A stretch of 55,340 nucleotides of DNA from Anaerolineae bacterium (GCA_029262755.1 JAJCYU010000060.1:1-55340), one strand, 5' to 3'; positions 1-55,340 are shown, counted from the stretch's first letter. Notes: generated by a model from the letters alone, not told the origin. Translations and numbers: made by a program.

Positions 1-2865
1 GGGCTTCAACATACCCGTGCACTCGACCTTCAGCGGACCCGCGGCCTGCGGCGGGCAGAAGCCCGGCTCGCCCCACGTGATCAGCGCGGCCTTCGCGAAG
101 TCGCAACCGAGGTTCTGGACCTCGATCCACGTCTCGCACACATCGTCCTGGCCCAAGAAGTTCAGGATGGGCAGGTGAACTTGCGGGCCCAGCTGGATGT
201 TCGGGAACACCGTCGGAGGGCAGTCGGTGATGGCACAAACCGGCTCGAGCTCAACGCTCACACCATTTGAGCCATCGCCGTTGCCGTCGAAGTTGAGGAA
301 CCCCTCGACGCACACCTCGTTGCCGGCGCGAACTCCCGCGGAGATCCGCGTCCGCACCGTGATCACGACGGTTTCGCCGGTCGGGATGGCACCGTTCCAT
401 TCGGCCGTCGAGTCACTCGTGATCGAGCAGGTACCCGAAGACGCGGTACAGCTGCGCGTGACGTGACCGCCCGTGAGGCGCAACTCCACCTCGGGACCCG
501 GCAGGTCCGGCTGAGGGGCAAGCCCGATGCTCTCAATCTCGAACGAGAAGTCGATCGTATCGCCGGCCGCAAGACACTCGCGCCCACCGTTGAGTTCCAT
601 CACCGGTAACACCAGCGCCTCGAACAGTTGTAAGACCGCGCCGCCGCAATTGATGTCCAGGTAGGCGACTTGGTAGCCGGCCGGAGTTCCGAAGGTGGGA
701 TTACCCGCGGGTACATCCGGGAAGTCGGTGCTAATGGCATAGCCGGCGATCTGGCGGCGGCCGAGGCCGACGACGTTGATATCGGCCGAGTAGTCCGAGC
801 TACTGCCGCCGAAGTACGTGCTACAGATCAGCGTTTGCAGATCCGGCGAAAGAACACTGGCCACCATGTCGTAGCAGGCGGCGAGGGTGGGCTGCACTTC
901 GCCGACCGTCGTCGGGTAGTTGTTACTACACGCGATGCCGGCGATGTAGACGTTGCCGGCCGAATCCAGCCCGATCGCCTTTCCGCCGTCCGTGCTCGTG
1001 CCGCCGAGGAGCGTAGAGACGTCGATGCCCGTTCCCGCCGGGTTGATGCGGGTGACGAAGACGTCGTAGTTGCCGCCGTTCGTGGGCTGGAATACACCGG
1101 GCGTCGTCGGGAAGTCGGTGCTCGCTGCGTAGCCGGTGGTCCACATACCGTTGGCGGGGTCGACCACGACCGTGTTGTTGTTGATCGAGTAGTGGAAGGC
1201 GCTTGTCCACGTGAAGCCCACCTGGGCATCCGTGCTCGAACCTCCGAAGGCGCCGACATAGCTCTCGGTCGTCAGCGCGCTGTTGTACTTGACGACCACC
1301 GCGTCGTAGTTGCCGAGCGTGCCCTCCGTCCAATCGGTGGGGATGCTCGTCGCCCCGAGCGTGATGCCCATCACGTAGATGTTGCCCGCTGCGTCGAAGG
1401 CCGCGCTGTAGCCGCCATCGGTCGAGGTGCCGCCGAGCCACGTGAAGTTCAGCACGCTCGTGAGCGAACTGTTCAAGCGCGCCGTGGCGAAGTCGTAGCC
1501 GCCGGGCTTGGAAGCCAAGGGCACGGCGCCGGCCGGCGCAAGGCCCGACAGGTAGTTCGTGCTCGTCGAGGCGCCGATCATGTAGATGTCGCCGTTTGCA
1601 GCGCGCGCCACGTCACCGAGGTAGTCCACGCTCGAGCCTTGCAGCTCGGCCGCGCTTACCAGTGCGGTGCCCGTCGCGTTCAGCTGCACGATAAACTGGT
1701 CGTAGGAGCCTGACGAGGCACCAAAGATGTTGGCGCCCGTCAACGTACCGAGCCCATGGAAGCCGACATACAGGTTGCCGTTCGGCGCCAGGGCGGAGTT
1801 GCCGCCGTAGTCCGAGGACGAAGAACCCACGTAGGTCGTATAGATCTGCGTCTGCTGGTTCAAGCTCATCTTGATCGCGAAGGCGTCGACGCTGGTCAGC
1901 GCCGTCTGGAACGCACCGGCGGTCGTTGGGAACGTGGACGAGAACGTGAAGCCCGTGAAATAGCGCCCTGTGCCGTCGGCGTGCATCTCGGCCGTGTAGT
2001 CCGAGCTGTTACCGCTCAGGAACGCGGAGCTGTAGAGAATCGTCGGGTCGATCGTCAACGGCAGGCTGCTGTCGAAGGAGCCGACGTTGAAGCTGACCTG
2101 CGTGCCGTCAATCTGGAAGTTGACGTCGACGCCTTTGATCTCGCCACCGTCGCGCTGCCAAGCGATCGGGGCGCGCTCGATGATGTCGCCGAGCGACGTG
2201 CGAACCAGCAATGCGCCGTCCGGGCGCACGTTCACGGAGTCCGCACCCTCGTAATCGATCACGATTAGAGATGGGTCTGCACCGGCGGCAACTTCATAGC
2301 TGATCTTCAAGGCCGCTACGCCATCTTCACTCGAACTTGCGGGCAACGCGGCGGCGAACATGTCGACGCCGGGATAAATGCCGCGATAGGCAACGTTGGA
2401 GGAAGCGCGCGCGCCGGTGGCACGGATGTCACCGACCAGCCAGTTGTAGCTACCCGGCACGACGCCGATCTGCTCGTGCGTCGCTCCATCGTTGACTCCG
2501 ACCAGATTCGCGCGCACGACGTGAAAGTCGCCGTCCGGAATGGTCGGCTCGACGTTCGGATCCGCGACCTCACCCGGTACGAGCGGCTTGTCGTTCGCAC
2601 CGTTTACGTCACCGGTGTCGGCCAACTGGTAGACAGGACCTTCGCCCGTCATCCATACGTCTAGATTGCCGTTGCGAAGCCGATAGTCCGCGTCCTCATC
2701 CCATTGCCCGACATTGGCGATGAAATGCGAAGCGGCGTCATTCGACGGAGCATGGACGTCGTCGAACGGCGATTGCGCCGTTGCGGTGCTCGTCGCAAAG
2801 GCGGCGGCGACAAGGCCCACCGCGAGTACGAAGAGACTCTTCTGCAAAGTAAGGCGACACATCAT
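1..2865 (-). CDS. Secreted SBBP-type beta-propeller repeat protein with C-terminal DUF11-like beta-sandwich (partial; C-terminus lies beyond window start)
   Basis: Absent from the ORF track because it has no stop inside the window. My minus-strand translation from ATG 2865-2863 (AAGGGAG 9 nt upstream) stays open to position 1 (955 codons, in frame with the edge). No minus-strand track ORF occupies this frame. N-terminus MMCRLTLQKSLFVLAVGLVAAAFATSTATAQ is a signal peptide. The body consists of repeats of the form LGGxSxDxGxxIxxDxxGNxYxxGxTxSxxFPTT (e.g. LLGGTSTDGGKAIGLDSAGNVYIAGIACSNNYPTT), the SBBP beta-propeller repeat signature. The last ~200 aa (CLAAGDTIDFSFEIESIG...VVITVRTRISAGV) look like a DUF11/CARDB-type sandwich. 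Plus-strand ORFs 670..1713 and 1756..2268 are its antisense shadows. Confidence 0.8.
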   Translation of the reverse strand, partial: MMCRLTLQKSLFVLAVGLVAAAFATSTATAQSPFDDVHAPSNDAASHFIANVGQWDEDADYRLRNGNLDVWMTGEGPVYQLADTGDVNGANDKPLVPGEVADPNVEPTIPDGDFHVVRANLVGVNDGATHEQIGVVPGSYNWLVGDIRATGARASSNVAYRGIYPGVDMFAAALPASSSEDGVAALKISYEVAAGADPSLIVIDYEGADSVNVRPDGALLVRTSLGDIIERAPIAWQRDGGEIKGVDVNFQIDGTQVSFNVGSFDSSLPLTIDPTILYSSAFLSGNSSDYTAEMHADGTGRYFTGFTFSSTFPTTAGAFQTALTSVDAFAIKMSLNQQTQIYTTYVGSSSSDYGGNSALAPNGNLYVGFHGLGTLTGANIFGASSGSYDQFIVQLNATGTALVSAAELQGSSVDYLGDVARAANGDIYMIGASTSTNYLSGLAPAGAVPLASKPGGYDFATARLNSSLTSVLNFTWLGGTSTDGGYSAAFDAAGNIYVMGITLGATSIPTDWTEGTLGNYDAVVVKYNSALTTESYVGAFGGSSTDAQVGFTWTSAFHYSINNNTVVVDPANGMWTTGYAASTDFPTTPGVFQPTNGGNYDVFVTRINPAGTGIDVSTLLGGTSTDGGKAIGLDSAGNVYIAGIACSNNYPTTVGEVQPTLAACYDMVASVLSPDLQTLICSTYFGGSSSDYSADINVVGLGRRQIAGYAISTDFPDVPAGNPTFGTPAGYQVAYLDINCGGAVLQLFEALVLPVMELNGGRECLAAGDTIDFSFEIESIGLAPQPDLPGPEVELRLTGGHVTRSCTASSGTCSITSDSTAEWNGAIPTGETVVITVRTRISAGVRAGNEVCVEGFLNFDGNGDGSNGVSVELEPVCAITDCPPTVFPNIQLGPQVHLPILNFLGQDDVCETWIEVQNLGCDFAKAALITWGEPGFCPPQAAGPLKVECTGMLKP

Positions 2866-3131
2866 GATGTAGATCTCCCTTATAGACCCATAAGCTTGTT
2901 AACCGTCACGCGACGAAGACACATGCCCCGTTCGCGATGGGACTCGACGGACCTTAGTCCAAGCCGAAGAGACCCCCTCCGACCGCTTCTGTCCCAAAGA
3001 GGCTACCGTTAGTAACGGGTGAGTGCTCGATAAGATACGGGTAGGAAAAACATGCTTGATCGCCGAGCAATCGCGCCCTTGTCTGCAGATCTCATAGCCG
3101 AACACGAACACCCCCCGGGCTGCCTTCGACC

Positions 3132-6100
3132 TCAGGGACGCTTCCCCGCCCAAGGCAACGCAATCCACGGCGGCTCCACGCGCACGATGATCCGCCGATC
3201 CAGACCCGCCGCTTCGGCACGGATCACGGCTTCGCCCGGCGTGTCGAAGCGCACCCTTCCGCGCGCGATGCCGTCGGTGCCCGTGTCAACGCGCAGGTCA
3301 AGCAGAAGCCCTCGCGACGAACGAAACTCCACCGGCACACCGGCGATCCCGTTGTCGAACTCGTCGCCAAGGCGGGCGAGGACGCGCAGCGCGACCCCGG
3401 TTCGCGCGATGGCGCGGTCCAGCCCGAGCGTCAGGCGTGCGGGCGGGCCGGGGACCAACGTGACGGTGACCGCCTCGCTGAGCGGACCGCTGTGCGCTTG
3501 GATGCGCGCGGCGCCGGAACGCACACCGGAGCGCAGCGTCGTCGAAATCCAACCCTGCGTTCCGGTCCGGCCCCGATCGATGCCGACAAGGCCACGGTCC
3601 GTACTGAACTCGACCACCGCGTTGTCCACCGGATTGGCGAAGCGATCCGAAAGCGTCGCGGTCAACACCGTGCGGTCTCCGCCGACCGCGAGCTCGTCGC
3701 GGCCCGCCGCCAACGTCATCGTGAGCGCGGGCCCCGGAACAAGGCGGATTCGGGCTACGTCGCCGCGGTCCTCAAGCGACAACGCACGGACGACGCCCTC
3801 GCCGGCAACGCTGCCGCTGGTGAACGTCGCCTCCGCGCGCCCGCCCCGGGTTGTCAGCAGCTCCGGGTGCACGGTGCCGCCTACCGCGGATAGGGCAACG
3901 GGTGTTCCATCGCCCGCTGGGTTGCCGAAGCGATCGAAGACCCGGATGACGAGGGAACCGGCCTGCCCTCCGACGCCGAGCGCGGACGGTGCGGCGAGCG
4001 TGACCGTATATACGGCTGCCGGCACCACCACGATACCAGCCGACGCGACGTTGTCGGCCGGAGCGGCCTCCGCCGCGGTTGGACTCCCGATACGTGCCGT
4101 GGCCGTCACCGGATTGCGACTGCCCCAGCGAAGGCTCGTGTCGACCCGCGCCCGCACCCGCACCACGCCGGTCTCTCCCTGTGCGAGCCGGGACACAGTA
4201 AAGGCGTAGGGCGGGCCGGGCCGCGCAACGAGCGGCGGGCCTTCTGTCGAGAGCGTCGGCGAGATCAATCCGGCGGGCAGCACGTCGTCGAGCACGACGC
4301 CGTACACTGCGCCGGGTCCACGATTCGCATAATGGAGCGTCCAGGTCACGAGCTCGCCGGGCACCACGACGGACTCCGGCTCCACGGACTTTGTGATGTG
4401 CAGATCCGGCGCCCGCAGGGCCACGCTGATCGTGGCACGGGCGTCGGGAAGCGGGCCTCCCTCCGGCACCGTTCGGACATGAGCCTCGATGCGCGCGACC
4501 CCCGCGATCGATCCACCACGCAGCCGCGCGCCGGCCACCCCGTCGAGCGTCGCCCCTTCGGCGACAGAGAGGGTGCCCAGGGTGCTGGCGAACGCGACCG
4601 CCACGCCGTCTTGAACGCGGTGACCCCAGGCGTCGCGCACGGTTGCCTCGAGCCCGGTTTCGTCGCGGCCATTAGCGACTAACGTGCCCTTGGTCGTCGC
4701 GAGCTCGACCCGTGCCGGGGGTCCGGCGACGAAGGGCAGCACCAACGTCGTCTCCGCGGCGCCGGGGCCGTTCCCTGCCACCGCGCGTAGCAGTGCGTCG
4801 CCGGTCACCGTCCCGCTCGTCAAGACGGCGGTCGCTCCCCCGAAGCGCGTAGCCAGCACCGTCGGCTCCACGATGCCGAGCGACGTTGTCAGCACGATCG
4901 GCGTGCCATCCCGCACCGGACGGCCTAATCGGTCGCGGACCACCAGACGGATGGACGTACGAACCCCACCCACCGGCACCGTGCCCGCAGCGGCGGTCAT
5001 GGTGACGGCGGCGGGTGGACCCGGTACGAAGGCGATTTCCGCTGCCCCGCCCACCGGGCCAAGCGCGCCCCATGCGTCCGCCGTGACGCGCCCTTGCCCC
5101 ACGCGCTCGTCCGCGCGCAGCGTCGCGTGCGCTGCGCCGCCGCGTGTGCCGACGCCCGCGGCCAAGAGATCGACCGCCGCGCGGCCTTCCAAGAGCGTGA
5201 CGGTCATGCGATGGGCGCCGCCGGCCAGGTCGCGCGCAACGATATGGTCCGCCCAACCGGCCTCCGGCGCGGTCGCGGAAAGGATGCGATCGACTTCCTG
5301 GTCTACCCGAACGCGTACGCGGCCGAACTCGCCCGGTGCTTGGCCGATGCGCACCAGCGCCGCGGTGGCCGTGAAGGGCCACGAAATCCATGCGCCCGGC
5401 TCGTCACTGCGCATCCACGCGCCGGCCGAAGGGGCGCCGAAAGCCTCGCCCTCGAAGCGACCCCATTCCCCGCCGCGCTCAACCTGAGTCCCTTCAGCCT
5501 CCACGAGTCCGCCCACCCTCGGCAGCGCACCGCCCCCGGTGAGACCGAAGGTCACGAGCGTGCCGTCCGGTACGGGTCGATCCGCGTAGTCGCGCACGGT
5601 GGCCGTCACCGCGGAGGTAGCAGCGCCGTCCGCAGGCAAGGCGGCCGGCTCTGCGGCGACGAGCACCGTGATCGGCGCGTCGATCGGCGGCTGCCAACGG
5701 ACGCGGCCGAGCGCGGGATCGTCCGCAGCGTCCACGATCCGTTCCTCGATCCCAGGACCATCCGCCACGCCCCAGACATTGTATTCGGCAGGGACGTCGG
5801 CCATCGGACCACGGGCCGGTCGCCCTGGGGCCACGACGAGCTCCACGGCAGCACCGATGTTTCCGCTAAGCACGTTGGTCGCGGTGGGAGCACCACCCAC
5901 CTGCCAGCGCGGCTGGACGGGCGCGGCTGCGCCCTCGACGATTCGCAGTCCGACGGCGTTGCCTACCAGCCTGCTCTGGACGACGCGCGCCGCTGCGAGG
6001 TCGACACCACGTACACCCGGCCCTGCCGCGCCGGTGACGACCAAGCCGCGCACCGTCACGTCTCCGCGCAGGCCCTCTACGTGCACGCCGGCGTCTCCGG

Positions 6101-7034
6101 GCGCGGTGATGCGAACGCCATCCAAGAGCACCGTCCCGCCGGCCGGCAAGCCGGGGACGCCGAGCGGACGCAGGTCGATTCCCCGATCACCGGGGCTATC
6201 GATGCGTCCGCCGCGCACCGAGAAGTTTTCGGCGCCCATGCGGCCGCGAATGGCTGCACCGCCGACGGCGAGCCACTGGTTGTCGGACCATCGTCCGCCC
6301 ACGCCGGCGATGGCGACGCCGTCCGCGCCGCCTACGAAGCGGTTGCCGACCACGCGTAGGCCGCGCGCCCAGCGCGCCCGCACGGCGGCACGGTCCGGAG
6401 CACCGGGCCCCGCCGCGCCGCCGACCCCGATGCCGGTGAAGCGATTGCCGCGCACGGTGGCGGAAACGATATCGACGGCGCCCACGGCGGGCCCCGCCCC
6501 GACCGGTCGGCCGAGCGGATCACCAGGGCGGCGACCGACGAGATCGACGGCTACCGGTGCGCTGTAGAAACGGAAGCCATCGACGAGGACACCCGGTAGA
6601 TCGGCCGCATGGGCGCGTACCGTGAGCGCCGGCATGGGGTGGGCGCCTTCCGCGGCTCGCCAGAGGGCGTGGATCGCGGGATCGTCGGGGATCGACGGAT
6701 CGACGGCGGCGGCGCCGGAGCCCGGACCGACCACGGCAACCGGCCGATCGATCGCGACAACGGACTCGGCGTAGCGTCCCGGTCGGACGTGTATCTCGTC
6801 TCCGGGCGCCATCGCGTCTACGGCGTCTTGAATGCGCCCGTAGCATGGCGCGTTGCCCCCGCAACCGGCTTCGTCGTCAACCCAGAGGCGGTTCGGCGCC
6901 TGTGCGCCCAGCGGAGGGCTCTTCGTGGCGTCCAACGCAGCGAGCGCGCACGCCACGAGCAACCCGCTTGCGGCGACCGCACCAACGGCGCTGCGAGCGC
7001 GACGACTACGGGCAGAAGCTGACCTCGGTGTCAT
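3132..7034 (-). CDS. Large secreted protein: right-handed beta-helix + multiple Big_1 (invasin-type Ig-like) domains + DUF11 repeat
   Basis: 1300-aa ORF. MTPRSASARSRRARSAVGAVAASGLLVACALAAL has a basic n-region plus hydrophobic core (signal peptide). CYGRIQDAVDAMAPGDEIHVRPGRY is followed by short rungs (VRGNRFTG, VVGNRFVGG, LVGNAVGLRI), indicating a parallel beta-helix of pectate-lyase/NosD type. Several ~90-aa units of the form ADGxxTSxVTATVRDxxxRPVxDGTxVxF are Big_1 domains. LHITKSVEPESVVVPGELVTWTLHYANRGPGAVYGVVLDDVLPAGL is a DUF11 repeat. The start overlaps the stop of the upstream gene by 29 nt. Confidence 0.85.
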   Translation of the reverse strand: MTPRSASARSRRARSAVGAVAASGLLVACALAALDATKSPPLGAQAPNRLWVDDEAGCGGNAPCYGRIQDAVDAMAPGDEIHVRPGRYAESVVAIDRPVAVVGPGSGAAAVDPSIPDDPAIHALWRAAEGAHPMPALTVRAHAADLPGVLVDGFRFYSAPVAVDLVGRRPGDPLGRPVGAGPAVGAVDIVSATVRGNRFTGIGVGGAAGPGAPDRAAVRARWARGLRVVGNRFVGGADGVAIAGVGGRWSDNQWLAVGGAAIRGRMGAENFSVRGGRIDSPGDRGIDLRPLGVPGLPAGGTVLLDGVRITAPGDAGVHVEGLRGDVTVRGLVVTGAAGPGVRGVDLAAARVVQSRLVGNAVGLRIVEGAAAPVQPRWQVGGAPTATNVLSGNIGAAVELVVAPGRPARGPMADVPAEYNVWGVADGPGIEERIVDAADDPALGRVRWQPPIDAPITVLVAAEPAALPADGAATSAVTATVRDYADRPVPDGTLVTFGLTGGGALPRVGGLVEAEGTQVERGGEWGRFEGEAFGAPSAGAWMRSDEPGAWISWPFTATAALVRIGQAPGEFGRVRVRVDQEVDRILSATAPEAGWADHIVARDLAGGAHRMTVTLLEGRAAVDLLAAGVGTRGGAAHATLRADERVGQGRVTADAWGALGPVGGAAEIAFVPGPPAAVTMTAAAGTVPVGGVRTSIRLVVRDRLGRPVRDGTPIVLTTSLGIVEPTVLATRFGGATAVLTSGTVTGDALLRAVAGNGPGAAETTLVLPFVAGPPARVELATTKGTLVANGRDETGLEATVRDAWGHRVQDGVAVAFASTLGTLSVAEGATLDGVAGARLRGGSIAGVARIEAHVRTVPEGGPLPDARATISVALRAPDLHITKSVEPESVVVPGELVTWTLHYANRGPGAVYGVVLDDVLPAGLISPTLSTEGPPLVARPGPPYAFTVSRLAQGETGVVRVRARVDTSLRWGSRNPVTATARIGSPTAAEAAPADNVASAGIVVVPAAVYTVTLAAPSALGVGGQAGSLVIRVFDRFGNPAGDGTPVALSAVGGTVHPELLTTRGGRAEATFTSGSVAGEGVVRALSLEDRGDVARIRLVPGPALTMTLAAGRDELAVGGDRTVLTATLSDRFANPVDNAVVEFSTDRGLVGIDRGRTGTQGWISTTLRSGVRSGAARIQAHSGPLSEAVTVTLVPGPPARLTLGLDRAIARTGVALRVLARLGDEFDNGIAGVPVEFRSSRGLLLDLRVDTGTDGIARGRVRFDTPGEAVIRAEAAGLDRRIIVRVEPPWIALPWAGKRP

Positions 7035-10000
7035 CGAGGAACATCCATGCCCGTCCGCCGAGCCCGTCGTTCACGACCGTCGCATAGATCCACAGGGTCT
7101 GGTTCCGATACGCGCTGACGTCGAGGTTGCGGACGCGCCGCTGCCATGCCTTGGCGTCGGAACGCTCGGCGAACACGGAGGCAAGGGGCGCGCGTTGGCC
7201 GTCGATGTTGCTGGCCGGGTCCACATCATAGACCAGCATGAGCTGCCGGTCCGCGCCGCCACCGGGTTGGGCCTCTTGGAATGTCCATGCCGAGACCTGC
7301 ATCGTCGTTGCATCGCTCGGCACCCGAACGGGCTGCCATAGCGTCGAGTATGCCAGCCGATTCGGCTCGTCGGACAGGATGCCAAGAACGAGGCTGCGCA
7401 GGCCGGAATGTGCCATGGCGCTGGTCGTGCGCGGGCTGCGCTGTCCACGGTAGGTCCAGCCCTGGTCGTTCTCGAAGCCCGGATTGATCAGCGGGCGCCT
7501 GCAACCATCCGGCGTGGGCACGGCCGTCTCGCCCGGCCGCGGCGTTGCGCTCGGCAGCGGGGTCTCCGACGGCTCGGGCGTCTCGCTTGGGACGGGCGTT
7601 TCGCTTGGGATCGGCGTCTCGGATGCTTCCGGGGTTGCGCTCGGCTCCAGCGTGTTCGTCGGCTCGGGAGACGCGGTCGGCGTCTCACTGGGCTCTGGTG
7701 TCGCGCTGGGTTCCGGCGTTTCGGTCGGCTCCGGCGTTGCGCTCGGCTCCGGAGTCGGCGTGATCGTGGCCGTGGGCGGAGTCTCGCCCGGCATGGGCGT
7801 GTTGGTCGGCTCCGGCGTCGGCGTGATCGTCGGCGTCGCGCTTGGCACCGGTGTGCTCGTGGCGGTCGGCGTCGCGCTCGGGACGAGCGTCGGCGTCGGC
7901 AGGTCCGTCGGGCGTGGCGTCGGGGTGCGGGTTGCGGTCGGCGGCACCGGTGTGTTGGTCGCCGTCGGCGTGACGGGCGTGTTCGTGGCCGTCGGCGTGA
8001 CGGGCGTCGGCGAGGCGGGCTCGCCCGTGGGCGGCGCCAGGACGTTGATACGGGCGCCGCGCACCCCGACCGGCAACGGCCGGGCTTGCGGGTCGAGCAG
8101 CATCTTGTCCTCGAAATCCACCCGGGTGACCCCGGGACCGCGCGCGCGAATCTTGAAGCGTGCGACCACGCCGGAGCCGTTCACCGCGTCGCCTTCGATC
8201 AAGGTGAAGGCGTAGGTCATGATGCCTGCAGCTTCGTCGACACGGTTCTCCGCGACGAAACGGCGGGCGGGCTCCGGGAAGTCACCGGGTTCGAGTTGTA
8301 CGCCGGGCGCCGCCGGATCGGCATCCACGATCTGGATGCGCGTCGGGTCGTAGCGCAGCATGATCTCCAGGCCGAAGAGATCTTGGACGTCGCGTATCAC
8401 GATGTCGTAGGTTGCCATTGCGCCCATTGGGAGTCGCGAAATCGCAGGCTGAATCGAAAGCTGCGCAAAGAGCGTTGCTTCCTGCGAGATGAAAGGCAGG
8501 TACAGGCGACCGACGACGTCGTTCGGATCGAGGGTCGCGCGGGGCGTCGGGGTCGCCGGCGTCGGCGTGCCCGGCGTCGGCGTCGGGACGGTCGGGGTCG
8601 GCTCGCCCGGCAGTTGTCCGAACTCGCTCGTGCTGCCGTCCGCGCCCGTCGCGGTTACGCTCAGGATTGGGCCCGCGAAGGCACGTGCCACGCGGAAGTT
8701 GCCCGCGCCGTCCGCGCGTGTCGTGAACTCGAAGGTGGCGCCCTCATCCCCGTCGTCGGAGTAGATATCGATAAGGCTGTTGGGGGTGGCCATGCCCGCG
8801 ATCAAGAAGAAGCCGGGATCGACCTCCGTGATGATCGGCGCGGGGATCGCGCTATTCGCGCCGCCCATGAGGTCGATGCCCAGGCCCATGTTGCGCGTGA
8901 TGCGGTTGCGTCGGATCGTGTTGCCGTCGGTGCCCGCTCCATTGACCTTGACGCCGGCGTCCATGTTGTACGAGATCCAATTCGCGGCCCTGCCATCCGT
9001 GCCGCCGACAAAGTTGTCGTGCGCACCATCGCTGATCAACACGCCGTTGCCGCCGTTGCCGAGCATGCCCGCTCGGTCACTGGTGAGGCCGATCGTATTG
9101 GCTTGCACGAGGGTGAAGGCCGTGCCGGAGCCCTGAACCCAGACCCCGTCGCCCACATTGCCGCTGACGACGTTGGCGCCGAACCCAAGACCGCCCACGA
9201 TCGTCCCTTGGGCTCCTGCCCCTACGACGATGCCGATGCCGTTCCCGACAGCCGCGTTACCCGCGGAATTGGTACCCACCAGGTTGGCTTGCAGGATGTT
9301 GTCGCGCGTACCGGCGCCGAGCACCGCAATACCGTTCAGGAAATTGCCGCTCACGACATTGCCCGCACCCGCGGCGCCGATCTGATTGCTCGTGGTTCCG
9401 TCCAGGAGCAGGATGCCGTAGGTCGCGTTGCCCGCGGGAGTCGAACCGTCGCGCTCGACACCAATGAAGTTGCCGAGCACGAAGCTGCGCCGTACGCGCG
9501 CACCACGCAGGACAACACCCGCGATATTGTCGGCAAGCACGAGCCCTTGGCCCGGCATGTCGCCGCCGACCGCGTTGCCCTCTGCCTCACCGCTGATCAC
9601 GACCGCGCTATCGAAAGCGCGCATCTCCAGACCGCGCAGCACGTTGCCGTTGGAATTGAGCACCAGCCCGTCAAACATCTCCATGCCGAGGCCCGCGGAC
9701 ACGATCACGCCGCGGCCCGTCGCGTCGATCAGGTCGCCGCCGGTCGAAAGCGGCGGCAGACCTGGATTCGGTTCGGAGGGCAGCATCTGCGCGGGCGGCA
9801 ACGGTGTCGGTGACGGACCCGGAGTGGGCACAGGCGGTTGCACGGAGATCGTACCCGGCGCCTTCAGCGGGAAGACGAGCGGGTCGAAGAGGATCGTGTC
9901 GCTCGAAGCCGCGCCCGGTGAGCCCACGATGTTGTTGAGTTCCTCCGCGCTCAGACCGCTCGGATCGAGATCGCCCGTCGCGAGGCGAATGGCCTCGCGC

Positions 10001-11103
10001 AGGCCGAGGAAGCCGTCCCCGACCACGCCGGGGTCGGCCGTCGTATCGACGATCAGCTCGGCGGTCGCATCGGGATCGGTCGTTGCCGTTGGCGTCGTGG
10101 TCGGCGTCGAGGTTCCGGTCGGCGTCGCGGTGCTCGAGGCCGTCGGGGTCGTCGTTGCCGTCGGCGGATCCGTCGGCGGCGGCGTGTTTGTGCCGGTCGA
10201 CGTCGGGCCGCTCGTGGGTGTCGTCGTCGGAGTGACCGGCGTCGGTACCGTCGTCGCCGTTCCCGTAGCGGTCGGCGACGGCGTGCCGGTCGGCAGCGGC
10301 GTGACGCCCGTTGGACCCTGGAAGCTGGCCGGCGTGGCCGTCGGAGTGGCGGGAACGCCGGTCGGTGTCAACGTGCCGGTCGGCTCGTTGCCGACATCGC
10401 GAACATACGGGAACATCACGACGAACACGCCCTGGTCCTGGGTGACCGTCACCCCCATCGAAAGTGGGTTGAGTGGAACGAAGCCCGACGGCGCGCTCGT
10501 CGCGCGCACCACCGTGTCCATGGCGTCCTGCAGGGCACAGCTGGGCTCGTCCACACCGTTGGTTGTGTATTGGCGGACGAGGAAGAACTGAAGGAGGTTG
10601 ATCCCGACGCCTCCGAGCAGCGGCTCGGTCCCGTCCACGGCACCGTCCTTGTCCAGATCCTCAAACGCGCCGACGCAGATCTCGATCCGCGTCACGGTCA
10701 GGTCGATCGTCCGGTCCTCGCCGGCGTCGAAGGTCTCGTTCTGGTCCGCGGGCACACCGTGCACACGAAACTCGAGGGGCGTTCCGTCTGCAACGCCCTC
10801 GACCGCAGGCGTATCTGGATCATCCGCGGCAACGTCGACCGCGTACACCCGTTCACCGTCCATCTCGATGACCGTCGTCGTAGCGACGATCTCTCCGCCG
10901 GCATGGATGCTCACCAACATGCCCAGGGGAGCGGGATTCCCGTAATAGGAGGCAAGGCCGCTATAGCGCGCCGGATCGGCAAGGCCGCCCGCCATACGCG
11001 CAGACGCACTATGCAACGACCCGCCGAACGCGATGGCACCCGCGCACAAGCAGGCAAGGATCATGCGCCGCGACCACGGCGTGGCTGGGTTTCGAGCGTC
11101 CAC
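7006..11103 (-). CDS. Large secreted protein: SdrD-B-like segment, beta-helix, cohesin-like module, TP/EP-rich linkers, C-terminal CBM_4_9-like jelly roll
   Basis: 1365-aa ORF with a GTG start at 11103 preceded by AGGAGG. Signal peptide: MILACLCAGAIAFGGSLHSASA. FEDLDKDGAVDGTEPLLGGVGINL is SdrD-B/Cna-B-like. Beta-helix rungs: NIAGVVLRGARVRRSFVLGNFIG, NVVSGNFLNGIAVLG, NVVSGNVGDGVWVQG. Cohesin-like module: LSIQPAISRLPMGAMATYDIVIRDVQDLFGLEIMLRYDPTRIQIV...GSGVVARFKIRARGPGVTRVDF. C-terminal region: CRRPLINPGFENDQGWTY...LDDTEVSFCP. Confidence 0.85.
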   Translation of the reverse strand: MDARNPATPWSRRMILACLCAGAIAFGGSLHSASARMAGGLADPARYSGLASYYGNPAPLGMLVSIHAGGEIVATTTVIEMDGERVYAVDVAADDPDTPAVEGVADGTPLEFRVHGVPADQNETFDAGEDRTIDLTVTRIEICVGAFEDLDKDGAVDGTEPLLGGVGINLLQFFLVRQYTTNGVDEPSCALQDAMDTVVRATSAPSGFVPLNPLSMGVTVTQDQGVFVVMFPYVRDVGNEPTGTLTPTGVPATPTATPASFQGPTGVTPLPTGTPSPTATGTATTVPTPVTPTTTPTSGPTSTGTNTPPPTDPPTATTTPTASSTATPTGTSTPTTTPTATTDPDATAELIVDTTADPGVVGDGFLGLREAIRLATGDLDPSGLSAEELNNIVGSPGAASSDTILFDPLVFPLKAPGTISVQPPVPTPGPSPTPLPPAQMLPSEPNPGLPPLSTGGDLIDATGRGVIVSAGLGMEMFDGLVLNSNGNVLRGLEMRAFDSAVVISGEAEGNAVGGDMPGQGLVLADNIAGVVLRGARVRRSFVLGNFIGVERDGSTPAGNATYGILLLDGTTSNQIGAAGAGNVVSGNFLNGIAVLGAGTRDNILQANLVGTNSAGNAAVGNGIGIVVGAGAQGTIVGGLGFGANVVSGNVGDGVWVQGSGTAFTLVQANTIGLTSDRAGMLGNGGNGVLISDGAHDNFVGGTDGRAANWISYNMDAGVKVNGAGTDGNTIRRNRITRNMGLGIDLMGGANSAIPAPIITEVDPGFFLIAGMATPNSLIDIYSDDGDEGATFEFTTRADGAGNFRVARAFAGPILSVTATGADGSTSEFGQLPGEPTPTVPTPTPGTPTPATPTPRATLDPNDVVGRLYLPFISQEATLFAQLSIQPAISRLPMGAMATYDIVIRDVQDLFGLEIMLRYDPTRIQIVDADPAAPGVQLEPGDFPEPARRFVAENRVDEAAGIMTYAFTLIEGDAVNGSGVVARFKIRARGPGVTRVDFEDKMLLDPQARPLPVGVRGARINVLAPPTGEPASPTPVTPTATNTPVTPTATNTPVPPTATRTPTPRPTDLPTPTLVPSATPTATSTPVPSATPTITPTPEPTNTPMPGETPPTATITPTPEPSATPEPTETPEPSATPEPSETPTASPEPTNTLEPSATPEASETPIPSETPVPSETPEPSETPLPSATPRPGETAVPTPDGCRRPLINPGFENDQGWTYRGQRSPRTTSAMAHSGLRSLVLGILSDEPNRLAYSTLWQPVRVPSDATTMQVSAWTFQEAQPGGGADRQLMLVYDVDPASNIDGQRAPLASVFAERSDAKAWQRRVRNLDVSAYRNQTLWIYATVVNDGLGGRAWMFLDDTEVSFCP
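7540..8011 (-). repeat. Degenerate in-frame tandem repeats encoding Pro/Thr/Glu linker of CDS 7006..11103
   Basis: About a dozen imperfect 18-nt units (ggctcgggcgtctcgctt / gggacgggcgtttcgctt / gggatcggcgtctcggat ...) encode (E/T)PS(E/A)TP on the minus strand. A 27-nt unit also occurs twice (7958-7984 gtcgccgtcggcgtgacgggcgtgttc; 7985-8011 gtggccgtcggcgtgacgggcgtcggc), encoding TPVTPTATN. Confidence 0.7.
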
Positions 11104-11135
11104 GGGCTGCCTCCTGAGGGTTACGTACAGGCGAC

Positions 11136-11163
11136 AGTGTAGCGCCTCTTAATGTATTTGTCA
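11136..11163 (-). promoter_or_regulatory. Candidate sigma70-type promoter for CDS 7006..11103
   Basis: On the minus strand: TGACAA (11163-11158), 16 nt spacer, TACACT (11141-11136). It lies ~25 nt upstream of the AGGAGG/GTG start, inside a locally A+T-richer divergent spacer. Motif match only. Confidence 0.35.
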
Positions 11164-11215
11164 CCTCCCGATTTGAACATCTCTCCCCCAAATGCTGAGA
11201 TCCTCGCTTGGCGTC

Positions 11216-11245
11216 TTGACGGGGCCCCTAAGCGGCCCATACAAT
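11216..11245 (+). promoter_or_regulatory. Candidate sigma70-type promoter for CDS 11319..12587
   Basis: TTGACG (11216-11221), 18 nt spacer, TACAAT (11240-11245), ~75 nt upstream of the GTG start. Motif match only. Confidence 0.45.
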
Positions 11246-11318
11246 CCGCTGCGACCCCCGCTCGACCTTAACCCTTGGCGGCGCGCTTCTGGCTCCCCGT
11301 CCTCCGGGGGGATTTGCT

Positions 11319-12587
11319 GTGCTCATTCGCCGGACCCTAGGACCATCGCGAAATGCACCGTGCGCTGTATCGCGCGCGGCACTATCCCTGTGCATTTTCG
11401 TCTTGATGAGCAGTGTGGCGGTCGGATTTGCCGCATGGAGCATTGCTCCCGCGGGCGTAGCCGCACAAGGGTTGCCGGACAGGTCTCCGCTCAGCGACTG
11501 CGTCGTGCGCGGGCAGACCGACGTCAGCCGACGGCTCATCGCGTTGCCGCAAGATGGCAGTGTGGGGGATCCCGTGCAGGCGGTCGTCACCTTGCGCACG
11601 AGCTGCCGCGCGCCGGTCCAGCCCGCTCATATCGTGCTAGTCCTCGATCGCGCGGTGGTGGCTGAAGAGCGGACCGGCCCGGCGGTCGCGTCGTTGCGGT
11701 CCATCGCGCAGGCAATCCGCAGCGAAGACCGCACGTACGCGCGGATGGCACTTGTCGATTATGACAAGCTCGCACGCGAGCATTGCAAGTTAACGAACGA
11801 TCCGGTCGCACTGAACGACTGCCTGACGGAGCGTGCCGCCGCCGGCGTGCGGGGCACCGTCGCGGGGCTGAACGCGGCCGTTGCGCAAGCGATGACCACC
11901 ACGCGCAACGCGCGTGTCATACGCTACCCGCCCCACCACAACGGTGTCGACGCCCTCGACGAGTCGATCGTCGTGTTGGCCGACGAACCAGGCGAGCCCT
12001 GCCCGATCGCGCGCGAATTGGTCGAGGCCGCCCGCGCGGAAGGCGTCGATGTGGACGTCTTGTGCGATCGCGGAGATTGCTTCGAGCCCCATGGCTGCTT
12101 GGCTTCGCTTGCCCTCCCGAATGCCCTACACGGCGGGAGAGACGCGGACTGGCAACAGGTCGAGGGTTGGATCAACTCACGCATCCGGTCGGCAGAGCTA
12201 CGGGTCCATGCGGTCTCCATCTTGGAGTGGGTGCACCCGGCCCTCGACGTCATCGCAAGCACCTTGGATGCGTCCGCGGTTTCCTTTGTACCGGCCGACA
12301 ACCAATTGCAGTGGACCTTCCGCGACATCGGGGCGCGCACTCGATACTCGTATGCGTTCCGCGCCACGCGTCCCGGTTTGATTGCATTGCGACGGGACGG
12401 TTGGCTCCCGTACCGCGCATCGTATCGCGACACGCGCGGCCGCACGGGCAGCGTCTCGTTGGGCAACCCATCGATCTCCGTGATCGATCATGCGCCGTTC
12501 CGGGCATTGATACCGCTTGGCTGGCGACCTGACACACGCTCCGGCTTCCGGCCGTTGCTCAGCCCCCGACCCGTAGGCGCGCCGTAG
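11319..12587 (+). CDS. Secreted VWA-like protein with degenerate MIDAS (half-length paralog of the tandem-VWA family)
   Basis: 422-aa ORF with a GTG start and GGGGGGA 7 nt upstream. Signal anchor: LSLCIFVLMSSVAVGFAAWSIAPAGVAAQG. It has the same module order as the first half of the tandem-VWA paralogs (AVVTLRTSC, then HIVLVLDR..., later NQLQWTFRDIG...YSYAFRATRPG). The DxSxS metal site reads DRAVV. Confidence 0.75.
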   Translation: MLIRRTLGPSRNAPCAVSRAALSLCIFVLMSSVAVGFAAWSIAPAGVAAQGLPDRSPLSDCVVRGQTDVSRRLIALPQDGSVGDPVQAVVTLRTSCRAPVQPAHIVLVLDRAVVAEERTGPAVASLRSIAQAIRSEDRTYARMALVDYDKLAREHCKLTNDPVALNDCLTERAAAGVRGTVAGLNAAVAQAMTTTRNARVIRYPPHHNGVDALDESIVVLADEPGEPCPIARELVEAARAEGVDVDVLCDRGDCFEPHGCLASLALPNALHGGRDADWQQVEGWINSRIRSAELRVHAVSILEWVHPALDVIASTLDASAVSFVPADNQLQWTFRDIGARTRYSYAFRATRPGLIALRRDGWLPYRASYRDTRGRTGSVSLGNPSISVIDHAPFRALIPLGWRPDTRSGFRPLLSPRPVGAP

Positions 12588-12646
12588 GATGCCCGTAGCT
12601 CCGGCGTCGGTTGCGGTTCCCTAAACAATCTGATAACCTCCCTCCG

Positions 12647-15600
12647 ATGCGCAACGTCGTCGTGACCCTCCCCCCTACACGACGCGGCCGCGCTCGGTGG
12701 GCCCTGCCGATTCTGTTGGGCGCATCGCTGGCCGCCGTGCTCGTGCTGCACCCCGATTCGACCCCGGTGGCGCTGCCGTCCCAAGACGCGGGACCGGCGG
12801 ACTACACCCTGATCGATTCGTGGTCGCTGCCCCGTCCGCCTGCCGCGCCAATCGATGTGGCGCTGCTGCCGGGCGGGCGGCTTTACGTTGCCGACGGACG
12901 GCGCCACGCGGTCCTGCTCTACGACGCTTCGGGTCGCGAGCGCGGAATGTGGGACCATCCGCCGCTGCCCCGTGTAACCAGCCACGCGTTCGTTCCGGTG
13001 GCCGTGGTCGGCGACCCCGATCGCGACCGCGTGCATGTTCTGTGGCAGCGAAACCTGATTAGCCCCAAGTTCACGGCGGACGGTCTCTTTCTTGACAGCC
13101 GCACGGCAGGCGGGGTGCCCGTGGGCAACCTGCGCTGGATCGGCGGCGTGCCCCCGGAGCTGCGAGACGCAGCGCTCCATCGCCCCAGTGGTGATCTCTG
13201 GCTGCTGTCGGATGGACGCGCTTTCCGATTGCGGGTCGATGTGGGCGCGGTCGAATCGGTTCGCGCACTTGCACCGGAAGATGCCGGCGCTACCGCGTTG
13301 GCCGTCGCGGACGACGAACGGCTGCTGGTGACACGGCCCGGGCAGCATGCCCTTGGCGTGTACGGGCCCGAGGAAGGCCTGATCACGATCCCGATGCAGG
13401 CTGGGGCCCCCGTTGCAGCGAGCTACCAAGCCGGCGAAGGTTGGCTCGTGCTCGTGCGCGCAGACAACGCGGAGGATCCACGGGCCCCGCTCGTCGTGGC
13501 GGTCGGAGAAGACGGACAGACCGTGACCCGCGCCGCGGCGTCGCTCCAAGCGCCGCCCCTCCCCGGTTTGGCCTGGCCGTGGGCGATCGACGCCACCTAC
13601 GACGGCTACGCGTTCAGCACCGCGTCGCGCCGGTTGCGAGTGCAGGTCGAGCCGGCCATCGGCCGACGTCCGCCCGCCCTGGTCGGAGACCGTGCCGCCG
13701 CCGCGTGGGCCGCGCGCCCCGCCGAAGCAAGAACGGGCGAGACATTGATGATCGCCTCGCATCCGGACGGCGGCCTCGTGGTGCTGGATGGCGCAGAACA
13801 ACGCGTGCTGCGCGTTACGCAGGACGGCACGCGAGCGCTGCTGGCCGGCATCGGGCCGGGCGCGCGTGACGTGACGGTGGACCCGAACGGCACGGTCTAT
13901 GTTTCGACCCGCGCCGGCCTGCTGGAACGCCTTGCCCCGGGCGATGTCGTGACCCCGACGTGGTCAAGCGCTTGCGCGTGCGTCCTCGGTGGACGCGTGG
14001 CCTCCGGACCCGGTGTTGTCTACGTCTCCCGATCGGGCGAACGCAAGGTGGCGGCCTTCGATCCCGTGACCGGTGCGCGCGTGCGCGATATCGCGCTCGG
14101 CGAAGGCGTCGGCCTCTGGCCGAGCGACGTCGCCGTTGCAGGCGGAACCCTGTACACGGCGGACCTGGTCACCGCGCGCATCCAAGGGTGGACGCAGCCC
14201 TCTATGCCGGACGTAGCGTGGCAAGCCGGCTTGCTGTCCGGCCCGCGACGCCTGGCGGCGGGGCACGGCCCGAATGGATCCCGCGTGCTTGCCGCGGCCA
14301 TGGCGGACGGGCACGTCGAGCTCCACGACTTGGATCGCGGCAACCTGATTACACGCTGGCAACCGCGCTTGCTCGACGAATCCACGGTGCATCCGGCCGA
14401 TATTGCGCTGGATGACGACGGCCTTGTGTATGTCGCCGATCCGGGATCGCGCGCCATTCACCTCTTCGGACCCGCCGCCGGCGTACCCGTCACACCCAAT
14501 CCGCGGCCAAGCCCCTCGCCGACGCCGTCGGCCGACAGCTGTCGCATCGTGGGCAACCAGGTCGTCTCGCCGTCGACCGTCGTACTGGGTTCCGATGCAA
14601 GCGCCGAGGTGACGCTGTCGTTACGTGCGCGATGCCCGCAGAGCGCACGTGTGGTCGGCGCCGACATCGTCCTGGTCCTGGATCGTTCCCTCTCCATGCG
14701 CGGGGCGCCCATCGTCGCCGCACGGGAGGCCGCGGGGGCATTCGCCGAGTTGTTGGACGTTCGCCACCACCGCCTCGGCCTCGTCTCCTTTTCCGATTCG
14801 TCGCGCCTCGACGTGCCGCTTACCGACCGTGTTGCCGCGATCATTACGGCCCTGGATGGCTTGGAGCCCGAAGGCCAAACCAACATCGGATCAGCGTTGG
14901 AACGGGCGCGGGAAGCGCTCGAGGCCGGCGGCCGCGACGAAGCCTTGCCCGTCATCGTGCTGCTCACCGACGGCGAGCACAATGTCGGCAGCCTCGATCC
15001 CGTGCTCGTCGCCGACGCCGCACGATCTTGGGGGGCGCAGATCTATGCGGTAGGACTCGGCGACGGCGTGGAGCGCTCCGCGCTACAACGCCTGGCCGGT
15101 CACCCGGATCACGTCTTCCTTGCGCCGTCGCCGGATGAGTTGTTCCCGATCTACCGCGAGATCCTGCGGGTCGTGCTGGAGAGCCTCGCCGGCAACTTCA
15201 TCATCACCGACGATCTGCCGACCGAGTGGGAGTACGTCACCGACTCCGCGGCCCCGCCGGCACTCGAACAAGCCGGACGGCTGCGCTGGGGACGCTCTAT
15301 CCTGCCGTCGACCGGGATCACGCTGACCTTGCGCCTCCGTCCGCGAACCGTCGGATGCGTGCCGGTCAGCCGCCATTCGGAGGCGTCCTACACCGATGCA
15401 GACGGATCGCGCCGGGTCTTCAGCTTCCCGATTCCCACCGTGTGTGCCGTGCAGCCGACCGCCACACCAACGGCGGAGCCGACGCCCACGCCCCGCCCGA
15501 TCTACGTGCCCGTCGTCATGCGCGACCACTGCGTGCCCCGGCTCGGGGGCGCGGACATCGTGTTGCTGATCGATACTTCCAGCAGCATGTCGGGCGACAA

Positions 15601-16078
15601 GATCCGGCAGGCACGCGGCGCAGCACGGGCATTCTTGGATCAGCTGGATCTGGAGCGCGACCAGGCGGCCGTGGTCGGCTTCAGCACGGAAGCCCGCATA
15701 GCCGCCCCCCTTACACGTGACGCCCGCCTGCTGCGCGTCGCGGTCGATGGCCTGCGTACGGAGAGCGGTACGCGCATCGACGCGGCGATGTGGGCTGCGG
15801 TGAGCTTGCTCGGCGGCTCGGGTCGCGATCCGAAGAACCGTCCGGCCATCGTGCTATTGTCGGACGGCGCGCATGCCGGGCCGAGCGGCGCCGTGCTCAT
15901 CGCGGCCGGCGAGGCCCGCCGGCTCGGCGCGCGCATCTACACCATCGCGCTCGGCGCGGATGCGGACCGGGATCTGCTCGCGACCATCGCGGACCAAGGC
16001 CGGGCGTACGTGGCGGCCGAGGGCGGCGAGTTGGGCGCCATTTACACGGAGCTGGCCACCGTCATCCCCTGTCCATGA
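12647..16078 (+). CDS. Secreted NHL-like beta-propeller + tandem VWA protein
   Basis: 1143 aa from ATG 12647. The track start TTG 12611 is also possible; neither has a clear SD. Signal anchor: RARWALPILLGASLAAVLVL. NHL-like blades: LYVADGRRHAVLLYDASGRERGMW, VYVADPGSRAIHLFGP. VWA 1 has an intact MIDAS (VLVLDRSLSM ... LTDGEHN). DUF11-like strands: IITDDLPTEWEYVTDS...GRLRWGRSILPSTGITLTLRLRP. A PT linker and IYVPVVMRDHC precede VWA 2 (LLIDTSSSM ... LLSDGAH). The protein ends ...VIPCP. Confidence 0.85.
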   Translation: MRNVVVTLPPTRRGRARWALPILLGASLAAVLVLHPDSTPVALPSQDAGPADYTLIDSWSLPRPPAAPIDVALLPGGRLYVADGRRHAVLLYDASGRERGMWDHPPLPRVTSHAFVPVAVVGDPDRDRVHVLWQRNLISPKFTADGLFLDSRTAGGVPVGNLRWIGGVPPELRDAALHRPSGDLWLLSDGRAFRLRVDVGAVESVRALAPEDAGATALAVADDERLLVTRPGQHALGVYGPEEGLITIPMQAGAPVAASYQAGEGWLVLVRADNAEDPRAPLVVAVGEDGQTVTRAAASLQAPPLPGLAWPWAIDATYDGYAFSTASRRLRVQVEPAIGRRPPALVGDRAAAAWAARPAEARTGETLMIASHPDGGLVVLDGAEQRVLRVTQDGTRALLAGIGPGARDVTVDPNGTVYVSTRAGLLERLAPGDVVTPTWSSACACVLGGRVASGPGVVYVSRSGERKVAAFDPVTGARVRDIALGEGVGLWPSDVAVAGGTLYTADLVTARIQGWTQPSMPDVAWQAGLLSGPRRLAAGHGPNGSRVLAAAMADGHVELHDLDRGNLITRWQPRLLDESTVHPADIALDDDGLVYVADPGSRAIHLFGPAAGVPVTPNPRPSPSPTPSADSCRIVGNQVVSPSTVVLGSDASAEVTLSLRARCPQSARVVGADIVLVLDRSLSMRGAPIVAAREAAGAFAELLDVRHHRLGLVSFSDSSRLDVPLTDRVAAIITALDGLEPEGQTNIGSALERAREALEAGGRDEALPVIVLLTDGEHNVGSLDPVLVADAARSWGAQIYAVGLGDGVERSALQRLAGHPDHVFLAPSPDELFPIYREILRVVLESLAGNFIITDDLPTEWEYVTDSAAPPALEQAGRLRWGRSILPSTGITLTLRLRPRTVGCVPVSRHSEASYTDADGSRRVFSFPIPTVCAVQPTATPTAEPTPTPRPIYVPVVMRDHCVPRLGGADIVLLIDTSSSMSGDKIRQARGAARAFLDQLDLERDQAAVVGFSTEARIAAPLTRDARLLRVAVDGLRTESGTRIDAAMWAAVSLLGGSGRDPKNRPAIVLLSDGAHAGPSGAVLIAAGEARRLGARIYTIALGADADRDLLATIADQGRAYVAAEGGELGAIYTELATVIPCP

Positions 16079-16241
16079 CACGGGCACGCGGCTGGCGCCG
16101 CGGGGACGGCTCGTTACCACGTCGAGCTTCGCGAAGACCTGAGACCCATTGAGGACACGGGAACGCGGCCGGCGCGTGGGGTACAGCTCGTAACCGCGGC
16201 GATTGTCGCGGAGGCATAGAGCGGCAACTTGGGCGGTAGTG

Positions 16242-16274
16242 GCCTGCCGCCGGCGCGCGGCAGGCTGTATTCTT
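16242..16274 (+). terminator. Candidate intrinsic terminator downstream of 12647..16078
   Basis: GCCTGCCGC-cggcgc-GCGGCAGGC forms a 9-bp G+C stem followed by TGTATTCTT. It lies 164 nt after the stop at 16078 and just upstream of ATG 16281. Confidence 0.4.
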
Positions 16275-16280
16275 GGCGGT

Positions 16281-17054
16281 ATGCGCGATTACTTCGAGCG
16301 GTCCCGGCACCCTAGCTACGGCATTCTGCTCGCGATTCCCCTTCTCTTGCTCTACGAGCTCGGCGCCGCCGTGATGAATCGCGGCGGGAGTTTCGCTGTG
16401 CGCAACGGGGCCGATGTCGCGGTGCGCCGGCTGCTGGCCGCCATCGGAATTCAGTCGACGCTCGCGGTCTCTGCGGCGCTCATCGGCATCGGTGTGCTCG
16501 TGGTCGTGCGTGAACAGCGGCGTGATCCGGTCCGCCTCGAGCTACGCATCTTCGCGTGGATGATGGCGGAAGCCGCCGGCCTGGCGCTTCTCTTCGGCAC
16601 GGTCGTCAGCGGCCTGACGGGAGCCATGCTCAACCGGCTTCCCCTGGGCCTGGATATGCTACCGGTAACGGACGGCAGCAGCGCGCTGTTGGCCTTGGCC
16701 GCACAGGCGCAACTGAGCATCGGGCGTACGCTGGTGCTCAGCCTGGGCGCCGGTCTATATGAAGAGCTGGTCTTTCGCGTCGCGCTCGTGCCCATCCTTG
16801 CCGGCCTGCTGATCGCGACGGGGCGCGTGCAGCGCAACACAGCATGGGGGATGGCCGTCGCGCTCGGTTCGTTGCTCTTCAGCGCCGCGCACTACGTTGG
16901 CCCGTTCGGCGATCCGCTCGCCCTGGGTAGCTTCTTGTTCCGCTTTCTGGCCGGCGTCTTCTTCTGCCTGATCCTGGTAGCGCGCGGTTTCGGCATCGTG
17001 ACGTGGACGCATGCCTTGTACGACGTGTTTCTCGCGCTAGGCCCGGGCGGTTGA
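16281..17054 (+). CDS. CPBP (CAAX protease / Abi) family intramembrane glutamic endopeptidase
   Basis: ATG 16281; the track start 16203 extends across the hairpin. Multi-pass membrane protein with the three CPBP motifs: LYEELVFRVAL (EExxxR), FSAAHY (FxxxH) and THALYD (HxxxD/N). Confidence 0.8.
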   Translation: MRDYFERSRHPSYGILLAIPLLLLYELGAAVMNRGGSFAVRNGADVAVRRLLAAIGIQSTLAVSAALIGIGVLVVVREQRRDPVRLELRIFAWMMAEAAGLALLFGTVVSGLTGAMLNRLPLGLDMLPVTDGSSALLALAAQAQLSIGRTLVLSLGAGLYEELVFRVALVPILAGLLIATGRVQRNTAWGMAVALGSLLFSAAHYVGPFGDPLALGSFLFRFLAGVFFCLILVARGFGIVTWTHALYDVFLALGPGG

Positions 17055-17125
17055 TTCGCCCTTTCAGCTAATAGTGGGGGTACGGGGAACTAGTCGGATC
17101 ACAAGATCGGCCATCACGAGAGCGC

Positions 17126-17986
17126 TCACACTTCGTCTCGCGGTCGCCCGATCGATGCCCCCAACCAGGCTCCGAGCACCGCGAGCCCCATGAGCAACAG
17201 CGCCCAACCTGCGAGGGCGCGAGGGTGACGTAACACGTCCTCCCAACCAGTGCCAAGCGGCGCGAGCGGCAGCCCTTCTTCGCCGTCCACGCCGAGTGGG
17301 GACAGGGCGCCTGAGGCTCCGGTCTCCAGCGACGGCAGGACATCCAGCTCGATGCACTGCTCCACCGTGGCCGCGCGCGAAATCAAGAGCACGCATGCCC
17401 GCTCGTCCGCCGTGGCGACGTCAGGCACCGTCACGAGGCGCAGGCCGGCGGTACCGCCCGGTTCCAGGCGCGCGATACGCCAGCGCACGAGCGATCCCGC
17501 GCGGGCCGTCTCGCCCGCAGACACGCTGATGTCGCCCCGTTGCATGGTTCGCGGCAGCTCGACATCCACGATCAGCTCGACCAAGGGCACGGCGTCCAGA
17601 CCGAGGAGATCGACGTGCAGGACGGCTTCCTCGCCGACCCGCCACGGCTCCGGCTCGGTGAGGATGGTCGCTCGGATCGCGCCCGCCGGCAGCGGGGTCT
17701 CCGTCGGGAGCGCCGTCGCGCGCGGCGTGCGGGTGGGCCGGCGGGGACGTGTGGGAGCCGGCGGCGGCGTCGCGCTTTCTTCCCCTTCTTGCGCGAACGT
17801 CGTGGCCGCAGGGAACATGCCGCTTCCCGCGCTCCATACCACGGCCATGATCACGATCACGGCAAGCGGCAAGGCACGGCGCAGAAGGAGGTTGCGGATG
17901 GGGGGCTGAGACAAGTCTTGGAACACGGCGCGCATGGTAGGAGGTGGCAAAGGAGGGGTCAAGAGAACGTCGACGGGGTCTTGCAT
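17126..17986 (-). CDS. Hypothetical bitopic membrane protein with one DUF11-like beta-sandwich
   Basis: 286-aa ORF. N-terminal TM: ALPLAVIVIMAVVWSAG. A P/T/R-rich linker precedes a sandwich-like segment (RVGEEAVLHVDLLG...GSLVRWRIARLEPGGTAGLRLVTV). C-terminal TM plus charged tail: LAGWALLLMGLAVLGAWLGASIGRPRDEV. The start is uncertain (M1 or M18) and there is no SD at either. Confidence 0.6.
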   Translation of the reverse strand: MQDPVDVLLTPPLPPPTMRAVFQDLSQPPIRNLLLRRALPLAVIVIMAVVWSAGSGMFPAATTFAQEGEESATPPPAPTRPRRPTRTPRATALPTETPLPAGAIRATILTEPEPWRVGEEAVLHVDLLGLDAVPLVELIVDVELPRTMQRGDISVSAGETARAGSLVRWRIARLEPGGTAGLRLVTVPDVATADERACVLLISRAATVEQCIELDVLPSLETGASGALSPLGVDGEEGLPLAPLGTGWEDVLRHPRALAGWALLLMGLAVLGAWLGASIGRPRDEV

Positions 17987-18010
17987 CGTTCGCGGATAGC
18001 GGGGTAAGAT
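17981..18010 (+). promoter_or_regulatory. Candidate promoter for the GNAT gene
   Basis: TTGCAT (17981-17986), 18 nt spacer, TAAGAT (18005-18010), ~40 nt upstream of CAGGAGG/ATG 18051. Motif match only. Confidence 0.3.
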
Positions 18011-18050
18011 CGCCGCTCACGACGCCATTCCCCTTCCCAGGAGGCCCCCA

Positions 18051-18647
18051 ATGCTCCACGGTCAGATCGTGTCCTTGCGCCCTATGGAACACGACGACAT
18101 CGAGCGCTTGTGGGAGTTCGCGCAGGATCTGCAGGTCGGGTTGACAACAGGCTACAGGCGCCCGACCCCGCGCGCCGCCGTGGAGCGACTCTACGAAGAG
18201 CGATACGGCAATCTGGATTCCGACGGTGTGTATTTTGCGATCGAAACGCATGAGGTGTTTATCGGCGGTGTCGAGATCGAACGAATCGATTGGCAGAACC
18301 GCTCGGCCGAGATGGTCATGTTCATCGGGGATCCCGCGTATCGCCGTCGCGGCTGCGGCACGGACGCGCTCACCGTTGCGGCCAACTATGCCTTCAAGGT
18401 GCTGGGCTTGAATCGTCTAAGCTACGACGTGCCGGCCGATAACAAGGGGGCCCGCGTCGTGTACGAACGCGCAGGCTTCCAAGAAGAAGGCAGCCGCAGC
18501 CAGGCTCACTATCGCGACGGCACCTACCACGACCTCGTCATGCTCGGCTTGACCCGCGACCGATGGACGGACGAGCGACCGATCGAGGAGTTGACGCGCA
18601 TCCCCGAGCCGGAGCCGATTGCTGGGGGCGCAGGCGGGCCGGCGTAG
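18051..18647 (+). CDS. GNAT family N-acetyltransferase (RimJ/RimL-like)
   Basis: 198 aa with CAGGAGG 6 nt upstream of the ATG. LRPMEHDDIERLWEF...MVMFIGDPAYRRRGCGTDALTVAANYAFKVLGLNRL...NKGARVVYERAGFQEEG shows the acetyl-CoA binding R-R-R-G-x-G motif and the overall Acetyltransf_3 pattern. Confidence 0.85.
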   Translation: MLHGQIVSLRPMEHDDIERLWEFAQDLQVGLTTGYRRPTPRAAVERLYEERYGNLDSDGVYFAIETHEVFIGGVEIERIDWQNRSAEMVMFIGDPAYRRRGCGTDALTVAANYAFKVLGLNRLSYDVPADNKGARVVYERAGFQEEGSRSQAHYRDGTYHDLVMLGLTRDRWTDERPIEELTRIPEPEPIAGGAGGPA

Positions 18648-18773
18648 GCCGGTTGGCCTGGTACGGTTTGCCGACGTAGATTCATACAGCGAGTTCGACT
18701 GCCGCGGCGGCCGAAGGATCTTCACGCTGCTCGCTAAGGTTGCCGTGCCCTGGGGATGTTGAGCAACCGGGCG

Positions 18774-19286
18774 CTACGAAGCCGAACTCGCGGACGGTGA
18801 GGTCTCTGCGCCAGGCTTCGCGGCCGATGCAGCATCATCGCTCACCTCGCCGCGCATGTGGTCCTCAAACTCCGCGATGTGTGCGACAAGCACGTTATGG
18901 GAACGGTCCATCTCGTGTCGCAAGCCCGTATCCAAGGCTTCGAATCGCGTCTCTAGATCTCCGCGGAGCTGCTCGAATCGCGAGGCCTCCGCCTCGTCGG
19001 CCAGCTTGCGCGCCGCCTCGACCTCGCGCGCCCATCGGCGGCTCTCGACGAGCCCCGACGTGCGGACCTGCGTTGTGTACAAGAGGTACAGTACGGCCAA
19101 TAACGCGGACGCAGCGAGCAATACCATGCCTGGCGAGACCGCCAAATCAAGCCACAGAAATCGGGACGGCGTGGCGAGGGCTCCGGTCTCCGGGTCGATC
19201 GGGCCGCGAATCACCGCCCAGTTTTGCCAACTGAATGCGGCCAGCAGTAGCGTAAGTAGGCCAAGGCTCAGATTTCGGAAGTTCAT
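18774..19286 (-). CDS. Small 2-TM membrane protein with cytoplasmic coiled-coil (LapA/DUF1049-like)
   Basis: 170 aa. Two hydrophobic helices (LSLGLLTLLLAAFSW; GMVLLAASALLAVLYLLY) are followed by a charged heptad-like region (RRWAREVEAARKLADEAEASRFEQLRGDLETRFEALD) and a Ser/Ala-rich tail. Confidence 0.65.
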   Translation of the reverse strand: MNFRNLSLGLLTLLLAAFSWQNWAVIRGPIDPETGALATPSRFLWLDLAVSPGMVLLAASALLAVLYLLYTTQVRTSGLVESRRWAREVEAARKLADEAEASRFEQLRGDLETRFEALDTGLRHEMDRSHNVLVAHIAEFEDHMRGEVSDDAASAAKPGAETSPSASSAS

Positions 19287-19465
19287 CGCGCGATCTCCTA
19301 GGGAGCGGATGTCGCGCGCATGATAGCCGGTAGTTCGGCCCGGCGCGTACCGGGCGTATCCGTGTTCGGCGCTGGTGCGTCCGCGCGGCTCGGGGCATCA
19401 TGTATTCGGGGAACAATGCTGCGGCACAACGATAGGCACCGTGATCTCACCGGGGGGAGAGACCT

Positions 19466-22400
19466 ATGCCGCGCGTGATACCCAGCGGCACCATCACGTT
19501 CTTGTTTACGGATATCGAAGGATCGACAGAGCGCTGGGAGCACCACGAGGCCGCGATGCGCAGCGCTCTGCAACGGCATGACGCGCTGCTCCGCGAAGCC
19601 ATCGAGGGCGCCGGCGGTTACGTCTTCAAGACGGTTGGCGATGCGTTCTGCGCGGCTTTCGCCACGGCGGGCGCCGGCATCGGCGCTGCCGTCGATGCCC
19701 AACACAAGCTCTTTGCGGAGGACTGGTCGGTATTCGGCGAGTCCTTCCCGCCGATCCGTGTGCGCATGGGCCTTCATACCGGCGAAGTGCAGGAGCGCGA
19801 AGGCGACTACTTCGGGCGGCCGGTCAACCGCGCCGCGCGCTTGGAGGCTGCGGCAAACGGCGGCCAGGTGATGCTGTCGCGCGCAACCTACCAGCTTGTT
19901 GCGGAAGGCTTGCCGGACGAACTGCGGTTGCGCGAGCTGGGCGAACACCGCCTCAAGGACCTGCGCAACACGGAGTTTCTATATCAGGTCGTCATCGACG
20001 GTCTGCCCGACATCGAGGTCGCGCCGCGCACCGTAGAAGAGCTACATCCGCGCGACCGTATCCAGGTCGCGGCGCCGGATGGCGGCTTGACAGCGTCCGG
20101 TCACGGGCTCGATGTCGATGAAGCTCTGTGGCGCCGGCTGCACGATGCGATCACGGGCGACGGTCGCGACGACGTCGTGACCTTGAGTGCAGAAGAAGCG
20201 GCCGCGCTCGCTCGACACAAGCCGATCGACGCCATGCAACTGCGCCTTGGTCGCGTCGCGGAATGGTCACAGCCGCGCTACCGGCTGGACGGTCGTTTCG
20301 TGGGGCTCACGCTTCTGCTCGATCAGGGCGAGGAGGCGACGCTCGGTCGCTGGCAGGAGAGCGGCGACCAGACCCAAGACCTGCGCGACGTGCTTGCTGT
20401 ACAGGACTCCCCGGTCTCGGTGGTGCTCGGACCGCCCGGTTCCGGCAAGAGCACGTTGCTGCGCCGGCTGGAGCTCGATACCGCGATCGACGCCCTGCGC
20501 GGCGAGGGCGAGGACGTCATCACCTTTTTCGTCCAGCTCAACACCTACGCCCCCGCGGCGCCGGGTGAACCGCCGCCGGCGCCCGCGGCATGGCTCGCGG
20601 AGCGCTGGGCCGTCCGAAATCCCGATCTCCCCTCGTTTGAGGATCTGCTCAAGACGGGACGCATGCTGTTGTTGTTGGACGCGTTCAACGAGATGCCCGC
20701 CTCGAGTGAATCGGAGTATCACGCACGCGCGCAGTTATGGCGTACATGGCTGCAACAGACGGTCAGCGACTACCCCGGGAACCGGATGGTGTTCTCCTGT
20801 CGCTCGCTGGACTACAGCCAACCGCTGTCCACGCCGGCACTGCGGGTGCCCCAGGTTCGTGTCGACGTTCTGAGCAACGAGCAGGTCATCGAGTTCTTGA
20901 GCCTCTACAGCCCTGTGCGTTGGCGCGAGATTTGGGCAGAGCTGGAGGGCAGCCCGCAGCTCGAGGTGCTGCGCAGCCCGTACTTCTTGAGCCTGCTCGT
21001 GGACCAAGTCGAGTCTTCTGGTGAGATGCCGGACGGGCGGGCTGCGCTGTTCACGGGCTTCGTGCGCCAAGCGTTGCGGCGCGAGGTCGAGCGGGGCAAC
21101 CCCCAATTCCAAGCCGGCGATCTGATCGCAACGCGCGATCTGCGTCGTGTCACGAAATGGAAATGGAAGAGCCCGTGGGACCTCCCGGAGCGCGGCGTGT
21201 TGCTCACGAAGCTGGCAGAGCTGGCCTACGAGATGCAGGCTGACCGGGACGACACGGAGATGTCGCAAGTGCGCATCGACGTGGACGACGCCTTCGAGAT
21301 GTTGGACGATGACCATGACGAGCAAATCGTCGCGGCCGGCGCAGCACTCGCCGTGTTGGACGAAGACGAGACCGCCGACGAGCTCATGTATGTCCATCAG
21401 CTCATTCAGGAGTACTTTGCCGCCCGCGCACTTGCTCGACGGCCAAACCCCGATCTCGTGGCCAGCCCGTGGCGCATCAGCGACGTCAGCCCGAGTCTAA
21501 GTGAGGTCGTCGAAGAGCTCGACCCTGCGGATCCGCTGCCCACCCTGCCCCAGACGGGGTGGGAGGAGACCACCTTGCTCGCGTCGGCCATGTCGGACGA
21601 TCCGGCCGCCTTCGTCGCCGAGGTTGCCACCAAGAACCTCGTCCTCGCCGGACGGTGCGCCGCGCAGCCGGACGTCGGATCGCGGCTGCCCGCAGTGCAG
21701 CTTGCCGCGTTGCGAGAGCAACTCGCCGAGCGCAGCCGTGACCCACAAGCCGACTTGCGCGAGCGCATTGCCTGCGCGACGGTCGTCGGCGAGCTAGGTG
21801 ATCCCCGCTTTGCTCGACACGAGGGCCCACACGGCGTGTATCTGCTGCCGCCGCTCATCGATGTCGTCGGTGGTGAGTACGTGATGGGAGGCGACGAGCC
21901 GATCACCCATGCCGCGGGCGTCTCCGAAGGGCATATTCCACGCCATACGGTGGCGCTTGAGGCGTTTCGCATCGGCCAATTCGCCGTAACCAACGCGGAG
22001 TTCCGCTGCTTTGTCGACGCCGGCGGCTACGACGATTCGCGCTGGTGGGACATCGAGCCCGCGGGCGCGTGGCAGCGCGGAGAGATCACCAACGAAGGCA
22101 ACAAGGCCAACAATCGCTTTTGGCACGGCCAGTTCAAGGCCAATCCCGAGCAACTCGAGGCATGGGCCGAGCAAGGCGTCCTCAGCGAGGACCTCGCCGA
22201 CAACTGGCGACGCTGGATCGCGCTCGACGACGACGCGTTCGAGGCGGAGCTCGACGACGTCTTCCCCGCCCGCAAGATCGACGCACCGCGCTATATCCAG
22301 GACAATCGCTACAACGCCGCAGCGCAACCCGTGACCGGCATCTGCTGCTATGAAGCGCGCGCATACTGTCGGTGGTTGTCCGCCCAGACGGGGCTCACGG

Positions 22401-22843
22401 TGCGCCGGCCTTCCGAGGCGGATTGGGAGGCAGCGGCCCGAGGCGCCGAGGGGCGCAGCTATCCATGGGGCGATACATTCGGTGCGTTCTGTGCCAATTG
22501 CGTGGAAACGCACATTCGCACCACCACGCCCGTAGGGGTGTTGCTGGACGGGGACACACCCGAAGGTGTCGCCGATTTATGCGGCAACGCGTACGAGTGG
22601 ACGACAAGCGCGTGGGGGCCGAATGTTGGCGTACCGCACTACGCCTATCCCTATGATCCGGCGGACGGACGCGAAGACCTGGCGCTTGAACCGAATTGGC
22701 GACGAGTGATTCGCGGCGGCGCCTGGTACTTCGACCCGGCCTACTGCGACGCGATCTACCGCTACGACTTTCCTCCGGCCGGATGGGCCGACGTGCCTGC
22801 GATCGGTTTACGCATCCTCGTCGAGGTCCACGACACCGATTGA
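19466..22843 (+). CDS. Class III adenylate cyclase / NACHT NTPase / HEAT / FGE-sulfatase-domain STAND protein
   Basis: 1125 aa with GGGGGGAGAG upstream of the ATG. Cyclase motifs: FLFTDIEGST, FKTVGDAF, GLHTGEV, GDYFGRPVNRAARLE. NACHT motifs: Walker A GPPGSGKST (20429-20455), Walker B LLLLDAFNEM (20666-20695), VFSCRS, and the winged-helix motif MYVHQLIQEYFAA (21386-21424). HEAT-like: VVGELGDPRF. FGE-sulfatase motifs: GGEYVMGG, FAVTNAEF, CCYEARAYCRWL, RRPSEADWEAAARG, YPWGD, GNAYEWT, RVIRGGAW. Confidence 0.9.
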   Translation: MPRVIPSGTITFLFTDIEGSTERWEHHEAAMRSALQRHDALLREAIEGAGGYVFKTVGDAFCAAFATAGAGIGAAVDAQHKLFAEDWSVFGESFPPIRVRMGLHTGEVQEREGDYFGRPVNRAARLEAAANGGQVMLSRATYQLVAEGLPDELRLRELGEHRLKDLRNTEFLYQVVIDGLPDIEVAPRTVEELHPRDRIQVAAPDGGLTASGHGLDVDEALWRRLHDAITGDGRDDVVTLSAEEAAALARHKPIDAMQLRLGRVAEWSQPRYRLDGRFVGLTLLLDQGEEATLGRWQESGDQTQDLRDVLAVQDSPVSVVLGPPGSGKSTLLRRLELDTAIDALRGEGEDVITFFVQLNTYAPAAPGEPPPAPAAWLAERWAVRNPDLPSFEDLLKTGRMLLLLDAFNEMPASSESEYHARAQLWRTWLQQTVSDYPGNRMVFSCRSLDYSQPLSTPALRVPQVRVDVLSNEQVIEFLSLYSPVRWREIWAELEGSPQLEVLRSPYFLSLLVDQVESSGEMPDGRAALFTGFVRQALRREVERGNPQFQAGDLIATRDLRRVTKWKWKSPWDLPERGVLLTKLAELAYEMQADRDDTEMSQVRIDVDDAFEMLDDDHDEQIVAAGAALAVLDEDETADELMYVHQLIQEYFAARALARRPNPDLVASPWRISDVSPSLSEVVEELDPADPLPTLPQTGWEETTLLASAMSDDPAAFVAEVATKNLVLAGRCAAQPDVGSRLPAVQLAALREQLAERSRDPQADLRERIACATVVGELGDPRFARHEGPHGVYLLPPLIDVVGGEYVMGGDEPITHAAGVSEGHIPRHTVALEAFRIGQFAVTNAEFRCFVDAGGYDDSRWWDIEPAGAWQRGEITNEGNKANNRFWHGQFKANPEQLEAWAEQGVLSEDLADNWRRWIALDDDAFEAELDDVFPARKIDAPRYIQDNRYNAAAQPVTGICCYEARAYCRWLSAQTGLTVRRPSEADWEAAARGAEGRSYPWGDTFGAFCANCVETHIRTTTPVGVLLDGDTPEGVADLCGNAYEWTTSAWGPNVGVPHYAYPYDPADGREDLALEPNWRRVIRGGAWYFDPAYCDAIYRYDFPPAGWADVPAIGLRILVEVHDTD

Positions 22844-24679
22844 GATCTCCGCTCTTTCGGGCGCGATGTCCGTCCGCGTGGATCGACCAAATTGGGCTTC
22901 ATACAACGCGGCGTACGCGCCCTCGGCAGCGAGGAGCGTCGCATGATCGCCGCGCTCTACGATGCGGCCTTTGTCGAGCACCACGATCTCGTCCGCTCCG
23001 CGTATGGTGGACAAGCGGTGCGCGATCACGAGCGCGGTGCGACCGGCGAGCAGGCGCTCGAGCCCCCGTTGGATGACCTGCTCCGTCCGCGTATCGACCG
23101 CGGCGGTCGCTTCGTCGAGAATCAGGATGCGCGGGTCGGTCAGGGCGGCACGCGCCAAGGAGATCAGCTGCCGTTGCCCCGCCGAGAGAGTCCCTCCTCG
23201 TTCCCCGAGATCCGTTTCGTAGCCGTCGGCCATCGCCTGGATGAACCCGTGCGCGCCCACGGCGGTCGCCGCGTCCTCGATCTGCGCCTGCGATGCCTCC
23301 GGTCGGCCGTACGCGATGTTGTCTCGAACACTTCCTGAGAAGAGGAAGCCTTCTTGGGGCACGAGGCCGATCGAACGGCGCAACTCTCTCGCACGAAGCC
23401 CAAGCACGTCGTGGCCGTCCACCCGCACGACGCCTTCTTGGGCGACGTAAAAGCGCGGGACGAGGTTCACCAACGTCGTCTTGCCCGCCCCGGTCGCGCC
23501 TACGATGGCGACGCTACGGCCCGCGGGAATAGCGAGGTTGATATCGTGCAACACGGGTTCGTCCGCGCCATACGCGAAGGTGACCCCTTCGAAGGAGATA
23601 GCGCCTTCGAGCCTGCCCACTGAACGCGCATCGGGTGGATCGGCATGGTCCTCCGGCTGATCGAGCAGCTCGAAGACCCGCTCCGAGGCGGCAAGCGCGG
23701 CCTGCGCTTGCGTCCAGAAGGTCGAGAGCTGTTGCAACGGCCGAAAAAGGGCGGACACCCAGAGCACAAACGAGACGACAACACCCACTTCCATGCGGCC
23801 CGCAAGGACGAGGTAGCCTCCGCTGCCCGCCACCGCAGCCGTGGCCAGCGCGCTCAGCAAGTTGATCGCGGGCGTGAACGCGCTCGTCACAGCCACGGCA
23901 CTCACGTTGGCATCTCGATTCGCACGGTTCGCAGCGGCGAAGGCCTCCACGTTGTGCTCGGTTCGTGCGAAGGCCTGCGCTTCCCTCACGCCGGAAAGAT
24001 CCTCTTGCAGGCTGCTGGACACGTCGCCGATGGCGGCCCGCGCGGTGCGGTACCGCTCGCGCGCTCTGCGCGCGAACCAGCGGGTTACCAGCCACGTCAA
24101 CGGCAACGAGAGCGACGTGATGCCCGCAAGCAGCGGGCTGGCGAACACCATGACAACGAGCACGAGCGATAGGCCCATCACGGCGCCGACACTCTGAATG
24201 AGGCCTTGGCTCAGGAATCCGGCGACCACGTCCACGTCGCTGACGAGCCGTGACTGTAGGTCGCCGCTACCGACGCGGTCGAGAAACCCGAGCGGCAGGC
24301 GCGAGACCTTGGCGAATAGCTCGGAACGCACCTGGTGCAGCACGCGCTGACCGAGGCCACCAAAGAGCAGTAACTGCCCGATGAAGCCGACGAGACCGAC
24401 GACGTACACGCCGAAAAGGATCATCATGGTGCGATCGAGACCGCCGAGCCGAACGGCAAGGTCCAGGCCCGGCGCTTCGAGCCAGCGGTCGATCGCACGC
24501 CCGATCAACAGCGGACCGAGCGCCTGCCCACTCGCGCCGAGCAGCATCAAGGCAAAGGTGGCTGCGATCACCCGCGGCTCCGCGCTCAGGTAGCCCAGCA
24601 GCCGCCGAAGGGTGCCGCCACGATCCGTGGCTGTGCCACGATCCGCCAACTCGGCGAGCCGCTGCCATCCCCCGTGCAT
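22808..24679 (-). CDS. ABC exporter, fused permease/ATPase subunit (heterodimer partner B)
   Basis: 623 aa with six N-terminal TM helices. Walker A GATGAGKTT, signature LSAGQRQLISLARA, Walker B ILILDEATAAVD. Its 3' end overlaps the convergent cyclase-NACHT gene by 36 nt. Confidence 0.9.
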   Translation of the reverse strand: MHGGWQRLAELADRGTATDRGGTLRRLLGYLSAEPRVIAATFALMLLGASGQALGPLLIGRAIDRWLEAPGLDLAVRLGGLDRTMMILFGVYVVGLVGFIGQLLLFGGLGQRVLHQVRSELFAKVSRLPLGFLDRVGSGDLQSRLVSDVDVVAGFLSQGLIQSVGAVMGLSLVLVVMVFASPLLAGITSLSLPLTWLVTRWFARRARERYRTARAAIGDVSSSLQEDLSGVREAQAFARTEHNVEAFAAANRANRDANVSAVAVTSAFTPAINLLSALATAAVAGSGGYLVLAGRMEVGVVVSFVLWVSALFRPLQQLSTFWTQAQAALAASERVFELLDQPEDHADPPDARSVGRLEGAISFEGVTFAYGADEPVLHDINLAIPAGRSVAIVGATGAGKTTLVNLVPRFYVAQEGVVRVDGHDVLGLRARELRRSIGLVPQEGFLFSGSVRDNIAYGRPEASQAQIEDAATAVGAHGFIQAMADGYETDLGERGGTLSAGQRQLISLARAALTDPRILILDEATAAVDTRTEQVIQRGLERLLAGRTALVIAHRLSTIRGADEIVVLDKGRIVERGDHATLLAAEGAYAALYEAQFGRSTRTDIAPERAEISIGVVDLDEDA

Positions 24680-26472
24680 CAGACGGGCTCAGCGAACGGC
24701 GTGTCGTCTACGAGTTGGCTTGCCACGATCTCGGCATAGATCGGACTGGATGCCACGAGGTCGTCGTGACTACCCTCCGCCGCCACCACGCCGTCCTCGA
24801 GGACGAGGATGCGGTCCGCGCGCTGCACGGTGGCGATCCGCTGCGCGATGACGAGCGCCGTTCGGCCTTCGAGCAGTCCATCCAACGCAGCCTGGATCCG
24901 CCGCTCCGTTGCAGCATCCACCGCAGAAGTCGCATCGTCCAGAATCAAGATACGCGGATCGACGAGGATCGCGCGGGCGATGGCCAAGCGTTGGCGTTGG
25001 CCGCCGGACAGCCCAACCCCGCGCTCGCCCACCAAACTTCCATACCCTTCCGGCAGATCGGCGATGAACTCGTGGGCCTGCGCGGCGCGTGCGGCCGCTT
25101 GAACCTGCTCGTCGGTGGCATCGGGTTTGCCGAAGGCAATGTTGTCGCGAATGCTGCCCGAGAAAAGCACGCTCTCTTGCAGCACGATGCCGATCGCTCC
25201 GCGCAAACTGTCTAACGTCAGATCACGTACGTCCTGCTCATCGACGAGCACCCGGCCGGCTGTGACGTCATAGAAGCGCGGCAGGAGGTTGATGATCGTG
25301 CTCTTGCCGCTTCCCGTTCGCCCCAAGATGGCGACGGTCTCGCCGGGAGCGGCCTCGAAGTCGACACCGGCGAGCACCTCCTGCTCCGCGCCGGGATAGC
25401 GGAAGCGCACGCCTTCGAAGCGCACCGCGCCGCGAACGTCGCGCAGCGGGCGAGCGCCGGGCCGATCGGCGACCTCCACCTCGGCGTCTATGACCTCAAA
25501 GATGCGGGCGGCCGACGCGCTCGCGCGCGAGAGCATCGCGCCGAGCCCTCCCAAGATGAACAGAGGCATGAGCAGCAGGGCCAGATAGCCGTTGAAAGCC
25601 ACGAGCCGACCGAGGGAGAGATCGCCCGTTGCGACGAGCCGGCCGCCGTACCAGAACACGGCCAGCGTCCCGAGATTGGCCAGGAAGAAGATCAGCGGGA
25701 AGGTCGTGGCGAAGGCTCGAATCAGCCCGAGCCACGAGTCGAGCAGCCGGTCATTGACCTGCGCATAGCGCGTCTGCTCGCGGTCTTCCGCCGCGAAGCC
25801 GCGCACGATGCGCGCCCCGGCGATGTTCTCCTGCAACACGACGTTTAGCGTGGCGAGCACCTCCTGGGCTTTCAAGAAGCCAGGACGTATCCGCGACACG
25901 AAGCGGGCGACGACGGCCGCGATCAGAGGCACCACGGCGAGCGCGGCGAACGCCAGCCGCCATTCGAGCGCGAAGAGCACGATGCCGCTGCCGATCAATA
26001 GCGATACGGCGGACACGAATTGCAGGAAGCCGAGGCCGACGAATTGGCGAACGACCTCGACGTCGCTGGTCATGCGCGCGAGCAGCTGCCCCGTCTGGGC
26101 ACGGTCATGGTACGAGAACGACAGCCGTTGCAGCTTGCCGTATACGTGATTGCGCAAGTCATAGGCAACGCCCTGACCCGCCACCTCGCCCCAGTAGCCT
26201 TGCAAGAATCCGAAGCCGCCGCGCACCGCAGCGGCGCCGACCAATCCGGCCGCCGCCCATGCGAGCGCGTTCGCGTTCCGACCACGAATACCTTGGTCGA
26301 TCGTGATCTCGAGCAGCCACGGGCCCAAGAGGCTCGTCGCGCTTACGAGCAGCAGGCTGATCAGGGCGCCGACGGCAACCCTGCGATACGGGCGGAGCAT
26401 GCCTAACGCGCGGCGAAGCGGTGCGGGATGGATCGCGCGCCCGCGTGGTTTGGACTGGGGTTGGGAGGCCAT
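24679..26472 (-). CDS. ABC exporter, fused permease/ATPase subunit (heterodimer partner A)
   Basis: 597 aa. Walker A GRTGSGKST, signature LSGGQRQRLAIARA, Walker B ILILDDATSAVD. Its stop overlaps the start of the downstream subunit (shared nucleotide at 24679), consistent with a two-gene operon. Confidence 0.9.
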   Translation of the reverse strand: MASQPQSKPRGRAIHPAPLRRALGMLRPYRRVAVGALISLLLVSATSLLGPWLLEITIDQGIRGRNANALAWAAAGLVGAAAVRGGFGFLQGYWGEVAGQGVAYDLRNHVYGKLQRLSFSYHDRAQTGQLLARMTSDVEVVRQFVGLGFLQFVSAVSLLIGSGIVLFALEWRLAFAALAVVPLIAAVVARFVSRIRPGFLKAQEVLATLNVVLQENIAGARIVRGFAAEDREQTRYAQVNDRLLDSWLGLIRAFATTFPLIFFLANLGTLAVFWYGGRLVATGDLSLGRLVAFNGYLALLLMPLFILGGLGAMLSRASASAARIFEVIDAEVEVADRPGARPLRDVRGAVRFEGVRFRYPGAEQEVLAGVDFEAAPGETVAILGRTGSGKSTIINLLPRFYDVTAGRVLVDEQDVRDLTLDSLRGAIGIVLQESVLFSGSIRDNIAFGKPDATDEQVQAAARAAQAHEFIADLPEGYGSLVGERGVGLSGGQRQRLAIARAILVDPRILILDDATSAVDAATERRIQAALDGLLEGRTALVIAQRIATVQRADRILVLEDGVVAAEGSHDDLVASSPIYAEIVASQLVDDTPFAEPV

Positions 26473-26552
26473 GGTCGGATTCTAGCATCGTGCCCCGGCC
26501 GGCCGCGGACCGCGCGCGGCTATGTTCTGATCGCAAGCAGGCGCTAGGCCCG

Positions 26553-26581
26553 TTGGGGGCAGGGGTGCGCCCCGCTATAAT
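26553..26581 (+). promoter_or_regulatory. Candidate sigma70-type promoter for the dksA-like/lspA/rluD operon
   Basis: TTGGGG (26553-26558), 17 nt spacer, TATAAT (26576-26581). TAGGAG SD lies ~8 nt before ATG 26618. Confidence 0.45.
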
Positions 26582-26617
26582 CGCCGCCCGAATCCGATTA
26601 GGCGATAGGAGTGCCTG

Positions 26618-27022
26618 ATGGCGACCCCAGCCCCCACGTCCCCATGTCCGTACAACAAGAATTTCCTCAAGCAGCAGCGTAAGCGTCTACTCGACGAGCG
26701 CACCTATGTGCTCAACGACATCGATGCGACGGAGGAAGATCTCGCCGGTTGGGCGTCCGGAGTCGACAACGACTTGACCATGAGCGAGGGTGCGACGGCC
26801 CTCACCGAACGCGAGCTCGATATGGGATTGCTTCAAAACGCCCGCACCATCCTAGACGGCATCCGACGTGCGTTGGAACGCATGGATGCCGGCACGTATG
26901 GCTGGGACCCCGTCCAGGGCGTTTGGATCCGGGCGGAACGCCTCGAAGCGCTGCCGTGGGCTGACCGTGAAGTGCCCGCGGTCGTCCGAGACGACGAGCC
27001 GCAGCGACCGACCACGTTTTGA
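26618..27022 (+). CDS. DksA/TraR-family protein lacking the C4 zinc-finger cysteines
   Basis: 134 aa. Coiled-coil region LKQQRKRLLDERTYVLNDIDATEEDL. C-terminal LERMDAGTYGWDPVQGVWIRAERLEALPWA aligns with the DksA/TraR motif GTYGxCxxCGxxIxxxRLxAxPxA, but the Cys positions are W/D/Q/V. Confidence 0.7.
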   Translation: MATPAPTSPCPYNKNFLKQQRKRLLDERTYVLNDIDATEEDLAGWASGVDNDLTMSEGATALTERELDMGLLQNARTILDGIRRALERMDAGTYGWDPVQGVWIRAERLEALPWADREVPAVVRDDEPQRPTTF

Positions 27023-27630
27023 CGAATTCCACGCCGGAATCGAGCCCGCACGATCGACGCCCCGTAGCTGACGGGAGCGCGAAGGATGCTACGACCCGCG
27101 CCGAGCAACCGAAGGCTTCCCAAGCGGTTGCCTTTGGTATGCGGGGGTCGGTGCCGTATTTCGCGGTGGCCGGCGTGATCATCGCGTTGGACCAGGTGAC
27201 CAAGGCTGTGGTCCGCGGCCAACTCGGCCACGGCGAGCGCTGGCCCGCCGGTGAGCCGCTGTTGGGTGTGTTTCGGTTCACGCACGTGCACAACACGGGC
27301 ATGGCCTTTGGTCTTGGCAAGGGGCAGGGTTGGCTGTTCTTGCTTTTGGCGTTAGTCATCGTCGCGGGACTGACGATCGGGCAAACGCGACTCGATCCGA
27401 AGGATTGGTCGCAGCGGGCCATCTTGGGGCTCCTGGCAGGCGGCGCCGTGGGCAACGCGATCGATCGAATGCGGTTGGGCCACGTGACCGACTTCTTCGA
27501 TTTCTTAGTCTGGCCGGTGTTCAACATCGCAGATTCCGCCATCTCGGTCGGCGTGGTCTTGTTGGCCATCCACCTTTGGCGCGAAGAGCGCGCGCTCGCG
27601 GCCGCCCAGGCAGATCCCGTGCACCTGTGA
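27019..27630 (+). CDS. lspA: Lipoprotein signal peptidase (signal peptidase II)
   Basis: 203 aa. DQVTKAVV, FRFTHVHNTGMAFGL, GGAVGNAIDRMRLGHVTDFFDF and FNIADSAISVGVVLL are the conserved LspA boxes, including both catalytic Asp. The start overlaps the upstream stop (ATGA). Confidence 0.9.
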   Translation: MTNSTPESSPHDRRPVADGSAKDATTRAEQPKASQAVAFGMRGSVPYFAVAGVIIALDQVTKAVVRGQLGHGERWPAGEPLLGVFRFTHVHNTGMAFGLGKGQGWLFLLLALVIVAGLTIGQTRLDPKDWSQRAILGLLAGGAVGNAIDRMRLGHVTDFFDFLVWPVFNIADSAISVGVVLLAIHLWREERALAAAQADPVHL

Positions 27631-28652
27631 GCGAAACAGCAACCACGTTCCGCTTCGAGATCGGACCCGACGATGCGAGCTCGCGGCTCGACCATGCGCT
27701 CGTCAAACTGTTGGCCGGCACATCGCGCGACACGTCGCGGGCGCAGATCAAGCAGTGGATTCAGTCCGGGTGCGTGACCGTGGACGGACGGGCGGCGACA
27801 CGGGCTTCCGGTCGGGTGCCTGCGCACGCGATCGTGATCGTGAGCCCGCCACGCATCGCGGAGTTCGAGACCGCGGCCCGCTCCGACATCGTGCTACGGA
27901 TCCTCCATGACGACCCATCGATCATCGTCGTAGACAAGCCTTCCGGCCTCGTGGTTCACCCGGCGGCGGGGCATCGCGATGACACGCTGGTCAATGCCCT
28001 GGTCGCCCGCTATCCCGACATAGTGCCTGCGTTCGCCGCGGCCGAGGGATCGGACGATGCGACGGGTGAGGCCGAGCGCGCCGCGAGCCGCCCGGGTATC
28101 GTGCACCGTTTGGACCGGGATACATCGGGGGTCATGGTGATCGCGCGTACACCGGAGGCGTTGCGCTCGTTGATCGCACAGTTCAAGGTGCGGTCCGTGC
28201 GCAAGACCTATATCGCGATAACGCGTGGGGTGATCAAACCGCCTGCAGGCTTGATCGACGGGCCTGTCGGACGCGATCCGCGGCACAGGCAACGCATGGC
28301 GGTCCTGCCGGGCGGCAAGGCTGCGCGGACGCGCTATCGCGTGCTCGATGCAACCGACAATCACGCCTTGGTGCTGCTCCATCCGGAAACGGGCCGCACG
28401 CACCAGATTCGCGTCCATCTGCGGGCCATGCACGCGCCCGTAGCGGGCGATCTCGTGTATGGCGGGCGCGATCCACGCGCGTCCCGGCTGGCGCTGCACG
28501 CCTGGCGGCTCGCGTTCGACCATCCGCTCACCGGTGAACGCGCGCGCTTCGAAGCCGCGCCGCCCGGCGATTGGCTCGCCGCAGCGGAGGAATCGGGCCT
28601 CGCGGTAAATCTGCTACCGGACGAATGGGACGCGCAAGCTACTCCGCGGTGA
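27627..28652 (+). CDS. rluD: 23S rRNA pseudouridine synthase, RluA/RluD family
   Basis: GTG 27627 overlaps the lspA TGA (GTGA). The track start 27330 is an upstream extension inside lspA. S4 domain: RLDHALVKLL...SRAQIKQWIQSGCVTVDGR. Catalytic motif: HRLDRDTSGVMVIA. Also QIRVHL. Confidence 0.9.
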   Translation: MSETATTFRFEIGPDDASSRLDHALVKLLAGTSRDTSRAQIKQWIQSGCVTVDGRAATRASGRVPAHAIVIVSPPRIAEFETAARSDIVLRILHDDPSIIVVDKPSGLVVHPAAGHRDDTLVNALVARYPDIVPAFAAAEGSDDATGEAERAASRPGIVHRLDRDTSGVMVIARTPEALRSLIAQFKVRSVRKTYIAITRGVIKPPAGLIDGPVGRDPRHRQRMAVLPGGKAARTRYRVLDATDNHALVLLHPETGRTHQIRVHLRAMHAPVAGDLVYGGRDPRASRLALHAWRLAFDHPLTGERARFEAAPPGDWLAAAEESGLAVNLLPDEWDAQATPR

Positions 28653-28656
28653 CGAA

Positions 28657-28839
28657 CTACTCGACGGTGAGCTGCTGCGCCTCGTCGGTGGAGTCGTCGC
28701 CGGTGTCTGCGGCCTTTCGGAACTCACGAATTCCGCTACCCATGGCGCCGCCGATCTCACCGAGCTTCCCAGCCCCGAAGATGATCAGGACGATCACCAA
28801 GATGATGATCAGCTCTGGCATGCCAACCGATCCCAACAT
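28657..28839 (-). CDS. tatA: Twin-arginine translocase subunit TatA/E
   Basis: 60 aa from ATG 28839 (GAGAGG upstream). [43 protein letters not shown] is the canonical TatA TM plus amphipathic helix. The track ORF to 29007 is an N-terminal over-extension. Confidence 0.85.
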
Positions 28840-29000
28840 GGTCTCTCGCCTCTCATTGGCCGGCCGCGCCCGGCGCGTGGAGAATCGCGGTCGCCGGGTT
28901 GAAGGCCGCGGCGTATCCTCGCTACCATGGCGAGTATAGCAGGCAGCCACGAGCGCCGTGTACAAGCGCGCTGCGCTGCGGAAACCCGCCCCAAAAGATC

Positions 29001-29029
29001 TTGACATGGTTGGCGCCCCTGATTATCAT
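29001..29029 (+). promoter_or_regulatory. Near-consensus sigma70-type promoter for tRNA-Lys
   Basis: TTGACA (29001-29006), 17 nt spacer, TATCAT (29024-29029). The predicted start is a few nt before the tRNA 5' end at 29041. Confidence 0.55.
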
Positions 29030-29040
29030 GCGCGGCTCAT

Positions 29041-29113
29041 GCCGGTGTAGCTCAATTGGGAGAGCAGCGGACTCTTAATCCGTTGGTTGTGGGTTCGAGT
29101 CCCTCCACCGGTA
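29041..29113 (+). tRNA. tRNA-Lys (anticodon CTT)
   Basis: Manual cloverleaf: acceptor GCCGGTG/CACCGGT, D arm GCTC-AATTGGGA-GAGC, anticodon arm GCGGA-CTCTTAA-TCCGT (CTT), variable TGGTT, T arm GTGGG-TTCGAGT-CCCTC, discriminator A. CCA is not encoded. It contains G1-U72 and U50-U64 non-Watson-Crick pairs. Confidence 0.8.
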
Positions 29114-29236
29114 CTAGGTCGGGCGCGCAAGCCCGAGACATATGCCGACCCCTTCCGTGATGGAAGGGGTCGCTTTCGTTCATTGGGAATGCTCGCGGGA
29201 GAACCCGCGAACAACAATGTAGATGGGAGGACGGTC

Positions 29237-30097
29237 ATGCCATCGGGGACCGACAGCCAAGACCGGCCCACGCAAGAACTGACCGAAGGTGCCGCACAGG
29301 AACGTGCCTGGTTCGACGCGAATCGCAGGATGTGGGATGAGCGTGTCCCCATCCATGTCGAGGGCAGCTTCTACGACGTTCAGGGCTTTGTTGCCGGAGA
29401 GACCACCCTTCGCCCTTTCGAGCTCGAAGACGTAGGCGATGTCACTGGCCGCAGCTTGGTGCACCTCCAATGCCATTTCGGCCTCGACACACTGTCCTGG
29501 GCTCGACGAGGCGCACTCGTGACTGGGCTTGATTTCTCCGCGCCGGCCGTGCTGACGGCGCGAGGTTTGGCCGCACGTACGGGACTGCCCGCGACGTTTG
29601 CGCATGCGGATGTCTATGACGCACCCGTGGTGCTGGCCCAACGCTACGACATCGTGTACACGGGTTTGGGCGCCCTGTGCTGGCTACCCGATCTCGAGCG
29701 TTGGGCGGACACGATCGACGCGCTCACCAAACCGGGCGGCATGGTCTATGTCGCGGAGTTCCATCCGTTGACCGACGCACTGGCCGACGACGAGTTGCGC
29801 TTCGAACGGGACTATTTCTCTGGCGAAGCACATCGGTGGGAGGAACCCGGCACCTATGCCGATCTCGATGCGGAGACCACCGCCAACCTCAGCTTCGAGT
29901 GGATTCACCCCGTCAGCCACGTCCTCGACGCGCTGGCGCGCAGAGGGCTTCACATGGAACGCTTCCGCGAGCACGACTACACGCTGTTCCCTCGCTGGTC
30001 GTTCCTTGAGAAGAGTGCTCGCGACGCGTGGCGTCTGCCCAACGACATGCCGCGCGTGCCCCTCATGTATTCCGTGCGTTTCCGCAAGCCCTCTTGA
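29237..30097 (+). CDS. Class I SAM-dependent methyltransferase
   Basis: ATG 29237 with GGGAGG upstream. The track start 29087 lies inside the tRNA. LVHLQCHFGLDTLSWARRGALVTGLDFSAPAV (motif I / post-I) and DIVYTGLGALCWLPDLERWADTIDALTKPGGMVYVAEFHP are typical of the Methyltransf_11/23 type. Confidence 0.8.
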   Translation: MPSGTDSQDRPTQELTEGAAQERAWFDANRRMWDERVPIHVEGSFYDVQGFVAGETTLRPFELEDVGDVTGRSLVHLQCHFGLDTLSWARRGALVTGLDFSAPAVLTARGLAARTGLPATFAHADVYDAPVVLAQRYDIVYTGLGALCWLPDLERWADTIDALTKPGGMVYVAEFHPLTDALADDELRFERDYFSGEAHRWEEPGTYADLDAETTANLSFEWIHPVSHVLDALARRGLHMERFREHDYTLFPRWSFLEKSARDAWRLPNDMPRVPLMYSVRFRKPS

Positions 30098-30187
30098 CGC
30101 GTCCTTCCCTGTAGCCCCTGTAGCAGGCTGACAGCGCCGAAATCCATGCGCGTTTCACATGGTCGACAACCATGCCGGATAGGCGTG

Positions 30188-30215
30188 TTGTACGCCACGC
30201 GCGACCGTGTACAAT
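30188..30215 (+). promoter_or_regulatory. Candidate promoter (extended -10) for tandem-VWA gene 30263..32257
   Basis: TTGTAC (30188-30193), 16 nt spacer including TG, TACAAT (30210-30215; TGTACAAT). GGAGG SD lies before ATG 30263. Confidence 0.4.
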
Positions 30216-30262
30216 GCAAGGGTACGTGCGCTTCCTTTAACAGGGATTTGGAGGCGACGAGG

Positions 30263-32257
30263 ATGCGCCACATCCGACTGCTGAAGAGACAATCCACCCT
30301 TATCGTCGCCGCCTTCGCGGTCGCGGCGAGTTGTGTGCTGGTTGGCGGTTCCGACGTACTGGGCCAGAGATCGGCGCCAAGCGCAGGCCTCTCGGTTCAA
30401 CAAGAGCGCGGTAGCTGCAGCGATGCTCACCCCGATAGCTCTCCCGACGCGCTCACCGACGCCCTCTACTCGTCTCGGACCGTGAGCCCGGAGGCGATTC
30501 TAGGCTGCGAGCGCGCGACCATCACCGTAACGCTCGGCGCCCGATGCGAGGTCGCGGACCTGCACGTCGTGGTGAGCTTCGATCACTCGCAATCGATGGC
30601 CGATGGCAATGCCCTTAAGCGCGCAAAGGAAGGCGTAAGGGATCTTCTGCAAGAACTCGACATCGATTCCTATCCGGGCACGCGTGTCGGCTTGGTCACC
30701 CACGGCGCGCAAGCGTCTTCGGTGGATCTCTCCGACAAAGCCGGCGCGATAAGCAGCCGGGTTCTAAACCTTAAAGCCGCCGGGAATGAGGACGTCGCCG
30801 GGTCGATCGACGAAGCCAGCAAGATGTTCGTGCGCACACCGGTGGGAAGCGGCGTTCCGCCGCGGCGGGTGATTGTGGTGTTCACGGATGGCGTGAGTGA
30901 TCCCAACCAGAAGGGACCAGCGATTGGGGCTGCGCGCAAAGCCCATAGTCAGGGTGTAGAGGTCATCTCGGTTTGCTTCGAAAATGGCTATTTCAGTTGT
31001 CCATGGACGAAAGATCTTGCAAGTGCGAGTCGTTTGAGCATGACGAACAAGGGCGACCGAGGCATGAACAGGGCGTTCCGCACCGTGTTCGACGACCTTA
31101 GGACTACGGGTATCGTGAGCTTGAGCCTTGCCGACATTCTGCCGGTCGGGCTCTCCTACGTAGAGGACTCAGCCAAGCCCTCGTTGCAGGCAGGATCGAA
31201 CATCGAAGAACGCACGCTCGCGTGGCGGGAAAACGACAACAAGAGGCGGTACCGCCAGCCGCGCGTCATCTCGCGCACATTGCAATACGAGGTCGAGCCG
31301 ACGGATCCGCTGACGACAACCGTTCGCAGCTACGTTATCTCGCAGAGTTCCGGCACGTTCGAAGACAATCGTGGCTTCGGCGGCCCGTGGCGGGTGCCCA
31401 CGAGTACGCTGCGCGTGCTCGGCCCGTGCCCGCTGCGCATCGAGCCGACCCCGCCACCCCGCACCCCGCCTGTGCCGCCTTCGCCGCCCGACGAACCGTC
31501 GCCGACGCCGACACCGGCATGGACACCACCGGCGGGCTTGATCGACCCTCCGCGCAACGTGCAACCCTGGCCGGTCGTACCGGCGCCGAGCACGGTGTAC
31601 TTGCCCATTCTGGACCTGGAATACTGTCGGGACCGGCGCGTTCCGGTCGATACCGTCCTGCTGATCGATGTCTCGGAGTCGATGCGCGGTGCGAAGCTGG
31701 ATGCTGCCAAGAAGGGAGCGACGCTCTTCGTCAACAGCATGCGCAGCCAAGATCGGACCGCACTCATCACCTTTGCGGACGACGCGCGCAGTGCATCGAC
31801 TCATTTGCGCAGCTACGAGCAAACGTCGACCTTGCGACGCGACATTCGGGACATGCAGCTGCGAAACGGTACCAACATCGCGGGGGCGCTCACGGCGGCA
31901 ACCGAACTCCTCGACCGCGAGGCCCGGACGGGTCGCTCGCGACAGCCCGTTATCGTGCTGCTCACCGACGGAGATGATCTAGACCCATCGCGCCAAACGG
32001 CCGCGTTGACGATTGCGAAGAGCTTCGTCCAAGAACGCCAGGCCGGCTATCGGATGTTCGGACGCTTGTTCACCGTTGCGGTCGGCCCGAACGCGAACCG
32101 CTCGTTCTTGGCGGAACTTTCGTGGGATCCCGCCGACGCATTGGTCTACGAGTTCCCGCTGGGCGACGGGCCGAACCGAGGCAAGCAGCTCGTCGAAGCC
32201 TTCGAACGGATCGCCGGCGCCCTGCCCTGTCCGATCGCGCCCGCTGACCTACCCTGA
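30263..32257 (+). CDS. Secreted tandem-VWA protein (paralog family)
   Basis: ATG 30263 (GGAGGCGACGAGG upstream). Signal peptide: MRHIRLLKRQSTLIVAAFAVAASCVLVGG. TVSPEAILGCERATITVTLGARC precedes VWA 1 (VVSFDHSQSM ... VFTDG). DUF11-like strands: LADILPVGLSYVEDS...RTLAWREN. A P-rich linker and VYLPILDLEYC precede VWA 2 (LLIDVSESM ... LLTDGDD). The protein ends ...GALPCPIAPADLP. Confidence 0.85.
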   Translation: MRHIRLLKRQSTLIVAAFAVAASCVLVGGSDVLGQRSAPSAGLSVQQERGSCSDAHPDSSPDALTDALYSSRTVSPEAILGCERATITVTLGARCEVADLHVVVSFDHSQSMADGNALKRAKEGVRDLLQELDIDSYPGTRVGLVTHGAQASSVDLSDKAGAISSRVLNLKAAGNEDVAGSIDEASKMFVRTPVGSGVPPRRVIVVFTDGVSDPNQKGPAIGAARKAHSQGVEVISVCFENGYFSCPWTKDLASASRLSMTNKGDRGMNRAFRTVFDDLRTTGIVSLSLADILPVGLSYVEDSAKPSLQAGSNIEERTLAWRENDNKRRYRQPRVISRTLQYEVEPTDPLTTTVRSYVISQSSGTFEDNRGFGGPWRVPTSTLRVLGPCPLRIEPTPPPRTPPVPPSPPDEPSPTPTPAWTPPAGLIDPPRNVQPWPVVPAPSTVYLPILDLEYCRDRRVPVDTVLLIDVSESMRGAKLDAAKKGATLFVNSMRSQDRTALITFADDARSASTHLRSYEQTSTLRRDIRDMQLRNGTNIAGALTAATELLDREARTGRSRQPVIVLLTDGDDLDPSRQTAALTIAKSFVQERQAGYRMFGRLFTVAVGPNANRSFLAELSWDPADALVYEFPLGDGPNRGKQLVEAFERIAGALPCPIAPADLP

Positions 32258-32307
32258 TCGCCGCCGCGATATTGCCGTCGATCGTCCCGCACCGATAAAG
32301 GCATCCC

Positions 32308-33222
32308 GTGACATCTCCCCAAGCGCAAGCCAACCTGCTCGTGGTCCTGAACAAGGACGAGGACACGGTCACCGTGTACGACGAACGCGCCATGCTCGCG
32401 TTGGCCACGATCGAGGTGGAGCACAACCCCCACGAAGTCGCGATCACGCCCGACGGCGAGAAGGCCTTTGTCGCCAACGCGGGCTCCAACAGCGTGTCGG
32501 TGCTGGATCTAGGCGCGCTCGATGTCACGCATACGATCCGCCATCCGGCGTTTCGCTTTCCGCATGAGGGCAAGATCACGGCGGACGGTCGGCTCATTCT
32601 CGCCAGCACCTACGCTGACTCCGTGTTCATCATCGACGTCGAAAGCTACGCCGTGCGCACGGTGTTGCCGGCCAAGCGCATGAGCCATATGGTCGCGCTC
32701 GCGCCGGATGAGAAGCGCGCATACGTCAGCAATATCGGCGCAAATTCCTACTCGATCCTCGACCTTGACCGTGAGGCATGGGTGGCCCATCCGCCGGTCG
32801 GACGACGACCGGAAGGCATCGGGGTCAGCCCGGACGGCGCGTGGCTGTACGTGGCGAACCAACAGGACGATCTGGTCTATGTGATCGAGATCGCAACCGG
32901 TTCCTTGGAGGCAAGCATCAGCACCGCCCGTGTGCCCATCCGGGTCGCCTTCGCACCGGATGGCAGCCATGCCTACGTACCCAATCGCGAAGGCGACTGC
33001 CTGTCGGTGATCGACACGAGTACCCGTCGAGAGATCAAGCGCGTGCCAACGGGTATCTGGCCGGGCGGCACCGTCGCCAGCGCCGAAGGTGACCGCATCT
33101 ACGTCGCAAACAACAAGACCAACGACATTTCCGTGATCGATGCGGAGAGCCTGACCGAGCTACGCCGCATCAGCGCCGGCGTTCACCCGGACGGGATTGC
33201 GCTAGCCAGACGCAAGGCCTGA
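32308..33222 (+). CDS. YVTN-family beta-propeller repeat protein
   Basis: 304 aa with a GTG start. It contains repeated ~40-aa blades of the form PxGxAxxPDGxxxYVANxxxxxVSVID (e.g. PHEVAITPDGEKAFVANAGSNSVSVLDL; PEGIGVSPDGAWLYVANQQDDLVYVIEI; PGGTVASAEGDRIYVANNKTNDISVIDA). No signal peptide is visible. Confidence 0.8.
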   Translation: MTSPQAQANLLVVLNKDEDTVTVYDERAMLALATIEVEHNPHEVAITPDGEKAFVANAGSNSVSVLDLGALDVTHTIRHPAFRFPHEGKITADGRLILASTYADSVFIIDVESYAVRTVLPAKRMSHMVALAPDEKRAYVSNIGANSYSILDLDREAWVAHPPVGRRPEGIGVSPDGAWLYVANQQDDLVYVIEIATGSLEASISTARVPIRVAFAPDGSHAYVPNREGDCLSVIDTSTRREIKRVPTGIWPGGTVASAEGDRIYVANNKTNDISVIDAESLTELRRISAGVHPDGIALARRKA

Positions 33223-33353
33223 GCAGGCAACGTGCGCCCTGAAATCGTCCGGACGACACCTTCGCACGCGCCCCGCGGGGGACGTGATTCGCAGTAGTTC
33301 GGGGTCGACCGTTCGCGGCGAGCCCCTCACGACCGTTCCGCTACGACCCACCC

Positions 33354-34334
33354 TCAGCGCGCTGAGGCCTCTTCGGCCGACGCATCGGGCAGCCCTTCGA
33401 GCGCACGCACGCTAGCCGCGACGCCCTCCGCTAGGCCGTGTAGGTCGTAGCCGCCTTCCAGCACGAGCGCGACGCGACCTTCCGCGTGATCGGCCGCCAG
33501 CTGCGCCAGCCTTGTGGTCGCCGCGTGGAAGCCGGCACCCGTGTAGCGCAGCCAGGCCAGCGGGTCGCGCTCGTGGCCGTCGTAGCCGGCCGACACGAGC
33601 ACGAGCTCCGGATCGTGCGCCCGAAGCGCCGGCAGCACGTGTTCGTCGAGCGCAGCGAGCAACGCCTCGTCACCGGCGCCGGGGGGCAGCGGTACGTTCA
33701 GCGTGGTTCCTAGCCCCGCGCCTGCACCCCGATCCCTGGCCGCGCCCGTACCGGGATAGATGCCGGCCTGATGGATCGAGGCGTAGAACACCGTTGCATC
33801 CTCGCGAAACACGGCCTCGGTCCCGTTGCCGTGATGCACGTCGAAATCGACGATGGCGACGCGACCGACCCCGCGCGCCTGCGCGTGGCGAGCAGCGATC
33901 GCGGCGTTGGCCAGCAGGCAGAAGCCCATCGGGCGCTCGGGTTCCGCGTGATGACCGGGTGGTCGAACCAGGGCAAAGCCCCAGCGAGCGCCATCCAACA
34001 CTGAATCGACTACCGCACAAACCGCGCCCGCTGCCCGTTGCGCGGCCGCCCATGAGCCGGGCGTGACGTAGGTCGGGGCCGGATCGACAAGGCCAGGGCC
34101 ACGGGCGCAGGCCGCCGCTAGAGAATCCGCATACCCGGGCACGTGGCAGCGCGCGATCGCGTCCTCGTGCACCGGTCCTGGATCTAGGAGACGCCAAGTC
34201 GGCGTCGCGGCATCACGCCGCGCGAGGACGTCGGTCAGTGCGCCGTAAGCGGCCGGCACGCGCTCCGGTCGCTCCGGGTGCCCTTCGGATTCGTGCTCCG
34301 GCGAGGCGACTACCGCCACCACCGGCATGCTCAC
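33354..34334 (-). CDS. Histone deacetylase-family (class II HDAC/AcuC-like) Zn-dependent deacetylase
   Basis: 326 aa. VRPPGHHAE, GFCLLANAAIAARHA, VAIVDFDVHHGNGTEAVF, SIHQAGIYPGTG and VSAGYDGHERDPL are the canonical HDAC catalytic and Zn-binding motifs. Confidence 0.9.
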   Translation of the reverse strand: MSMPVVAVVASPEHESEGHPERPERVPAAYGALTDVLARRDAATPTWRLLDPGPVHEDAIARCHVPGYADSLAAACARGPGLVDPAPTYVTPGSWAAAQRAAGAVCAVVDSVLDGARWGFALVRPPGHHAEPERPMGFCLLANAAIAARHAQARGVGRVAIVDFDVHHGNGTEAVFREDATVFYASIHQAGIYPGTGAARDRGAGAGLGTTLNVPLPPGAGDEALLAALDEHVLPALRAHDPELVLVSAGYDGHERDPLAWLRYTGAGFHAATTRLAQLAADHAEGRVALVLEGGYDLHGLAEGVAASVRALEGLPDASAEEASAR

Positions 34335-35266
34335 GGGGTGGGCGTGGTGGGCGCGGTGCTTCGCAGCGCACGCAGGCGTTCGAACAACGCACGCTCCTCC
34401 GGATCGAGCGTCTCGGGCAACTGGACCTGCACTCTGGCCAATATGTCTCCGCGGGCGCCCGCCTTCTTCGCGTCCGGCAGACCGCGACCCGCCAGGCGGA
34501 ACACGCGGCCATTCGCGGTGCCGGCCGGCACGCTCAGCGAGACCGGGCCCTCCGGCGTATCGACGCTGACCTCGCCGCCGAGAACGGCATCCAGGACGTC
34601 GACCCGCGCATCGACGCGCAGATCGGAGCCCGATACGCGGAAGCGCGCATCGGCTTCGAGCTTCACGACCAGGTAGAGGTCCGCGCCTCCGGGCGCCGCT
34701 CCCCGGACTCGCACGCGTGATCCTTCTCCCACGCCGGCGGGAATCGTCACCTCTAGGCTACGACCGCCGCCGCGCACGGTCCGCTTGGCGCCGCGAATCG
34801 ACTCCAAGAGGCTGACCTGGACGGGCTGCTCGTGCCGTGTCGGCCGACGCGCCGTCTGCGTGCGCGGCTGGGGTGCGCGCCGCGTGTTTCCGTGGCCTGC
34901 AGCGCCCCCGAAGAGCGTTTCGAAGATATCACCGAGACCTTCGCCGAGGATCTCCTCGAGGTCGGGAACGTTCCCGCCACCGGCACCGCCGCCCGGCCAA
35001 CCGGCTCCGCCCATGCCGCCTGGAACGCCGCGCGCTCCGCGGCCAACGCCGGCGTGGCCGAAGCGGTCGTAACGAGCCCTCATCTTCGGATCCGACAAGA
35101 TCTGGTAGGCCTCCGTGACTTCCTTGAAGCGGTCCTCCGCCTTGGGGTCGTCCGGATTGACGTCCGGGTGCATCACGCGCGCCTTCGCACGATAGGCCTT
35201 GCGAATCGCGGCGTCATCCGCCCCGCGAGGTACGCCTAAGATGTCGTAGTAGTCTCGGTCCGCCAC
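34331..35266 (-). CDS. J-domain co-chaperone, class II (CbpA/DnaJ-like, no zinc-finger domain)
   Basis: GTG 35266 with AAGGAGG 5 nt upstream. The track ORF to 36160 is an over-extension antisense to the kinase gene. J domain: DYYDILGVPRGADDAAIRKAYRAKARVMHPDVNPDDPKAEDRFKEVTEAYQILSD (HPD present). A Gly-rich region follows and no CxxCxGxG is present. C-terminal substrate-binding beta domains are present. The stop overlaps the HDAC start by 4 nt. Confidence 0.85.
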   Translation of the reverse strand: MADRDYYDILGVPRGADDAAIRKAYRAKARVMHPDVNPDDPKAEDRFKEVTEAYQILSDPKMRARYDRFGHAGVGRGARGVPGGMGGAGWPGGGAGGGNVPDLEEILGEGLGDIFETLFGGAAGHGNTRRAPQPRTQTARRPTRHEQPVQVSLLESIRGAKRTVRGGGRSLEVTIPAGVGEGSRVRVRGAAPGGADLYLVVKLEADARFRVSGSDLRVDARVDVLDAVLGGEVSVDTPEGPVSLSVPAGTANGRVFRLAGRGLPDAKKAGARGDILARVQVQLPETLDPEERALFERLRALRSTAPTTPTP

Positions 35267-35377
35267 CTGCCCCTCCTTGGTCGCGCTCCATGATAGCGTC
35301 GTCGACTGCCGCCGCCTGCTCTGATCCATCCTTGGGAGGGCTGGTTCCCGAGGCTCGCCGAGGGCTATCATTCCGCC

Positions 35378-37414
35378 ATGGATGCCAGCTCGACGGACCA
35401 CCGTCTTCGCCAGCGCGACTACATGTTGCGCATCGCCCGTGCGATGAGCGCCCAACTCGACCCGCACGAAGTGTTGGCCCTCGTCATCCGGGCCGCCGTG
35501 ACGATGACGGGTGGTTCCGCCGGCGCCATCGCGATCCGCCGCGAAGCCCTCGCGGCGGAGCTGCGAAGCGTGGACGAACCGGCCGCCATGCCGGACAGTG
35601 AGGTCGAGATCGTCGCCAGCTACCAGCTCGAGCCCGCGATGATCGCGTTCGTACATGCGACGAGCGGTCGACCGACCGTCACGCCCGTTGAATCGGATTC
35701 GGCTCGTGATCCCACGGAAGACGACGCGCCCCAATGGCAACCGGCAGAGGACGTTGTCGACGATTCCGAGCCGGGTGGGATCATCGACTTGGACCCCGAA
35801 CCCGAGCCGTCGGTTTCGTGGCCCGAGGGCGAAACACCGACGGCGTCCGGCCGAGGGGATGCGCCGATCACCATCGACGCCATCACGCCCCCACGGGCGG
35901 CGCGCCCCGCGCCCTTGGCCCGTGTCCGGCCCGTAACGCCCCGTGAACCACGGCAAATGCTGACCCTGCCCTTGCGCTTTTCCGGCGTGGAGATCGGCCG
36001 AATCGTGGTGTTTCGCAGCGAAGGCGCCACCCTCTTCACCCCCGTGGACACGCAACTGCTGCGCACCTTCGCCGACCAGGCCGCGGTGGCGATCGGCAAC
36101 GCGCTGCTCCACGAACGGCTGGCGCGCAGCGAACAGCGCCTTGCCGGCGTGGTGGAGCACAGCCCCGTCGGCATCCTCCTACTGGACGACAAGGGAAGGG
36201 TGCGGTCTGCCAACGCCGCCGTCGAAGCGCTCACCGGGCGCGACCGCGCGGCGCTTCTTGGTCGACGCTTGGAGGAGGCCGTGCCGCTCATCGACGAAGA
36301 GGGCCTCGTCGTTCCCGCGCCGATCCCAGTCCGGTCGGCTGAACACGATGACGACGCCGCCACATCGCCATCGAGGACCCGTTCTGCGCGCGGCGCCGTG
36401 CGAGTCGGCGCCGGTGCGTCGACCGCAGCAACATCCCGAGTTTCAGGCCGCGACGCCCTGCGTTGGGTGCAGATTTCAGTTACACCCCTCGACGACGATG
36501 ACGACATGGGCGGCGGTGCGGTAGCGGTTGTTACCGACCTTACCGCGTGGCGCGACGCCGAACGCGCGAAGACGGCGTTCCTCGCGGGGCTCTCGCACGA
36601 GCTCAAGACACCGCTGGCATTGATACGTGGCTTTGCGGAGACCCTGGGAACGCCGGAGCTTCGCGAGCCGGAGCGGGGTGGATTTCACGAAGAAGCCGTG
36701 CAGGTGATCCTCGACGAAACGGCCCACCTGACCCGCATGGTCGACCAACTCCTGCTGGCCGCGCGCGCCAGCGCGGGTGCGTTGCGCCTCGACCTGCACG
36801 AGGTCGATCTCGGCGCACTCGCCGCCGAGCGCGTCTCGCACTTTCGCGCCGCGTTTCCCGAGCACGCGTGGCGAATTGACGCGGAGACCGGGAGCACGTT
36901 GCTTGCGGATCCGACGCGGCTGCGTGAGGTGTTGTCCAACTTGCTCAGCAATGCAGCCAAATATGCACCGGCCGGATCGACGGTGTGGGTCACGGTCGGC
37001 CCGTTGCGCGGTCGAACAGGCGGTGTGTGGCTTCGCGTCCGCGACGAGGGCGTTGGCTTGAGCCCTTCGCAGTCGGAGCGCGTGTTCGAGCGGTTTTGGC
37101 GCGCGGACGAGCGCATCGAGGGCGCGGGCCTCGGTCTGTTCATGACCCGCGCGATCGTGGAGGCGCATGGTGGCACGATCGCGATTCAAGAGACCGCGCC
37201 CGGTCGCGGCACGACCTTCCGCGTCACGCTGCCTGCCGCGCCGCCCGCCGGCCGCGCAAGCCTGCACCCCGGATTGTCCGCGGACCGAGGCGATTCGCAG
37301 CCGGAAGCAACGACGCCGTCCGGGGCTCGTAGTCGGCGAGGGTCGGCCACGGTTGCTGCGGCCCCATCACCCCTGAGCAGCGAGCACACCCCCGACACCG
37401 AGGAGCTACCGTGA
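35378..37414 (+). CDS. Cytoplasmic GAF-PAS sensor histidine kinase
   Basis: 678 aa with no TM segment. The GAF domain is split by an acidic/Pro-rich insert. PAS: [47 protein letters not shown]-box: [20 protein letters not shown] box: [14 protein letters not shown] boxes: [26 protein letters not shown]. Confidence 0.9.
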
Positions 37415-38157
37415 CCCTGGAAGACACCGGATTGTTGGACGGCCGCCTGGTGCTCGTATGTGACGACGAGCCGCGGATCATCCAGTTCGTACGTTTCAAC
37501 TTCGAGCTGAAGGGGGCGCGCGTCATGGAGGCCGGAGACGGCGAGACCTGCCTTGATCTCGCGCGCCGCGAGCTGCCCGATTTGGTGGTGCTCGACGTCC
37601 AGATGCCGGGAATGGACGGATTCGAGACCCTGCGCGAGCTGCGCGCCTTCTCGGACGTCCCTGTCATCATGCTCACGGTGCAGGCCGAGGAAACGGACCG
37701 GATCCGCGGCCTCGACCTCGGGGCCGACGACTACGTCGCCAAGCCGTTTAGCCCCGCGGAGCTCGTCAGCCGCGCACGGGCGGTCTTGCGCCGAGTCCAG
37801 ACACCGCGTGACACGCGCGTCGTGAACGTCGACGAGCACCTGCAGATCGATTTCGGCGCGCGCGAGGTCATCGCCGGCGGGGAGCGAGTAAAGCTGCGGC
37901 CCACGGAATGGCGGCTGCTCTACCACTTGGTCACGCACGCCGGATGGCTGCAGACCCACGAACAGATCCTGACGCACGTATGGGGACCGGAATACGTCGG
38001 CCAAGACAACTACGTTCGTTTGTACGTGACCTACTTGCGCCAAAAGATCGAGCGCACCCCTTCTTCGCCGCGCTACATCCAGACCGAGCGCGGCCAGGGC
38101 TATCGCTTCGTCGACTTCGCGGCAAAGCGCGACGTCCCGGGCGACCTGGACAGCTAG
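37411..38157 (+). CDS. OmpR/PhoB-family response regulator
   Basis: 248 aa. The GTG start overlaps the kinase stop (GTGA). Receiver: [10 protein letters not shown]...[22 protein letters not shown]...PVIMLT...[10 protein letters not shown]. Winged helix: [13 protein letters not shown]...[14 protein letters not shown]...[11 protein letters not shown]. Confidence 0.9.
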
Positions 38158-38332
38158 CAGACTCCGAGGTGCGGAACTGCCGGCTGATTTCCTACCCACC
38201 GGATCCGAGTCCTCTGCACGGATTCGCTACTGCCCTGTCCGCGCGGACCATGGCAAGATGTTAATCCCTGCGAGATGTCCGTGCCGCGTGCGTCGCGGCC
38301 GTCCCGTGCGCGGGGACCAGGGGGCCAATACC

Positions 38333-40192
38333 ATGATGAACTTCCGGACCCAGCGTTGGAATCGCAACGGCACGCTGTCGGCCCGCGGTCGCTCGGCGCT
38401 CGCGGCGATCATGGCCGCCGGCCTCGCCGCGGCTGCGATCGGAACGCTCGCCGCACGCGTCGGCGACGCTTCGCGCGTGTCCGCGCAACGATCCAACGAG
38501 AGCACGTGCCGCGACGACGACCCGGATACCGGGGTCCTCCTCTCGACCCGTGCAATCTCGCCAACCTCCATTCTGCTGTGCGAGACCGCGACGGTTTCGG
38601 CCACCTTGCGCGCCAGTTGCGACGCGGTACCGCTGCACATCGTGCTCAACATCGATCGCTCAGGCTCGATGGTCGGCCAGCCGATACAGGACGTGAAGAA
38701 GGCATCGCAGGCGCTGGTCGACGTGCTCAAGATGGGCGACAACCCCTCCACCAAGGTCGGGCTTGTATCCCACGGCGATCCGCCCAGCCGAGACCTTCAG
38801 CTCTCGAGCAACGAGGGACAGGTCCGCGGACGGATCAACCGACTGAATGCCTTCGGCGAGGACAACCTGCCACGCTCCATCGACGACTCCGTGCTCATAC
38901 TCCGCCAGGGCCGGGACAACCGCGACGTTCCGCCCGTCGAAGCCATGGTCGTCCTCTCGGACGGCGGCCAAACCTATCCGCCGCAGCAGGCTATCGGATC
39001 CGCGGGCCGAGCCAAGGGTCAGGGCATTCTGGTCGTCTCCGTGTGCATCAACAACGGGCTCGGCGATTGCGGCGCGATGCGCCAGCTGGCCTCGAGCCCG
39101 CGCTTCTACTTCGAGACCCGCTCGACAGCCTCCCTGCAACGCATTTTCCGAGAGATCGCGGAGGACTTGCGGGACATCAACCTGCGCTCGGTCGAGGTCG
39201 AGGAGACGGTACCCGACGGCGTGGAGCTGATCGTGGACTCCGTGTTCCCCGAGCCGGAAGACATCGACGGTGCCACGATTTCCTGGCGTTTCCGCTTTGC
39301 GGCTGCGCGTGAGATCACGTTCAGCTACGAGGTCTCGCCCACCATGGCCGGAGCTCCCGTCTTCGCGGAATCCGAGGTCGAATACCGCGACAGCCGCAAT
39401 GCCATCGGCGTGATGCGCGTGCCGACCCAAACCCTGACCATACCGGGTCCGTGCGGGGGCCCCTCCCCTACACCCACCGAGCCACCGCCAACGCCCACCC
39501 CGACGAACACACCGACTCCCACGGCAACCCCGACACCAACCGCGACCCCGTCGCCGACGATCACGCCGACCCCGCAGCCGGTGCTGCTCTATCTGCCGAT
39601 CTTGAACCTATACCGCTGTCCGCCGCGGGAACGCCCCGTCGACGCCGTGCTCGTCATCGACGCCTCGACGAGCATGCGCCAGCCGACCGGCGCCGGGCGC
39701 GCCAAGATCGAGGCCGCGCGCGACGGGGCGCTCGCATGGCTAGGCGTCACGCGTGACGCGGACCACACGGCCATCATTGCGTTCAACAGCGAGGCCTTGC
39801 TCATGGCGGGGCTGACCGCTGACGAGAGCACGCTGCGAACTGCCATCGCGGCGATCGAGACCTCGCCGACGACGCGCATCGACCTGGCGTTGCAGGCGGC
39901 CACCGCAGAGCTCACGGGTCCGCGCAGGCGGCCGGCGGCGCGCGGCGTGATCGTGCTCATGACCGACGGCGCGCCGACGGGCACGACACCGGACGCCGTG
40001 CGAGCTGCAGGCGGACCGGCACGTGATGTCGCGACCGTGTTCACCATCGGCGTCGGCCCCTCCGTGGATGCGGCACTGATGACCGACGTGGCGGGCGATC
40101 CGGTGCGCTACGTGCCGGTGCCGGAGGCGGAAGCGCTGGCCGGCATTTACGAGGATATTCGCGAAGCATTGCCCTGTCCTCCGCGGCCGTGA
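38333..40192 (+). CDS. Secreted tandem-VWA protein (paralog family)
   Basis: ATG 38333; the track start is 38258. Signal peptide: RSALAAIMAAGLAAAAIGTLAARVG. AISPTSILLCETATVSATLRASC precedes VWA 1 (VLNIDRSGSM ... VLSDGG). DUF11-like strands: VEETVPDGVELIVDS...ATISWRFRF. A TP linker and LYLPILNLYRC precede VWA 2 (LVIDASTSM ... LMTDGAP). The protein ends ...EALPCPPRP. Confidence 0.85.
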   Translation: MMNFRTQRWNRNGTLSARGRSALAAIMAAGLAAAAIGTLAARVGDASRVSAQRSNESTCRDDDPDTGVLLSTRAISPTSILLCETATVSATLRASCDAVPLHIVLNIDRSGSMVGQPIQDVKKASQALVDVLKMGDNPSTKVGLVSHGDPPSRDLQLSSNEGQVRGRINRLNAFGEDNLPRSIDDSVLILRQGRDNRDVPPVEAMVVLSDGGQTYPPQQAIGSAGRAKGQGILVVSVCINNGLGDCGAMRQLASSPRFYFETRSTASLQRIFREIAEDLRDINLRSVEVEETVPDGVELIVDSVFPEPEDIDGATISWRFRFAAAREITFSYEVSPTMAGAPVFAESEVEYRDSRNAIGVMRVPTQTLTIPGPCGGPSPTPTEPPPTPTPTNTPTPTATPTPTATPSPTITPTPQPVLLYLPILNLYRCPPRERPVDAVLVIDASTSMRQPTGAGRAKIEAARDGALAWLGVTRDADHTAIIAFNSEALLMAGLTADESTLRTAIAAIETSPTTRIDLALQAATAELTGPRRRPAARGVIVLMTDGAPTGTTPDAVRAAGGPARDVATVFTIGVGPSVDAALMTDVAGDPVRYVPVPEAEALAGIYEDIREALPCPPRP

Positions 40193-40225
40193 GCGGGACC
40201 CGGCGAAGACGCTTCTGGCCGTAGG

Positions 40226-40315
40226 CCGGCCCCAACAGGGCCGGTTCGAAACGAAGGGCCGAATCGGGGCAACGACTCGGTGCGGGCGTCCGATGGACGC
40301 CCGCACCGAATCGTT
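40226..40315 (+). terminator. Two tandem G+C-rich hairpins between convergent genes (candidate terminator region)
   Basis: Hairpin 1 (40226-40244): CCGGCCC-caaca-GGGCCGG followed by TT. Hairpin 2 (40271-40315): AACGACTCGGTGCGGGCGTCC-gat-GGACGCCCGCACCGAATCGTT, with a perfect 14-bp core extended to ~21 bp with one mismatch. There is no strong U-tract. Confidence 0.45.
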
Positions 40316-40489
40316 CTGCTACCCCGTCCTGCGACTCGAATTCCTACTCGCGGTTGGTCCTTATGCCTTCGCCCTACCCGCGTCGCTCATCCTATCGCGC
40401 GCGTTCCGCCGCACCGAGTCTGGATTCGTGCTACCCGTGCGCGCCCCTCTTTGCGATCGGCGCGGGCGACGAAGACATGTCGGCGGTGC

Positions 40490-40963
40490 CTAGCGCGTGC
40501 GAACCTCGATCTTGCGCGGTTTCACGTCCTCGCGCTTCGGGAGGCGCAGGGTGAGCACGCCGTCGCGCACCTCCGCCTCCGCGCCTTCGGCGTTGACCTG
40601 GTCGGGCAAGGTCATCGCGCGCCGAAAACTACCGCTGCGCCATTCGCGCAGGTGATAGCGCTCTTCCTCGTCGGTCGAGTCGACCTGCGTGTTGAGCTCC
40701 CCTGCCACCGTCAGCACGTCGGCCTGCACCGTGATGTCGAGGTCCTCGGTGCGAAAGCCCGGCACCGGAGCTCGGACGATGATCTCATCCTCGCGATCGA
40801 TCACATCGAAGGGCACCGTCGCGCTTCCGATGCCGTTGCCGTTGCCGTTGCCGTTCGTGCCGGCACGCGGGGCGTTCGGCAGGAGTGCTTCGTCGAACAT
40901 ATGCTGCATTGCGTCGCGCAGGGTCAGGTATTCGGGGAATCGAGTACGGCGAACCATGGTCAT
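40490..40963 (-). CDS. Hsp20/alpha-crystallin small heat-shock protein
   Basis: 157 aa from ATG 40963 (GAGGAG 8 nt upstream). PFDVIDREDEIIVRAPVPGFRTEDLDITVQADVLTVAGE...FRRAMTLPDQVNAEGAEAEVRDGVLTLRLPK is the alpha-crystallin domain pattern. Confidence 0.9.
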   Translation of the reverse strand: MTMVRRTRFPEYLTLRDAMQHMFDEALLPNAPRAGTNGNGNGNGIGSATVPFDVIDREDEIIVRAPVPGFRTEDLDITVQADVLTVAGELNTQVDSTDEEERYHLREWRSGSFRRAMTLPDQVNAEGAEAEVRDGVLTLRLPKREDVKPRKIEVRTR

Positions 40964-41061
40964 TTTCTTGGCTCCTCGTATGGAATCTGGGCCCGGGCCA
41001 CCCGGCGGCATTTCGCGCCTGCCTGGGTCCGCCTCGGGCGTGAATGCGGTTCGAGAGCCAT

Positions 41062-41129
41062 GCTAGGCGCGCGCTGTTAGCGAGGCGCTAGCACCTCGCT
41101 AGAGCGGCGCTAGAGCGGCGCTAGAGGCC
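41062..41129. promoter_or_regulatory. Phased GCTAG array plus CIRCE-like inverted repeat upstream of hsp20
   Basis: GCTAG occurs at 41062, 41087, 41098, 41109 and 41120 (spacings 25, 11, 11, 11). The 11-nt unit GCTAGAGCGGC is repeated 2.8 times (41098-41127). Inverted repeat TTAGCGAGG (41077-41085), N8, CCTCGCTA (41094-41101). The region lies 99-161 nt upstream of the hsp20 start and straddles the modC stop codon (41121-41123). Function is inferred only. Confidence 0.3.
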
Positions 41130-41936
41130 ATTGTCGCCGTCTTTCCCCTCGTCCACCCCACGCACACGATCGTCGCGCACAGGATCGTCTTGCTCGCGGT
41201 CATCGCTCATGCGGACATTACGCGCGCGGTGGTCTAGAGCGGGATCCACGGACACCAATCTTCCGCGCTCCATGCGCACGCACCCGGCCGACAAGCGCTG
41301 CGCGACATCGCGCTCGTGGCTGACCAGCAGAACCGGTCCGTCGAAATCCTGTAGCGCGGCAACGAGGACGTCGAGCGTCTGGGCACGCGCGTCCGGATCG
41401 AGCGCCGCAAGCGGCTCGTCGAGTAGCAGCCAACGGGGCGAGCAAGCGAGGGCTCGCGCCAAGGCCACGCGTTGAGCCTGCCCGGCCGACAGACGGGCGG
41501 GCCGCAATGCGGCCAGCGATGCCATCCCGAGGCGCTCGAGCCAGGAATCGGCCGCGTCGCGGGCAGCCTTGCGGTCGATGCCACGAGAGCGCGCGCCGTA
41601 GGCCACGTTGTCCCGTGCCGTTAAGGATGGAAAGAGCCGCCGATCCTGATAGCACACCCCCACGCGACGGGCCTGGGTCGGCAACCGAACACCGCGCGCC
41701 ACGTCTTCCATCACCGTGGCTCCCAGCTGCACCCGACCCTCCGAGGCCGCAATGTGCCCTGCCAGCGTGGCCAACAAGGTCGTCTTGCCCGCCCCGTTCG
41801 CGCCCTCGATCACCAACACCGAGCCCGCGGGAACGTCGAGCGCAAGCTGGATTCTTAGGTCGCCCCGGACCACGGACATCGAAGCGCGCAGCCCTTCTGC
41901 CGCTCCCCCTCCCCCTGACGCCTGGGCGGATTTCAA
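41121..41936 (-). CDS. modC: Molybdate-type ABC transporter ATP-binding protein (short form, no TOBE domain)
   Basis: 271 aa. Walker A GANGAGKTT, signature LSAGQAQRVALARAL, Walker B LLLDEPLAALD. The start overlaps the modB stop (ATGA). An acidic low-complexity C-terminal tail stands in place of the usual TOBE/Mop domain. Confidence 0.8.
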   Translation of the reverse strand: MKSAQASGGGGAAEGLRASMSVVRGDLRIQLALDVPAGSVLVIEGANGAGKTTLLATLAGHIAASEGRVQLGATVMEDVARGVRLPTQARRVGVCYQDRRLFPSLTARDNVAYGARSRGIDRKAARDAADSWLERLGMASLAALRPARLSAGQAQRVALARALACSPRWLLLDEPLAALDPDARAQTLDVLVAALQDFDGPVLLVSHERDVAQRLSAGCVRMERGRLVSVDPALDHRARNVRMSDDREQDDPVRDDRVRGVDEGKDGDNGL

Positions 41937-42733
41937 GGCCGCACCTCTTCGCCGCGGAGGGCCACGAGTACCGCGAGGGACAGGCCCAACATCAGCACGC
42001 CCAGCAGCACCGCAAGGTCGGGGTCGCGTTGGAGGGCGCTAAAGACCGCAAGCGGCAACGTACGGGTCGTGCCACGCACGTTGCCGGCGAAGGTGATCGT
42101 CGCGCCGAACTCGCCGAGCGCGCGCGCCCAACACAAGACGAGACCCGCGGTAAGGGAGCGACGCGCCTCGGGCAAGGTGACGGTGCGCATGATGCGCCAG
42201 CGCGATGCACCGAGGCTTGCCGCGGCAGCCTCGAGCGCAGGATCCACCGCGGAGAGCCCCGCCTCCGCGCTACGCACGAAGAACGGTGCCGAGACGAAGG
42301 CGGCTGCCAGCACGGCGGCCGCGGTCGTAAACGGCAACGTCAGGCCCCCGGCCTCCAACGCGCCGCCGAGCAGGCCGCGGCGACCGAAGGCCGCGAGCAG
42401 CGCGACGCCGGCCACGACCGGTGGCAGCACCATCGGCAGCGTGACAAGCGCGCGCAGGGCGCCGCGCAGCGGAAAGCGTCCGCGGGACAACCACCATGCC
42501 AGCGGCAGCCCGAAGAACGCCGCCAGAACCGTGGCGCCCGTCGCAACGCCGAGCGAGAGCACGATGGCCGACCGCAGGTCCGCATCGGCAAGCAACGCCG
42601 CCGCACGCGTCCACGGCGCACGTGCGACCAGCGCGGCCAGCGGCAGCACGAGGAACGCGGCACCGACGAAGGCCAGTACCGCGAACACCGACGGCGCCGC
42701 CCCCTCTCCCCCGTCGCCGCGACGCAGCCTCAT
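41933..42733 (-). CDS. modB: Molybdate ABC transporter permease
   Basis: ATG 42733 overlaps the modA stop (ATGA); the track start is 42847. LSLGVATGATVLAAFFGLPLAWWLSR, LPMVLPPVVAGVALL and the ModB-typical TFAGNVRGTTRTLPLAVF are present. Confidence 0.9.
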   Translation of the reverse strand: MRLRRGDGGEGAAPSVFAVLAFVGAAFLVLPLAALVARAPWTRAAALLADADLRSAIVLSLGVATGATVLAAFFGLPLAWWLSRGRFPLRGALRALVTLPMVLPPVVAGVALLAAFGRRGLLGGALEAGGLTLPFTTAAAVLAAAFVSAPFFVRSAEAGLSAVDPALEAAAASLGASRWRIMRTVTLPEARRSLTAGLVLCWARALGEFGATITFAGNVRGTTRTLPLAVFSALQRDPDLAVLLGVLMLGLSLAVLVALRGEEVRP

Positions 42734-43551
42734 GGCGAAGAGAAACCATGTTCGGCCAGCAACGACCGGCCTTCGGTGCTCAACAACCACGCCGTGAACC
42801 CGTCCGCAGCCACGGACCGCGGCGTGTCGCTCGACCGGGCGATCCAATAGGTCGCCCGCACATCGGCCGCGGCGGGCAGTGGGATCGTGCGAACGGTGTC
42901 GGCGAGAGCCGAACCAAGGTCCGTCCGATAGACGATGCCCGCGTCCGCCTCCCCGAGCGCAACCTTCGCCAGAACCCCGCGCACGTCCGACTCTTCCGAG
43001 ACGCGGCCTGCGTCCACCGCGCCCGCGATGCCCAGTCGTTGCAAGGCTTCTCGCGCATAGGCACCGGCCGGAACGTCCGGGCCGGCAAGCACGAGGCGCA
43101 AGCCGGGCCGCGCAAGATCGATGGGCGTCTGCACGTGACCCGGATTGTCGAGCGGCGTGACGACGACGAGGCTGTTGGTCGCAAACGGCGTCCCGGCCAC
43201 GAAGAGCCCGACATCGCGCACGCGGTCGAGCTGGTGTGCGTCGGCGCTCGCAAAGAGGTCGGCGCGCGCACCTTCGAGCAACTGCGTGGCGAGGATCTGC
43301 GAACCCGCGGCGTGGATCACGACCTCCGTGCCGTCCGGTCGGGCGGCGAAGCGCGACGCGGCCTCGTCGAAAACGGCTTCCAGCGAGGCGGCGGCAAACA
43401 CCACGATCGGCGCGCGATTCCGATTCGTGCTCGCGCCACCGGCGAGCGGAGTCGCATCGCGTCGGGCACGCTGATCGCCCGTCTCACATGCGGCGATGCC
43501 GGTGGCGCAGAGCCCCATGCACAGGAGGAAGAACCATCTCCTGCAATCCAT
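42730..43551 (-). CDS. modA: Molybdate-binding lipoprotein (ABC substrate-binding protein)
   Basis: ATG 43551; the track start 43884 is an over-extension. Lipobox: FFLLCMGLCATGIAAC. IVVFAAASLEAVFDEAASRF...VVIHAAGSQILATQLLEGARADLFASAD... matches the ModA pattern. Confidence 0.85.
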   Translation of the reverse strand: MDCRRWFFLLCMGLCATGIAACETGDQRARRDATPLAGGASTNRNRAPIVVFAAASLEAVFDEAASRFAARPDGTEVVIHAAGSQILATQLLEGARADLFASADAHQLDRVRDVGLFVAGTPFATNSLVVVTPLDNPGHVQTPIDLARPGLRLVLAGPDVPAGAYAREALQRLGIAGAVDAGRVSEESDVRGVLAKVALGEADAGIVYRTDLGSALADTVRTIPLPAAADVRATYWIARSSDTPRSVAADGFTAWLLSTEGRSLLAEHGFSSP

Positions 43552-43721
43552 CTGCAGCGGCCGAATCCAGGAGCGATTCTGAGGTCGTCGCCGACTACCG
43601 CATCTGTTCCGGTACCAATCCACGCGCCACCGCGTACGCCGGCGCGCGTGCCGCGGGATGGGGAGCGCATAGGGCTCCGCCAAGCGGCCGGAAGTCCCGT
43701 CTGCCGCGTCTCGCCGCGCGC

Positions 43722-44369
43722 TCAACGCCAACGCCAGCGCGAGACACAAGGGCTGTCGACGTCCACAAACCGCAGCGCGGCGGCCGCCCAAATGCCGCTG
43801 TACGCGACCCCGACTCGGGGCGTGACCTGAATGCGCGACGGATCCGTGCCGGGCTCGAGACGCAGCGGCGATGCCCGGTCGCACAAATCGACGCGATTGT
43901 GCGCGCCGACCGTGACTCCAAGCGCGCGGCTCAGGCGACCGGGGCCGTCCATGCGCCCTGGTCCTTCCGCGCGACTCGGGCCGTCCCTGTCACCGGGCAC
44001 GTCGCGGATCGGCTCCGCGGCGCGCAGGAGCACGGCGGCTGGAATCCCCTCCCGGTTGCACACGACGTTCAGGAGGTGGTGCATGCCGTAGATGAGGTAT
44101 ACGTACGCCACGCCGGGGGCTCCGAACAGCACCTCCGTTCGCGGCGTGCGCCCCTTCGCACCGTGGCAGGCGAGATCATCCCCATCGAGATAGGCTTCGG
44201 TTTCCACGATTCGCGCTCTTCGCGTCCCGCCCGCCGCGTCGTGCACGATGGACGCGCCGAGCAGCGCACGCGCGACCGTGGCCGCGTCCCGCGCGAAGAA
44301 AGCGCGCGGGAATACGGCAGGCGGTGCGGGCGCCAGGCAGGCGGTGGGCGCGAGGGCGGGGTCGACCAT
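43722..44369 (-). CDS. mpg: DNA-3-methyladenine glycosylase, AAG/Mpg family
   Basis: 215 aa from ATG 44369; the track start is 44519. FFARDAATVARALLGASIV...ARIVETEAYLDGDDLACHGAKGRTPRTEVLFGAPGVAYVYLIYGMHHLLNVV...VLLRAAEPI...GPGRLSRALGV are the family-defining motifs. Confidence 0.85.
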   Translation of the reverse strand: MVDPALAPTACLAPAPPAVFPRAFFARDAATVARALLGASIVHDAAGGTRRARIVETEAYLDGDDLACHGAKGRTPRTEVLFGAPGVAYVYLIYGMHHLLNVVCNREGIPAAVLLRAAEPIRDVPGDRDGPSRAEGPGRMDGPGRLSRALGVTVGAHNRVDLCDRASPLRLEPGTDPSRIQVTPRVGVAYSGIWAAAALRFVDVDSPCVSRWRWR

Positions 44370-44500
44370 CGAGGGTATGCTGACAGAAGGAATCCGGACG
44401 TACAAGAGTTCCACCGCTTGACACGCCGTCGCCTCACCGTACCCTTTGGCGCCCCGCAGGCCATGCCCAACCGTGGGCTGGAATCGTGACCAGGAGTCCG

Positions 44501-45190
44501 ATGATGAGCCCCGTTGCATTGCGCCTTACCGCCTTGAGCGGTCTATGTCTTGGCCTCGGCCTTTCCGCCTGTCGCAACGCGGATGAAGCCGCAGAAACAC
44601 CGACCGCAGAGCCGACCGCGTTGACGGCGCTCGCGGTCGCGAGCCCCACGATCATCGCGCGCAGCGAGCCGACGGCAACGCCGACGATCGATCCCGCCGA
44701 CCAGCCGCTCTATCCGGTGGAGAGCGCGGAAATCGCCGGCGTGCCGGTTCCGCTCGCCGCGACGGTCGTCGAACACGTAGCCGGCACGGCCGACACGGAT
44801 GCCCGCCTCGAGCTCGCGATGCCCGATTACGACGAGCAGACGATCTACGACTGGTACTCCGAGCAAATGCCGTTGTTCGGCTGGAGCGACGTGGAAGACC
44901 GTGACGGCAGCCTGGTCTTCCTGCACGACGAGCAGCTCAGCGATCGCTTCGCGGACGAGGGGCTCAAGCGCACGGCCACCGTCCTCTTTTTCACGCTCAA
45001 CGACGAGGCCAGTTGGACCATGATCGTGGAAGAGCCCCTGGGCGCGGCCGAAGCCAGGGCCGAGGACGCTGGGGAAGACGAGGCGGAGGAAACGGAAGCC
45101 TCAGACGAGGGTGATGAAGCCGGCGCAGAGGACCCCGACGCCGGCGAGGACGATAGCGAAGACGGAGACGAGAGCGGCGAAGACGGCTAG
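44501..45190 (+). CDS. Hypothetical lipoprotein with acidic C-terminal tail
   Basis: ATG 44501 (AGGAG 5 nt upstream). MMSPVALRLTALSGLCLGLGLSAC is a lipobox signal. A T/P/A-rich spacer and a ~110-aa globular part follow. The C-terminal tail is Asp/Glu-rich (EDAGEDEAEETEASDEGDEAGAEDPDAGEDDSEDGDESGEDG). Confidence 0.7.
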   Translation: MMSPVALRLTALSGLCLGLGLSACRNADEAAETPTAEPTALTALAVASPTIIARSEPTATPTIDPADQPLYPVESAEIAGVPVPLAATVVEHVAGTADTDARLELAMPDYDEQTIYDWYSEQMPLFGWSDVEDRDGSLVFLHDEQLSDRFADEGLKRTATVLFFTLNDEASWTMIVEEPLGAAEARAEDAGEDEAEETEASDEGDEAGAEDPDAGEDDSEDGDESGEDG

Positions 45191-45299
45191 CCTACGCCGT
45201 CCGGCTCCGGACTGCGGCGACGAAGCGGCGACCAATCGCCCCGTACGACCGCCGCCCGTGTGCTAGAATGGCGGCGCTCGGCCCGGCCGTGCCGCCGAA

Positions 45300-45623
45300 G
45301 TGTACGGCGTAGTGGATACGAGCGGGAGCACGGTGAGAGAGCCTGTCGCGATCGTCTTTTTCCCCGAGGGTTCCGGCGTTCCCGAGCCGGTCCTCGATTG
45401 GCAAGCGCGCAATCCAACCTGGCGCGTTGTCCTTGACGATGTGATCACGTGCCCGGTGTGCGGGATTCCCGTCCGCGCTATCGCCGACGTCGCGTTGCTC
45501 GACGAAGCCGGTGTGCGGCGCGAGATTCAGCGCTACCGCGACGATTATCTGCGCGCCGCGTGCTCGGATCATGCGTGGCCCGCACAGGAATACTGGGCCG
45601 TGCTGGAGAGCCGCATCCGCTAG
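45300..45623 (+). CDS. Small hypothetical protein with CxxC...CxxH motif
   Basis: 107-aa ORF; an alternative GTG at 45333 lies after GGGAG. An extended -10-like TGCTAGAAT sits at 45261-45269. It contains ITCPVCG and ACSDH (a possible Zn site). No family recognised. Confidence 0.45.
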   Translation: MYGVVDTSGSTVREPVAIVFFPEGSGVPEPVLDWQARNPTWRVVLDDVITCPVCGIPVRAIADVALLDEAGVRREIQRYRDDYLRAACSDHAWPAQEYWAVLESRIR

Positions 45624-45682
45624 AGCCACCGCGGTGCGTTATACTCTCGCGGCAAGATCGCGCGGTCCCGTGCCGCGCATAT

Positions 45683-45765
45683 GGGGAAGTGGCGGAATTG
45701 GCAGACGCGCATGCCTTAGGAGCATGTGGGCATAGCCCGTGGGAGTTCGAGTCTCCCCTTCCCCA
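45683..45765 (+). tRNA. tRNA-Leu (anticodon TAG)
   Basis: Manual cloverleaf: acceptor GGGGAAG/CTTCCCC, D region TGGCGGAATTGGCAGACGCG, anticodon arm CATGC-CTTAGGA-GCATG (TAG), long variable arm GGGC-ata-GCCC, T arm GGGAG-TTCGAGT-CTCCC, discriminator A. A TATACT -10-like box lies at 45640-45645. Confidence 0.9.
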
Positions 45766-45854
45766 CCTGACGCCACCACTCGGCCGACCGAAGCGCGCGA
45801 GCCCGACCTCGTGCGCCACGTCGCCCTTTCCGTCCCCGACGAGGAGCCCCGACC

Positions 45855-47219
45855 GTGGAGATCACTACCGAAACCGTCGAGCCGCGCCAGGTCCAGCTCA
45901 CCATCGTGATGCCGGACGCGGTGCTCGACGCAGCAAGACGCGAAGTCGTCGCGGCCTTCTCTCGCGAGAACAAGATTCCCGGTTTCCGGCCGGGCAAGGC
46001 GCCTCGAGCGCGCGTCGCCGCGCTCGTCGGAGATGCTGCGATCGAGGAAGAGGCACTGGAGCGCGCCAGCCGCACGGTGGTGCAGCAGGCGGTCGAACAA
46101 GAGGGCTTGCGCCCATCGGCCCCGGTCAGCATCGAAAAGGCGTCGGACGAACCGCTAACCTTGCGCGCATTGGTCCCGCTTGCGCCTGAAGTCGATCTTG
46201 GCGATTACAATGCGCTGCGGGTCGAGTTGCCGGAACCCGAATCCGTGCCGGACGATGCGGTCGACGAGACCCTTGAGCGCTGGCGCAACGAGATGGCCGT
46301 CCTCGAGCCGGCCGAAGGCGCGGCCGAGGCCGGAGACGTTGTCCGACTTTCCCTCGTGGGCACCCTCGATGACAAGATCGTTTTCGAAGAGGAAGCGCTC
46401 TCGCTGCGTCTCGATTCCGAACAGGTCGCGGATGCCGGCGTGCCGCCGGAAGTCGTCGACGAGCTGATCGGCCTGGCCGCCGGCGAAAGCCACGCCTTCA
46501 CCCTCGTATACAGCGAGTTTTGGCCTCAAACGGAGCTGCAAGGCAAGACCGTTTCGTTCCAGGCCGAAGTGGACGGCGTCTCGCGATTGACGCTGCCGGA
46601 AATGGACGATGATTTGGCCCAGCAACTCGCGGACGTGGAGACGCTCGCCGAGTTGCGTGAAACGGTCCGCGCCCAGCTCGAGCAGCGCGCGCGCATGGCC
46701 GGCCGAGACACGCAGGTAGAACAGGTCGTCGATACGATGGTGGAGCGTGCGAACTTCGCCTACCCACCGCAACTTCTCGAGCACGAAGTGGCCGATGTCA
46801 TCGGCGATCTGCGCTCACGTGTGGAGCGACAAGGATTCCGCTGGGAACATTGGCTCGAGATGCAGAAGGAGAACGAGGACCAGATCCTCTCCGACGCGGA
46901 AGCGAGCGCGCGTCAGCGCTTGGAGCGCAGCTTGGTGATGACGGCCTTCGTCGAGCGGGAGGGTATAAGCGTATCCGCGGACGAAGTGCAACACGAAGTG
47001 GAGGCCTTCACGCAGATGCTTTCGGCCCCCGCGCGTCGCGGCATGCCGGATGACGAGACCCTGCGCCGCCAGATGGGCTCACGACTCCTTTCGAGCCGTG
47101 CGATTGCCCGTCTCATGGCCATTGTTTCGGGTGAGGCGGCTGATGCGCCTCCCGAAGCGTCGACCGAGATCGAAGCCGATCCGGAAGACGAGCACGCATC
47201 GGACGAATCCCAAGCCTGA
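45855..47219 (+). CDS. tig: Trigger factor
   Basis: 454 aa with a GTG start and GAGGAG 8 nt upstream. The ribosome-binding signature [14 protein letters not shown] is present. The tRNA-Leu-tig-clpP-clpX order is classical. Confidence 0.95.
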
Positions 47220-47332
47220 GTTGCGCGCTCCCAACGGCGCGCGGATGGGCTATCCTTGAGGGCCGGCGCGCGCGGATCCCGCGCGGGCTTAGCCACCGGC
47301 CAGACGGCCACCCGATGGAAAGGCACCCACAC

Positions 47333-48010
47333 ATGACCCATGCGACGATTCCCCCGCAGGCCATCGTGCCGATGGTCATCGAGCAGACGGGTCGCGGCGA
47401 GCGCGCGTACGACATCTACAGCCTGCTGCTCAAGGAACGCATCATCTTCCTTGGGACGCCGATTGACGATCAGGTAGCAAACCTAATCGTGGCGCAGATG
47501 CTCTACCTCGACCGCGAGGACCCGGGCAAGGACATCCACTTCTACATCAACTCGCCGGGCGGCGTCGTGTATGCCGGCCTTGCCATCTACGACACGATGC
47601 AGCTGATCCGCGCGGATGTTCGTACCACGGCCATCGGTACCACGGCATCCATGGCCACCGTGTTGCTCGCGGCGGGTACGAAGGGCAAGCGCCTCGCGCT
47701 GCCCAACGCCACGGTGCACATGCATCCGGCCGGCGGCGGCAGCCGCGGGTACGCGCGCGACGTCGAGATCCAGGCTCGCGAGCTCCTGCGGCTCAACAAG
47801 CGGATCCACCAGATCTTGTCGTTCCACACAGGCCAAACAGAAGAGCAGATCGCCACCGACTTTGAGCGCGACCGGTACTTGTTGGCGCCTGAAGCGGTCG
47901 AGTACGGTCTCGTCGACGAAGTACTGCCGGGCCCCGAGGGCCTCGCCCAGGCCGTCGGCGGTGAGGACCTCGATTTGAGCTCCCGTGCCAACGGGGACCG
48001 CGACGCATGA
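47333..48010 (+). CDS. clpP: ATP-dependent Clp protease proteolytic subunit
   Basis: ATG 47333 (GGAAAGG upstream; the track start 47315 is also possible). [59 protein letters not shown] (catalytic Ser) and VHMHPAGGG (His) are present. Confidence 0.95.
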
Positions 48011-49416
48011 CGAATCGGCCGCGTCGTCCCACCCATTTCTGCTCGTTCTGCAAGCGCCAGCAGGATCAGGTCAGTCGGCTGATCGCCGGCCCTGACTCCG
48101 TGTATATCTGCGACGAGTGCGTGGACCTGTGCAAGGAGATCCTGGCTGACGAGGAGGCGCGCGAGGGCGACGACGAGGTCTTCGTTCCTCGGGTGCCGCA
48201 TCCCCAGGAGATCTTCGACGGTCTCGACGAGTATGTCATCGGGCAGGAACGGGCCAAGAAGGTATTGGCGGTCGCGGTCTACAACCACTACAAGCGCATC
48301 GACGCCCGTGCTGGGACGCCGGAGGACGATGAGGAATCCGACCCGAGCACGAGCATGAGTGTCGGATCCGGCGCCGGCACGGGCTTCGCTCCGTCCGAGC
48401 GCGGGCGAGCACCGGACGGCGTTGAGCTTCAGAAGTCGAACATCCTGCTCATCGGCCCAACCGGGTGCGGCAAGACCTTGCTCGCCCAGACCTTGGCACG
48501 CTTGTTGGACGTTCCGTTCACGATCGCGGACGCCACGGCCCTTACCGAGGCGGGCTACGTGGGCGAGGACGTGGAAAACATTCTCTTGCGCTTGATCCAG
48601 GCGGCGGACGGGAACCTCGAGCGTGCGTCCAAGGGCATCATCTACATCGACGAGATCGACAAGACCGCCCGCAAGTCGGGCGACAATCCTTCGATCACGC
48701 GCGATGTCTCGGGCGAGGGCGTGCAGCAGGCCCTCTTGAAGATCATTGAAGGCACGGTCGCCTACATTCCGCCGCAGGGCGGCCGCAAGCATCCCCACCA
48801 GGACTTCTTGCAGTTGGACACCTCCGACATCCTGTTCATCTGCGGTGGCGCGTTTCCCGGTCTCGACGAGGCCGTGCAGAAGCGCGTCGGACGCGGCGGC
48901 AAGATGGGCTTCCTCGGCGACGACGGTCACGAAGACGTTCCGAACTCCGAGTTGCTGCACCACGCGCGCGCCGACGATCTGTTGGATTTCGGGCTGATCC
49001 CCGAGTTTGTCGGACGCCTGCCGGTGATCGTCTCCGTCGATCCGCTCGATGCGGCCATGCTCACGCGCATCCTGGTCGAGCCGCGCAACGCGTTGATCAA
49101 GCAATACCAGCACCTCTTCGCCCTCGACGGCGTGGAGTTGCAGTTTACCGACGATGCATTGATGGCAGCCGCCGAACAGGCGCTCTCGACCATGGCCGGC
49201 GCCCGCGGCCTACGCACAATCCTCGAACGCACCCTGCTCGACGTGATGTACGAGATTCCGTCCCGCGACGATGTCGCCAAGTGCGTGATCCGCGCCGAGA
49301 CCGTGAACGGCGACGCGCCGCCACTGTTGATCACGCGCTCCGAGTCTCGTGGTCGCACCAAGAAGGTGCGTGAGACCGTGGATGAAGACGAGCACGCGGA
49401 GAGCGAGTCCGCGTAG
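48007..49416 (+). CDS. clpX: ATP-dependent Clp protease ATP-binding subunit ClpX
   Basis: 469 aa. The start overlaps the clpP stop (ATGA). Zn ribbon: [28 protein letters not shown]. Walker A: [18 protein letters not shown]. Walker B: [12 protein letters not shown]-loop region and sensor motifs are present. Confidence 0.95.
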
Positions 49417-49487
49417 TAGTCCGTATCGCGGAATCTCTTAGCTTCCGCTACCGCATCCACGTCCTGGTGCCCACATCGCGAACGAGG

Positions 49488-50360
49488 TCAGCCGCCATCG
49501 AGAAAGCAGCTGATCGCGTCCGCGATGCCAAGCGCCATCGAGTAGCGGTGTTCGTCCACGAACTCGCGATCATCGCCCAAGAAGGCTAGCTCGATGATCG
49601 CGGCCGGCGTCTCGGCATGAATCTCTCGGAACGCATAGTAGTTCCACATGTCGATCGTGATCGAACTGTCGTGGCGTGGAAGCATGGTTGCCGCGCCGTA
49701 GCGGTCGTAGAGGCAGGCGAGCAGCCGATCGTCCGCGGCCGGCGTGCTGCTGTACGGCCAACGCGAAGCACGAAATCCGGAGGCGCCGACGGGCGTGCAG
49801 CTGTCGGCGTGTAGCGAGACGAGCGCTGCGGCCCGGTAGCCTTGCAACGGCGCCTGCGGCGTGTCTGGATCATGCTCTTCGAGCAGATCTACGGCGATGG
49901 AACGGGTCTCGAGAATCGCTTGGGTGCGCAGCGCCACATCGACTGTGACATCCACCTCGTATAGGCCGTCGGGGCACACCGCCCCGGAATCATAACCCCA
50001 GTGCCCGGGGATCAGCCCGATGCGTCGGGGATCGATCGTGGGGGTCGGCACCGGCGTCGCCGCCGGCGGAACGGGCCCGACGATCGTCGGCATGGCGCCG
50101 GGCCCCGTGGCCGCGGCAGGACCACGTGCTGCGTCAGGGCCCGTGGCCAGAGGCAACGAGCCGGAGGCTTCGTCCAGCCCTCCGGAGGGACCGAGGTCGG
50201 CCACCGCCGTGCCCGTATGCAGATTCGGCGGACCCGAATCGCCGGCGCGTCGCGGCAGCATGCCGAGCCGCCGCGTGCCGGCCAACGCGAACACCACCAG
50301 CGCCGCCGCGACGAGCAGCACGCCGAGCAAGCGCCCAATCACCCCAATGCGTGCATTCAT
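49488..50360 (-). CDS. Membrane-anchored N-acetylmuramoyl-L-alanine amidase (Amidase_3 family)
   Basis: ATG 50360; the track TTG is at 50396. Signal anchor: IGVIGRLLGVLLVAAALVVFALAG. A Pro/Ala linker follows. IGLIPGHWGYDSGAV...EVDVTVDVAL...AALVSLHADSC...AAIIELAFLGDDRE matches the Amidase_3 Zn-ligand pattern. Confidence 0.8.
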   Translation of the reverse strand: MNARIGVIGRLLGVLLVAAALVVFALAGTRRLGMLPRRAGDSGPPNLHTGTAVADLGPSGGLDEASGSLPLATGPDAARGPAAATGPGAMPTIVGPVPPAATPVPTPTIDPRRIGLIPGHWGYDSGAVCPDGLYEVDVTVDVALRTQAILETRSIAVDLLEEHDPDTPQAPLQGYRAAALVSLHADSCTPVGASGFRASRWPYSSTPAADDRLLACLYDRYGAATMLPRHDSSITIDMWNYYAFREIHAETPAAIIELAFLGDDREFVDEHRYSMALGIADAISCFLDGG

Positions 50361-50680
50361 CCGCGCAAGGCTAGGCGGCCGAGCGATCACCGGCAAGGAC
50401 AGTCGTGCGTCGGATCCGATCGGAAGGTATGGAATCCTCGATGGCTCGCCATCCCGACGGGGCTGGATCTACAATCCTGGCTCGCTCGTGGGACCTTCGT
50501 CGAAGGGGCTGTCGGCAACGCGGTCGGGGACGCGTTCGTGATTGGTGCGGACATCTCCGCTCTTAGCAATGGCTCAGTCTCACCTCACGCGCCGTGGCCA
50601 CCCTTGCAACACCCTCCTCCGCTCCCCGCGGCCACGCTCCAGAGCCCTGTCTTGCCGGCCAAGCCGTCGACCGAGGATCT

Positions 50681-52294
50681 ATGTCTCCCACCCCGCAACC
50701 GAGCCTTCATCCCGTCGCACTGATCATTCTCGACGGTTGGGGCATCGCGCCGCCCGGACCGGGCAACGCCGTGACGCGAGCCCGCACCCCCGTCGTCGAC
50801 CGACTCCGCGCCGAGGGCCCGAGCGGCCTGCTCCGCACGAGTGGTCGAGACGTCGGGCTACCGGAGGGGCAGATGGGCAACAGCGAGGTGGGCCACCTCA
50901 ACCTCGGCGCCGGCTTCGTGGTCCGGCAGGAACTGACTCGTATCGACGAAACGATCGCCGAAGGCCGACTCTCCGACAACGAGGCCCTGCGCGCCTTGGC
51001 GAAACGTGTGATGCAACGAGGCGGGGTCCTGCACCTTGTCGGCCTGCTCGGCGACGGCGGCGTGCACAGCCATGACCGTCACCTACTTGCCATCGTGCGT
51101 GTTCTTGATGAGCTCGGCGTGACCCGCGTGGCGATCCACGCCTTGACCGACGGGCGTGACACCGCGCCGGACTCCGCCGCGGGCTTTCTGGCAACGTTGG
51201 AGGACGAGCTCCAGTCGATCGGCCTCGGCCGCGTCGCATCGATCGGAGGTCGCTACTTCACGATGGATCGTGACCAGCGATGGGGCCGGATCGAGCGCGG
51301 ATGGCGCGCAATCGTCGACGGGAGCGGCCCATGCGCAGCCGATGCGCATTCGGCCCTCGCGCAGGCGGCCGACCAGGGGATCAGCGACGAGTTCGTACCG
51401 CCCACCGTGATCTCCCGCGACGCCGACCCCGTGGGCATGGCGGCCGAAGACGGTGTGTTGCTCTTCAACTTTCGCGCCGATCGCATGCGACAGCTCCTGA
51501 CCACCCTGACCGATCCCGCCTTCGACGGTTTCGAGCGGCCGGGCATGCCGGAGGGTGGCTACGATGTCGTGACCCTCACGCGCTACCGGGTGGGCCAGAC
51601 AGCCCCGTCCGCTTTCGCACCGATCGAGGTTCAAGAACCCTTGGCGCACGTGGTTTCCGAGGCCGGTCTCGGCCAGTTTCATGCCGCGGAGACAGAGAAG
51701 TACGCGCACGTCACCTACTTTATCAACGGTGGTCGCGAGGCGCCCTTCCCCTGCGAGGATCGACGCATGGTGCCGTCCCCCGACGTCGCGACCTACGACC
51801 AAGCGCCCGCGATGAGCGCGTCGGCCCTGACCGACGTCGTCACCGCCCGTCTGCGTGAGCGTCGCGATGCTCTGCTTATCGTCAACTACGCGAACCCCGA
51901 CATGGTCGGCCACACCGGCGACATCCCCGCCACCATCCGGGCGGTGGAGGCGGTCGACACCTGCTTGGGCCGCCTTCTCGCGGTCTTGTCCGAGGTGGGC
52001 GGCACCGCGCTCGTCACGGCCGATCACGGCAACGCGGAGCAGATGATCGATCCAGAGACGGGTGGCGCCCATACGGCCCACACGACAAACCCGGTTCCGA
52101 TCGCCATCGCCGGCTCCCTGCCACGAACACGCGCAGCGTCATCAAGCGCTCTGCGCGAGGGCAGGCTCGCCGACGTCGCCCCGACGGTTCTCGACCTGCT
52201 CGGTATTGCCGCGCCTGCGAGCATGACGGGCCGCAGCCTGCTGCCCAACGGCTCTCCCAGGCCCCTCCGCACGCCCACCGTACAGGACGATTAG
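50681..52294 (+). CDS. gpmI: 2,3-bisphosphoglycerate-independent phosphoglycerate mutase
   Basis: ATG 50681 (GAGGA upstream; the track start is 50594). ALIILDGWG, GQMGNSEVGHLNLGAG (catalytic Ser), HLVGLLGDGGVHSH, ALTDGRDT, NYANPDMVGHTG and VTADHGNAE are present. Confidence 0.95.
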   Translation: MSPTPQPSLHPVALIILDGWGIAPPGPGNAVTRARTPVVDRLRAEGPSGLLRTSGRDVGLPEGQMGNSEVGHLNLGAGFVVRQELTRIDETIAEGRLSDNEALRALAKRVMQRGGVLHLVGLLGDGGVHSHDRHLLAIVRVLDELGVTRVAIHALTDGRDTAPDSAAGFLATLEDELQSIGLGRVASIGGRYFTMDRDQRWGRIERGWRAIVDGSGPCAADAHSALAQAADQGISDEFVPPTVISRDADPVGMAAEDGVLLFNFRADRMRQLLTTLTDPAFDGFERPGMPEGGYDVVTLTRYRVGQTAPSAFAPIEVQEPLAHVVSEAGLGQFHAAETEKYAHVTYFINGGREAPFPCEDRRMVPSPDVATYDQAPAMSASALTDVVTARLRERRDALLIVNYANPDMVGHTGDIPATIRAVEAVDTCLGRLLAVLSEVGGTALVTADHGNAEQMIDPETGGAHTAHTTNPVPIAIAGSLPRTRAASSSALREGRLADVAPTVLDLLGIAAPASMTGRSLLPNGSPRPLRTPTVQDD

Positions 52295-52369
52295 CGTGCA
52301 TCATCATGCCTACTATGCGACCGCCCCGTCCGCTATAATCCCGCGCTGACCATCCGACGGACGATATAC

Positions 52370-55340
52370 ATGGCCCTCACCCGCGACGAGATTCAGGCCC
52401 GCATCGAAGCCAGCGATGGTCCCGTTGACCTTTCCGGCCTCGATTTGCGCGGCGCAGACCTCAGCCGACTCGACCTCCGTGGCGCGAAGCTCGCCCGCGC
52501 AGATCTGAGCTCGGCGGACCTTCGCTGGACGGTACTCGAAGGCGCCGACCTCCAAGCCTGTGTGCTTCGCCGCGCGGACGCCCGCTGGGCCATCCTGCGC
52601 AGCGCGAGCTTGCGCCAGGCAGACCTTACGCGGGCCAATCTGGGCTGGGCCGATCTGGCAGGCGCGGACCTAACCTCCGCCGAATTGGACGGCACGACGC
52701 TCGACAACGTCGATCTGTCCGAGGTCCTGGTAGACCGTCCGAAGCGTGCGCCCGCACGACGTGCGCCGGCGGCAAGCGGCGGCTGGAGCGGCATCGGCGC
52801 GCTTGGCGGCAGCTTCGGCGCGTTGCGCGCGCGGCTGCCGGGCGGTGCTTCGCTGCCCACGGCATCGCCCGCCACCTTGGCCGCCGCGGCAATCACTCTG
52901 TTGGCGTTGACCCAGCTCTGGGGCTGGCTCTACCGACGCGCCTACTTCCTGCGCGCATTCGAGTTGCGCGAAGCGGGCGTCGTAGGTCTGGCGGACGGAG
53001 CGAATCTCGCCGCAGGAATGCTGCACGTGATTGGAATGACGGTGCTGCTGGTGCTCCTCAGCCCTGTGATCGTGCTTGCGTTGGCACTCGTTCTCGGCGC
53101 GATCCTCGTGGTACCGCTGGCGTTTTATTGGCTCGCCCAACGATTGCTGCGCGACGTGGTGCGCAGCCCCGGTCGACCGCTGCTGATCGGCGGGCTGTTC
53201 GTATCGTTCTTTGTCGTGTTCTATCTGCTCATCCCGGAAGCCGTGGCCGCCGCGGGTCGCTTCCGCGGGGCCCTGCCGGTCGGTGGAAGGCTGAGCGCCG
53301 TCACCGAACTCTGGGCTATCGGCGGCTGGATCCGTCGCATCGGGCTTCTCGCGGTGCTCTTCGGCGCAGCCTACCCCATGTGGCTCCTGCTGCGCACCGG
53401 CGTCTCGCGCCTTCGTGCCTGGAACGTTCCCGCCGCGTGGCGTTTGCGCTACCCGGTGCTGAACGCCGCGGTGGTCAACCTGCGCGCACGCAGCATCATG
53501 CAAGCCCTACACGCCGTCGAGCCGGACGAGCGCGGACGTGGCATCGTGGTCACGGCCGGCCTCATCGCCTTGCTCGCGACGCTCATCGCCGGCATCGGCG
53601 AGGTGCACGCCTACCGCGATATGTGCGATGGCGGCGATCTGCCCCGCGTGCAGGCCTACCGCGCCATGCCGGACGGCGAGACGATCCGCCCGATGATCAA
53701 CCCGCGCGTCTACTGCACGCGCCTCGTGGCGGAGACCGAGGACGCATACTACGTCTTCTTCCCCTGCCAGACTGAGTCGCTGCCCGACGGCATCCGCCGC
53801 GAGTCTTCCGTCGTCGCGCTCGACGTGGAAGACGTCGGTTTGCTGGACCGGACGATCAGCGAACACGAATGCCCGACCTGCGTGGACGGCTGCCTCGGCA
53901 CCGAGCGCGATCTCGTCGACCCGAGCGAAGAGCGCGTCTACGGCCCGCTCGCGACCGACGCCATCGATTCCACGACCGGCCTCATCGCGGTCGATAGCAA
54001 CGATTCGACATTTGACGGCGTTGCCAACGTCGTCGATGCAAGCGAGGCGCAGTTGGTCTTCGAAGGCGCGTCGCTGGCACTCGATGACGGCGAGACCTTG
54101 CTCCAGCGTGCTGCGGCCGATGGCCGAACGCTCTACATCGAGGCCTTCGGCCGCCTCGAAGGCGAGGTCGGCGCGGGCTTCTTGGACGCGACTCGCGGAC
54201 GCATCTTCGATCCGACGCGCGAGCGCCCCGAAGACATCGAGGTGCCCGGCGGCGACGGGCCCTCCGTTCCGCGCGGCGGCGTCTTCACCGTCGATCTCTC
54301 GGATCCGCGCAATCCGGTTTTCGAGGGCTCGGGCTGGCGGCAGAGCCAGGCACTGGAGATCGCCGTCGTGGAGTTCCCACAAGGCGGCGACCCGCTTGCA
54401 CCGGAGAACCAAAGCTGGTCGATTCACAAATTCAACGTGCCCGGCGCGGATGGGAGCTTCTCCGTTCCGCTGAGCTTCAACCCCCAATGGCCCGTGGGCG
54501 TGCGCCGGGTCGACCCGGAAACCCAGCAGGTGATGCTGAGCTATGTCGTCGCGCGCGACACGACGACCGGTGAGGCGACGGCCTTCGAGAGTTGGCTCGC
54601 CGATCCACCGCCAACGTTCACGCCGACGCCTTCGCCGATCCCCACGATCGTACGCGAGGATACGCCGGCGCCCACCGAAGATCCGGACGCGGAGCCGACC
54701 GCCACGCCGACGCCGGTGCCGACGTTCACGCCGAATACTCCGCCAACGAACACGCCTTTCCCCGGCTTGTCCGGAGGCCCTTCGCCCGGCATCTCGCCCA
54801 CGTGCACCGATCCCGACGAGTTCGAGTTCGACGACGGGCGCGGCTTCCAGAAGGAGATTCGGGTCGGGCTGGGCGCTGGCAACGCGCCCGTGCAGAGCCG
54901 CAACTTCTGTAGCCCCTTCGATCTGGATCTGGCCTACTTCCCGGTCAAGAGCGGCCGCTGGTACCGGGTGTTCACCCAGAATCTCGGGCCGGGCGTCGAC
55001 ACCGTCATGGCGGTGGGCGATCTCGCGACCGACACCGATTGCAGGCCCTTCCATCCCACCTTCGGCTGCTGGAGCGACGACAAGGGCACGTTGACCTTCG
55101 AGAGCGAGATCATCTTCCAGGCGCGTGCCGACCAGACCGCGATCATCACGGTCGACAATCGCGGCTCGGGCTTCGGCGCGGAGGCAGGCTACGAGCTCGG
55201 CGTCGAGATGTTCGAACCCGACTCCACCGTGACCCCCACCCTCGAGCCGACGCGCACCGCGACGGCGACGAAGACCCCGTCCGCTTCGCCCACGGCCGAG
55301 AAGGACAGCTACGAGATCGACGGGGACATCTGTAACCCCA
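52370..55340 (+). CDS. Pentapeptide-repeat / polytopic membrane / extracellular Cys-rich + PPC-like domain protein (partial; continues beyond window end)
   Basis: Absent from the ORF track because it has no stop in the window. My translation from ATG 52370 is open to 55339 (990 codons), and no other track ORF uses this frame after gpmI. The N-terminus has ~20 pentapeptide repeats (DLSGLDLRGADLSRLDLRGAKLARADLSSADLRWTVLEGADLQACVLRRADARWAILRSASLRQADLTRANLGWADLAGADLTSAEL). About 6 hydrophobic helices lie at 52880-53620. A Cys-containing ectodomain and PT linkers follow. A pre-peptidase-C-terminal-like module is present (DEFEFDDG...DLDLAYFPVKSGRWYRVFT...VDTVMAV...ITVDNRGSGFGAEAGYELGVE), and the start of a second copy (DSYEIDGDICNP). 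A TATAAT box lies at 52334-52339. Confidence 0.8.
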   Translation, partial: MALTRDEIQARIEASDGPVDLSGLDLRGADLSRLDLRGAKLARADLSSADLRWTVLEGADLQACVLRRADARWAILRSASLRQADLTRANLGWADLAGADLTSAELDGTTLDNVDLSEVLVDRPKRAPARRAPAASGGWSGIGALGGSFGALRARLPGGASLPTASPATLAAAAITLLALTQLWGWLYRRAYFLRAFELREAGVVGLADGANLAAGMLHVIGMTVLLVLLSPVIVLALALVLGAILVVPLAFYWLAQRLLRDVVRSPGRPLLIGGLFVSFFVVFYLLIPEAVAAAGRFRGALPVGGRLSAVTELWAIGGWIRRIGLLAVLFGAAYPMWLLLRTGVSRLRAWNVPAAWRLRYPVLNAAVVNLRARSIMQALHAVEPDERGRGIVVTAGLIALLATLIAGIGEVHAYRDMCDGGDLPRVQAYRAMPDGETIRPMINPRVYCTRLVAETEDAYYVFFPCQTESLPDGIRRESSVVALDVEDVGLLDRTISEHECPTCVDGCLGTERDLVDPSEERVYGPLATDAIDSTTGLIAVDSNDSTFDGVANVVDASEAQLVFEGASLALDDGETLLQRAAADGRTLYIEAFGRLEGEVGAGFLDATRGRIFDPTRERPEDIEVPGGDGPSVPRGGVFTVDLSDPRNPVFEGSGWRQSQALEIAVVEFPQGGDPLAPENQSWSIHKFNVPGADGSFSVPLSFNPQWPVGVRRVDPETQQVMLSYVVARDTTTGEATAFESWLADPPPTFTPTPSPIPTIVREDTPAPTEDPDAEPTATPTPVPTFTPNTPPTNTPFPGLSGGPSPGISPTCTDPDEFEFDDGRGFQKEIRVGLGAGNAPVQSRNFCSPFDLDLAYFPVKSGRWYRVFTQNLGPGVDTVMAVGDLATDTDCRPFHPTFGCWSDDKGTLTFESEIIFQARADQTAIITVDNRGSGFGAEAGYELGVEMFEPDSTVTPTLEPTRTATATKTPSASPTAEKDSYEIDGDICNP

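What the first reader, a model, noticed from the sequence alone, without database searches (positions are those of the whole stretch)
19466..22843. Single-chain adenylate cyclase / NACHT / HEAT / FGE-sulfatase STAND protein: candidate sensor-gated cAMP (alarm or surveillance) module
One 1125-aa polypeptide combines four modules.
(i) A class III nucleotidyl cyclase (nt ~19487-19990). It keeps both metal Asp (FTDIEGST, KTVGDAF), the adenine-specifying Lys/Asp pair (FKTVGD ... GDYFG) and the transition-state Asn/Arg (PVNRAARLE). It therefore looks catalytically competent and cAMP-type.
(ii) A NACHT-type STAND NTPase, with Walker A at 20429-20455, Walker B at 20666-20695 and VFSCRS. The diagnostic winged-helix motif MYVHQLIQEYFAA lies at 21386-21424.
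(iii) A HEAT-like turn.
(iv) A C-terminal FGE-sulfatase / C-type-lectin-fold domain (nt ~21848-22819).
Effector-NTPase-sensor is the design logic of bacterial NLR-like antiviral STAND proteins. FGE-sulfatase domains are known ligand-sensing modules, sometimes DGR-diversified, in such proteins of multicellular bacteria. The cyclase-STAND fusions I know of (mycobacterial Rv0386 type) instead end in TPR + LuxR HTH. Class III cyclases must dimerise to form active sites, so ligand-driven NACHT oligomerisation is a plausible on-switch for a cAMP burst.
The gene stands alone. It is divergent from a 2-TM coiled-coil protein, convergent with an ABC exporter, and near a CPBP/Abi protease and a GNAT. From sequence alone I cannot distinguish defence, self/non-self surveillance and ordinary signalling. 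I also cannot confirm that the architecture is uncatalogued.
Basis: partly seen in the sequence, partly recalled or inferred. Interest (0 to 1): 0.8.

Follow-up and report, generated by a model that had tools for sequence, protein, structure and literature searches.

The report
Adenylate-cyclase NLR-like sensor protein
This gene encodes a bacterial relative of animal NLR immune receptors that joins a hypervariable ligand-binding domain and a NACHT switch to a cAMP-making enzyme. The design is already listed in a published survey, but nobody has tested what it does.

Summary
ORF 19466-22843 (+) encodes 1125 aa with a class III cyclase (all six catalytic residues), a NACHT NTPase and a C-terminal FGE-sulfatase/C-type-lectin domain. 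Pfam does not support the "HEAT" element.

It is not unique. At least 110 protein clusters at 50-61% identity share the architecture. All named ones are Chloroflexota, and they often sit in tandem paralog arrays with unrelated neighbours.

The same NACHT-FGE chassis in other phyla carries TIR, EAD8, death-like or kinase modules where the cyclase sits. In 10-14 of those loci it is a live target of a diversity-generating retroelement (template repeat plus reverse transcriptase).

The window gene and 30 cyclase-type relatives have no template or RT nearby. Their C-terminal 37 residues still vary at exactly the template-Asn positions and carry a partial adenine-mutagenesis codon signature.

Most likely this is a single-gene NLR-like sensor whose ligand-driven oligomerisation dimerises the cyclase and releases cAMP. 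Its variable region looks like a relic, or is diversified in trans.

Kibby et al. (NACHT clade 23, Table S1) already list cyclase+NACHT+FGE. It is therefore a new member of a known but experimentally untested kind.

The parts
19466..22843 (+). Complete ORF, 1125 aa: cyclase - NACHT - helical region - FGE/C-type-lectin domain.
   Evidence: Relatives align along the full length and start at the same position.
19484..19996 (+). Class III nucleotidyl (adenylate) cyclase catalytic domain, residues 7-177. Metal Asp D16 and D59, substrate pair K55/D114, transition-state N121/R125.
   Evidence: Pfam PF00211, E=1.8e-19. PDB sequence matches to GRESAG4, Ma1120 and Rv1900c. Foldseek TM up to 0.94 on Ma1120. 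All six residues kept in 101 of 110 relatives.
19997..20413 (+). Variable linker (residues 178-250) followed by a conserved pre-NACHT segment (residues 256-300, RLGRVAEWSQPRYRLDGRFVGLTLL). The pre-NACHT segment is shared with relatives that lack the cyclase.
   Evidence: Entropy profile. tblastn matches of non-cyclase relatives begin at query residues ~225-264.
20414..20905 (+). NACHT P-loop NTPase core, residues 317-480. Walker A at nt 20429-20455 (K328), Walker B D405 followed by A-F-N-E at nt 20666-20695, and R446 in VFSCRS.
   Evidence: Pfam PF05729, 39.4 bits against a cut-off of 26.7. K328, D405, N408, E409 and R446 are invariant in 110 relatives. Model pLDDT is 84-95.
20906..21562 (+). 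Helical and winged-helix part of the STAND module, residues 481-699. It includes the MYVHQLIQEYFAA motif (nt 21386-21424) with invariant H644.
   Evidence: Foldseek aligns 520-600 columns to NLRC4, NLRP3 and NOD2. Model confidence is low over residues 517-570 and 628-643.
21563..21796 (+).
   Evidence: Helices 700-709, 713-721, 725-733, 743-757 and 764-777 at pLDDT ~86-91. No Pfam HEAT hit at E<=0.05.
21854..22813 (+). FGE-sulfatase / C-type-lectin-fold domain, residues 797-1116: the predicted ligand sensor.
   Evidence: Pfam PF03781, E=3.5e-35. PDB matches to ToxD, EgtB and FGE. No Cys or His is invariant in the domain. NCBIfam enzyme models score far below their cut-offs.
22703..22813 (+). 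Segment equivalent to a DGR variable region, residues 1080-1116. The scaffold R1080, R1083, G1084, W1087, R1099, P1104, G1114 and R1116 is fixed. Positions 1088-1093, 1098, 1100-1103, 1105-1106 and 1108-1113 are hypervariable.
   Evidence: Per-column entropy of 3.1-3.7 bits in 110 relatives. The variable columns coincide with template-Asn codons in 10 DGR-linked relatives. Partial codon signature. No template repeat in the window.

Best explanation
The gene encodes a single-chain bacterial NLR-related (NACHT) receptor in a Chloroflexota chromosome.

The C-terminal FGE/C-type-lectin domain is a ligand-binding sensor. Its binding surface is the 37-residue hypervariable tip. The NACHT module is the nucleotide-dependent switch. 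The N-terminal class III cyclase sits in the effector slot.

Inferred sequence of events:
1. Ligand binding to the variable tip releases autoinhibition.
2. The NACHT module exchanges nucleotide and oligomerises.
3. Oligomerisation brings single cyclase domains together. Class III cyclases form their active sites only across a dimer interface.
4. ATP is converted to cAMP in a burst.
5. The cAMP is read by proteins encoded elsewhere, or the reaction drains ATP.

The family context points to a conflict or immune role rather than housekeeping signalling.

The variable tip descends from a DGR-mutagenised variable region. In this branch no retroelement lies nearby. The repertoire is therefore either frozen into germline paralogs or maintained by a DGR elsewhere in the genome.

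Shown here: domain identities, intact catalytic and NTPase residues, effector swapping in the family, live DGR cassettes in relatives, and absence of a cassette here.

Inferred: ligand gating, activation by oligomerisation, cAMP as the product, and a role in defence.
For: - Domains and motifs.
- Selection on both enzymes: 101 of 110 relatives keep all six cyclase residues, and 110 of 110 keep the Walker A Lys, Walker B Asp, N408, E409, R446 and H644.
- Effector slot: 49 relatives with the same NACHT-FGE core carry TIR_2 (24), EAD8 (8), TCAD9/APH (4-5), Pkinase (2), DUF4062 (2), bDLD3 (1) or SEFIR (1) at the N-terminus. Seven cyclase-type proteins carry an extra N-terminal TIR.
- Sensor: ten relatives have a template repeat that differs from the gene's 3' end almost only at template adenines (11-23 of 13-25 mismatches). 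Three have an RVT_1 reverse transcriptase beside it. RT homologues occur in 14 such loci.
- The same columns are hypervariable in the cyclase clade. Their residue sets match single-adenine mutagenesis: R/Q/L/P, Y/F/C/S, H/L/P/R and D/G/A/V.
- Codon test on 22 genes: NNC at 62% against a 43% background (p=6.5e-10); K/E/Q/M/W at 5.3% against 17% (p=9e-9).
- Paralog arrays typical of NLR-like expansions: four genes in L001, pairs in L002 and L085, and 3-6 genes per MAG.
- No conserved neighbour: no Pfam family occurs in more than 2 of the 103 flanking ORFs taken from 12 cyclase-type loci.
- Published surveys put this architecture among bacterial NACHT immune-type proteins. Related CLec-STAND proteins are proposed antigen sensors.
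Against: - No experiment exists for any cyclase-type or FGS-type NACHT protein (one search states this for CLec-STAND proteins; two searches found nothing).
- PADLOC gives only a weak PycC hit. The NCBIfam EruA match is far below its cut-off.
- The window looks like ordinary chromosome (tig, clpP, clpX, dnaJ, ABC transporters) and not a defence island.
- No cNMP-binding effector is seen in the window or recurrently near relatives. The output path is therefore unknown.
- The window's variable segment departs from the family scaffold (ARAA->CDAI, R1107->W, a two-codon insertion). That could mean a decaying sensor.
- The model is a monomer, so the dimerisation step is untested.
Confidence: 0.6

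Rival explanations
1. It is an ordinary environmental or developmental signalling receptor. The lectin-like domain binds a glycan or another extracellular- or intracellular-derived cue, and the protein feeds the cell's normal cAMP network. It has no role in conflict.
For: - The chromosomal context includes housekeeping genes. One tandem pair sits in the replication-origin region. One relative lies next to a GAF-cyclase and two-component genes.
- cAMP is a general second messenger, and mycobacterial cyclase-STAND proteins such as Rv0386 are regarded as regulators (my own knowledge).
- No defence-system HMM passes its threshold.
Against: - The same chassis swaps the cyclase for TIR, EAD8, death-like or SEFIR modules and is hypermutated by DGRs in relatives.
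- Paralog arrays with hypervariable tips are unusual for a housekeeping receptor.
- The neighbourhoods are not conserved.
Confidence: 0.22
2. It is a self/non-self (kin or allorecognition) receptor of filamentous Chloroflexota, analogous to fungal HET-type NACHT proteins. Polymorphic tips recognise variants from neighbouring cells.
For: - Several divergent paralogs per genome carry hypervariable tips.
- The hosts belong to lineages that are filamentous (my own knowledge).
- Kibby et al. discuss the fungal HET-D/E-like NACHT clade and list fungal NACHT+FGE-sulfatase proteins, in a different clade, 25.
Against: - The protein has no signal peptide or transmembrane segment and looks cytoplasmic. 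I judged this by reading the sequence and ran no formal predictor.
- There is no linked polymorphic ligand gene.
- Nothing here distinguishes this reading from phage sensing.
Confidence: 0.1
3. It is still an active DGR target, hypermutated in trans by a retroelement located more than 10 kb away or on another contig.
For: - The variable columns carry adenine-mutagenesis residue sets and an NNC excess.
- Kaur et al. report template repeats 'elsewhere in the genome' for some systems.
- Only 55 kb of this genome is visible.
Against: - There is no template or RT in the window or within 10 kb of 30 cyclase-type genes, against 10 of 56 non-cyclase relatives (Fisher p=0.013).
- Paralogs in one genome differ at synonymous scaffold sites, so no shared template is homogenising them.
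- The codon signature is only partial.
- The window copy has scaffold substitutions and a 6-nt insertion that only 3 of 110 relatives share.
- All DGR-linked loci fall in the other main branch of the family tree.
Confidence: 0.2
4. It is an enzyme of the SUMF1/EgtB/PvdO family, as NCBI names its relatives. The C-terminal domain would then be a catalyst and not a sensor.
For: - Relatives carry the database name 'SUMF1/EgtB/PvdO family nonheme iron enzyme'.
- Pfam FGE-sulfatase scores E=3.5e-35, with matches to EgtB, FGE and OvsA structures.
Against: - The EgtB, SenA, OvoA, GldK and PvdO models score 41-80 bits against cut-offs of 350-500.
- No Cys or His is invariant in the domain.
- From my own knowledge, the FGE catalytic Cys pair lies just after the GGS[WY] motif. 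That stretch is the most variable part of the protein here.
- There is no DinB-type iron-binding domain.
Confidence: 0.02

Closest known systems
Bacterial NACHT (NLR-related) proteins, clade 23 of Kibby et al. (bioRxiv 10.1101/2022.07.19.500537; Cell 2023): NACHT + FGS/FGE-sulfatase 'antigen-receptor type' sensors
   Same: - The order is the same: N-terminal effector, NACHT, C-terminal FGE-sulfatase.
- The partner modules are the same in my relatives and in their table: TIR, bDLD3, TCAD9+kinase and cyclase.
- The host groups overlap: Chloroflexi, Acidobacteria, Nitrosomonas, Chromatiaceae and Entotheonella.
[quoted passage not shown]
   Different: - The Haliangium protein has two cyclase domains in tandem (~1400 aa). 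The window protein has one, so it must pair between chains.
- The Chloroflexota branch studied here has no DGR cassette nearby.
- In the part of Table S1 that I read, no clade 23 entry carries a bNACHT designation, so none appears to have been tested.
DGR-diversified STAND/CLec 'putative antigen sensors' of multicellular bacteria (Dore et al. 2024, PMC10907252; Kaur et al. 2020, PMC7159879)
   Same: - A central STAND NTPase with a C-terminal FGE-type C-type-lectin domain whose tip is the variable region.
- N-terminal TIR or peptidase effectors.
- Duplicated targets.
- Enrichment in filamentous or aggregating bacteria.
   Different: - Those are defined by an adjacent template repeat and reverse transcriptase. 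Here both are absent.
- A cyclase on a STAND-CLec target is not mentioned in the passages I retrieved.
Mycobacterial cyclase-STAND regulators (Rv0386 / Rv1358 / Rv2488c type)
   Same: An N-terminal class III cyclase is followed by a STAND-type P-loop NTPase in one chain (my own knowledge).
   Different: Those end in TPR repeats and a LuxR-type HTH and are regarded as transcription-linked regulators. This one has a NACHT module and ends in a hypervariable lectin-fold domain, with no DNA-binding domain.
Pycsar (PycC cyclase plus cNMP-activated effector)
   Same: A class III-type cyclase is used as an immune signal generator. There is a weak PycC HMM hit, 2.2e-8.
   Different: - Pycsar is a two-gene operon with a cNMP-binding effector, and it makes cCMP or cUMP.
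- Here there is no adjacent effector.
- The specificity pair is the ATP-type K/D.
- The cyclase is fused to its own sensor and switch.
Ma1120 / Rv1900c / trypanosomal GRESAG4 adenylate cyclase catalytic domains
   Same: These are the best sequence and structure matches for residues 7-177. They are homodimeric class III catalytic cores.
   Different: Those are stand-alone or attached to other regulatory modules. None is fused to NACHT and FGE domains.

Membership tests
Bacterial NACHT / NLR-related proteins | NACHT P-loop NTPase module recognised by the family HMM above threshold | tested here: met
   PF05729 scores 39.4 bits against a cut-off of 26.7, over residues 317-452.
Bacterial NACHT / NLR-related proteins | Walker A GxxxxGK[ST], plus Walker B followed by the NACHT signature D[GAS]hDE (as given by Kibby et al.) | tested here: inconclusive
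   Walker A GPPGSGKST is present, and K328 is invariant in 110 of 110 relatives. After Walker B the window reads D405-A-F-N-E, and the family reads D-[AG]-L-N-E. Asn therefore replaces the first acidic residue in every member.
Bacterial NACHT / NLR-related proteins | Winged-helix/helical extension with a conserved His, and fold similarity to NLR NACHT modules | tested here: met
   H644 in MYVHQLIQEYFAA is invariant. Foldseek hits NLRC4, NLRP3 and NOD2 with E about 1e-8 over 520-600 columns. Overall TM is low because the model has several domains and parts of it are of low confidence.
Bacterial NACHT / NLR-related proteins | Tripartite layout: N-terminal effector, NACHT, C-terminal sensor | tested here: met
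   The same layout is listed for clade 23 in Kibby Table S1.
Bacterial NACHT / NLR-related proteins | Protection against phage | not testable with these tools
   This needs a phage challenge of an expressing host.
Class III adenylate cyclase | Cyclase homology domain recognised by HMM and by fold | tested here: met
   PF00211 scores 70.5 bits against a cut-off of 21.9. PDB matches reach E=1e-21. Foldseek TM reaches 0.94 on Ma1120.
Class III adenylate cyclase | Two metal Asp, a Lys/Asp adenine-specifying pair, and transition-state Asn and Arg | tested here: met
   D16, D59, K55, D114, N121 and R125 are all present, and 101 of 110 relatives keep all six.
Class III adenylate cyclase | Dimeric active site and measurable cAMP synthesis | not testable with these tools
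   Only a monomer model could be made.
DGR variable (target) protein | C-type-lectin/FGE fold with the variable region at the extreme C-terminus on the RGGxW...R...P...GFR scaffold | tested here: met
DGR variable (target) protein | A cognate template repeat that differs from the variable region only at template adenines | tested here: not met
   None is present in the 55-kb window on either strand. None lies within 10 kb of 30 cyclase-type relatives. A template elsewhere in the genome cannot be excluded. The metagenome scan was uninformative.
DGR variable (target) protein | A DGR reverse transcriptase in the locus | tested here: not met
   tblastn with three family-linked RTs gives no hit in the window or in any cyclase-type locus, but hits 14 non-cyclase loci. 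Pfam scans of the window ORFs show no RVT.
DGR variable (target) protein | Variation confined to codon positions that derive from template adenines (NNC codons, no K/E/Q/M/W) | tested here: inconclusive
   NNC is 62% against a 43% background, and K/E/Q/M/W is 5.3% against 17%. Both differences are significant but far from complete. This fits a relic.
FGE / SUMF1 / EgtB / PvdO enzymes | Score above the curated equivalog cut-off, and a conserved catalytic centre (FGE Cys pair, or the EgtB DinB iron site) | tested here: not met
   The best NCBIfam score is 79.8 against a cut-off of 360. No Cys or His is invariant in the domain. There is no DinB domain. My placement of the FGE Cys pair inside the hypervariable stretch rests on my own knowledge of human FGE.
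Pycsar | PycC cyclase with an adjacent cNMP-binding effector gene | tested here: not met
   The PycC hit is weak and partial, 31.6 bits. No cNMP_binding gene lies in the window or recurs in relatives' flanks.

The most novel reading that the evidence does not exclude
The Chloroflexota cyclase branch may be a receptor family that was once hypermutated by a DGR and then lost the retroelement. Its diversity would now be fixed as a germline repertoire of tandem paralogs. That would be a shift from 'adaptive-like' to 'innate-like' recognition, coupled to an output (a cAMP burst from an NLR-type oligomer) that has not been demonstrated for any NLR-related protein.
Probability: 0.3. Interest if true: 0.65.

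Novelty: new member of a known kind. Interest (0 to 1): 0.4.

Why it matters
If the inferred mechanism is right, this family links an NLR-type switch to cAMP. No experiment has yet shown a cyclic-nucleotide output for a bacterial NACHT protein.

The single cyclase domain gives an easily measured readout of oligomerisation. That makes the protein a convenient model for asking what FGE/lectin-type 'antigen receptor' domains recognise.

The family also offers a natural comparison between live DGR targets (the TIR branch) and a branch with only the footprint of hypermutation. This bears on how diversified receptors become germline repertoires.

In practical terms, the database name 'SUMF1/EgtB/PvdO family nonheme iron enzyme' is probably misleading for hundreds of proteins.

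Tried and rejected
1. Template repeat in the window. A general repeat search and an adenine-tolerant sliding comparison over both strands found only the region itself.

2. Trans template in public metagenomes. After fixing the invariant scaffold codons, the scan returned nothing, not even the window's own sequence. The source is therefore not in that collection and the test says nothing.

3. HEAT repeat. There is no Pfam hit on residues 480-800 at E<=0.05.

4. MoxR-vWA ternary system. The window has three VWA proteins but no MoxR ATPase, VMAP or effector-associated domain next to the gene. I rejected this link.

5. Defence-island context. PADLOC and NCBIfam gave only sub-threshold hits. The neighbour census showed a single BREX BrxC/D hit, one integrase and one transposase among 103 flanking ORFs, and nothing recurrent.

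6. Search for a cAMP reader gene near relatives. None recurs.

7. Residue-level alignment of the C-terminal 92 aa to solved FGE structures, to place the catalytic Cys pair. Only CalU17 matched weakly, so that point rests on my own knowledge plus the lack of any invariant Cys.

8. My first ORF-extraction and regex scripts failed and were redone.

9. Literature searches for cyclase-output NACHT/STAND defence returned nothing.

Full report

Yes. The ORF at 19466-22843 (+) is open for 1125 codons. Pfam finds three domains above their gathering scores:
- Guanylate_cyc, residues 7-165, E=1.8e-19.
- NACHT, residues 317-452, E=7e-10, 39.4 bits against a cut-off of 26.7.
- FGE-sulfatase, residues 797-1116, E=3.5e-35.

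- Walker A: residues 322-330, with K328.
- Walker B: residues 401-410.
- VFSCRS: residues 442-447.
- MYVHQLIQEYFAA: residues 641-653.

The cyclase segment matches solved adenylate cyclases by sequence: GRESAG4.1/4.3 at E about 1e-21, M. avium Ma1120 at 3e-19, and Rv1900c. A 30-sequence AlphaFold model has mean pLDDT 73.6. The cyclase and NACHT cores are mostly above 84.

Foldseek places the cyclase on Ma1120 (TM up to 0.94 normalised to the target). It places the central module on NLRC4, NLRP3 and NOD2, and the C-terminal domain on the FGE-like ToxD.

The 'HEAT-like turn' is the only element not supported. Residues 480-800 give no Pfam hit at E<=0.05. The model does show five confident helices at 700-777.

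**2. Catalytic competence**

The six canonical class III residues are D16 and D59 (metal), K55 and D114 (adenine pair), and N121 and R125 (transition state). From my own knowledge of Rv1625c, their spacing is the canonical one.

Across 110 near-full-length relatives, 101 keep all six. All 110 keep K328, D405, N408, E409, R446 and H644. Both enzymatic modules are therefore under purifying selection.

A small subclade changes the specificity pair to D/T/A plus G. This may mean a different nucleotide substrate.

**3. How common is it, and where?**

A protein search returned more than 120 clusters at 50-61% identity with the same three domains. The few that are named are called 'SUMF1/EgtB/PvdO family nonheme iron enzyme' and come from Caldilineae, Ardenticatenales and Anaerolineae MAGs.

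A scan of one genome per species found full-length cyclase-type matches only in Chloroflexota MAGs: Caldilineae HK-STAS-CHLO-18, Ca. Epilinea brevis, Ardenticatenales SJ541 and several Anaerolineales. Each genome has 3-6 copies.

Copies are often tandem. L001 has four, and L002 and L085 each have a pair.

ClpX from the window places the host in Chloroflexota with no close named relative. The best hit is 81% identical and unnamed. Named hits are Limnocylindrales, Anaerolineae and Caldilineae at <=75%.

**4. The N-terminus is an effector slot**

In other phyla the match starts only at query residue ~190-270. These include Blastocatellia and other Acidobacteriota, Competibacteraceae, Nitrosomonas, Chromatiales, Entotheonella and Accumulibacter. 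The NACHT-FGE core is thus shared and the N-terminus is not.

I extracted the N-terminal parts of 49 such genes and scanned them with Pfam:

| N-terminal module | Members (of 49) |
|---|---|
| TIR_2 | 24 |
| EAD8 | 8 |
| APH/TCAD9 kinase-like | 4-5 |
| Pkinase | 2 |
| DUF4062 | 2 |
| bDLD3 (death-like) | 1 |
| SEFIR | 1 |

These are the effector and adaptor modules of the conflict systems described by Kaur et al. 2020 and Kibby et al.. Seven cyclase-type proteins also add a TIR in front of the cyclase.

This is the strongest comparative argument that the cyclase is the output module of an NLR-like receptor.

**5. The C-terminus is a DGR-type variable region**

In the cyclase clade the last ~37 residues of the FGE domain alternate between two kinds of column:
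- Invariant scaffold residues: R1080, R1083, G1084, W1087, R1099, P1104, G1114 and R1116.
- Columns with 12-17 residue types and 3.1-3.7 bits of entropy.

I tested 74 related loci for a template repeat, using 60-nt windows and allowing mismatches only where the putative template has A. Ten non-cyclase relatives gave textbook pairs.

After refinement, their variable regions span 85-139 nt at the extreme 3' end of the gene. Of 13-25 mismatches, 11-23 fall at template adenines. The templates encode RGGSW-NNN-Q-NN-ARAAYR-NNNN-P-NN-R-NNN-x-GFRV.

Three of these loci have an RVT_1 reverse transcriptase beside the template. tblastn with those RTs finds homologues in 14 non-cyclase loci. Seven of the eight DGR-linked genes I checked carry TIR.

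The template-Asn positions are exactly the hypervariable columns of the cyclase clade.

**6. The window gene and its branch have no DGR nearby**

- No template exists anywhere in the 55-kb window.
- Pfam scans of the window ORFs show no reverse transcriptase.
- No RT homologue is found by tblastn in the window or in any cyclase-type locus.
- Of 30 cyclase-type genes with up to 10 kb of flank, none has a template, against 10 of 56 non-cyclase relatives (Fisher p=0.013; some genes share a locus).
- A rough NJ tree of the shared core puts all DGR-linked loci in one TIR-rich branch. All cyclase-type genes fall in the other, Chloroflexota-dominated branch (no support values).

The cyclase clade nevertheless carries a footprint of adenine mutagenesis. 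Individual columns show the residue sets expected from mutating one adenine:
- R/Q/L/P, as from CAG.
- Y/F/C/S, as from TAC.
- H/L/P/R, as from CAC.
- D/G/A/V, as from GAC.

In 22 genes with DNA in hand, I examined 264 codons at template-Asn-equivalent positions:
- They end in C in 62% of cases, against 43% elsewhere in the same genes (p=6.5e-10).
- They encode K/E/Q/M/W in 5.3% of cases, against 17% elsewhere (p=9e-9).

A live variable region would be near 100% and 0%, so the signal is partial.

Paralogs within one genome differ at synonymous scaffold sites. No single current template is homogenising them.

The window copy is the most eroded. Its scaffold ARAA reads CDAI, R1107 is W, and it has a two-codon insertion shared by only 3 of 110 relatives.

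I read this as a relic variable region. A DGR acting from elsewhere in the genome cannot be excluded, because only 55 kb is visible. My metagenome scan for a template found nothing, not even the window itself, so it is uninformative.

**7. Context**

The window is ordinary chromosome. It encodes trigger factor, ClpP, ClpX, a DnaJ protein, an HDAC-family deacetylase, a pseudouridine synthase, ABC transporters and three VWA proteins. It has no MoxR, no RT and no cNMP-binding protein. GC content is even across the gene.

The neighbours of cyclase-type genes elsewhere are unrelated to one another. No Pfam family occurs in more than two of the 103 flanking ORFs taken from 12 loci. One pair is even inserted between parAB-dnaN and rnpA-yidC-jag. 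L004 shares only the NHL-VWA and CPBP genes with the window.

This behaves as a single-gene system.

**8. Mechanism**

Shown here:
- An intact cyclase, an intact NACHT module, and a variable lectin-fold tip.
- An effector-swap position at the N-terminus.
- No partner gene.

Inferred: ligand binding at the tip triggers NACHT oligomerisation. Oligomerisation brings the single cyclase domains into the dimer that class III cyclases need for catalysis, and this produces a cAMP burst. TIR, the commonest alternative in the same slot, is also activated by proximity (my own knowledge), which fits this logic.

What reads the cAMP is unknown. ATP drain or distant cNMP-dependent effectors are both possible.

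I give the overall model 0.6. The main rival is ordinary signalling (0.22). Kin recognition (0.1) and the enzyme reading implied by the database name (0.02) follow.

The enzyme reading fails for three reasons:
- The curated EgtB, SenA, OvoA and PvdO models score 41-80 bits against cut-offs of 350-500.
- No Cys or His is invariant in the domain.
- The stretch where FGE has its catalytic cysteines (my own knowledge) is the hypervariable one.

**9. Comparison with what is known**

Kibby et al. classify bacterial NACHT proteins. They name FGS domains as 'antigen receptor type' sensors, 'in several cases' DGR-diversified, and cNMP cyclases as N-terminal enzymatic effectors.

Their Table S1, clade 23, lists TIR-, bDLD3-, DrHyd- and TCAD9+kinase-NACHT-FGE proteins. 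[quoted passage not shown] The architecture is therefore catalogued.

Dore et al. 2024 and Kaur et al. 2020 describe DGR-diversified STAND-CLec proteins as putative antigen sensors. Dore et al. state that none has been characterised experimentally. I found no paper testing a cyclase-output NACHT or STAND protein.

This gene differs from the listed Haliangium example in three ways:
- It has a single cyclase domain rather than a tandem pair.
- It belongs to a paralog-rich Chloroflexota branch.
- That branch has no retroelement near its genes.

**10. Verdict**

The kind is already known and the function is untested.

- Novelty: new member of a known kind.
- Interest: 0.4.

The interest rests on the untested cAMP output and on the apparent relic of hypermutation in a DGR-free branch.

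Noticed in passing
window 7523-7890, inside ORF 7006-11103 (-): Nine overlapping copies of a repeat with 18-nt periodicity lie inside a 1365-aa ORF that has no Pfam hit. The adjacent 1300-aa ORF (3132-7034, -) has Big_1, Invasin_D3 and DUF11 domains, so both may be large surface proteins.
   Followed up: no
window 12611-16078, 30146-32257 and 38258-40192: The window holds three VWA-domain proteins, one of them with NHL repeats and two VWA domains. No MoxR ATPase was detected near them. L004 has the same NHL-VWA, VWA and CPBP genes upstream of its cyclase-NACHT-FGE gene, the only partial synteny seen.
   Followed up: partly
window 22808-22843: The 3' ends of the cyclase-NACHT-FGE ORF and the convergent ABC exporter ORF (22808-24679, -) overlap by 36 nt. 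The exporter's last two codons also overlap the end of the variable-region-equivalent segment (to 22813).
   Followed up: no
window 15448-15492, 39477-39523 and 54600-54732: Similar Pro/Thr-rich coding DNA recurs in several unrelated ORFs at 77-82% identity. These are probably low-complexity linkers.
   Followed up: no
L085/L086 10001-17302: A tandem pair of cyclase-NACHT-FGE genes is inserted between parA-parB-dnaN and jag-yidC-yidD-rnpA-rpmH. That is the conserved replication-origin neighbourhood.
   Followed up: no
Proteins P0097, P0110, P0116, P0119 and P0120 (relatives): A subclade replaces the cyclase specificity pair K55/D114 with D/T/A and G while keeping the metal and transition-state residues. 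This suggests a different nucleotide substrate. Four of them (all but P0120) also lack a precomputed Pfam NACHT hit.
   Followed up: no
Proteins P0006, P0010, P0017, P0019, P0021, P0023 and P0051; locus L084: These variants carry a TIR_2 domain in front of the cyclase (TIR-cyclase-NACHT-FGE, ~1280-1310 aa). P0051 has lost three of the six cyclase residues (ERDANR instead of DKDDNR).
   Followed up: partly
L005 100-9663: A 3187-aa ORF with four DUF11 repeats and other Ig-like domains lies directly upstream of a cyclase-NACHT-FGE gene in the Caldilineae MAG.
   Followed up: no
window 34331-36160 (-): A DnaJ-family protein of 609 aa has its J domain starting only at residue ~303, so it has a long N-terminal extension of unknown nature.
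   Followed up: no
Database names of P0009, P0016, P0022 and others: Relatives are named 'SUMF1/EgtB/PvdO family nonheme iron enzyme' in NCBI. This ignores the cyclase and NACHT modules and is probably misleading.
   Followed up: yes
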